From: Microbotryum violaceum
Taxonomy: Eukaryota
DNA: 64,000 nt
Assembly: GCA_001244265.2 (NCBI GenBank)
Contig: CDLV01000005.1
Location: 1,798,001-1,862,000, forward strand
Reading direction: 5' to 3'
Of the stretch, positions 1 to 64,000 are shown in pieces. Under the pieces are notes generated by a model. The model searched no databases. It was not told where the DNA came from and saw only the letters and a program-made list of their open reading frames with translations. Each line of letters starts with the position of its first letter. The first letter of the stretch is position 1. Made by a program: the position numbers and the translations under genes.

Positions 1-2679
1 GACGCGTCTAAATCAAGCCCACCATAGAGTCGAAGTGCAGCATCTTGTCGCTCTGGATGGCAACTTCCAACATTCTCGCGACACCTCAGCCAAATACGAT
101 TTTCAGGAGTCGACGCCAGCCCTCTTCATCGGCGAAGGCGAGCTCGAATCGACGAAGGAGATCTGTGATGGTGGCGACAGCAAGAAGTCAGAAAAGGTCC
201 GTTGATCCGAGCCGCCCCCTGCGATCCTTTCAACGCGCTGACGCCCTTCCTCTCGCGTCTTGAAGGCCTGTGCCGATTCGTGGAAAGCGGCCAACGGCGG
301 TGCGACACAAATATCGCGGGGCAAGTCCGATACGGGCCTAGTTGCCTGTGTTTGCCGTCACGACATCGCGTTGAAGATGGTCAATTTGTATCAATCAGGC
401 GAAAAGTTCGTCAGCTCAGCTCCTCTTTCAACCGCTTACAAGGCCTGACGCTCGATTTTGATGAGGCAGGCGCTACTACGGCTTATCGCTGCTGCAACAT
501 ATTTCGAACCAACTCCCTTCCAACGATACACTCGGAGTGCTGTATGATGTTGCGTGTAATTTGGACGGCTACATGCAATCGGTCAGGAAGAGTGGCGGAT
601 CCGTCGTTTCTTAGATTTCTGGCCCTGGGGCGCCGCTGACCTGTACTGTACTTCGATCGCCTGCAGAGAAGTATCCTTCCCGATCTGTTTCCGAGATTGA
701 AGTTTGCCACGAGCGTGTTTCATGCTTTTGCTCATCAATGGCCCTGCCAGCTTGAGTACAACCCGCGCCTGATTCAGCACTTTGGGTTGACGGCTGGGGA
801 GGGATGCGAACGCGTTTGGAGTCAGCTCCGATCGCTCATCCCGATCAATCGTCCTGCGAGCGCTTCTCACCGGCGCGTCAACATCTCGCGTCGCATCGAC
901 CTGGTGTTGACAGCCTCGGTATGCTCTGCCATCCACACTTTCACGCCGTGTTCGTTACTTAATTGTGCGGTCCCTTCATTCATCGTCCATTCCAGGCCGT
1001 TGGTTCCGCAGACGACTGTCGAATGCTCATGATCAGCTTGGAAGGGCACAAACTGATCTGAGTAACGTTTCGGCAATATGGTCCGAGTCTGACCTTCTCG
1101 CGCAATGGGATTTACGACGAGCTGCTCAAGCGGCCACAACGGCGGGTCAACGTCGGGAGAACGAGGACAAGGAGCGATTAGAGCTTTTTAACATTGTACA
1201 GAGGCTACACCACGTGGAAGAAAGGCTGTACGTTCGGCGCGTCAAACCCCATTGGAGGACGAGGGCGTAAAATTGACACTGTGTCTTGGCATTGTGTGTT
1301 CAGATTCGATCCAACGGCTTCCGATGAAGCGAAGGCTCGCTTGCAGCAACAGCTAAGAGCTTACCAACAAGAATACGATCGCACGAAGGAGCTTGCAGCT
1401 TCAGGTGCGGCGCGCGTCCTATCTTTATGAGTATCGCCACCTGATGTTTGATGTCCCATGACATACCTAGATTTCCAGCATTTGTGCAACTGCGTAGTCA
1501 AACTTCGCACATTACACAAAGCGACGGTCCAATTGCAATGCTGTCAAGAACGAATTGACTCAATGGGTCGGGGACGAAGCGGCGCGACAATCGGTCAAGT
1601 CGAAGGCAGCAAGCTTGTCAGCGTCTCACAGACGCACAGCAAGAAAGTAAAAGTGGCAATCGATATGTACAATAAAGCGGTCGGGGATTACCGAAATGCT
1701 GCGACCGAGCAATCGGCCCAGATTCTGGACAACTTACCGCTCGCTACCACAATTAAGTCGCTTGCGACTCTGTCGCCAACGGACGCTTTCTGACAAGACG
1801 GTTTTTTCGTACACGACACTGCGCCTTGGGCGATTGATACCGATGTTCAGAAAGGGATCAAGGCGGTTTTACTCAAAGCCAGGGCGGAAGAAGAGATTCT
1901 CCGGATCGGAGCTGAGGTTCGACAACTACTTGCGTGGCTCGAAGATGAGGATACTCGCTTTGTTAGGGTATCTCAGGCATGGGCAGAGGACCGAGGTGAG
2001 ATGGACACACCCTTTATTTGTGTTGGTGCTGTACCTTACGTCGCCCCTTCTATTAGTTCCCGAAGAAACGCTCGAAGCGGCTAAGAAACTTCTCGGAACT
2101 GACGGCGCGGGCGAGGTTGGCACTGCGGTGTGGCATGTGCTTCAACGCCGGCAGATTTAGTTCAAAGAGCGTCTGGATCGGCTCGCCGAACGCGATGATC
2201 TCTCGGTTGTCTGGTTTAGAACGCGTTCACCCGCAGTTCATGAATCGCGGCCCTCGGCATTTGGTTTGATCGGGGGACTTTTCGCCGGACGGGCGAAACA
2301 GGTGTCGCGCCGTTCGCGCAGTAGTCCACGTCATTTCGGTCGCCGCCATTCGACGCTAAATAATACTCAAATGCAGAGCCCCATCGCTGAGTCGAGCCGC
2401 AGCTTATCAGGTCCCTCTGCCGTGGACGTGCGCCACAACCATCGACCTCGACGCATTCCGAAGGGAACTTGGCCTGACCCCCGATCCAGCCGCGGAGCAT
2501 GCCCAGCGAGACCGCGATGATGTGTATGAAAGACGAGTGGAAGAAGTTTTGGGTTCACGATCGGAGCACGAGGTCGAGGAAGAAGATGATGCTGAGCTCG
2601 GGGAGGGCGACGGAGAGTCGGGCTGACAAGCGTTGAAGACTCGGACGACTTCGAGATTCTCGACGAGCCCATGGGCTAG
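1..2679 (+). pseudogene. Kyakuja-Dileera-Zisupton (KDZ) transposase, multi-exon, 5' part outside window, inactivated
   Basis: Spliced reading gives KDZ motifs: VALDGNFQHSR (~47-79), SDTGLVACVCRHD, GVLYDVACNL, FATSVFHAFAHQWPCQLEYNPR, GLTAGEGCERVWSQL, then F*QDGFF..PWAID..KGIKAVLLKARAEEE. In-frame stops at 1791-1793 (TGA where Trp is expected) and 2158-2160. The 3' end is approximate (acidic tail). Confidence 0.88.
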
Positions 2680-3031
2680 CTAGGGATGGTTTGGCGCATT
2701 TGTTGACTGTAGATTATTTGTTATTGAAGAACTTTGCTTTTTGCATGCGGCCCATATCGCACATGGTGGAATGTGGACGCCAGTGCACAAAAGTAAACTG
2801 GATGTCAGCCTTAATGAGGCGTTGACGCGTTGACGACCACGATCCCACGAGCCGGTTGCCACGGCCACACTCACCGACCTGCAGTACGTGACAAGCTTGA
2901 AGGTTCTGCTAAGTTGAAAACAAAAAATTGGTGCGCATCGGTGCTGACATTTGCAGGTTCAGGTTTGGGAACGTTGCCAGAGGGGGCGGTGAGGATTGGT
3001 GTTGCTGTAGTTGTTCTGTTCCAACAGCACC

Positions 3032-3226
3032 GTACTCCCGGGGGTACACATACACAGAGTCGGCGCGCGACAAGAGTACAAGAGTGTAACCCCGAGGGAC
3101 CCGGCCTGTGCCGCCGACAAAGCTGTGTACTCCCGGGGGTACACAGTCATTCGGCGCGCAGGGTGTGATCACTCCCGGGGGTACACAAGGCGCAAGCGGA
3201 AAGCGCCTTGTGTACCCCGGGGGTGC
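3032..3226. repeat. Cluster of about five copies of a palindrome of consensus GTGTAC(T/C)CCCGGGGGTACAC, plus a 16-bp-stem hairpin
   Basis: Copies at ~3032, 3084, 3124, 3171 and 3208. GGGGTACACAAGGCGC (3178-3193) is the reverse complement of 3203-3218. Further copies occur at ~3781-3840, and a perfect 20-bp copy at 5646-5665. Confidence 0.85.
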
Positions 3227-3297
3227 CAAGCCGGTCACCGGCGGCAGATCACTGTATAATAACATGTCCGATTCTACAACGGCAGGCGGTTAATCCT

Positions 3298-3740
3298 TTC
3301 GGTAACTTCGGACACATCCTGGGCTTTGAGCAGGAGCGTGGAAGTTTGTTGTAATGCAGTTTCGCTCTGCTCGGTAGTTCGAACGGAGATTCAGTTAGGG
3401 AGTGCGTTGGCCTTGCTCGCTTTTCAGAGTGCAAGTCGGATGTAGCAAACGAATCTTTCGTCGGTCTTGTCGCAGGAGGGTATCCCGTTCAGTAACTGCA
3501 GACACATCCTGAGCTTTGAACGGGTGCGTGGAAGATTGTTCTAATGCAGTTTCGCTCTGCTCGGTGGTTCGAACGCAGATTCAGTTAGAGAAGTGCATGG
3601 GCCTTGCGGGCTTTTCAGAGTGCAAGTCGGATGTAGCAAACGAATATTTCGTCGGTTTCGTCGCAGGAGGGTGTTCCATTCAGTAACTGCAGACACATCC
3701 TGGGCTCTGAACGGGTGCGTGGAAGTTTGTTGTAGTGCAG
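3298..3740. repeat. Diverged tandem repeat, ~190-bp unit, ~2.3 copies
   Basis: Unit starts ttc(g/a)gtaact..gacacatcctg at ~3298, ~3488 and ~3679. Shared internal gcagtttcgctctgctcggt and ttttcagagtgcaagtcggatgtagcaaacgaat. Confidence 0.9.
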
Positions 3741-4138
3741 TCAGCAAGGACGTCGGCGACGGACCGCGCCTGAGCCTAGGAACCCCAGGGGTACACAGCT
3801 GGAGAGGGCACCGGTCGTGTGTACCTCCGGCGGGTACACATCGCCACGCCGGTTGTACAGTGCTTGTTAAGAGTGTCCTAGAATTGATGAAGCATGTCGT
3901 CGCATACCTCTTCCTCATTTCCGGAGGCGCGGGACTCTGTTGTAGTGTATCTACGCCCTGCCCTAAGGTTAAAAATTGAACAAGAATTTCCGCCTTCGGA
4001 GTGCGTTGTACCCTCGGGTGAATCATGGTTGCAATGCAGGATCTCCAATGACATAACATACAAGCTAGATGGCTACACACGCTCACGGAAAACTCGAGAC
4101 GGTCATTGCCTAACTGGTGAATTGACACTCATGGTGCC

Positions 4139-5583
4139 TCATGTCCCAGTATCCAGGCCGCGCTCCAGCTCGCTCAGACTGGTCAGCTCGGAGAGGGTGG
4201 AGAGGTTGCTTTCGGCCTCCGAACCGGCTGCCGATCCGTGGTCGGAATGTTGGCCGGTCGCCGAACTGTGTTCCGATATCGCGTCCTCCTCTCGTGCCCC
4301 CGAGGTCGACGCGGCGCCCTCTCCGCCGGAACCCTTCTTGCGCATCCAACAATACGCGTCCCTCTGTTTGCTCGACAGCGCCAACCACATGTGGGCACAC
4401 TCAACAATCCAGGAGTCCCAGATCTTCTTCCTTTCGGGCTCGAGGTCCGCATCGGTGGGCGGCTTGGGAGGTTCGGGAACGTGGACGAGCACCGTCGTTG
4501 CAAATGGTCTGAGCGCTGCTTGCCAGGTGCGATGTTCGCTTTCTAACTGATCCCGGTAATCGTCCGGGACACGTTTCCCGAGAAAAGGGCGGTACGCCTT
4601 TCGGATCCATCTTAAAAGGCGGTCACTCCCCTCCTGGTCCTCGTCGGTCCTTACATCGTCCTCAGGGATGGGGCGTTGGCACTCTTGGTACAGGGGTGAA
4701 AGGATTTCACTGAATAGGCGCGATTCCTCATGTTCGGCGGCAATGTCGACGGGGACGGTGAAGATGCGCGCGAGGATATCGTCGAAGTCTTGGATGCGGG
4801 TCCTATACTCCTTCAAAACTCTCGCGCTCCCTCCACCTCTCTTTCGCTTCTGGTTATCGTATGCATCGAACAACACGTTCCTCCAATGGATGAGCACGGT
4901 CAACAGGCTCCGAGGCAGACGTCCATTCCCTTTGTACCCTGCCCATTCATCCCAAACAGGCCACATGACGTAGTCGATCTCCTCCCGGACCTCATAGTCA
5001 AAATTTTCGACGTCCTCGGGATTGGGTCTTGAGTCATGATGTCTTTGGGTTCCATCACCAGCCGACGCGCCCTTTCCGCCGCCCACTCGTCGCGCCTCGC
5101 ACGGTCCGCTTTCCCCGGCGCCTCCAACATGTCAAGCTTGGCCTGCAACTGCCGGCGGTATCTTTTCTTTAGGTGGCCAAAACCCTAATCAGATCAGATA
5201 AGTACATCAACAAAGGTTTAGCCGAATTCCACATAGTTTGTTTTCTGATCTCCTGGGAAAGCTGTCTAGCACTCACTGCTTGGACCTCACGGTCGGTACC
5301 GATCAGCTCAAACGCCGCCTCGTTACATCTGTACCGACTGTCGACCGTAGACGAATTGAACGCGCGCTTGTGTATACGAATGATTTTTTTTTAGGTTTCG
5401 TTTGGCCTCATGTGCATGTTCCGGTGCTGAAGTTGGTCCGTCGAGTGACCTGTACCCTCCAGGCAGCTTGTAGTGTTTGTTGCAAAGTTCACAACGGACA
5501 CGCCATTGGCCGGACTCGTCACGGATGAGATGCGAGTCGATGTCGAGCCAGGCGCGCTCGCCCTCGGTGGCGCGTGGTGCCAT
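4139..5583 (-). pseudogene. Probable transposon cargo gene: N-terminal Zn-finger-like segment and C-terminal HMG-box-like segment; frameshifted
   Basis: ATG at 5583 gives MAPRATE..WRVRCELCNKHY..EHAH (CxxC..H). The 315-aa ORF 4139-5086 contains ECAHMWLALSSKQRDAY, resembling HMG-box helices 2-3 (W..LS..+K..Y). The pieces lie in different frames. Confidence 0.45.
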
Positions 5584-5906
5584 ATTGGAACTTGGAGTGG
5601 GGGTGAGGGGTGAGATCGGTGAGAGGGAAAGAGCAGTGTCCCAATGTGTACCCCCGGGGGTACACGTCGCGCCTCGCGTCACCTCACGTCACCGAGCGCG
5701 CGCGCTCTCCTCTCACAGCATCACCGACACCGCGCGCGTCACAGCCGATCCGATCCGATGCCCTCAGCGAATCACGACAAGTTACAATCAGCGATTCTCT
5801 CTGCAGGACACAAAGGTCAAGGTCATCGAGTATTTGCACGAGACAAGATATACTGGCCACCTGGCACATTGCCTGTCCCAGGCGGGAAGCAACTTGAATA
5901 CGTAGT

Positions 5907-6018
5907 CGGCACCGAGCGCGTCGGACCTATATGAAAGCTTGCAGTGTATGCAAGCGACTCGGCGGCACCGAGCGCGTCGGACCTATATGAAAGCTTGCAG
6001 TGTATGCAAGCGACTCGG
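5907..6018. repeat. Exact 56-bp tandem duplication
   Basis: cggcaccgagcgcgtcggacctatatgaaagcttgcagtgtatgcaagcgactcgg occurs twice, at 5907 and 5963. Confidence 0.95.
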
Positions 6019-6773
6019 CCAACAACGAGCTTTGCTACTACGAAGTCATTGACGCCTCAGCACCAAGCTGCCACTATATCGATGCCGAGTTTACGCGCCC
6101 TTCCATTGACAATTCAGCAGAAAAGGCATTGATTACGCGTAATGCAGCGTCGTATTTCCCTGGCACATATGGTCAGCTAGCCAGCTCGGACACCTTGCGA
6201 TCTTGCGTCTGCAGGTCAGAACTGCCGAACTACCTTGTTCCCTGCTTCTGTTTTATATCTATTGTTCCAGCGTCAACGAATAATCTCGGCTTTCATTCTC
6301 ACCGCGGGCACACCGTTTGGAGAACCCAACGCGAAGCGTGTTATTACGGACATTCTCGACAGCTTGAAGGTTCTGCTCTCACTTCGCCGGCGTCTCGGGG
6401 GGTCCGAAGGGGTAGTCGGAGAAATTTGGGTGCTTTGCCGTTGTCACCCCCAAGCTCTGGGGCGAGCTTAACTGCAGTTTGACATTAGGTAGGATGCGTG
6501 AGTGCTTTATTTGGACATCCATTATTTGCCTGAATTGAATGTCCGGAGTAAAGTCTGAAACGTTAGGCGTCAGTAAATCTATTTGCTTTGCGATCAAAAT
6601 CGCGTCCAACGGACGAATCAGCTAGTCAAGATGCGTGGAAACTTGTTGAATACCTCTTGCCACACACAGGTCAATATCACCTCAACGACTACAAAAAGTT
6701 TGGCAATCTATCTCAACGCGCGATAGGCGCACCAACAATATACTGAACAACAGAAATGTAGTCGGATTCGGAA

Positions 6774-8492
6774 TCAGGATGTTGCAGCTCCCAAATCAGC
6801 ATCAGAATCGGAATTAGAATTAGAATCAGAACCAAGATCAGAAGCAGAAGCAGAATCAGATCCAGAGACTTGGTCTTCTGGCTCCGTTTCCAACTGTCCG
6901 GTTGTCACAGTACCTTCGGCACGAGTGCGGTCGAAAGAGCCCTGGCCTATCTCCTCTTTGAGTGAGAAAGTAAGGCCACCCTGTCGCATCAGAGGGATGA
7001 TTCTTCTCAAATCCGCACCGGTCGGCTTCTTGCCATTTGTGGGACTGCGGAAATCACGCTCTTGAAGACCATTTCCGAACTCGACAATAAGAGCGATTGG
7101 ATCCTTCGCAAGAGTTGCCTGGTTATAACTCGTAAGCTTGGAAAGCACGTAGGGCTGAGTAGATCTATTTCTCTGGTGGCGACGACGGAGCGCTTGATCT
7201 GCACGGCCACAGATGTTCAGTACTAGCCTGCAAAATGTGGGCGCAGAGCCGTGGAATGGTTGCTCACTATAGTGATCGTCGATTATGATGCTATACCATG
7301 CGCAGAGCACTCGTTGAGACGCCTTATCAAACATCGCCATGATTAGCTGCTCATCAGATTTTGGGATCAGCGCCAATCCATCACCGAGCACAAAATACGT
7401 CCTAAAGCTTGCTTGACAAACCCCGCATCTTATATTGTTCATTTTGCCCCTGATTAAACCGAGTCCCATTAACGCAATCCGTAAAGTTGACTAGAATATC
7501 TTTTTGCTGGTCAGAATCCCAGCCTTGGCGCCGCATGAAAGCTGCGCCGCCAAGCGTAGAAACGATAAAATGATCATTTTTGTTCTCGAGCTTGTTCAAG
7601 CTGACGATGACTAACGCGTCGAAGCCGTAGCCCTCAGCATACTGCTCAACCTAATTCGGTGCCGAGCTACGTAAGTCAGCAGGGGGATTTGGCCTCTGAG
7701 GAGGCGGAAACGGAGAGCCGAGTCTTCACGGACCAGCTCGTTCATCGCATTTTCGTATCTGCGCTGCAGTTTGGAGATGGTAGCAGAATCGATTCGCCAT
7801 CGCTTGAGGGGCTGAGCGGTCTCCTTTCGATCACGCGCTTCACTTGCCCTCGCTTCCTTCCATTGTTCCCAGAGTTCTGGTGAGTTTTTGACTTGTTCCC
7901 AGTAGCGTGATCCAATCGCCTGTAGCGCAGAGAAGTCTTTCGGGACTTTGTAGGGGTCCGAGTGATGGATTTGTCTGTCAGAGTAGCGTCTTGTAATGGA
8001 GAGTAAACGGTTTCGGGATGAGTCAGGAAGGCAGACGCTACACTTACCCTCGAGTCCGTTCTTTTCGAGGAGACAACGGAAGAAGCGGCTGGTCTTGAAG
8101 TCATTCCAGTCGTTTCGGTCGTTGCTTAGAGTCGCAGGGGGCGTGTACGAGTCGAGATCGTCGTCCCGAACTCCATGCCGCAAACAGTATTGCATCTTTT
8201 CGAGGCGACGTTGCAAGTTATAGAGCACGTGGGTCTCCTTTTGCGACGATGACAGGCGCGAAGTCGAAGGCAACGCTCGAACGGCATCGTGGAGGGCTCG
8301 GATCTCATCCTGAACCTCTTCGATTCGATGACTCATTGAGTTGGACGAGTTGGACGTGGTCGGCCTTGAGGCGAGCGTCGTGCTTCGTCCATCTTCCGCG
8401 ATGCTGGAAGCAGAAATGTGGTGCTGTTGTGTCTGAACGGTCGCTGAGGACGACAGTACAGACCTCATTTCGGGGCTGCTGGTCGATTGCAC
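6774..8492 (-). CDS. Multi-exon hypothetical protein with an HMG-like region, probable KDZ-associated cargo; possibly pseudogenised
   Basis: ORFs 7611-8492, 7402-7599 and 6774-7469 look joinable by GT..AG introns. NDWNDF and IGSRYWEQVKNSPELWEQWK resemble a divergent HMG box. Ser/Asp-rich tail; one TAG at 7402-7404 may be premature. Confidence 0.45.
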
Positions 8493-9150
8493 CGAAGCAT
8501 CTTCGGCGGTAACAACGAGGAATGAGGAGTAGGGTCAGCAGACAATAACAAAACAATCAAGACACGAGGACGCGTCTCACGGTCGGGAGCGGCAAACGCT
8601 GACGCGTTGCTGGGAGCAGACAGGAGAGGCAACACATCGTATGGTTGGATGGCTTCGAGTCAAGATATACGACCGAAAGCGGAAGGGAACAGAAAGTAGT
8701 AAGACCAGGACTGTGATCGATAACGGCGCGTCAAGCGGCAACGCTATCGCTCGCTCGCGCTCAGGCTCGCTACGGCCGGTCTACCAGCGTGGTGAGACGG
8801 CACGTGACTTAACCACGTCCATCAATGCTACCTTATCCCCACCGCTAATGAGGTAATGATGTAATGATGTTCTAATCGAGCTTCTTCTCGCTACTAATCT
8901 AAAGAAGAAATTGACGATGAGTTTTCCGAATATGCTTTATACGCAATGGCAGCATTTATAAGGTTGGATTACCCCGATACGAGCTCGCACGTACATGAGA
9001 TGAACGTGTTGAAGGCCACACCAGCCTCCGTGTTGCGCTAGTCCTCGGGCCATCCAGCAACCCGGGTTGCAGTGGGGGCAACATGTATGGCTACGCCGCG
9101 CGGAAGTGAGGGTCGGAGGCGCGCTGCGCGCGCCACTTTTTATTAGCGTG

Positions 9151-9164
9151 CTTATATATATAGC
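9151..9164 (+). promoter_or_regulatory. Candidate TATA box of MFS copy 1
   Basis: cttatatatatagc lies ~160 bp upstream of ATG 9317 in GC-rich context. Confidence 0.45.
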
Positions 9165-9316
9165 CAGAGGTGGCATATGTGTGCCTTAGCGAGGCGCGGT
9201 AAACGTCGGGAGCGAACCTCTTCGCAATCGCAGCTCGCGCGGCCGCTCTACTTCAGCTCGATCGCCGTCACCCGCGACCTTCAAAACTCGCCCTCACGCC
9301 AGACCGTGTCCCCGAA

Positions 9317-11452
9317 ATGGAACTACCGACTCCACCATTGCAGGCCCACATCCCCGCCTCGGCGTTCCCGGCCGCGACGCCCCCCCAAGCCCAGGGTGCG
9401 GCTGCGATGGGAACCCCACCACTAAGCCCGTTCGAATCCCCGAACGTCTCGAGACCGCCTTCGCCGACGACGGCGGCCTCGTCGACGATGCTCTTTGACC
9501 CCTACTCGCGCTCCAGCTCGATGAAACGGTTGCTCGATCACCACGAACGCTCCCTATCGCGGGGGAAAGACCCGGCTTACAAGCTGCAGCCGCAGAAGCA
9601 GCAACGTTCGCGAGCGCCGTCGTCACTCCTGTCCAAGCTCGTCGCGCTCCTGCCTTTATCGGACACGGCAGCCTCGACCGGGCCGCACACGAGGGGTCGG
9701 CGTCGCAGCATTTCCCACGCCGCGGCGGGCGAAGAGATTGAACTGGGAAATCTTCATGTCGTGGGCGCTCCGATGACCTTGCACTCGACCGCGGCCTCCC
9801 TCCGAAGCGTCAAGACGAGTTCGGCGACGCACTCCGCGGCTCGGCAAGGGTGGTTCACGCGCGACCGCGCACAGCTCTACATCGCCTTTGCCATGATTTT
9901 TATGGTCGGCAGCAACGATTCGGCGACGGGAGCCAAGTGAGTCTCGTGCCCCTCCACCGCGATTTGCGCATCTCTCCCCTTGAAGAGGAAGGACGGCAAA
10001 TAAAACTCAATGCTCTTCTCTATTCGCCACGAATCTCTAGTCTTTCGTCGATGCAGGAGCACTATGGCGTATCATACGATGTGATTTCAATCGTCTTCTT
10101 GGCCAACGTTGCAGGGTTAGTCAAATGGGTCACCCCTCCCTTGATCGGATCCATCAGTATCGCGTGGGAGCTGAGTAAAGAGCCGCCCCCTCTCCCTCTC
10201 CATACAGGTACTTCATATCTTGCGTATCGTCATCATTCCTGTCACACAAGCTGGGCGCACGCTACGCCCTCGTGTGTGCCGCCGTTGTATGGTCCATCGG
10301 CTGCGCCATTCTCATCGTCCGGCCCCCGTTCGGTGTCTTTGTCCTCAGTCTGGCAATGCTCGGCTTTGGCGGTGGATTGTACGACGCGCTGCTGACGACG
10401 ATCATTAGTCACGACGAGAACCCGGGTTAGTCCCCGCCCCCTTTTTACTCAGAATCGAATGTATCACTGACGCCCACTCTGCCCCGGCAGTGCTCATGTC
10501 GTGGATGTACTCGTGCTTCGGCTTTGGCGCGGCCGTGAGCCCGATCGTGATCGGCACCTTTGTCGACAAGGGTATCTCGTGGAACCTATACTACTACATT
10601 CCCACGGGTCTCTCTATCGTTTTTGGGCTGTTGGCGCATATCATATTCCAGGGTTACGAGGCGCCGCTGGATGAAGCCGTCGTGCCCGCTGCCGCTGTCG
10701 CGGCTGGGGCCGAAGACAGTGCCCCCCACCCCGGTCCGAGCGTCGGCGAGATTTTTCATGGTCGAGCAACGCTGTCGGCGACGGCGAGGATGAAGCGGGC
10801 CTTGTCACTCAAGGTGGTCTGGGTTGCTTTCTTGTTGATTACGCTGGCGTTCGGCACAGGCGACACGCTCAGCGCTTGGATGACGGTCTACCTCTCGACG
10901 ATCAGAGCCGCGCCCGAAGCGGCTTCGCGCTACATGCTTTCAGGTCTTTGGGGAGGTGAGCTCAGTTCAGCCTTGACAAGTCCCGGTCTGTATTGAAAAT
11001 CTTTCAAGTGATTGAAAACCTTACCCTTTCCCTTTGCAGGCATCGCCATCGGCCGCGTCGTTGTGCCGCTCATCCTCTCGAAACGGCTCGGGGAGCGCAC
11101 GTTCGCGATCGTCTTGCTCATGCTCGCCATGTCGATGTTGGCCATCGCGTGGGGTGTGCGCAACTACAAAATCGACGCAGTCGCCCTCGCCTTTGTCGGC
11201 GTCACAATCGGTCCCGTTACGCCTCACGTTCTATCCGTCGTGGGTGCTCGCGTGCCGCCGTCGCTCAAGGCGTCGGTCATGTCACTCACGATCGGCGCCG
11301 GTCTCGTTGGCAGTGGTGCGGGTCCGTTGCTATTCGGAGTCATTGCCGGTCGCGGCTGGTTAAACAGTCTACCGGCGGTGTTAATCGTAGCGTGCGGGAC
11401 CGCGTGTGGAAGTTGGATGCTCGTGCCCAAGAACACGAGGAGGGAAGATTAG
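9317..11452 (+). CDS. MFS transporter copy 1 (FucP/Bsc6-like), 5 exons
   Basis: IAFAMIFMVGSNDSATGA|NLSSMQEHYGVSYDVISIVFL, GGGLYDALL, LMSWMYSCFGFGAAVSPIVIG, LSGLWG|GIAIGRVVV; many hydrophobic helices; GT..ctgac..AG introns. Confidence 0.92.
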
Positions 11453-12474
11453 ATACGCCGCCGCCGGTTCTCAAGTTTACTTTCAGAGCTTTTTTTTGCA
11501 ATCATAGACAACCTGTATCATTGTATTTCGTCTGTTGCAATACTTGAAAGGCCTTCCACTGTACAGGGAGAGGAGCTTCGCCTCCAACGAACTTGGCCGA
11601 ACTGCACTGCATGCTTCCAGCCGAGACGGCGCAAGCGCGGCTACCTACCCACTTCCTCGTTCACCCGTTCGGTGCCAGCGGCGGCAGACCGTGGCTCGGA
11701 CTTCCGAGCCTGATCGCCCCGTCGACGAGCTGCCGAAGAGGCCATCCCCGAATTGGAAACGCGGGGGATCGAGCTCGACCGCACTGGGAGAAAAAACCCG
11801 CACGCTTTGTTCGCTAGGCAGGATGAGCCCGGATGAGGCGGCGATGCAGCGCTATCATGAGGGGTTCACCAGCGGCGGTGTGACCCTTCGCCGAACCCCT
11901 TAGATTCGATCCAGTGCGATCCGCTCGATCGATCTCCGGAATTCCACTCTATAAACATAAGCGGGGGGAGAAAACTTCCAATACGTTAACCTGGAACAAT
12001 GCTACGGAATTGGTTTGGTCCTGATCCACTCCGCTGGACGGCACCCCAGGGCAAAAAGGTTTGAATCGTGCGAATTGGGAGGGGTTCAGTGTTTCTCCAT
12101 TTTTCACTCTGGACCTTTTAGGTAGCTCAAGGGAATAGATCTACAAAGTCTCAGATGATTTCCGGTGGTGGCAACATGGATAGGTGCATGCGCGCTTTGG
12201 CTACCGAGGGGTCGACTGAGAGGAGGTTGCCTCGCCGCATGAGCGAGGGCGTCCCGCCCGTGACGCCGCCGATCGACCTTGATTTGCTGACACGTCTAGA
12301 ATCGCCCCTCTCCTCTGGACTCCTTTTATTCATCCCAATTGCTCTCTTTCTTTCTCTTCCTCTTCCCACACCCTCGTCTGATCGCAGCTTGAAGATCTCC
12401 CCTCACCTACCCACAGCTGCCTCGCTCGAACTTTCACCTCCAATCGCACCTCTCCGGAACCCGATTCGGTCTCG

Positions 12475-14362
12475 ATGATCGAACCTTCCCAAGCCTCTTC
12501 CCAGCTTTCCAGCACTGCGGGTGCTGATGCTATTACTGATCTGCACTATGCTACGAGCTCGGAAGCCTACGCCCAAGAAAGTGACAGGAAGGATGCAGGC
12601 GAGCAAAAGCTGGGTGTTCCAGCCTCGTCGTCGCCTGGACACACGGGGGATGACTCGAGCAAAGTCTCTACCCAAAGCCACGCTACTAAGATTCTCAGGA
12701 CTAGTCTCTTCTCTCGAGACCTGCGGCGCACTTGCGTTGCCTTTGCGATCGTGTTCATGGTCGGGTTCCACGTCGGCGCGACGGGGCTAAAGTGAGCATC
12801 GCCTTTACCCCTGTTCCGGTGCGCGACCTTGCGCTTCGCTCCGTCGCTGATCTCTCAGCCTCGGCGGACTTTGTCGGCTGGGACGCAGTCTTTCCCTCAT
12901 TCGAGAACACTACAATTTGGCCTACGAGCAAGTCTCAATTATGTTTGGACCCATGATTGTGGGGCAAGTTGTTTGTTTGCAGTTGTTGACAACTCCTATC
13001 ACTTGGGCTGCACTGAACCCCTGGTTTCTGGCCACGCTAGATTTCTCTTTGCATGCGGTGCTTGCCCTTACCTCATCCAATATGTTGGTCTTCAATGGGC
13101 ACTCGTCGTCTCATGCACGACGTGGTGTGTCGCGTGCCTCGTTCTCGTCGTGCAACCGCCTTTCCCTGTGCTCGTCCTCGCGTTTGCAACGCTCGCTGCT
13201 GGGGCGGGATTGTACGAAGCCCTACTCACCACCGTCATCAGTCACAACAAGGACCCTGGTACGTACTACAGAAGGCTTGGTGAACAGATTTTCTGGCGAC
13301 CTCGATCTGAATGACCCGTGTCGAATGCAGTCATCATGTCATGGCTCTACGCCAACTTTGCGGTCGGCGCCGCCTGTGCCCCCATCGTCGTCGGAAGTTT
13401 CGTGGCCCACGAGATCGGATGGAACAAGTTCTACATCGTACTTCTCAGCTTATCGCTCGGACTCGCGGTGTTTGCGCATCTCGTTTTTTGGGGATACGTC
13501 TCTCCGTCAGAGACCGTCGTCAAGGAGGAAGCGGACTTAGCCGCGATGACCGATACAGAGTCTCAGCGCCGTTCCGAAGCCGGGGGCACGCTGGACCCTG
13601 CTTCGGTTCTCAAGGTTGTGAACGATAATGCCAAGGGTGGTCACCTTCCTACTTCGACGACCGCACGCCTGAGCCGTTCACTCCGACTCAAGATCGTCTG
13701 GCTCGGCCTCGCGCTGCTGTGCCTCGCGTACGCGACGACGGACTTGCTCGCGGCGTGGATGTCGACTTATCTCCTGGCCGTCAAGCATGCGTCCAAGCCG
13801 GCGTCCAAGTACTTGCTCTCGGGTTACTGGGCGGGTCAGTGCCCCGTCACTCCCGTCCCTGTCTCTTCATTCTTTCCTCTCTCATGTCTGACATATCCTC
13901 GCGCTCACATGACTGCGATCATGCACAGGAGTCGCCTGCGGTAGGCTCCTGCTTCCTTGGGCGCTCTACCGACGTCTCGGGGAGCGCCTATTTGCGAGCG
14001 TACTACTCTTGATCGCTGCTTCGATGTTGATCATCATGTGGGTGGTCAAGTCATACGAGCTCGACGCCGTCGCCCTCGCCGTTTGCGGCTTCGTCATCGG
14101 TCCCATCAGCCCGCACGGTCTGTCGACGATCAGCTCTTGGGTCCCCGCTGCTCTGCGCCCTTCGGTCGTCGCCTTCACGTTAGCGTGCGCCGTGACGTGC
14201 GGTGGGATCGCGCCCCTCTTGTGCGGCTTTGTCGCCGGTAAGGGGTGGCTCTCAAGTCTACCTAGCTGCTTAATCGTCATGTGCGTGCTCGCGGCAGGGG
14301 CATGGCTCTTGGTGCCCAAGACGCACGAGGAGGTCTTGATCTCGGAGAAGACTGCAGTCTAG
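12475..14362 (+). CDS. MFS transporter copy 2 (FucP/Bsc6-like), 5 exons
   Basis: VAFAIVFMVGFHVGATGL, GAGLYEALL, IMSWLYANFAVGAACAPIVVG, LSGYWAG; intron positions match copy 1. Confidence 0.9.
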
Positions 14363-14445
14363 TTGCAACGGGCGCTCCAGGTCTTTTCGAGTCCCTATTT
14401 TCTCGTCGGTTGATAGCCCTCCTAATTGGAAAACAAAGGAAAGTT

Positions 14446-14517
14446 TGGCTGAACTGAGAATTGAACTCAGGTCCACTCTATTAATCAGAGTTGCTCTGAC
14501 CGCTGAGCTACTCAACC
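14446..14517 (-). tRNA. tRNA-like cloverleaf, mirror copy of 14697-14768; loop GATTAAT
   Basis: Exact reverse complement of the plus-strand cloverleaf in the right arm. Confidence 0.6.
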
Positions 14518-14696
14518 AGTAGGAATAGATGAATATGACGGTGCACCCAAGTCACACCGGCGGTGGTTCTACCACACATTGGGAGCAGTAGAAGTCAATG
14601 TGACCGTGCACCAGTCCGCCCGCCATGGCTCCCAATGTGTGGTAGAACCACCGCCGGTGTGACTTGGGTGCACCGTCATATTCATCTATTCCTACT

Positions 14697-14768
14697 GGTT
14701 GAGTAGCTCAGCGGTCAGAGCAACTCTGATTAATAGAGTGGACCTGAGTTCAATTCTCAGTTCAGCCA
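14697..14768 (+). tRNA. 72-nt tRNA-like cloverleaf, central loop triplet TTA, non-canonical G32/A33; pseudo-tRNA or Pol III promoter module
   Basis: GGTTGAG TA GCTC AGCGGTCA GAGC A ACTCT GATTAAT AGAGT GGAC CTGAG TTCAATT CTCAG TTCAGCC A. All four stems pair, A-box TAGCTCAGCGG and B-box AGTTCAATTC are present, and a T-rich tract follows. Confidence 0.65.
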
Positions 14769-15331
14769 AACTTTCCTTTGTTTTCCAATTCTCCTTTTAT
14801 ATGTAAATGCTCATTCTCGTATCTTTGTTAGAGCTGAAATATTGGACGACCATCTGCTTCAAGAAATCTAATTGAATTCATCCCTTGTCAAGCTTTTTCA
14901 CGGGCACCGTATCCGATTTGCTTTGTGGGACAATTGAAAGTGACAGAGCGAAGCCGACGGCCCAGTCAAATTGCCGAGATGTGCCTCGGATCTCGCTCCG
15001 ATGCAGCGGCCGGATCGGCAAGATGAACAAGCCGGCAAGGTGGGAGCAGTCTCACGGAGAGGAGAGGGTGCCGATGCCGCCAACCCGGGACCCGGCGAAC
15101 CGTGCAATCAGCCGCGGGTGGGCGCTTGCACATCAGTGAGATCGCACCACTGGCTTCGGCCGCGCTTGTCCGAAATGCGAAGCGGAAAAACGATTGATAG
15201 CTGGGGTATTTAGTGACAATTCTGATCGATCCGAGCAGGAAAATATTGATAGCTTCTATACCCTTTCCACAGCCCGCGGCTCTCTTTTGGGTTCCTGCCT
15301 CCCACCACTTCATCGCAACCCGCTGCCGAAA

Positions 15332-17201
15332 ATGCCGACGGGTCGATTTTCCAAAATGCGCCACGCCGTGATGTCATCCCCATCCTGTGCTTTGTCACGG
15401 GTTCCTACCACCTCTTTGGATTTCGTTTCCGAAACCGCCAATGACGTTGAACTCATTGAGGTGATGACCGATCGCGCACGTCCCGCTCCTGAAACGCGCG
15501 CGAGCACGATTTCAACCAAAGGATCCGAGCACTGTGAGCACCCGTCCACTGGATTGGGTGCGGCCAGAGCCAGCAGAATCTGGCACATGGCTCGCCGATG
15601 TGTTGCGTTTGCGATGGTGTTCATGGTCGGCATCCATATCTCGGCGACTGGGCTCAAGTGGGTGTTCCCGGCTCGAAAGCAGTGGTGCCCCGAGCTCCTA
15701 ACGATTTGGCGCCTGATCGCTGACCCCCGCCTCCGCGCGCGATTCTGGCTCCTCTTTGGCGGACGGACACTCTTACGCGCAGTATCTCGCTCATGCAAAC
15801 CCATTACAATCTTTCGTACACCCAAATCTCGACGGTCTTTCCTCCGATGATTGCAGCGTAAGCACTCGCACAAGTTTTGTACCGAGCCGTGCCTACATTT
15901 TCCGTCGAGTTGCGCGCTCATGGATGGTAACCACTACACCCTTCGTACATTCCTTCAGCCACGCGATCGCCTGTGGAAGCTGCTCTTACCTCTTGCATGG
16001 TATTGGTATGCGATGGGCGCTAACGCTCGCTTGCGTCGTGTGGTCGATCGGCTGCGCCATGCTTATCGCCGAACCGCCCTTTGCGTGGTGTGTGGTCGGC
16101 CTCGGGAGTCTCGGCGTCGGTGCGGGCACCTACAACAGCGTGCTGACGGCATTCACAAGTCACGAAGAGGACGCAGGTTGGTTTATACATCGGCTTTAGG
16201 GGGTCCAGGGCGCTGACCTATCTTCGAATCGTGGCAGTGCTCATGGGGTGGCTGTATGCAAGTTTTGCCTTCGGCGGTGCGATCGCCCCTCTCATTGTCG
16301 GGGGTTTCGTCGCCCACGGCATCGGGTGGAACAAGTTTTACATCCTCCTTCTGGCCTTTTCAAACCTTCTGGGTGGTATTTCCCTCGTCTTAGTGGGTGA
16401 ATGGGAAGTATCTCTGGACCAGAAGGCCGGTTCGGCACCTAGTACTACTAGACGACCCGAGGCCGAGAACGAGAGCGAGCATCTTCGACCTGCTCCCTCG
16501 GCGACGGCGAGGCTCTGCGAGGCCCTGCACCTCAAGATCGTTTGGATGGGTCTCTTCTTGATCGGTATCACCTACGGAAGTGCCGATGCGCTCGCGGCTT
16601 GGACTTCGAGCTACTTCCTGGACGTCAAGCATGCGCCCAAGTCGGCTTCCAAGTACCTCATGTCGGGTCTGTGGGGAGGTCAGTGATGACATCGCATTTG
16701 CCCGCGGCATGTTTATGATGCATGATGCCTAGTAACTGGCTTTGGCTCACCCCGAGACAAGATCACCTCGCGCCCACAGGGATGGCGGTGGGCCGACTCA
16801 CCCTGCCCTGGCTCTTCCGAGGTCGCGTTGGGGAGCGAACTGCCGCAATTGGCACCTTGACGGTCGCCATCGTAATGTTGACGGTCATATGGTTGGTCGA
16901 GTCGTTCAAGGTCGCGGCCGTCGCGCTCGCCTTTGCCGGCTTCTCCGCCGGACCCATGACCCCGCATGTGCTGTCGACGGTAACGTCCCGAGTGCCCGCT
17001 GCTCTCAAGGCTTCGGTCGTGTCCCTCATTCTCGGTACGGCCGTACTGAGCGGAGGTGGCGGCCCGCTTCTCTTTGGTATCATCGTCGAAAGAGGGTGGA
17101 TCTCGAGCCTTCCTCCCTGCTTGATCGTCGCCAGCGCCTTGGCCGCATGTTTCTGGGCCTTGCTTCCTCCGAGGTGCACCGCCACCCCTTCAGCTCAGTA
17201 G
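15332..17201 (+). CDS. MFS transporter copy 3 (FucP/Bsc6-like); start codon uncertain
   Basis: VAFAMVFMVGIHISATGL|NISLMQTHYNLSYTQISTVF, GAGTYNSVL, LMGWLYASFAFGGAIAPLIVG, MSGLWG|GMAVGRL. Confidence 0.88.
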
Positions 17202-17821
17202 ATTTTGATTTCTTCCATTTCCTTCATTCTCTTGTAGATCTTTCGAGTTCCAATTTCGAGTGGGAATTTTTAATAGTGACGTCGGTGGTTTTGATAGCGA
17301 TAAACATATTGCTTGATTGCGACGATGTGCGCGACCCGGTCCCTGGCTCCTTCAAGTGTTCATCGTCAACCGTATCGTCCGCTCGAGCCTGTTGCGATTG
17401 ATTGCCCGAGTGCGAGATGAGCCTAGCAGGCAAATTGTTGAACACGTCCGCTGGGGGCGTACTAGCGACACCATCACCGGTCGATCCTGTAAGATATTCC
17501 ATTCGGCACGAAAGATCGTGCTGAAAACCAAGCGTCTCTGGAGGCGCTGAAGAGCCAAAACTTGAAGCTGCGAACGGACGATCGACGGACGCTCTCTTCG
17601 CCGGCGCTCGCACGCACCGGCGGACTGCACCGCGCCGCACTCATCCGAGGCCAGCGATGGCACTCCGAGCAACTCATCTCGTATCGTTTCCTATTGTCTC
17701 TTTATTCTCCAGATACGAATCTCCACTCGCTAACTTTTTTCTTTCGGAAAGTTCGGATCACCTCCACGCTCCGACTAGCACATCGCACCGCGCTTCGTTT
17801 CTCACCTTTGGGGTTGCGACA

Positions 17822-19547
17822 ATGCAAAGCATTCGCAACAAGTTCTCCAATAGCACAACAGGGGTCTCCCCAGGTTTTAGTAGCGGAGTGATGAAGAAAC
17901 GAGGACAAGTATGCGTGTCTTTTGCGATGATGTTCATGCTAGGCTTCAACATCGCTGCGACCGGTGCCAAGTGAGTCCTGGTAGGCTCGGTTCGGTTCGA
18001 GCCGAGCTGACGCGCGCGCCATGTATTTTCCGAGCCAATAGTGTTCCCTCCATCAGCGCGAGTTTCCACGTGGCGTACAGTGTCATCTCACTATTTTTCT
18101 TGTCCTACGTGACTGGGTAAGTCTGGAGCACTCTCATGAGCGAAAAGAAACGCACCTCTGACCACAATCACTCTCGCGCGGCCTCCCATGCAGATTTATC
18201 ACCACTTGCATCGCGTCCTCTTACGTCGCCCGCGAATTTGGGGTCCGCGCCACCCTGGCTGGTGCCAACATCCTGTGGATATTCGGATGCCTCATCTTCC
18301 TGCTTCAAACCTCGTTCGGCGCCTGTGTGCTCGCCTTAACTTGCCTCGGTCTCGGAAGTGGCTTGTTCGAGCCGACGATCGTGACCGTGGTTACGCAGCA
18401 AAGCACTCCAGGTCGGTCTCTGCATTCGAGCCTAGTTCATGTGATTTGAGAATAAGGAGTTAATCCAACAGTACGGGTCTTATGGGGGACTTGCAGTGGT
18501 TCTGTTTTTCCTGTACAGCAGCTTCGCCATCGGTGCCGGAATTTCCCCGCTCATCATCGGAGGCTTTGCCGAGCGCTCGATCCCCTGGACAAATTTTTAT
18601 TACTTTCCCGTCACGATCTACCTAGTGCTTGCAGGGCTCTGCCACATCGTCTTTCAAGGCTACGAGGAGACGTTGAGTCACGACCAGGCACCGTCGGCGC
18701 ACGGAATGGCGACCTTTTCTTCCACATACCCCGGCGATTCCACGACCAAGTTCGGGCGGCGTGCCTCGTTCGGATCGTCGGTCATGTCTGCGCCGAGCCG
18801 GTTCGCGGGGCTCGAGATAGACCGCAACTGCGTTGCAGGGGGACACAAATCAGATGTCTCGGCAATGGACCGTGTCGGTCGAGTGCTACGCCTTCGCGTT
18901 ACGTGGATCGGCTTCTTTCTCGTCAACCTGTCGCTCGCGACGGGCGAGCTCCTCGGCGGGTGGGGCACGACCTACTTTCTCGTTTTCAAGGAGGCTCCTC
19001 CAGGCGATTCCAGATTCATCCAAAGCGGATGGTGGTTTGGTGAGTGACTCGCCCAACCTTGGGGAGGTAGAGTACCGAGGCTGACATTGAGTCAGCACCC
19101 AACCTTTTCTGTGGCACAGGCATGGCTTTGGGTCGCTTAGTCCTACCTATTCTTTCACCTCGAGTTTTGGGGGAGCGCCTCTTCGCGATCGTCCTGCTCG
19201 CCTTTGCCTCGTGCATGATCACTGTCATCGGCGCCGTGCATTCGTACAAGAGCGATGCCGCTGCTCTCGCCTTCTACGGCTTTGCGTACGGCCCCATCGT
19301 TCCTCACATCCTCTCAATGGTCAGCTCTCGGGTGTCCACGGACTTGACGGGCACCGTGATCTCCCTCACTCTCGGTGTGGGGGTGCTGGGTGGCGCGGCC
19401 GCCCCGATCCTCTTTGGTGCTATCGCGGCCGATCATGGGATGTTGAGCATGCTCCCCACTTGCTTGATTGCGGGCACGTTGCTCGGCATTTTCGGGTGGC
19501 TCTTGGTTCCGGATCACGACGACGAGCTTAAATCGACCTTTCACTAG
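17822..19547 (+). CDS. MFS transporter copy 4 (FucP/Bsc6-like)
   Basis: VSFAMMFMLGFNIAATGA|NVPSISASFHVAYSVISLFFL, GSGLFEPTIV, LYSSFAIGAGISPLIIG, QSGWWF|GMALGRL. Confidence 0.9.
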
Positions 19548-20300
19548 ACTCGCTTCGGTTTCTGCATAAAATATTTGTTGTAATAGAGCCTCATAGAATA
19601 CATTACCGGTGCCAAACGCCGACCGCTTCTTCAAAAATGTGTGTTAAGGCACCCTGGTTGCCGAAAGTACAATAAAAGTGAAAGCATCTCCACACGGGAT
19701 GCATGCGCCGAATCCTCTTTCGACAAAATGCACGATTGGGTGAGTTCGATCCACAGGAGATTACGCCTCTGACTCCATGCCGTTATTTTGTAAAGCCTTT
19801 TTAGGCCATGGAATGACCTTAGACTGCCTCAGGGACATGAGCGGCCAGTGGCCAATCCAGCGCCGGGCGACGCTGACGCGGCGATCCCTTACATTTGTCA
19901 ACGGCAGGGGCAGTCGATCAGTCGGTCGTCGGGACGGACGTGACAGGCAGCTATCAATCGTCCTAGCACGTGGGAACGCCCGACGGACCACGATCGACCG
20001 CTACTCTCAGAGGGCGACACATTCCCTGGGCGGTGTCACCGACCGTTACCACGGCTCAGTGTTCGAGCTAGTGGTTCGCTGCCAGCGCGCCGTCCGTCCG
20101 AGTCGACCCCTGAACTTGTCGGGGACTCGGGTCTGGAGACAGGTCAATCTTCGATCACCCATCGTATTGTGGATGTACTTCGATCACCCGTCTACATTCC
20201 TTTTCTTTCTCTCTTTCCCTTGTCCATACGTTCGTCGGAGTAACTTCCTGCTCTATCCTCTATCCACCGGTCTTGCAGCTCTACCACGGTTACCATCGCC

Positions 20301-22073
20301 ATGCAAACAATTCGCGAAAAACTCGCCAACGGTCTCGAGCCCATTCGGCCGAGCCGACGCCGTTCGAACATGGAAATCGCGCGCATTTGCCTCTCCTACG
20401 GTATGAATTTCATGTTTGGTATCAGCGCCGCAGCAATCGGATCCAAGTCAGTCGGTGCGCATGCTTACGATGTTAAGCAAAAGTACCAAAACTCAGCACG
20501 CACCCTATTGCCTCTTTCGCTACAGCATCCCATCCATCAGCGCGCAGTACCACGTTTCGTTCGCGCTCCTGTCAACCGTCTTTTTAACCAACCGAGTCGG
20601 GTCAGTCCGATCGAAACCCCTCTCCTCTCTACCTACTCACACCGAAAGGACGACGCACGATTAATCGTTCGCTTGAAACGTACCCGCAATGCAGATTTTT
20701 CCTGGCCTGCGTCCTATCGTCGTACCTAATGCACAACTTTAGCGTGCGCGCGACGCTCATGTGTGGCAATGCGTTCTGGGTCATGAGCTGCCTCATCCTG
20801 CTCCTCCAACCTTCGTTTGCTCTCGTCGTGCTCGCGTTCACGGGCATGGGCGCTGGCACTGGCCTCACCGAACCGGCGATCGTCACCGTCATCACTCGCG
20901 AACAGAGTCCCGGTGAGTTTCAAGAGACCTTCCGTGCGAAAGCCAAAGAACCACTCGTTTACCCCTGACCACCACCCTGCTCCAATGATCACACCCAGTC
21001 CTCACCTCGTGCCTCTATAGCTCTTTCGCCTTTGGTGCCATTTTTTCCCCCCTCATCAACGGTTCCTTTGCCGATCGCAATATCCTCTGGACCAACTTTT
21101 TCTACATACCCCTCGGGCTCTGTGTGCTCCTTTCGATCGCAAACGTTTTCATCTTCCGCACCTACGAAGCCGATCTCTTGAAAGCCGAGCAAGAGGAACT
21201 GCGCCGCCGCACCGTCGTCAATTTTGCGATTCGGTACCCCACGCGTCCAGAAACCGAGGGACAAGATCGACGCAAGTCATTGTTCCTCTCTACCTCGGTG
21301 GTAAAGAACACCCATCCCGAAGCCCGAGAAGACGGCTTGACAAGTGAAGCAACACATTCGTCCTCCACATCGTCCAAGCCCAATGCGACGGCGCTGTTGC
21401 TGCGCGTGTTGCGCCACAAGGTGACCTGGATCGGGTTTGCGCTCATCGTCTTGACCATGTCCGAAGGGGAGACGTTGGGAGGGTGGTCGACGACGTACTT
21501 TCTCCAGGTCAAGCATGCGCCGGCGGGGATGTCAAGGTACATCTCTTCGGGAAAATGGACAGGTGAGTCGTCCTGGTTCGGTATCTCAGACTTTTTCCGA
21601 CCCAAGCTAATCTCAGCCTGTTTCTGACCACAGGCAACGCGATCGGCCGCATCCTCTTGCCAATTATCTTCCTTCGCCTCCTCGGTGAAAAGACCTTCGC
21701 GATCGTGATCCTCCTGATCGCCTGCGGCATGCAACTCATTGTCGCGCTCCTCCCTTCTTGGAAAGCCAGTGCTATTGCTTCGGCCTTTTTCGGTTTTGTT
21801 ATTGGACCCATCACGCCTCACGTCCTCTCGATGGTCGGCTCCCGCGTTCCGAGTGATTTGATGGCTCCGGCCATGTCGTTGATGCTGGCCAATGGAGTCG
21901 TGGGTGGTGCATTCGGACCCATGTTGTTTGGTATTGTGGGCGCGTCCAAAGGGCATTTGAACGCTTTGCCGTTCGTGGCGATTGGGTTGTTGGGCCTTAG
22001 TGCTCTAGGGTGGTTGCTTGTCCCTAGAAAGAAGGAGGAAGGCGTCATGGCAGTCGGGGGGGACTTTCAGTAG
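20301..22073 (+). CDS. MFS transporter copy 5 (FucP/Bsc6-like)
   Basis: LSYGMNFMFGISAAAIGS|IPSISAQYHVSFALLSTVFL, GTGLTEPAIV, LYSSFAFGAIFSPLING, SSGKWT|GNAIGRIL. Confidence 0.9.
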
Positions 22074-22199
22074 GCAGGACGGGGGGTAGTTGAAGAGGTC
22101 GCGTTTATTTATGTCTTTTCAGGTGTCTGTCTCACCCGCTGCAATTCCGTATCTCATTATTGTGTCATTCCTTTTCGAGAACCCTCCTAGGGATCAGAA

Positions 22200-24896
22200 T
22201 TACAACACCCCATCCAACAACCTCACACTATCTACGACCTGCCACAGCTGTTCCTGGTGCTTCTTACCCGGGCCACCGGCGGCACCCGCAGGACCCATCG
22301 ACGATCCCACACCACCCGCTTGAAGTCCACCAAGTTTGGTCAAAACGCTCGACCCAGGAAGACGGGAAGCATGCGTCCCTGCAGAAGGTTCATCATCGTC
22401 GGATCCACCATCGGTCGAGGTGTTGTTCCCACCGTTTGCACCTCCGCGTTGCATAGCCGAAGGCGAACCGACCATCTGTTGCTCCGCGAACGACCCACCT
22501 TCTAACCCTGACGACGAAGGCGACTCGATCGACAGTTCGGGGAAGAGTTGATGCCGAAGGGCCAAGCTCTTGGGTGAGATTTGGGCGGCGCCTCCTCCCC
22601 CGCCTGCATTGTTCGCTGTGTTGGTGATCGTGATCGAGGTCGATATCGCCGAGGATTTGTTCGTCGGTCCACCCCCCGTCGTCGGTGTACCGACCATCGA
22701 GCTTCCCCTCGATCCATTCAAAGGATTGTCCCCATTCGTTGCCAAAGTCGCTTGCCCTGGGATCGAGGCCGATGATCGAGCATGCGCGACGTCAGGGTGA
22801 CCTTGAGGGATCGCGACGGCCGAGGGGTCAATGAGGTATTGGTCACGAGGTCCTCCGCCTGGGGTGAGAGCGTTCGTAGAGAAGGAGTTGGAGCGACTGG
22901 GTCGGTGCGAGCGCGAGCGCGAGATGGTCGAGGGCCGACGCGAGGTGGAGCCGGATCGAGAGAGGGGGTGTTTGGAACGAGAGAGGGAGGACGTTCCGGT
23001 CAGTGTGGTCGACGAGGAAGACGATGTCGATCGCACCGGGGCGAGTTTCGAATGCGATTTGCCTCCCAGTCGAGGCCGTTCGGGGAACTTGGGCATCGTC
23101 GGCGGCGGGGCGGTGATGGCTTCGGGCTCATCAACGACCATGGCCTCGTCATCGGCTTCGATCGCCGCGTCCTCTGCATCGTCTTCGTCGTCGCCCTCGG
23201 TCATATCCGAATCGTCTGAATCAGGAGGCAAAGCGTAGGATCTCTCGACCGCACCTAATCGAGGTACGACCAAGACCGACGGGTTGATGTCGAACAAGCC
23301 GAGGAAATCGTCGGTCGTCAATGGCCGTTGCTCTTCATCGTCGTCCTCCTCGTCGACGTGAACGTGTTCGAGCGGAGGATTAAGTAATCGCACCGCTTTC
23401 ACTGGATCGAACGATTGCTCCGCCTTGACGTCCCCTTCCCCTGCTGGCGGATCGTCCTCTCGTACCTCCCTCCGCACTGGCCTTGCAGCGTCGAAAATGG
23501 CCAACTGTTCCTTCGTGATGGACGACGTCCGTATCCCTCTATCCCGATCGGACCGTACTAATCCCACGACGTGGGCGATGATATTTTTCAAATGGGTCTG
23601 AAGCGGATCACACAGCCCCTCAAGAATCAGTCAGGATTACCCCTCTCTCACCTCGAGCTCCGTTATCCAAACTCACCTCGACGGCCTGAACGCCCAACAA
23701 CCCGACCCTCTCGTCGACAACCCCACCTCCGACCAAGCCCGATTCGAAAACGATCAGCGTCATCCGATCCCGCAACCCATCGACGTCGGGCAACAGCTTG
23801 GAAGTCGAACAGAGCAGCGAGTCTTTGGCCGACGACGAGGCGATGATGCGTTGGTATTCTTGCGTGAGGGCTGAGATGGGTCAAGCACGGCCAACATCAG
23901 TTCTCGTAGCTGCGCTTGCCCACGATGCCAATCAAACTCACCAGGATCGGTCTTGCCGCCCGTTCCACCGCCAATCGCGTCGACTTCCCCCCTCCCCTTG
24001 CCTGATTCCAACGCCGCGGCGAGCGTGCTCAGCCGGACCAACTCCTTGTCCCTCTTGCGCTCCCTCTCCCTCTCCAATTCCCTCTTGGCCAAAGCACTCG
24101 GCACGACCCCACCCGCTTCCTTGATGGCCTGCAACTGCGCTTGGTCCTGTTGTTGCAGCAGAGCGGCGGCACTCGTCGTCGAGGCCGCGGTGGCCGTCAC
24201 GCCGGTCTGAGTAGGCACGAGAGCCTTGATCTCCCTCCTTTCGCGCTTCCCCAGGGACATGACGAGCGTCTTGAGTTTCTTGCGTAGAGGATCGACCTCG
24301 GAGGCGGAGCCGTTGTTGGGAGGGTCGTTGGGTGCGCTTAGTCTTCGTTTGACCTGGAAGCCGGAATGGCGCAGCGTCGACGGAGGGACGGCGATGCGCG
24401 TCGTGTTGTACAGGATCGACAGGAGCAAAGCGTTGTGGAGTTGGACTATACACGGGGCATTTGAAAACACGTTCAGTTCCTGTTGCTTCGTGTACGTGCG
24501 ACCGATGCCAAGGCGCTACTCACGTGCCGTGTCCTGCTCGCCTTGTTTACCCTTGCCCAACACCCTCTCAAACACGCCCTGCAACTCATCGCGGTTGATC
24601 TGACCGGTCATGAACTCGACCAACGAGGTCCAATACAGCTGACCGAGGTGGGGAGGGAGGAGGTCCGCAAGTTTGAGCTTCAAGGACAGCAGATCGGCGC
24701 GCTTGGGTACGGTCGGTGGTGGCAGAGTCGACGTTGATGTTGATGTTGAGGTTGATGTCGACGCGGTGGGGTGGGTCACGGATCGGAGCAGTGCGGGGAG
24801 GGTGGTAGGAGGAGGACATGTTGTTGAGGCAGTTGCGGCGGTCGTTGTCGGGGTAGGTATTGAAGAAGTGGACGGGGTCGGGTCGACGAGCATCAT
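22200..24896 (-). CDS. ADA1: SAGA complex subunit Ada1/Hfi1 (SAGA-Tad1 domain), multi-exon
   Basis: RADLLSLKLKLADLL..YWTSLVEFMTGQINRDEL..QLHNALLLSILYN is the Tad1 N-terminal signature; histone-fold-like region with HLKNIIAHVV; long low-complexity C-terminus. Confidence 0.8.
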
Positions 24897-25648
24897 CACG
24901 GGCGAGCCCGGAGTCGGTGGGTGGAGCAGAGACAAGAGGCGATCGCCGTGTGAGCCGCGCAGATCTAAAATACCGCGTTCCTAATTGCCATTTACAAGCG
25001 CGCGCTTTACACCAATTCTCGATGTCACTTTCGCGGGGGCTGGCCGGCGTCGGGTCGCAAAAAGAGAGCTCTTGCCATCGGCACTGGTCACAGAAGTATG
25101 TGGACGCAAACATCACCGGCTATTCCTTGCCTTGATAACCGTTTTCACTCCTTTGGAACGCGGAAAGTATCCTGACGACCAGCGCGCGCCGACTCATCGA
25201 CTCGGGATGTGGGGCCCGACTTTTAATCAGCCCAGCCAGGCTACGTCTGCCAGTAGTGTGACTAGCTGTCCAGAGTCAGCTCTGCCGACAGGACGATGAT
25301 ACAGCCAATCGGACAGGGAAAGAAGATCCGACTATGCTGGGTATATTCAGTGGCTCGTCACCTGGGATATTTCTGAAGTCCATCAATTTCAGAACTGCAT
25401 TCCTCAAGGTGAATTCGAACAAGCAAAGACGCAAGCAAGAAGAAAAGAAAACCTTGCGTGCAAGTAAAGTAATCGACTCACACGCTTCCATCCGAGAACG
25501 GCTCCGGATTTGGTCCGGGCAGCCTTCGCGCGACAGAAACCTTCCGTTAGATCAGATCGGCCAGAGTCCGCTCGCACCTCGCACCTCACCTCTTCCCCTC
25601 CCTCCTCCTCCTCGTGAGCGCTCTACCACTCCACCCCCTACCGCCACC

Positions 25649-26414
25649 ATGTCCACCCCCTCTGACGGTCCCACCCCCTCCCAAATCTCACTCACCGACC
25701 TAAGCCTCGAGCAACTGCACAAAGTGCGCCAACAACTCGATCAGGAATTGCAGCATCTGACGAACGCGTTCCAGGAATTGCGGTTGGCGCAGGTCAAGTT
25801 CGCCGCCGCTTTGGAGAGCTTGGATAGTTTGAAAAAGGCGAATCAAGGTGAGGATTTTTGTGATTGGAAGAACGAAGGGAGGAAGGGAGGTGGGGGTCCT
25901 CTCCGCGTCGAGCTCGATTACAGAGCACTGCTAGGAGAACCATGCACCACCTACGATCACAGCAGTACTTTGGACCCCCACCATCATCACTAACAAGCCC
26001 TACTCATCCAACCCCCATCTTTTGGCCTCGCAGACAAGAACATCCTGATCCCCCTCACCTCGTCGCTCTACGTCCCGGGCAAGATCAAGGATTCCGAACA
26101 CGTGCTCGTCGATATCGGAACTGGCTACTACGTTGAAAAGGTACGAATCTCTCACCGTGGTAACCACAAACGGATCGCAGCCCTCCGACATGAGCTCAAC
26201 CTCAAATCCCCCTTCTTTCGCGCAGACAACAAAACAAGCCAAAACATATTACAACCAAAAGAACCTCACCCTACGCTCAAGTCTCGCCACCTTGCAAAGC
26301 CAGATCGAAAAGAAGGAGGACAACATGAGGGCGGCGATGAGTGTGTATAACCAAAAAGTCGCTCGGGAGGGAGCGGCGGGAGGTGCGGGAGGGGAGGGGG
26401 AGGAGGATAGATGA
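25649..26414 (+). CDS. GIM5: Prefoldin subunit 5 (alpha type), 3 exons
   Basis: [72 protein letters not shown]. Confidence 0.95.
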
Positions 26415-26716
26415 CTGAGAGGTTGGTGAGGCGAGAGGTATAGGCTGGGTGTTTCGTTTTCGCATTTGCATTGTATGGAAGAATTTGTACAAGATCTCCA
26501 GGATCGGTCCCACTGCTCGTCGGTTCCGAAAGTCGTGAGGGAGCGCTAGAACGTTATCACAAGCTTCGGTGTCCCGATCTTATCCATTACAATGCGACGT
26601 AAAAAACAGCAAACAAGTATATGCAGAACGAGAAGGAGCAGTGAGGAACAGTTGGCACAAACAGAACAATCACTCAAAAAAAGCCCCGATCAGAAACACA
26701 TTGTGATACGGAACGC

Positions 26717-29700
26717 CTACCCCGTCGCTCCCGGTGCTCCTCTCCTCCCTTGACCACCGGCACCAGGATATACATCCGCCGTTCCCGTACCCGACGTCGA
26801 TGCCGTCCCCGCTTCGACGTCCCCGCCCAATCCCTGACTAGCCCCGGACCCGAACCCCAACCAACTCAAGAAACCACCACCTCTCCCTTCTTCGGCATTC
26901 GAAGTCGATCCGGGGAACCCGACATTCATTGGCAACTGACCACAAGGCGTCGGGCTACCCCTCGACGTTACCAAGGGGGTGCTGTACGTCCTCGAAGGAA
27001 AGAACGCCCCTTGTTGCGTCGGGTGGTACGATTGACTTGGGTGGAAATAACCCCCACCACTCTGCGTCGTCACACCGCCGCTACTCCTCCCCCCGAATTG
27101 GCGAACGCATCTTCGAGGATCGTCTCCGCCACCCCAGGTGCATACATGTGCGGATCGATCGGATGATACGCCGGTGGATCTTGCGCCGCTGCCGCTGCCG
27201 CTATCCCAACCCTGCCCAGACCTTGACTTGATTCTCCGCCGGATCCACCGCCCTCTTCGGACGTCGATCTCGACCCGTACGTCGAATGCGATGTCGTCGA
27301 ACCGACCTCGTCATCGTCCATCGGCGGACTGCGGGGTGGCGGTGTGCTGGGGAAGCGATGCATCGAGTGGAGACTGATGTCCAACAAACCCGGTGTGGGA
27401 GGGTTGTGCAACCGAGCGCGTTCTTCGTCGTCCTGATCCTGATCGGGGTGAAGCGAGCGTTCAGAGTCCTCGATGAGAGCGAGGGGCGATCGACGCCCGG
27501 CTTCAATATCGTACGAATGCGACGACGATGATTGATGCGAGAGGTTCCTTGAATGTCGCAACGGCGAAGGTCGAACGGGTTGAGTCGGTCGCGTCGGGGA
27601 TCCCAGAGCCGCTGCCGCCCCAGCGGCCGTCGAAGGATGGCCACCACCTACGGTCGAAGCCGAGCCCGCCGACAACTCGGCACCACTGGCCGCCCCGTTC
27701 CTTCTCGACGAATGCTGCCTTCTTCCACTCGGCCGCGAACCCCCTTGCACGCGCGACGAAGGTCCCGTCCCGCTACTCCCTCCCGTGAACCCACTTAACA
27801 AACCCCGCGCAGCCTGTTGTTGTTGCTGCTGTGCAACCGCACTCTCCAAGAGGATGCTCCCCCGCTCGCTCCCGTAAGCGGGGGGAGGTGCGAGCGTGCC
27901 CATCATCGGCGCCAACCCCCATTTCTTGACATTGGCCTCGATGAACACAAATCCAGCCTGTCCGAGGTTGACGTGGACCGTGCAGGGCCCGTCGGCGCCG
28001 ACGGTCGGGAACAGGTTATGGCGCGTCAGGCCCGTGTAGGCGTCTTCGAGTTTCTTGCCGTTGCGGGTGAAGAAGACGGTGCCGCTGCGGGGGCGGTAGC
28101 CAATGCCGAGAACGTCGCCTTCCCGTAGTGGTGGGCCGTACGAAGTCGCAGTGAAGGGGTACGAATGCGATTTGAAGCCGTCCGCGGAGAGGTAGCCGAC
28201 CGAGTATTTGCTAGCGCCTGTGGTAGGATGCGAATGCATCGGGGCCAGAAACAAGCGTCAGCAGCCGACTCGCGTGTGGTACCACGGGGTCTCCACACTG
28301 ACTGACCTGGCATTCTGAACGAAGGGTAAGGCTTGGTCGCGAGGCCCAGGGCGACGTTCGTCCCCTCGGGTTTCTCGTACATCTTGCATTCCCAGTAGTA
28401 GACCTCGTTGATCTTGGGCAGCGGCAAATTACTCTGCACACAACACCCTCCCCCTTCCTCGGGAGCCATGCCGACGCCGTCGGAAAGGAACGTGATCTCG
28501 GTGCGCGATTGCACAATCAAGGCCGGGTTCGACTCATAGTCTGGTTCAAACGACCACGCCGAGATGCCTTTTTCTTGGATCGAGAGGAACTGCGAGAGCG
28601 TAATGTCCGTCGGTTGCGAGTTGGGTGGGTACTGTGTTTGCCAAACTATAAGAAAAAGTCTCCCGATGCGTCAGTATCAGGCAGCGAGGGCTAACCGGAG
28701 GAAATCTGTCGGCCCACAAAGGTTCCCTCACTCACCTTTGGCCCTCGTGTACCCGATCCCGACGTTCTCGTCGACGTCCTCTAACCACCGCTGTTCTATG
28801 CCCGCGACGTCGGCTTCGGCCTCCCACCGGTCCTCGTGTTCGAGGTTCGTCGGTCCGCCTTCGCCGAGCGGGAGGGCGATCGCGCCTCGTCTTCGACGGA
28901 CGAGGATCAGAAAGACGAGAAAGACGAGCAGTGAGAAGAGCAGCGACGTGAGCAGGATCAACAGCGGGAGTAGAAGTCGCAAAGGCTGTGAGGCATCGGC
29001 AGGGACCATTGTGTGGAAGATCGCACGCAGGGAGGATGGAAGCAGATCGTCGAAGAAGGAATGGTAGGATCGGATCAGGATCGGATCGGTAGGGATATCC
29101 GAGACCGAGTCCGAGACAGGCGCACGCGCGCGCGGACGGGGTTGGGAAGGGTGCGTGGGGGGGGGGGGGGGAGCAGACGAGTAGTGGTTGGCGTCAGTCA
29201 TCGTAATCGGACACGGCGAGATTCGCCCACACACGAGGTCACTCACATCTTCCAGCTGACCGTCCCCAGGCATCTGGGGCGATTCGGGGTCGGACGGAAT
29301 TGTGGGCAGGTCCGACGAGAGGGGAAGCGACGCGGTGCCACTGCTGCCACTCGCCTCCCAGCCCCAGCCCCGCGCATTATTGAAGCCGGCTCCACCACCA
29401 CTCCCACCGCCACGCTGGCGACTCGCCGCCGCAGCACCATTGCTCCTCCATTGTGCATCGTCAAACAGTTGTTGCTGTCGTTGTCGGAGGTACTCGACCG
29501 CTTCCTTTTGGCGTGCCAGGATCTGCGTCTTGTCCGAGCCGCTGGCCTGACCCTGCTGCTGATGCTGATCGCCCGAGGCGGCGGCGTTGACGTTGACGTT
29601 GACGCGGCCTCGGCGTCGGCCACTGCCATCATTCGTGTAGGGCCGCGTGTTCCATGTTGACAACATATCCTGACTCTTGTCGTCCGAGTCGTCGTGATTG

Positions 29701-29741
29701 ATCACTCTTCTCCGTCGACCCGTCGTCACAGTAGGCGCCAT
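26717..29741 (-). CDS. SSH4: Ssh4/Ear1-like SPRY-domain membrane protein (Rsp5 adaptor), multi-exon; one apparent frameshift near 27090
   Basis: Single TM LLLPLLILLTSLLFSLLVFLVFLILV; SPRY motifs VQSNLPLPKINEVYYWECKMY, LGLATKPYPSFRMPG, EGDVLGIGYRPRSGTVFFTRNGKKL, HVNLGQAGFVFIEANVKKWGLAP; PY motifs PPAY twice. Confidence 0.88.
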
Positions 29742-30439
29742 GCTCGCCCACGTTCACACGACTTTGCTGGTAGATGGTTGGGTCCGGAGGGAGGATGAGC
29801 AAGCCTGGCCCGGAGTGCGTGAGTCACCGTGGCAGGGAGAAAGGCGGGCTCGCGCGGTAGGCGTTTGTGGACAATGGCGACCCATTAGGTCAAGCTCAGG
29901 AGCTAATTCACTCGGTTTCTAATGTGAGCGCTGTGAGCCCGCAATCGCCGATTTGTCATGTCTCACTTTTTGGGTCGCGCGCCCCCGCGCGTCAGTAGTA
30001 ACTATTACCAAAAGTCATTCGGCATGTGTTCCATACCGTCGATACGGTGGGTGGGCTGGGGGTAAACTGACAAACCCGTACGGGAGGCTTGTAAGGTTCT
30101 TGCGTTACGGAAGGTAGTAGCGAGGACGGTCGTAGATCCAAGTCGGACAATTTGCGCAAAACAAACATAGGCGACAAGGCTTAGTCCCCTTGGAGCCCTC
30201 GGGGTCTACCGCCCGAGATAGGGACGAAACAAAGAAGCCAACAGCTGACCGGAGGACTTCGAGCTTTGAGGGGGAAGGGACAGCGGCGCACGGGCCTCAG
30301 CCTGGCTTAAGCGGGAAGCCCTTCAAGTTGTCCCCCATCTTTGAGTCTCTTTCTCTCTCTTGGTAATTAGCTTCTAGCTGAAAACCCAGTATAGAAGTTT
30401 AACAAGTACATCCACGGCTCCGAGTTCGATCTACGACTG

Positions 30440-31508
<1,069 letters not shown>

Positions 31509-34500
31509 TGACTTCCGACGGCTCAACAGCCAGCACTCGAGACTCAGCCAAGGAGGGCCATCGGGCGTTGTCGGGGTGACGAGTAGCTGGGGCTTGGCTG
31601 CGGCCTGTTAGTCTTTGGGGACCTCTATCCCTGGCTTCGACCCCTATCTTGGTCCCTCGGGTGTGTCCCCCCCTCCTCCCCCTCCTTTCCCCTTGTTTTA
31701 GTATTTTCCTTTCTCGGTGTTCCCGTTTGTGACTTTCTGTATATTCTCCCCCCTTCTTTCTCTAGGCGCTCTTGCCTGGTTTTCGAGTATCTTCGCTCCC
31801 GCTCTTGGGACGTGAAGCGGCAGCAGTACTCACCGCCCGTTGGAGTCCGCGTTAGGTGCTCGGCGGGCTTTGATCTGCGCAGCGCTCTTTGCGCGCAGGG
31901 GTTTGATTTTCACCCAGCTGCTTGTCGTCGTTGCTTTATTACCTCTTTTAGCCCTTTTTGTAGCGATCCTAGCCAACCCGAAGGATCGTAATTTATGAGC
32001 CCAGTTAAACAAAAAAAAAGGACTGCGGCGGCGGCCACTCGTCCCAACACTCGAAAGACTCGGAGCTGAGGGCGCAGATCGGTCCCACTGGGACCTGCCA
32101 TCCCGGCCAGCGCGTCATCACTGCTCGCTACCAACGGCCTTTGCATGGAAAAAGCCGGTTCTGGCACGAGGCTGTGCTTAGTGGACCGCATGTCAAGATT
32201 TTATGGACTTGGGTTGATCATCATCATCGCCATCGCCATTGATCGGCATCTTACCCCGGCCGCCCGCGCTTCTTCTATGCCGGGCCTCCTCGGTATCTAA
32301 ACAGTTTATCGAATCTTCTATTGTTCGACTGTAATCATCATTCAGAATGTGCTCTGACGGATACGAGCGCAAAAAAACGGTTAGCACAGACTCGGATCGC
32401 CTCCGACTCTAGCCATTGGAACTTCAATCATGCTGAGAAGTTCGTGTAGTATCTGTGGAAGGCATTGCTTGTGTTGCGGAGGGTATTTCTTGTAATTCAC
32501 ATCTTCAAAGACTGCTCTTTTCTACTGCGCTTTTCATTGCTCCCAGCACCGCTGTCCATGAACAGGTCCAAATCAGGCCGCTGCGAGCGGGAGCGCCCCC
32601 CCTGTTTCTGAAGCATAGACGTTCCATAGCTACGTGTACCAGGTATAGGTGCATTAGCTACATCACAATATACCGAACCAATTCGGTCTGAAGAGATGCA
32701 ACAAGAAAGCACCATGACCTTGTACACCATGCTTTCGTCGTCCTATGTTTCCCCTCTTTTCTTTTTCTTTCGTCCCACGCGGGCAGCGACTCGGTGACGG
32801 CCCCAGAGGCCCAGAGTCCGAGCACCACTGCCAGCGGACCAACTGTCATCGTGTACACTACATTGCAGGGGCGCTCTCAACTCCAGCATACGGAGATTGG
32901 GGGATGGGAACTCGGGCGCGCTCGGACCTCTTTAGTTTCTGACTTAGATTACCCGAGGCAGCGACTAGCGCGGCTCTCCCTCTCTTTTCCCTTAACGTTC
33001 CCTATCCTCTTCTACTCGGCATCTTCGTTTGCTCACTGCGCTGCTCCTCATAGGTTATGAGCCCCAACCGACCTACCAGCTCAGAGCACGCAAGCTTCGA
33101 CGAGCTTCCACCGCCTTCCACCGCGAGCGTTCACCCACCCGGCCAACCCCCGCTGGCCCGCGCCGTCATGTCGCCGTCTTCTGCTGCACCCACTGCAGAG
33201 GAAATCAAGGCTCTTATCCAACAAGCTCTCGACGTTCATGGTCGTGACACCCGCTCTTCCTCGTCCTCACCCCCTGACACCACCACCGAGACCGCCTCCG
33301 TCCCGCGTGTCCCCGCTGCCACGTCGATCACGTTCGAGGCGGTCAACCGACTGAAGGACGAAGCAACCTACCCGCGGTGGCATCGCGCACTAAAAGCGTT
33401 AGTGCCCACACCCATCTTCTCGTATCTACAGACGGGAAACTTCCCCGCTGAATGGTCCATCGCAGCTCAGGACCAGTGGAAGGACTACGTACGAAGCGTC
33501 CTCTTCAACTCGCTGCACCCATCCATTCAAGACGCCTACCAAGAAGACGACACCCCCTCTCAAGTCTACATCACTCTGAAGGAGCGCTACTCGCCTCGGG
33601 ACGCTCAGGCGTACGCCAAACTCATCCAGCGATTCTGGTCGATGCCCCAGATTCCGCTTTCCTCCAAGGACGATTTTGACAAGCACCTCAACCACGATCT
33701 CGATCTCGCCAGAGAGATTCGTCAAGGGAACCTCGACATTGAACAAGTGCTTGTCGCCGCTCGCCTCTTCAGTACCAACTTCAACGACGGTCTCGATCCT
33801 TGGCGCGAGACATTCCTTCAACTGCACCAGGGAAAGGACAGGCTTCCTTCCCTCGAGGAGACGATGAAATTGATGCGTGTTGCAGCGCACAACATTATCG
33901 ACAAACGCCCTTCCGCGTATGTCTCGAACTCGGACAAGTCGGGGACCCCACCCGGCCCGTGCCCCGCTTGCAAGACTGGCCCCCTGCACTGGCTCCGTGA
34001 GTGCACCGATGAGGATGCGAAGAAGCGATTCTTCTCCAGGCCCCGGCCCAATCGCTCCAAGCAGAACGCGAACGCCAAGCCGCCCGCTCAAGCTCGCCTC
34101 GCTGTTACCTCGGACGACCCCGGCGAGATCTCGGAGACGGCCCCCAGCGTCTCCTTCGCGCCTACTTCTTTCCTCTCGGTCACGTCGGACTCGCCTAGCC
34201 TCCTCTTCGACTCTGCCGCCATTCACCACATGCTCAACGACTCAACTGCCTTCGTCGAGCTGCACAACACTCCTCGTGTGCAGATTGGCGGCGTAGGGGG
34301 GGGGGGCGCTTTCTTCGCACGGCACGGGTGTCATCGAGCTCGTCGCTTCAACAGGCAATCGCATTCGCCTGTCCAACGTCTTCTTCGTTCCGGGCTGTCC
34401 CGCGAATCTCATTTCCGTATTCGCGCTCATCAACGACGGCATCACGGCTTCATTCACCGAAGACGGACGAGTCTCGCTGGACAGGGGGGGGTAAGCGCGT

Positions 34501-37114
34501 CTGCACGGGTTCGGCCAAATCCGACCGACTCTTCCACTTGGATGCCCATCTATGTACGCACACCGCTCTCATCGCCGCTCGTACCCCCAAGGTCTCACTG
34601 CTGACCCTTCACCGCCGCCTTGGTCACTGCTCTCTTCCCACCCTCAGGAAGCTGGCCAAAAGCGATCAGGTGAAGGGTATTGAGTGGACTTATAGTGACG
34701 ATGATTGCAATGATTTCAAATGTGATGCATGCATGGCTTCGCACAAACTACCTTTCCCTATGTCCGAGTCTCACGCTGCACTTCCCCTCGGGCTAGATCA
34801 CTCGGACCTACTCATGTTCCCTGAGCCTTCCGTGAGCTGCCGACGCTACCTGATCGCCTTCATCGACGACTTCTCGCGCAAAGCTTGGGCCTTCCCACTC
34901 CTTCGCAAAAGCGACGCACTGGCTGCCTTTCAGCGCTGGAAGGCCGAAGTCGAGAACGCCTCCGGGGCCACAATCAAAACACTGCGTTCCGACAACGGTG
35001 GCGAGTACACTGCTTTCAACAAGTTTTGCGCCGAGCAAGGGATTCGTCGCGACAAGTCGGTGCCGTACACGCCCGAACAGAACGGGCGCGCCGAGCGACT
35101 TAATCGATCGATCGTAGAGGGCGTCTTGGCTCTGCTCCACGACTCCGGTCTCCCGGCCCACCTCTGGGAAGAAGCGACGCAGTACTATCTCGACTGCAAG
35201 AACCTCACGCCACACGCAGGGATCGACGGCGGTGTACCAGGTGCGATCTGGCACGGCATTCCCCAAGACCTCTCACGACTGCGCACGTTCGGCTGCCGCG
35301 CCTGGGCCACCGTCCCACAGCATGAACGCACCAAACTAGAACCAAAGGGGATCCCACTGATCTTTGTGGGTTATGACCAACATGCCAAAGCGTATCGATT
35401 ATACGATCCTGACACCCAGCGTACTCGCATCAGTCGCAACGTCACGTTCGTGGAGACCGAGTTCCCTGCCGCCGCGCGACAAGTCTGCGAGCCCGAACCG
35501 CCCTCACTCGCCCCTACGACCGTGCTGCACCCCGTCCTGGCGCCAGCTTCGGTACCAGCCGTTCCTGTCACACCTCCAACTTCTACGCCGCCCACAACGC
35601 CTCACCCGAAGCCCCACTCGACATGCTCCCTTCTCGCGACGCCGACCCGGCCCACTGGCACCAAGCGATGCGATCTCCACACGCCGCGGAGTGGCAAACC
35701 GAAGCCATCGACGAGTTTACGTCGCTGCTGAACCAGTACAAGGTCTACGTCATTCTCGACCAAGCCGCCCTGCCCGACGGTGCCAAGCTGCTACGCTCCC
35801 ACTTCGTCTTTCGTACCAAGCGTGATCAGTTCGGCAACGTCAAATCGCGGAAGGTTCGTCTCGTCGCTGACGGCAGCACTCAACGCCCGGGCCTCGATTT
35901 TCAGGAGCGTTATTCCCCCGTTGTTCGCTTTACATCGATCCGAGCCCTCGTCGCGATCGCCGTCTTGCGCGGCTACAAGATCAAACAAGCTGACGTCAAC
36001 AAGGCCTATCTGCACAGCAAGCTCGACCAGCCTCTCTACATGCGACCACCGCAAGGCATGGACTTGCCGGGTAAGATTCTCAAGCTCGAACGATCCATCT
36101 ACGGGCTCAAGCAGGCTGGACGCATCTGGAACGACGAGATCGACTCGACCCTCCGTTCTGTCGGCTACAAGCCCACGGTCTCGGATTTCTGCGTCTACAC
36201 GAAGCGACACGGCAACGATTGGCACTACATCGCGCTCTATGTCGACGACTTGCTCCTCATTGGCCCCTCGGACGACGAGATCGAACGCGTTCTGTCCACA
36301 CTCGAGGACATGTACGGAATCAAGCGACTTGGCGACGCGGAATACGCTTTTGGCATTCAACTCAAACGTAGCGATGACGGCTCCATTACCCTCTCTCAGG
36401 AGCGCTACCTACAGGACGTGCTCGAACTTTTTGACCTCGCTCTTGCCAAGCCCGCCAGCACACCGATGCAGAAGAATCTCCTCCTCGAGCTCGATCAATC
36501 GACACCTTCTGACCAGGAGCGAACTCGCTATCTTCAGGCAATCGGCTCCCTGATGTACGCCGCGCTCGGCACTCGTCCCGATCTTGCCTACGCTGTCAGC
36601 TATCTCGCACGATTTGCCAAGGAGCCCGGACCGACGCACTGGACCGCGATCAAACACGTTCTGCGCTACATTCGAGGAACAGTCTCGTACGGTCTTCGTT
36701 ACACGCCTACTCCCGGTCCGCTCTACGGCTACTCCGACTCGAATTGGGGTGCATGCGTTCGGACGTCCAAGTCGACGATGGGCTATGCATATTTTCTGGC
36801 TGGTGCAACGATCTCCTGGTGCTCGAAACGGTCGTCCCGCGTCGCTGATTCTACCACCGACGCTGAGTACATTGCCCTCTCCCAGTCTTCCAAAGAGGCT
36901 ATTCACCTTCAGCAGCTCTTGGAGGAACTCGGCATTCTGTCACGAATCAGCAGCGCCACCTCGCAGCTTACTCAGCGCTGGGAACTTTCTAGGAGCTTCC
37001 AGTTATCTCTACGATCTTGCGCCTCGATCACTTCCTTTGGCTTCAACTTGCTTCCATGAGTTTCTGTCGTTTTCCCTGGGCTTTCCTGCGACTATAAATA
37101 GGGCTTCTGTGTAG

Positions 37115-40308
<3,194 letters not shown>

Positions 40309-40320
40309 ACCCGAGGGTGA

Positions 40321-40512
<192 letters not shown>

Positions 40513-42559
40513 TAGAAATCGCTCTTGTCTTCCTTCTGCAATCTTGATCTCATAGTCAACTCCCCCAGTAACCTCCAGCTCCCTCGGCCTCTGTTCTAGT
40601 ACTCTTACAAGAACAACTACATCAATCCCGCATCTCGTCCCGTCATCCTCGCTATCGCCTGCTGCCTACGGCTTAGCAACCTCAACCCTGACACATTCCG
40701 AACTCGGAACCCACCTTGATCTACGGCGACAATCAAGGCGCGAATTCATTGACACGCAACCCGACATCGTTTTCAGGCACTCGTCACGTTCGCATCCGGG
40801 AGCACTTTGTGCGGGAGATGGTCAAAAAGGGTGAGATCAAGGCTGAATACATTGCCACAGCCGACATGGTCTCCGACATCCTCACCAAGGCCTTGACCCC
40901 AAGCTCTTTGTACGGCACCGCGAAAGTCTAGGCCTCCGAATGCCTGGAGCCTGACAGCGAGGGGGGAGTGTCATCGTGTACACTACATTGCAGGGGCGCT
41001 CTCAACTCCAGCATACGGAGATTGGGGGATGGGAACTCGGGCGCGCTCGGACCTCTTTAGATTCTGACTTAGATTACCCGAGGCAGCGACTAGCGCGGCT
41101 CTCCCTCTCTTTTCCCTTAACGTTCCCTATCCTCTTCTACTCAGCATCTTCGTTTGCTCACTGCGCTGCTCCTCATACCAACGACGGCCGTTCCACCCAA
41201 TCGACGACGATTGGGCTAGGGCAAGGACAAACGGGCGAGTGAGAAGTAGAGCAGTCACGGGTCGGAAAGATGCGGGCTCGTTGAACCCTTAACTGAATCT
41301 CGAAACGTGACCACAAAGAATCACGGATCGGCGCGTTTGCATGGCCCGAAAGAGGGAGGTCCAAGCCGATGGAGATGAAAGAAGAAGCAAGAGAAGAGGT
41401 GTGGGAAGTCTTCACTCACATGGGGGTAAGACACGCGCGCACTTGAGTGGGCCTTCCATTCTTCTCCACCTCTGCCGAGGGCAGCGCGGCACGGACCTGC
41501 AGCGAAATCGCGGACAGGGGCCCACGCACCCCACATCGAGGTTAGCCGTTAGCCACCCACCTCTAAATTACCCTATACTTGGTCGATCCAGCTCGTTTAA
41601 GTCTCAAGACGCAAGATCAGCTGTGAAGATCAGCCAAATTTGAGATCGCCGCGATTGATGAAGTGGTTGTTGCTCCAGCATCTTTATTCGAGCCGGGGCG
41701 ACCTCGCTTCCACCTCGATCGAAATCCGATCCGGAGCTGGGTCGCTGAGCGGCTTCACACGAGAGCTCCGACGCGGCAAATCGAGGCCAGCGAAAAAGGA
41801 GAGCAACTCCCGTGTACTTCAAGACAATGTGCCAACATCAAGGAGGTGTTTTCACTCGGAGGGTGTTATTTGATATGTGTCTGTGCCTGTGGTATCTGCG
41901 TAACTCCTCCTCTCTTCGTCCTTCGTGATAAAACATTCGAGTTCTTATCTTAGTGCAAGTTATACTATGGCAACCCCCCTCTTTTCACTAAGGATCAGGC
42001 GAAGATGTTTTTTACGATCTCTGTCTTTTGTAACAGAGCCCATAAGGCTTTCGAGGCATACATTGATGTACCCGACTCGACGACAAACGCCCCGCGTTTC
42101 TCGAACAGGCTCAGCAATACATCGGCGGCTCCGATCGCAACCCGACCATCACGAACAGGCTGCTTGCCCCCCCGGCCCAAGGCGCCGCGGCTGCCTCTGC
42201 GAGTATAATTTTCTCGCTCTCTGCTTTATGGAACGTTCCCGATTTTCAGGCCCAGTAATATCACGCCGCCCTCAAGACCGAAGCTCGCACTGGCATGCTC
42301 AGCCTCTATCATGACGATCTCACCTGGGTGGCCGACCTCTCCGCCAGAGCTATCAGGACTATTTCCTCCACCAAAGTCCTCAGGAAGCCGAGGCCACCCC
42401 CAAGCCTTACTCACAACACTCAGCAACATGCTCACTTGACCGTCTACCACTGCACAACCATCACGACCCAAGGCCTCACCCCCCCGTGTGCGTAGACGCC
42501 ACGACGCTCCTCTCACTGTAATACATCCCGTAGGAGTGCACACCGGAGCGACAACGACA

Positions 42560-44960
42560 AGATCACACCAAAGTATGTAGGATCGACACTGGACACCCTA
42601 CGTTAGTCGCTGAGGAGAGACTAAGAGTGCCCACTGCACCCAGGCAGGCGCGCGTCTCCTAAGGGTCAGACGCACGGGCCTTACACTCTCCACCACCTAT
42701 TCCAAACTCTCTCCCATCCTTACACTCACCCTCCAAGAACGTGAACAACGCCTCAAAACAACCTCTGCCTTAGTGCGATGGAAGTGGCCACCAGCTGAGC
42801 TTTTGCCTGGCCGCACTCGGAAAGAAGGAAGGACGTCGTACTGGCAATGCCACTACCTCCATCACAGATGCCGCTGCGACCTCTAGCACCAAGAGAAACG
42901 AGAGCGTTCTCTGCCCTGATGACCGCACGAGGACATCACATACGCGCACGGTATCACTGGGTCTCTTCCACCGTTCTAGATCAGATCACTCTGGTATCCA
43001 CACTCGACCCACAACCTTTCCATCATTTCGTTCTGCCTCTCGACTTCTGCAGGAAGCCTTCATTCTCAGGCGCGCTTTTGGGTGCGACTCGTTACTATTT
43101 ATCCATGAATCTTTCGTGTCTGGTCATGGCCTCGTCCGCTCGCGCCCGATCCCAGTCATTGGCCATTAATGGCAGCCACACTGGCCACGTCACCCACTTT
43201 GTTTGCCTCACGGTCATGTTTGGAGGACACTCAAGTCATACAGGCGGATGTACGCAGTTGGCTATCTACCCTCTGGTGCTCGGCACCCTGTGGGCAGGTC
43301 ACTTCAAGTCTTCTACCAGGTGGGCAGACAGTATCTTACGTTCTCATGCTCGCAGTGCACCCTTGAACGTCCAACCCCAGTTGATCTCAGGGCCTTCCGC
43401 TCGTACACTCGGCGGCCGACCTCGCTCTGGACATCCCCCTCGTTTCCTCCAACGCCTTCGATCAAATTTTAGCCGATGTGCCGTACTTTTGGCCTGTTCA
43501 ATCGCGATCCTGTGCACTCGCACTTGTTCTCGACCTCAGAGGAGCCTCTCCATCAGTGTTCCATGTCGGTCCACGCGACTCCGCCGAGCACCTCGATGAC
43601 TTGTGAACTGCGCTTCCTTCGCAGTACCCTTGCCTTCTACGGCCTTCCCCAAGGGCACGTCAACACTTTCTCGCCTCATCGACCCTTCAATTTCGCCATT
43701 GAGATGGAAGACGGCAAGCAATACCCTTCCGGCCCTCTGTACCCTCTGTCCGAAAAGGCGTTTTAAGGACTTTCGACTTTAATCGACGAGAACCTCGCCA
43801 AGGGGTTCATCCGCCCGTCGACTTCACCAGCTGGCGCTCCTGCTCTTTACGTTCGCAAGAAGAACGGTTTGCTCCACTTTTTGCGCCAATTATAGGGAAC
43901 TCGACTTCGTCAGCCTCAAGGTTCGATGCCTCCCCTTTCATTCCGGAAGCGCTCGACCGTCGCTGGGGCTACAACCTCGTTCGAGTGGAAAACCGCGTTT
44001 CGCACACGCTACGGCCACGCTACGGCCACTCGAATGCCTCGTTATAAAATTCGATCCATTCGATCCGATTAACGCCGGAAGAGTTTTACTTCATCTTGAT
44101 GTCCTTAAGCTGCTCGACATTCGACCACACCTTTCGAAGGCATTCCACCCTGAGTCAGATGGCCAAACGGAACGAAAGAGCCACATGTATCGAGGGGTGC
44201 CTACGCAGCGCTTACCATCAAGACCGTTGGCATTGTGCCCCCCCCCCCCCCCCCTACTGAGTGCTCCTACAGCAGCTCTTTTCTCTCGATCATACGAATG
44301 ACTCCTTTCTTTGCATCTTGTGGTCATCACCCAAGGCGTGCACCAGAAGACTCCTGTTCCCGACGGTCGACAACATCTTGCTGGTTTTCACAGCGCCCAA
44401 CAACGAGCCGAAGATCAGATTCGTCGTTCCTAGTAGTCTTTTGCTGGCTACGTCAACCTTCGAAGTGCCCACGCGCCTCCTCTCATGCTCGGTCAATAAG
44501 TCATGCTCAACCGACGCAACATCCGCACCACGAGTCGGCCTTCCTCAGAACTCGACTCCAACAAGCTCGGACCTCTTGACATCAAGCGCATTATCAATCC
44601 CGTTGCCTACGAGTTGGATCACCCTTCGACGATGCGCATGTATCCTGTCTTCCATGTCTCGCTTCTCGAACCTTATCGCCCCAACACTCTACCGTCTCGC
44701 CAACAGCCTGTGCCGCCGCTACCCGATCTCATCGACGGCGAGGAAGCCTTCATCTTTGAAAGGATTCTTGACTCTCGCCTTCGTTATGGGCCGCTTCAAT
44801 ACTTTGTCGATTAGACCGGCTATGGGCTTCCGAATTGCCGACTTCTATTCTGATGATTCTCTCGTCCTCGACTTCCATCGCTCGCAACCTCGCGAGTCTG
44901 GCGCCACCCGTATTCAACATCCGGCACAAGACTCTTGGCCCGGGTTTTACCTTCACGGTC
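42560..44960 (+). mobile_element. Degenerate Gypsy chromovirus relic related to the nested Gypsy; boundaries approximate
   Basis: Broken fragments: INGSHTGHVTHFV..YPLVLG (protease), [40 protein letters not shown] and WKTAFRTRYGH (RT), AFHPESDGQTER (integrase), [19 protein letters not shown] (chromodomain). Many stops and frameshifts. Confidence 0.88.
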
Positions 44961-46721
44961 ACGGATGGGAGTTCCGCAACTCTTGACTCTGTACTCCGCG
45001 CTCTTCCGCCTTCCCGCCGGATCTGCATCGCCCTTCTCGCACTGCGCTGTGTCCCTTCCCTCTTCGTCGCTATGCTCTCAACTCTCGCTCTGTCGCTTTC
45101 TCTTTTCAAACCTCAGATTAGTACTACTGCTAGATTCGGTCATCAAGCGCCGCCTACTCAATCCTCAAGATGATCCCTTATTTCTATTGCCTCCTCTGAT
45201 CTAGCTTTCCAGTTTCGTAGCGCGCTTCTCGCTGTCCTCTCTACAGCTCGAATATCGACAAAGGCAGCATCCTTGCTCTCGTAACTCGCTCTCGTCTCTC
45301 CTGAGAAGTCCCTGAAATATCTCTCTCGAACCGTTCCTCGTTTCTCGCCCCTCGTCTCGAGCCCCATCGTCCGGTTCACCCCTCCTATCTTTGCCCTTCG
45401 TGATAGCTGCTCAGCGGGCGAGGGCGACAGAAGAGTTACTCGAGGTACATACAGCTCGTATATGGACATACGTGACTGCGACTTTGCATTTGTCTGAGGT
45501 TATCTTAACAATTTGCACGGGTGGGCATTGTCATGCACTGTCACGCACGAGGGTGCGTGCGCTGAGAGGCGTCTCGATCCCGGGCGATATGAATGGTTCG
45601 CAGCGAGGCGCCGAGACTGCACGCCGGGGTAAAAGAGTGTATTGCTGTGCATCAACGTGAACGCGTCTGTATTGGTATTCCTGAGTGTAGATGAGGGTTC
45701 TACACGAGTATAGAGTGGATCCGACTTCACCTCAGCCTGCTCTAACGGTGTTTGGTTGCGCGGGGAGCCTGAGCCTCAGGTGCGCTTCAATCGATTCACG
45801 TCCCCCCTCGCACGTTCCTAGGCTGCCATGTCTCCTGCAGACATGCTCACTCTGCCACTGACGTTTCAAACTGTCCCGCTGATTGCTCCTCATGAACGTG
45901 GTCCTCGTCCTCTTATCCGCATCAATCGACGTAGTGCATTTGGCGGTGGGCGAAGGAAGACCTCTCGGCACGATGCAGCTTGCAGGAGGTCGAGTCGACT
46001 CATCCGAGCGCGTACAAGCTGTGCAAGGTCGTCCGGACGGCTTTGACTGAGAGGCAAGCAAGCTAGTATGACTATCCATTGATGTGCACATGCGTGCACA
46101 CGTCGGAAGTCTTCGGCTGGGGCGGCAGGTGGCAGCGACGGTGACTCGATCCGCGATCAGGCCTTCATTGGCACCGAGTGTGCACGGGGGCTGCCAGAGT
46201 CAATGCTTGCTTGATGCAAGTGGAACGTGGGTAGCCATCGAATGGGCTCGAACGTATTTAGTGGATTAGATGTTGCAGCTCAATGATCCCTTACTCGAGT
46301 ACCACGTCAGGTCCCGCCATCAGTGAGACCGCCCCAAAGTGGCCATTATACTCGCGCGCGTGGGCTGGCCGACGAGAGAGAAATTGCCAGCACCTCGGAA
46401 ATTCGTAGGCGGTAAATTCGCCGATGATCTCCTTTCAACAAGGTGCTTCTTTGCCAGGGGTCAGACTAAAGCTCGAGTACACTGGAGACCGGGGTTAAAG
46501 GCGTGAAAAATACCCGCCTGGCCTCCTCAGCAATTCGCCATCCGCCGGCTGTGCGACCTCGGCCTGCCTGAGCGACAGTGGTGTTAACCGGGAGGAGTCA
46601 ATCGACTCCGGATCGTCGCTCCCGGTGCCGGCACTAGACTCGGAGCCGCGTTGAACGTCTACTTGCGCGTCATTCTAGCCCACCCCAGTTCGGCCTCGTA
46701 CCTGTCACTCCTGCCACCACC

Positions 46722-48560
46722 ATGCTCGGATCCACGTCCAAGCGATTGCAAGGCCTCCCGTTTCGACCTCAGCTGGCCGTGGCTGCTGCTGCCAGGTTCC
46801 CCACAAGCCATCACGGCCGAGGGCGCGGACTTATTGCCATCGGCACTGGTGCCAGCCGTTCCGCCACACGACCAATGCACACGACCTCGTCCGCGGACGC
46901 TCGATTGGTGCAAGGGCACATCTCCATCACACCAGGGGCGACGATGCAACTTCCCCCTACGGTACCCATCCCCGTCGATCCCGGCACTCCGTCGGCAATC
47001 CGATCAACGCGTGTCCGCCGCGGTGACGCCAGCGGTGCCTCGGCTCAAGGTCAAGTCGGCCGACCAGCTGCAGGTCAGATCCCCGGCGTCGGCGCCGGCG
47101 CGGAGGGCGTCGCGAACCCGAACGGAGCCAGCAGGAACAGCAGCAGCTCTGGAATTTCCGGGGGCAAGGTTCTCGGTGACAAAGTGTCCGCGGCCACCGT
47201 CTGCCCACCTCCACTGATGGGCACGTCGCCGACGCCTGTCTCTCGCAAACTCAACTCGCTCGAACATCGAGGGCAACCGACGCAAGGCGCGGACTTGGGT
47301 TCGATCGTCGCGTTGGATCTTTTTCTTCTCCGCACCTTGGGTCAAATCTCTTTTGAAGCCGGCTCGGGAAAGCCGACCTACGCTAGTCTCGACGAACTGA
47401 TCAGGCAGAGTCGAGAGCGGAATGGCAAGGTGTTGGATCTGGACCTGCAGTACGAGTCAACGCCTGGGATCGAGCGGAGGGTTTCGACGGCGGTTTCTTC
47501 AGCGGGGGCCCTCGCCGAGTCCGCTTTAGGTGCTCGTCGACAGGAGCGACCGGACGAGTCGGAGTCGACGGCCCAAACTCAGAGTGGGGTTGTGACCGTC
47601 GCGCACGTCATGGGGGGCAAGCAACCAAGGGTCTCGGTCTGTTCGGGCTTTGCGATCGGCAACTCGGAGACAATCGTCACGTGTGCTCATACATTGGAAT
47701 CGGTGGGTATTTTCCCGTTCGATCTGTAGACGCGCGTGATTGACGCTGGGGCCTTTCCCCACCGCAGATTTCGCCCAACCTCGACCCATCGGCACCCTCC
47801 GTCTCACTTGTCCTCACGTCCTCGGGCCACGTCTTCCCCGTCCTCTCCCTCCTTTCATCGCTCCCCGCCTCGGACCTCGTCCTTCTCTCGATCCCCTCTA
47901 CAGCCCTGCGCAACCCGTCGTACCGGCTCCCACCCAAGCCAACGGACAGCTTCCCGCGTCTGCGATCGCTCCCCGTTTCTCCTTACCCTGCCCCGGTCGG
48001 GACCCGGATCGCGAGTCTGGAGTATTCGAGTCCCTTGGTGGGAGAAGGGAAGCGTCAGGTATTTGGATGGAAACATAGCTTGGTCGTCGAGTATCGCGAT
48101 TCAATGGGCCGCACGGCCGAGGTAAGTTACAGTTGGTGGATGTGAAACTCTAGTCGTGCTGCTTCACCATTGACTCGATGGTCCCTCTCTTGACTTAGAC
48201 GGGCACCTACGACGAGCTCTCTTCTCTCCGCTTCTCGAGCCTCCCCAACCCCGGAAGCTCAGGGGGACCCATCGTCGACATTGAAACGGGTGCAGTCGTT
48301 GGCGTGGTTAGAGGAAGCACGAAGGCCTACGGGGATCGTGAAGAACGAGGGTGGGGGACACCGGCGGAGAAAGTTTTTGAGGTGGGTTGCTCAAGAGCAC
48401 CGTTGAGGAACCACGAAATGCTGATGCATCGTCCTGGAACCCGTTGATTCTCTCGCAGTGGTTCAAGTTGCCAGGTTTCAAGATGAATAAGGACACGAGG
48501 ACCGTTGCTGCTACAGAAGGAGAGTCTAGGATTCAAGAGGGGAAGAAGCTTTCGAAATAG
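46722..48560 (+). CDS. Trypsin-like (Trypsin_2-type) serine protease, 4 exons, possible mitochondrial presequence
   Basis: Triad motifs CSGFAI..IVTCAHTLE (His), SDLVLL (Asp) and PGSSGGPIVD (Ser) across GT-AG introns. Last exon WFKLPGF ends at TAG 48558-48560; Arg-rich, acid-free N-terminus. Confidence 0.85.
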
Positions 48561-49085
48561 CCGCTGGATCTAGAGGTACAGAGGCATGGCTTTGGAAGAG
48601 TTCGTTTCGGATGTACATACATGCATGATTGGAGGTCGCGTCGTCTACAAGCACGTTTGCTCTCTTTGTTCCTTCAGCATTAGTTCGGCACTTTCGTGAT
48701 ATCCTATTAAGAGTGATGCCCCTTCGGGATGCAAGGGGCTTGTAACTTTCCCTTGTCGCGAGCATTTGCACGAAATAGCCAACGACTACGCAGATGCCTT
48801 TTTCGGCAGGCCGACTAGAGCTAGTTCATTGCACATGAGCTGCGAAGGGTATGCCTGGGCTTGCGGATGTACAAGCTTGCAAGAAAATTATTCGAGATCG
48901 CCTCCGCCAAGCGTTCGATCGCGGCATTCTGCTCCACTTTGCCGGCCCGGCACGACGAATGCGCCGTGTGCAATGTGTGGGCAGCATCAAGTGGCCAGAA
49001 TCGGAGCAAGGTGGGGTTATGTTTGAGCTTTAATTCAGATCATGCTTTTCCCACTGTTCAGTGTTTAGTAGGCCTTGACGATTGA

Positions 49086-49190
49086 TCAACACAGCTCGGG
49101 TGTCAACACAGCTCGGGTATCAACACAGCTCGGGGTTCAACACAGCTCGGGGTTCAACACACTCGGGGTTCAACACAGCTCGGGTGTCAA
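49086..49190. repeat. Minisatellite, 17-bp unit x6
   Basis: TCAACACAGCTCGGG(tg/ta/gt) tandem with no spacers; the fifth unit is 16 bp. Confidence 0.95.
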
Positions 49191-49386
49191 GACCTCGTCG
49201 ATCTTCGGCCCCACATGATCATCTCAGGGGCAAGTTTTTTCTTGACTCTCCGATGGGGCGAGTGTCAAAAGGGTATTACTGTTTCATCCCACTTAGAATA
49301 GTTTAGTATCTAGTTGTTGATATTAGCCGCGCGCGCGCCTCTAGCCTTCCAAGTGCGCGCGCCCTTAGCGCTTCTCTCTCTTCTCC

Positions 49387-49528
49387 AACTATCTTTACTA
49401 TCTTCTTCGGCTCTCGTGCTTACGTACATCGTGCCTCGGGCCTCAGGTTAGTCTTGCAATGCCGGAACTATCTTTACTATCTTCTTCGGCTCTCGTGCTT
49501 ACGTACATCGTGCCTCGGGCCTCAGGTT
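49387..49528. repeat. 63-bp exact direct repeat separated by 16 bp, possibly within an LTR relic
   Basis: aactatctttactatcttc...gggcctcaggtt at 49387-49449 and 49466-49528. Confidence 0.9.
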
Positions 49529-50332
49529 CCTAAAAGCGAGGACGGCAGTGTCTACATTGCGGGTTCATACGCAGGTTGACTAGGGCCCCGTTGAACTACT
49601 GTGAACGACAAGTTGCCCGGCACCCCGTAGAAATTTACTGTAAATCACGATCTTGCACCATCGCCAGTGCGTAGTAGATCACGACGCAGTGCCGACGGCT
49701 CGCGGCCATTTCCGGTGTCGGCATAACCAGTCCGAGAACATCACTCCTGGCGCCGAGTAGCTCACAGTCACTGCACCGACGCCAACGACGCCATCGTGAC
49801 GGGAAAGACTTGCCTAAGTCGTTTCGTTCCATTAGTGGTAGCGAGCGAGGCCTTTAGCTGGCTCAGATTGTCAAGAAATGAAGCGGATACATCCTCCGCC
49901 TCGATACCCACAACTCCCGCTCACCGCGGCGCGCTCAGGACCCCCGAAAGCCCAGCCTGAGGCGCGTAGGTAAAATCCGCCAAAATCGCCGATTTTGGAC
50001 CTCATTTGTCCACCAATTTTTGGATTTTTCGGCCAAAAAGGTCCCCCAAAAGTCCAGTCTATCTACGCGCCTCAAAAAATAGCTCTAGAATTGCTTTAAA
50101 TGCTCTAAAACATCTTCAAAAATCGCGAAAACGCCGTCCGGACGTTTTTCGCCTGGACCGAATCGCCGGAGCCCGCGCGCGCGTCAGCCGCTTCAGTTCT
50201 GCTTCGCCGAGGGCTCCTCACCTGCACTTACTGCCTACCTCTTTGACTATGATTTAACGTGGCCATGGTATACATGTAACTTACAACGAGAGGTAAGATC
50301 GGTTGCAGTCACGCTGCGAAGCAGTAAGCTAG

Positions 50333-51961
50333 CTACCGTGAGGTGTACGAACCAAGTCCAATCGACAGTTGTTCTTCTCCTATGTTGCTGGCACAACTGG
50401 CAGGTATTATGCCTCGTTTCAATACAAAGCAGACAAGAAAGCTGATTTTCAAAGGCGTAGCTGACGTTACGTTTCCGTCGATCGACCCAAACGGTGGGAT
50501 CTTGGCGAACGCCGTGTATTGCCTTGCTCGCAATTGCATCCGTACCTGGGCAAGAATGAACATTATTGATGAGCACTCTCTGGGCCATATGTGCAGAGCA
50601 CAATTGCAGCTCACGTATTTACGTCTGTCTTCGATGTACTCTATGTTTTCCGTCTCGTTTGCGGTCGAAAAGCGACTGAAGGTCCCTTGTTCTGTCCAAC
50701 GAATGGACCTCGCAACTCCTGACACGGCTTCGAGGCGGGCTGCACCCATTGAATGCACTAAGCCTCGGAGGACACTGGAGTGCACTTCACCGTGCTCGGA
50801 CAATTTTGCTTTTGATGTGGGATCGGAATCTTGGGCAGTCGAGGTGGGGGCGCCGTGCCTTCCCTTGAGTAGGACAGCCTTGAGGTGGGCACATTGATGT
50901 GCCCGACGGTGCTCGATCAAGCTTTTCGGATCAAGCGCAAGCTGACGAGTGTCGTGACGCAGAAGGGATGGGAGCCGAAGAATTTGAGCCTGTGAAAGAA
51001 TGCTGGTTCCATTTAGTGTTGCTACACGAAACCAATTGCTGAGATGAACCTACAGGACCCGGCAAGCTTTCATTTGCTGTTACAATGACGTCGAGCAGGA
51101 AGCGTTCCTCTGCTTGAGCATCGGCCTCGTCATAGGCCTGCTGAACGGCAAGCCTAGAATCGGAAGAGATGAGTTATCAGCTCAGAGGAGGCTGGTACAG
51201 GTCTCATTGCACTCAACTTACGGTGCAGTATCATTGTTAAGGCCAAGAGCAGCTAAAGAGCGAACAGCGTGTTCAACTGACTTCCGCTCTTTCGGCTCCC
51301 GACGAGACCTTTCTCCAAGCCACGTTGTCCATAGGAAAAGCATGAAAAATAATCCCAATCAACCGCGCCATCGAACAGACGAACAATTTGGCTGCTTACC
51401 AACGAAATCGAGCCGCGTGTGCAAGAACGCACTACACCCGAGGATCATTGAGGGGTATAGTGCTCCTCAATGAGCAGTGGCGGCAGCACCTCCAGAGCCT
51501 TAACGATGAGAGGCTGACTTTCGATGTCGACACCCAGATAATATTTCCATCTACTTTTGGCTACTGATAACGATCGAACGCATGCGCTCGGCGTAATCTA
51601 TATGCCGCCAGATCCTTTCGACACCGAAAGGCAGCCGGTGCCCAGCGATAGCAATTGACCGGTAACCTTGCTTACGCGCCGCAGTAATTGCTCCACGATC
51701 CTTGAACTTGTCCGTCCAAGCAGCGAGCGGCCTAGGAAGAGTATCAAACTCGAGAAGCTCGTCTGTTGACCATGAAAGCTGTATCTGGGTGTCTGCAATG
51801 GGTTGTCGAAGAGGAAGGCAAGAAGCTCGAGACACCCTCACGTTCAAGAAGGGTGCCATTCGCTCGAAATTATCGTCAAGAAGCTCGATATCCGGATCGT
51901 CTAGATACCTTTCGTCGAAGCTGGCTGAAGCGAGAACGTAGGATAATGACGATGATGGCAC
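50333..51961 (-). pseudogene. Intron-containing gene relic inside the TIR element, probably N- and C-terminal parts of an internally deleted transposase
   Basis: ORF pieces 51551-51961 (..GYRSIAIAGHRLPFGVERIW..) and 50333-50920 (LIEHRRAHQ..GVARSIRW..GNVTSATPL) with GT-AG introns and stops. No DDE core recognised. Confidence 0.45.
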
Positions 51962-52022
51962 AGACGACGCGACGCGGCGGGGGAGGCAAGAGACGGCGCA
52001 CTAAGACGAGACGGCTCGTTCA

Positions 52023-55000
52023 TTTTTTTTTTATCTAATAGATTTCATTAACAGCATATCTATATTAATGCCTAAAAATCCTCGGAAAAGACGGAGGGAA
52101 TGCAGTTAAGCACACTGGCGAGGCCAGTAGTGTGGGACTCGTTGACCTTGGAACAAAATCAACCATACCCACTAAAACCCCCTTAGGCGGTTACAGCGAA
52201 ACCAGTCGTCCCTTGGACTCCTGGATGGACGCGCGGAGCTCCTCAAATGCCGTTTCGGCGATCGGCTCCAGAGGATCCGACGAAAATCGACGGCGACGAG
52301 AGAGCTTCCAGATCGCGTGGAAGAAGAGTAGACGCAGCTCGACGGGTCGGCGTTCCGAGCGAGAAACGACCGGGCACACGAACTGAACAAAGTCGGGGTG
52401 TGGGATAGGAGTGAGCGCAGACCAGAGGCGGCGGGCAAACGGGCAACCGACCGCAAGGTGTGCCAGGGTCTCCGGAGCCTCCGACAGGCACATGACACAT
52501 GCGGTAGATCGATTGTGGAGAGAACGGCTATTTGGAGAAGCGATTTGGCTACCTGGATGAAGTGAACCTAGGGAGAGGAGGTGGGCCGTGTCTTCGGCGT
52601 CCGAATGAACCCTGCGAATCTTGCGTAGCGCCTTCCACCAGGCATTCCAGCGTTGCTCGGGGAGACAGAAAACCCTCTGATGACCGAGAGGGAGGATAGG
52701 AGGGTAGAGGAAGGCTTGGTGGCGTTTGGACGCGTTCACAAACGAAGACGGAGTCATCACCTCGCCATCGGGTCCTCGGAAAAGCGTCGGGTTCACCGAG
52801 AGTCGGATTCCGTGGCCTGCTGGGAAGTAGAGGACGTGTGTTGCCCACCGCTCCAGATTCGGGCTCTTGGAAAGTTCGGGGGGTTCAGCGTTGTCACCAA
52901 ATCCCAGGCTTCGAAATAGCGGATCCATCGTGGAGGGAGCAGGGCCTTCGTCTTCCTCACTGCGCGTTCCCACTGTGGAGGAGGGTGGCAAAAGTAGGCC
53001 CACCAGATCCAGACCCACGAGCGACGATGTGGGTTGGGGCCTGATTTGGGCAAGGTAAAGGGGTGCGTTCGTTCGCCGCCTGAAGGCGAGTGCGGATGTC
53101 GAAGAGGTGCCGAATGAAGCAGCCGTCCGGGTCCCGAAGATGAAAGACCCACTTGGCGTGATCGACCGCGAGGCGCCGAGGTAAGTCAATCAAGCCAAAG
53201 CCGCCGTGGTCGAGAGGGGTGCAGAGGCGCAGCCGAGAGACCTTCGGGGGTTTCTGAGATCCGTCCGAGGCTCGACCGTGGATAGCGATCATGACCGCGT
53301 CCTCGATCTCCTTGACGACGCTCTTGGAAGCTGGGATGAAACGATTATGGTAGAGAATCTTCGTGTAGCAGTAGATATTGATTATCGAACATTTCGCTGC
53401 GTACGGAAGGTCGTACATTGGGATGGATCGTATCCGGGCGACGGTCGCGGACTTGACCTCCTCCCAGCCCGCATCCTCGGCGATGTCCACCCCAACCTGC
53501 ACTCCCAGGTAACGAAACTGCGAGTCGCTGAGACGCCAGGACCCGAGGTGTGAAGGGATCGGACGGTCCCTGAATGACCCGAGGGGGTAGAGGAAAGATT
53601 TGGCGTTGCTGAGCTTGCTGGCACTTGCCCGCTCGTACAGCTCGATCGCCCGATTGAGGTGGTCGAGGTCCGAGGTGTCGTGGAGAGCACAGCAGGCATC
53701 GTCGGCAAAGAGAAGTTCTCGTATGGTTGGGAGTCCCGGGCTCGCGATGCCCTTGACTTGTGACCGCAACTGTACGGCGAAGCCCTCAATTGCGAGAACG
53801 AAGAGCGACGGAGCCAGCGGGTCGCCTTGTCGAACTCCCGAGAGGATATCGAACGCGGCCGAGAGCCATCCGTTGAGGTAGATTGAGGCGGATTGGTTTG
53901 TATAGGTCGCTCGGTACCATTGGCAGGCTTTCGGGCCAAGGCCAACGGCGCTGAGGACTGCATCGATGTAGGTGTGGGAAAGACGGTCGTAAGCCTTCTC
54001 GAAGTCCATCACTGCGAGCAGACCGGACACCGGCTCTGAACCCGGGAGCCCAGGATCCATGAGACACTGCACCTCGGCGATGTTCGTGCCAATCCAGCGG
54101 TTCGGAACGAAACCGCGCTGGGTCGAGCCGATCAGGGTCTCGAGCAGAGGGGCAAGGCGCTGGTTGTGGGCTTGGGAGATGATGCGTTCATCAGCGTTGA
54201 TGAGTGATATGGGGCGTTTGTTCACCAGCCGATCCCTCTCGCCGCGCTTGTGGATGAGGTGGATGTGGGCAGTGTGGCGGGCCGACGTTCGAGAACTGGC
54301 GTCGTCGGTGGGGATCGAGTTGATGACGTCGCGGAGGATGGGGCCTGTGGCTGTCCACGTTGCGCGGTAAAACTCGACCGGGAGACCGTCGGGTCCAGGC
54401 GAGGAGTTCGACTTACACGCCTCTTGTGCCTTTGTTATCTCCTCTAGGGGGTACGCTCCTTCGAGCTTGTCCGAATCGGCAGGGGATAGGCGAGTCGAGG
54501 CGAGACCGTCGATAATCTTCTCCAAGGCGGCGTCATCGATAGCGCGATCCTCGTAGACCCCTTCGAAGTACTTGCTAGCGGCTCCAAGCATCGAGTCGGG
54601 GTCGGAGTGGACGACATTGTCGACCGAGAGGGAAGGGATGAGGTCGGATGCGCGCACTTTGCGTAGGCGGATGAAGATGGAAGATGGGCCCGCGAGGGAA
54701 GGATCAATGCGGGACCGCAGCGCCGCGCCGTAGCGCGAGTGATCTGCCTTCGCCTCCTCCGATCCTCCACGTCGGAAGCGGGCAAGTGTGCGAGCCAGAG
54801 CCTGAAGCTCGGGCAGCAAGTGTTGTTTGGTGGACGTCCAAGCTGCTGATGGGTCGTCGGGCGTCTGGAGGAGGGCTTCATTGTAGAGGGCCTGGACAGT
54901 GGAAGTGAGGTATTCGCAGGTCGCGTCGCCCTCGATCACGTGCAAACCCAACTTGAATTTACCCGGACCGATGTCGATTGCGCCCGGCACTTGGAACCGC

Positions 55001-56365
55001 GCCGCCACCATCGAGTGCGTCGATTTGAGGACAGGAGCCCAGATTTTGTGGTCGTGGAAGAGGTCGACCCAATCAGGCGAGACATAGATGCGGTCAAGGC
55101 GACGGCACGTGCCGGGCGCTGAGCGATTCGTCGTGGCTCGTCCTTTGGGATGGTGAAGCCGATAGACATCAAAGAGGTTGTTGGCCGTGGCAAGGTCGCG
55201 CATCTCCTGGCCCCCATAATTCGTCCCGTTTTGGTTCTCCGAATCGAGGGGTTGGGACTCAACACAATTCCAGTCCCCCCGACTAAGAGCGCAGGCGGCG
55301 AGGGCTCGTCGCGCACGACTTGTCGGAGGGCTGTGCTGAGATGTGAGAGGAAACGCTTTTTGTCTGGCTTGTCGGAGGAAGGCGCGTATATTGATACAAC
55401 CCGGATTTTTGAGTCTCCCACGCGAAAGGTGGCGTCGGTGACTCGGTCGGGGAAAGCGAAAGAGGCACGAAGAGTGTTGGGAGGTGACTCGGGATCAATA
55501 GTGATGACCACGGAGTCGCTCTTCCAGAGTATAGCGGTGTTGTTGAGAGGAGTGAAAAGAGCGGAGAGCTTTAAGTCTTGGCACTCCTGAGTCCACTGGG
55601 CAACCCTTTCCGGGGAAGGTCGGCCCGTTTCGCTCAGGAGAAAGACATCGGCGTTATGGGAGCGGAGATTGGAGAAAAGAGAGGCACGCTTACGATCTTC
55701 ATTGATTGACTGCACGTTGGCAGCAACAAAAGACACGTTTGGGATCTTAATTGTGCTCATCGTCTTGCTCCATAACGTCGTCCACGTCCTCGGGGGTGCT
55801 TCTTGGTCTTTGCCTTCTTCTTCGGCATCTTCGTCGGCGTCGGTGGCATCGGGTCGGGCTTTGATCGCTGAGGGCAACGGCGAGGAGGGCCGGGGGTTCG
55901 GCTCGGAGGCTTCGGGGGCAGGCGGAGTGGGCGGGTCTTCACGAGTGGCTGGTGTGGAGAGGGCAGCAATTGACTGGGAACGAGTGATGATCGTCTTTGG
56001 CGTTGGTGTGGCCGGAGCAGGGCTTGGGGGCGAAGGGGTCGTCTCCGAGCTGGGGGACTCGGAGGATTTTTCAACGAGGGGAGGGGCAGTTGACTGGTTG
56101 GAGGCGGGCAGGGGGGCGGAGTTGGGAGGGAAATTGAAGGAGAAACCGGGGCGAGGAGTCTCCGACAGGGGTTCAGGCTGAGCCCTGTTAGATGGATCTT
56201 GGGGCTGGGCAGCCAGGTCCTGGTCTGGGTTCACTCGACGTTTTTTGGTCTTCAACGAGCGGTCGGGCGCGGGTGGCGCAGGGATCGACTTGGAGGCCGG
56301 GGGGGCTTTGGTCATGGTGGAGGCTTGCGCGGCACGTGACTCGGGAGTGCCCTGGGGTCTCGACG
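52023..56365 (-). mobile_element. L1/Tx1-like LINE, 5'-truncated in ORF1, inserted in the TIR element
   Basis: Poly(A) at 52023-52032; ORF1 remnant GHSRVTC (end of a Zn knuckle) with Pro-rich and acidic tail; full-length ORF2. The 5' boundary is approximate and no TSD was found. Confidence 0.92.
52191..55760 (-). CDS. LINE ORF2 (APE endonuclease, reverse transcriptase, C-terminal Zn finger), ~1190 aa if three 1-nt frameshifts are corrected
   Basis: ANVQSIN..LLSET..SIYAP..GGDWNC..RLDRIYV..THS; SPGPDGLPVEFY, RPISLIN, DFEKAYDR, GVRQGDPLAP, LLFADD, YLGV; CVMC..ETLAHLAVGC. Shifts at G/C runs near 55278, 53062 and 52880. Confidence 0.9.
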
Positions 56366-57569
56366 CGAAATCGAACCATTAGAGCCCTTGTTGTAAATTC
56401 GGTACAGGCCAGAGTGTTTCGCGCGCGCTCCGCACGTTCTTGAGGGTCGGCAAACTCTGGCGCACCAAGCCGAATGTGGCTGAAATGGGTCCAGATTTGT
56501 CCACTGGCACCTACGGGCCTAGGACCCCACCCGCACCGGCGCACTCTGATTTGTCCACCCCCGACTACGCGCCTTCGCGATTTTGGCCCATCTGAGGCCC
56601 ACAATTTGTCCAGTCGGGCACTACGCGCCTCAGGCCGAGCTTTCGGGGGTCCTGCGCGCTCTCACAGTCTACGCCGGCGAAGCCACCCCGTCCCAAAAAG
56701 TTGCACGATACCAATGCCTCTCGGGCGGTATGCTCCATTGCTCATAATACTACTTGGTCTGTCGCCAATCTAAAATCGAGGGTCATCGACGTTAGCGGCT
56801 GCGCTGTTCAGCCGACGGCCCAGCGACTATTGCGCTAGTGCGTTGGAGGGGTGCCTCCTGAGTTCGAGCTCAAGGTTCTGGCTCTTACTCGTACCACACC
56901 CTCTCCTCCCGCTTCACCATGGTACCACTCGTATGGCCGAAGAAGCATGGTACCCACACAGGCCTGCTCGATCTCAGCGACTGATCACGCACTACTCACC
57001 GACCAGTGATGCGCTGCTGTGCCTTGACTTCTGCGTGCGCTCTTGCAAGTGACGAGCAGCATCATCGATCGAGTATCTCCGCCTATTCCCGGCTGCTTTG
57101 GTCCTATTTGTCCACCGGATCATTGCTGACCCATTTCTTTGCTGGTTTCCTCCACGTTGCAGGACCCAATCCTGCCCTCTGCTCTCCGCTCACTTCTAGG
57201 AGGCTTTGGTCAACCGTCGGATATGGCTTCAGTTTACCTCCTTTCGCGGTTTCGCGTTTAGTCCAGTTCCGCGCATTATTTGCTCTGTGGTCTGTATCGG
57301 AGACTCTTAAAGGGTTGATGTGAGTTGTGTCTGGTCGTTGTCACACGTAGTATTGGGAAATGCAAAGATCATGCTGATTCTCGCAACTCTTTGCGACGTC
57401 GTACCCGTTGTTCTGCTTGTGACCGAGCGCGCCGCCCCGAGCGACCGTAATAGATTTCATCGCATCCAGCTCTTCCCCTGGCACCCGACACGATCCCTAC
57501 CCTGCCTATCACATGAAAGGGTGCGCTCTCCACTGGAAGCCTCATCACATGAAACGGTGAGCTTCTCAC

Positions 57570-58030
57570 GGAAAATGTTGGAATTCCATTGTCCGCCGCA
57601 GCCAGACTTCGTTGTGGTAGCCGACGGGACTTTTGATCGTCGCTGAGCGAACAGCATTCACTCCATCGCTTCTGTACCTGAACTTTGCAGAATGGTTCTA
57701 CAAGAGTCCGGACCAGGCCCGCCTCACCCTGAGCCAACACGCCGCGACCACCGATTGTGCCAGCGGCGAGGTGATCCTGACCCTTTGTCTTGTAGATGCG
57801 GCACTGTGCGGTTCAGGCAAAACATAATCAGAGGAGCAACGGTGGATTCAAACCAACTCCAAGGTACAAAGCGATTGGAGGAGGTGCTTGTTTTAAATCC
57901 AACATTTTATTTTCGAACCACGTACTACCTGACCCACACAGCGCCCCATCCACAATGTCAAACGCTAACAGCACCCCACCGTTGGCACAATCGATGGTCG
58001 CCGATTCGAAGTGTTCAGCCGTGCACTCCT
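57570..58030. pseudogene. Two convergent degenerate fragments resembling the Helitron Pif1 helicase Walker A region
   Basis: Plus strand: LIVAERTAF..DQARL..ATTDCASGEVILTLCLVDAALCGSGKT*. Minus strand: ATIDCANGGVLLAFDIVDGALCGSGSTWFENKML. Both resemble the ..GGLFFVDGPGGxGKT.. region of Helitron helicases. Confidence 0.4.
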
Positions 58031-58879
58031 TGCCCTGGCTAGCGAAGACAGGAATTCCGCGCCGGACGCTCTGTGTCTCAAATGAATGAGGGGACCTGAC
58101 GTAGAGCGACCCTCGGGCCCTCCAATGAGACCCCAAGGTTTCAACTAGACTTTGGCTGACCGTGTAATTCAATGCAAAGTTGCAACACAACTTCTTCGCC
58201 AACCGACATCAGCAGGCGCATTGGCGGTCGTTATGAGTGGTTCGTGCTCCCCGCAGTTCCCCGACTGCAGGAACAGCGGCTGTGTAGCTAGCTGATCCAT
58301 CAAGGCGGCCATCCCGGGGATCACCTAGAAGTCGCCGAGCTCCAAATGATCCTGTGTCTTGAATCTGTAGTAGAAGCCATGTTCCCACTAGTGTCATCTC
58401 TCTGAGTCGGGGTGAGGTTGCTTGCCAGCGTAGGAAAGACCGGATTGTACGTGCTCACGTGGCCACGTTGTGCGCAATGTGCCGCTCCAACTGAGCAATC
58501 CTTTAGATTGGCTCGAGGAGATGAAAGGGGAATGATGTGGCGTCATGCCGGGCCATCAGTCACTGCAAGTGAATTGTGACAAAGCCGTCCATCCATCCGC
58601 AGTAACATCGTGTCACCCGAGTAAGGCCAGACACTTCACAACTGGACTATACAGCCAAACAAAAGCCTGGAAATTTTTAAACGATGCAGATTGGAAGCAT
58701 AGGGGAGCAATTCAAGGGGCAAGGTGACTTTGGTCCTTGCAACCGGGTTCGGACACCCACCTCCATCGGCTGCGTGGGCTACGAACTGGACTGGCCGACC
58801 ATCGTCGCGTTTGACGACAATTACCAAGTCGACTTTCCAAACAAGTCATGGCGGTTGTAGTAGGAAGTTGTCTGAACAT

Positions 58880-58882
<3 letters not shown>

Positions 58883-58916
<34 letters not shown>

Positions 58917-59287
58917 TGGTGGTGGTGGTGAAATGTAATACTTAAAAATCGCGATCTGGTGGAGACATCGCCGGGCGGTCTAAGGGCCAGAGAAGGATGG
59001 GAGGAACGCCGAGCGGTCTAAGGGCCAGCGAAGGATGAAGGAGCGATAGACGAGTCGCGATTTGGACCTACGAAAAGCATGACGATCCGTACGAGAAACC
59101 AAGAGTATTGTATATACTCCACCAGAGATATGGCGCAGCGAAGGATGAGGGAACGCAGTGAATGAACTGTTTTGTTCCAACACGACTGCCAAAAGATCGC
59201 TATCCATACGAGCAACTGAAACCAGACTGTACACACTCGAGCGGAGATAGGCCAACGAAGGATGAGGGAGGGATTTGCAGTGGGAAG
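58883..59287 (-). mobile_element. Probable 3' end of a non-LTR retroelement with (CAC)n and A33 tail, target of Copia-2
   Basis: T33 at 58883-58915 followed by (GTG)5; internal repeats of GAAGGATG(A/G); the sequence resumes after Copia-2 and runs off the window. Confidence 0.55.
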
Positions 59288-63958
<4,671 letters not shown>

Positions 63959-64000
63959 GGAAGGCGCATTTTAACACGACTGGAAAAGACGAAGATGAGC

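Follow-up and report, generated by a model that had tools for sequence, protein, structure and literature searches.

The described systems closest to the structure reported here are the Helenus elements (TRIMp3), miniature non-autonomous LTR retrotransposons that carry a tRNA-derived sequence with A and B boxes in their LTRs (Kojima 2024, PMC10886601). According to that report, fungal Helenus elements have 5-bp duplications, are linked to Copia and are found in rusts and a few mushrooms, and none was found in Microbotryum. Their tRNA-like parts are described as unlikely to be functional, and as often predicted to be suppressor tRNAs (PMC10886601). The same text describes Cassandra, a plant TRIM with a 5S rRNA-derived Pol III promoter in its LTRs. 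The present family would share with Cassandra the presence of a small-RNA-gene promoter in the terminal repeats of a non-autonomous retroelement, but Cassandra differs in using 5S rather than tRNA sequence, in its plant host and in the direct orientation of its repeats. tRNA-derived SINEs are likewise dispersed repeats with a tRNA-like Pol III module; these, however, consist of a 5' tRNA head, a body and a tail, with variable duplications, whereas the unit described below faces outward near the 3' end and is followed by 22 nt. Foldback elements of Drosophila have arms of tandem subrepeats and a 9-bp duplication; here the duplication is 5 bp, and no tandem subrepeats could be identified in the arms by a repeat search of 14300–14900.

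The locus lies in a 64,000-nucleotide stretch of Microbotryum violaceum DNA, the whole of which is referred to as the window. It is a palindrome of 367 bp (14424–14790), with two arms of 163 nt each (14424–14586 and 14628–14790) that are 100% complementary, separated by a spacer of 41 nt (14587–14627), exactly as an earlier note on this DNA had described the perfect arms and the spacer. The pentamer CTCCT is present as a direct repeat on both flanks (14419–14423 and 14791–14795). Folded as one RNA strand, the palindrome reaches −335.5 kcal/mol (z = −44.7), and none of 100 shuffled sequences was equally good. Rfam matches to mir-607, mir-63 and mir-140 all scored below the respective gathering scores, and merely reflect the hairpin. 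A scan with promoter and terminator models, which are bacterial whereas the host is a fungus, gave nothing. Within the 64-kb window, neither a second copy of the arm (blastn) nor another element end (16-nt end motif, at most three mismatches) could be found, and metagenome scans gave no matches to an exact 24-mer or to a degenerate pattern of 38 columns. Public Logan contigs of four coded runs (X4, X8, X11 and X17) were aligned to positions 13800–15400; the insertion site is covered by X4, X8 and X11, and the contigs of X17 do not reach the junctions. The features of the locus are the following.

14419..14423, no strand: target-site duplication CTCCT, left copy (sequence; single CTCCT at the empty site of X11)
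14424..14586, minus: left arm, in which the 163 nt at the end of the family unit (tail, tRNA-like unit and inner segment) recur inverted (100% complementary to 14628–14790; X4 flank contig 13800–14452 crosses the left junction)
14446..14517, minus: left tRNA-like unit, facing outward (RF00005, 49.9 bits; ARAGORN)
14587..14627, plus: spacer, first 41 nt of the family unit of about 204 nt (local alignment; contig starts in X11 and X17)
14587..14790, plus: family unit of about 204 nt, putatively an LTR, with imperfect hairpin, tRNA-like unit and 22-nt tail (contig boundaries; loose-end rows listed, five at 14586/14587 and nine at the outer ends; fold)
14628..14790, plus: right arm (flank contigs of X4 and X8 begin at 14761/14762 and continue into the right flank)
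14697..14768, plus: right tRNA-like unit, facing outward, anticodon loop GATTAAT (RF00005, 49.9 bits; ARAGORN; sequence)
14704..14714, plus: A-box-like TAGCTCAGCGG, mirrored at 14500–14510 on the minus strand (read from the sequence against the general consensus)
14746..14756, plus: B-box-like GAGTTCAATTC, mirrored at 14458–14468 on the minus strand (read in the same way)
14781..14784, plus: T4 run, possibly a weak Pol III terminator, 13 nt past the 3' end of the tRNA-like unit, mirrored at 14430–14433
14791..14795, no strand: target-site duplication CTCCT, right copy (sequence and contigs)

A contig of 21,577 nt from X11, at single-copy depth, joins position 14418 to 14791, skipping 372 bases with five shared letters. 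X11 therefore carries the empty site with a single CTCCT, and the element is exactly 14424–14790 (367 bp) plus a 5-bp target duplication. The flanking direct repeat proposed earlier is thus real, and of the two lengths that had been considered the 5-bp CTCCT is correct; a 4-bp AATT duplication is ruled out, as AATT is part of the inserted DNA. The search for an empty site in related strains, which the earlier note had advised, gave a clean one in X11, whose flanks differ from the window at three listed positions (14003, 14864 and 14991) and which is therefore a close relative. In X4, flank contigs cross both junctions (13800–14452 and 14761–15400), and in X8 a flank contig crosses the right one (14762–15400); the insertion is present in these two of the three runs that cover the site, and absent from X11. 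Perfect palindromes can come from long-read or cloning chimeras, and short contigs are unable to span arms of 163 nt. An assembly artefact is nevertheless hardly credible, since flank contigs enter the outward-facing tail end at the left (X4) as well as at the right (X4 and X8), since X4 and X8 are separate runs from different studies with differently labelled organisms, and since the length skipped in X11 is exactly 367 + 5.

Relative to single-copy flanks, contigs bearing the spacer are 13 times as deep in X4 (745/56.8), 11 times in X8 (69.3/6.06) and 27 times in X11 (619/22.9), which corresponds to about 13, 11 and 27 family copies, respectively. The empty site, the 5-bp duplication and this 11- to 27-fold depth establish that the palindrome is mobile and multicopy. 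Most of the high-depth contigs match the window without mismatch, and the family has therefore expanded recently, in agreement with the earlier view of a young element, the arms of which are identical. The polymorphic insertion together with the approximately 2-fold difference in copy number among these very close relatives suggests that the family is active now or was so very recently. The palindrome is a real, recent and still polymorphic insertion from a multicopy mobile family.

The same contigs give no support to the foldback as the architecture of the family, which the earlier note had assumed. In a k-mer contig set, the centre should have half the depth of any sequence that both arms of every copy contain. 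In the present sets of about 23 Mb each, and with an argument that is based on simplified contig graphs, the depth in X11 was 588 for 14616–14755 (mostly arm) versus 619 for 14587–14645, and in X8 it was 50.2 for 14629–14725 versus 69.3 for 14592–14649. In X11 and X17 the high-depth contigs have 14587 as their exact first position, and the border of spacer and arm is crossed by unbroken contigs. Because the arms are not doubled in depth and contigs start at 14587, the common unit is one of about 204 nt, consisting of the spacer and the right arm (14587–14790), and a palindrome is atypical for this family. The 23 loose-end rows listed, of 41 in all, are distributed as follows: nine are at the exact outer ends (14422–14424 and 14790–14792) with differing neighbours, two are four bases inside the outer ends, five are at 14586/14587, three belong to one shared truncated copy at 14524, and four represent diverged subfamilies at 14528, 14685 and 14751. 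In X4 the depth was 1236.8 for 14455–14518 versus 745 for the unit-specific part, and the tRNA-like part is common to at least one further subfamily with a different upstream segment. The spacer itself is homologous to part of the inner arm, with a local alignment score of 23 versus 22 for the best of 1000 shuffles. It pairs imperfectly with 14651–14696, forming a hairpin immediately 5' of the tRNA-like unit in the fold of 14587–14790.

Each arm contains one tRNA-like unit of 72 nt, and both face outward. ARAGORN reports them as two 'tRNA-Stop (tta)' genes, at 14445–14518 (minus strand) and 14696–14769 (plus strand), and Rfam family RF00005 matches 14446–14517 (minus) and 14697–14768 (plus) with 49.9 bits, compared to a gathering score of 29. 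The complete cloverleaves that had been read from the letters are thereby confirmed, including the covariance-type score that had been advised for 14697–14768. No other tRNA match was found by Rfam in the 64-kb window (E ≤ 0.5). The tRNA-like unit begins 110 nt into the unit of about 204 nt and is followed by the 22-nt tail AACTTTCCTTTGTTTTCCAATT, with no A-rich or simple-repeat tail. In X8, three contigs are short of one T in the TTT run at 14777–14779, a tail length variant among family copies. The cloverleaf is regular, with the conserved positions of the D- and T-loops; the exception is the anticodon loop, which reads GATTAAT (G32 A33 T34 T35 A36 A37 T38), with TTA at positions 34–36. Decoding tRNAs have a pyrimidine at position 32 and U33. 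That the palindrome maintains two functional ochre-suppressor tRNA genes, which would read UAA, is in line with the full cloverleaf of 49.9 bits, the conserved D- and T-loop positions, the TTA triplet and the downstream T run. We consider this very improbable, in view of G32 and A33 in place of pyrimidine-32 and U33, which the earlier note had rightly held against a suppressor function, and because tens of working suppressor copies would be harmful, the unit sits within a mobile repeat, and the long ORFs in the window are read normally with the standard code. Also, the predicted tRNA-Sup-CTA genes of rust fungi are all from Helenus (PMC10886601). Most likely, the tRNA-like units are promoter or TFIIIC-binding modules of a mobile family and not decoding tRNAs; they may be active with Pol III.

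Neighbouring sequences of other family copies give a clue to the nature of the unit. Following the terminal CCAATT, one copy in X8 continues with TGGTAGCG (one of the 11 tail-end rows listed, with a flank of 27 letters). This 8-mer has three occurrences in the window, all three of which extend to the 11-mer TGGTAGCGAGC, which we take to be complementary to the 3' end of a tRNA with U72, A73 and CCA, as in eukaryotic initiator tRNA.

1749 (minus), 32133 (minus) and 49836 (plus): 11-mer TGGTAGCGAGC, in otherwise unrelated sequence

These three sites show no further similarity to one another, and look like orphan primer-binding sites of decayed LTR elements. At the other end of the unit, the purine runs AAGAAAAGGGGA and GAAGGGGA are found just before 14586/7 in two of the five rows listed, where a polypurine tract preceding a 3' LTR would lie, although one of these two flanks is the consensus of two records with an agreement of 0.58. 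The primer-binding-site and polypurine flanks, together with the 5-bp duplication, argue for the LTR of a retroelement (Helenus-like) rather than for a TIR DNA transposon, and the unit of about 204 nt is most likely the LTR of a small retrotransposon of the Helenus/TRIMp3 kind. Against this counts that the primer-binding site is seen in one 27-letter flank and the polypurine runs in two flanks. LTRs generally have the termini 5'-TG...CA-3', a rule from which the unit departs, as it begins with (C)AGTAG and ends with CCAATT; one copia-like element of the window (TG...TA) departs from it too. The final ATT is kept in nine of the 11 tail-end junction rows listed, and was therefore not trimmed as a retroviral integrase would do. 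At the locus itself the copies are inverted and the internal region is absent, and a direct-LTR pair is not among the contig data. In the region 31.4–32.1 kb of the window, a primer-binding-site motif and a purine run occur on one strand, but terminal repeats could not be found.

The earlier note had classified the palindrome as a MITE-like DNA element with TIRs that embed the Pol III units. As an ordinary MITE, it would have arisen by internal deletion from a cut-and-paste DNA transposon with long TIRs (163 to about 204 bp), each holding a tRNA-like unit, and a 5-bp-duplicating transposase (hAT5- or Transib-like) would move it in trans. We judge this reading, the main rival, unlikely. The inverted ends and the 5-bp duplication do stand: the palindrome resembles MITEs and foldback elements in being short and non-coding, with long perfect inverted ends, a duplication of fixed length, a clean empty site and polymorphism next to a gene. 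The identical outer ends beside many different flanks (nine loose-end rows listed) are likewise as expected, and inverted repeats with the spacer included would account for the equal depths of spacer and arm; in fact, the depth data fit equally well a DNA transposon with inverted repeats spanning the whole 204-nt unit. Groups with suitable duplications exist, namely hAT5 and the CMCT clade with 2–5 bp (PMC12730594). The genome paper of M. lychnidis-dioicae lists 39 MITE copies without family names, which average about 400 bp and together cover 0.06% of 26.1 Mb, and no SINEs (PMC4469406). Against this reading, the arms are not more abundant than the centre in the four contig sets and have no tandem subrepeats. 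A TIR element also predicts neither of the neighbours seen at other copies, namely a primer-binding motif for initiator tRNA directly behind the tail end (one copy) and polypurine runs directly ahead of the other end (two copies). In addition, neither a transposase nor a second element end is present in the 64-kb window, and the sequences before 14587 vary from run to run, where the reading would call for a single conserved internal sequence. To our knowledge, the termini AATTGG...CCAATT match no superfamily consensus, and we know of no transposase partner of the palindrome family.

Our best reading, at about even odds, is that the palindrome consists of two inverted copies of one terminal repeat, joined as a dimer, from an LTR retrotransposon that is Helenus-like and bears a tRNA sequence. 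The family of the unit would be copied by the reverse transcriptase and integrase of autonomous elements of the Ty1/copia type. The inserted DNA would be a back-to-back dimer, consisting of one complete unit and an inverted copy of its last 163 nt, such that on either side the terminus which in a normal element adjoins the primer-binding site lies outermost, and the unpaired centre consists of the first 41 nt of the unit. Provided that the unit is an LTR, the element read on its minus strand would begin with the whole unit in reverse complement and continue with a copy of the first 163 nt of that sequence, a shape that could arise when synthesis folds back, or switches template, on minus-strand cDNA. 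Insertion of this blunt, two-ended molecule by a copia-type integrase could then leave the usual 5-bp duplication. Integrases of this type are tolerant of end sequence.

Self-primed minus-strand strong-stop DNA of retroviruses has been documented in vitro (PMC6088434). It resembles the proposed intermediate in being a fold-back cDNA, a hairpin or palindrome of which both ends are primer-proximal, but it differs in being known as an in-vitro dead end, for which that source reports no integration into a genome. The junction found here is also unlike the one predicted by the unit's own hairpin: simple self-priming at this hairpin (14587–14696) predicts perfect arms of about 94 nt (tail and tRNA) with imperfect inner stems, and was rejected. 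No microhomology could be identified at the observed dimer junction. Another retroposed or rearranged unit could be envisaged, either SINE-like with a twin-priming 5' inversion or formed by two cDNA ends joined at a staggered break. Twin priming or two-donor integration yields an inverted partial copy beside a full copy, and the duplication implies a staggered target cut. Such an origin is improbable, since the tRNA-like part is at the 3' side and is not a SINE head, and an A-rich or simple-repeat tail is missing; moreover, the two parts overlap fully over 163 nt, whereas products of twin priming hold adjacent segments, and random end-joining would rarely end the right-hand part exactly at the unit boundary. 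Only tentatively do we suggest that the locus is the record of a fold-back cDNA integrated by a copia-type integrase, or else an undescribed foldback DNA transposon with outward-facing Pol III ends.

If the 204-nt unit is indeed an LTR, the likeness to Helenus lies in a tRNA-like A/B-box unit within a short terminal repeat, and further in the 5-bp duplication and the occurrence in Pucciniomycotina. The differences are that Helenus has direct LTRs, which enclose a short internal region with a primer-binding site and a polypurine tract, whereas the copies are inverted here and one is 41 nt shorter, that the unit ends are not TG...CA, and that the internal region is absent at the palindrome locus. 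The earlier remark that the architecture was not recognised from a named family holds only in part, as tRNA-like units in 5-bp-duplicating terminal repeats have been published for fungi as Helenus (PMC10886601), in which the repeats are direct rather than inverted. In the literature, we found neither a MITE or foldback element that bears a tRNA nor a TRIM from Microbotryum, although supplementary lists may contain the family. The palindrome fits best as a Helenus-like repeat from a genus new as its host, inserted in the unusual form of an inverted dimer.

If the unit is Helenus-like, it would extend the class of retroelements bearing Pol III promoters to Microbotryum, in which PMC10886601 found none, and it would explain tRNA-Stop or suppressor-type calls in gene predictions of Microbotryum genomes. 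The family, active now or until very recently, occurs in a group that serves as a model for sex-chromosome-like degeneration and transposon accumulation. Should the fold-back cDNA route be true, the palindrome would preserve, as is rarely seen in vivo, a side reaction of reverse transcription hitherto described from in-vitro work, and would imply that integrases of the copia type can accept, in vivo, a palindromic molecule both ends of which are primer-proximal.

The palindrome is located 61 nt past the stop codon of a transporter paralog (frame ending at 14362) and upstream of the next paralog. Read-through from the transporter would give a perfect double-stranded RNA of 163 bp, and at this locus the insertion could thus have two side effects, namely two Pol III/TFIIIC sites and an RNA duplex of 163 bp on read-through. 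RNA-interference genes have been reported in Microbotryum (PMC4469406). The palindrome offers a natural test case for hairpin-triggered silencing and for effects of TFIIIC or Pol III on neighbouring genes. The window contains intron-split genes. At about 9800–21000 on the plus strand, a head-to-tail row of at least four to five intron-split MFS transporter paralogs could be identified, with the palindrome between the second and the third; eight of ten exon-sized frames examined match PF07690, each below the whole-protein cut-off. A SPRY protein encoded in the window has matches in Microbotryomycetes at about 50% identity, and the copia polyprotein described below likewise places the host among the anther-smut fungi of the genus Microbotryum. 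The GC content of the window (about 55%) and the size of the contig sets fit the 55.4% GC and 26.1 Mb published for M. lychnidis-dioicae (PMC4469406).

LTR retrotransposons abound in the right half of the window. An intact Ty1/copia element (59288–63958, minus strand) has LTRs of 279 nt that are 100% identical, a GGAAG duplication and a gag-pol polyprotein of 1374 residues, which is 99% identical to many proteins of Microbotryum silenes-dioicae and more distant from those of M. saponariae and M. intermedium. Its primer-binding site, GGTTATGAG, presumably matches the anticodon loop of initiator tRNA. This element gives the impression of recent activity, and could serve small non-autonomous elements as a helper. 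A second copia-like element (32844–41177) has LTRs of 209 nt with 99% identity, ends TG...TA and a CCAAC duplication, and contains a nested Ty3-like element (36950–40693) with LTRs of about 342 nt, a CATTC duplication and a Ty3 capsid frame at 37331–38506. Each of these three LTR retrotransposons is flanked by a 5-bp duplication (GGAAG, CCAAC and CATTC), equal in length to that of the palindrome. Long frames with an RVT_1 reverse transcriptase domain, of 748 and 459 residues, represent another retroelement at 52957–56315 on the minus strand. Other repeats in the window include three copies of a unit of about 190 nt (3282–3782), an exact 56-nt doublet (5907–6018) and an exact 63-nt pair, 79 nt apart (49387–49528). 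Finally, a 31-nt inverted repeat with 90% complementarity (30117–30147 and 30419–30449), its halves 271 nt apart, lies in a region of lower GC and may be a small TIR element.
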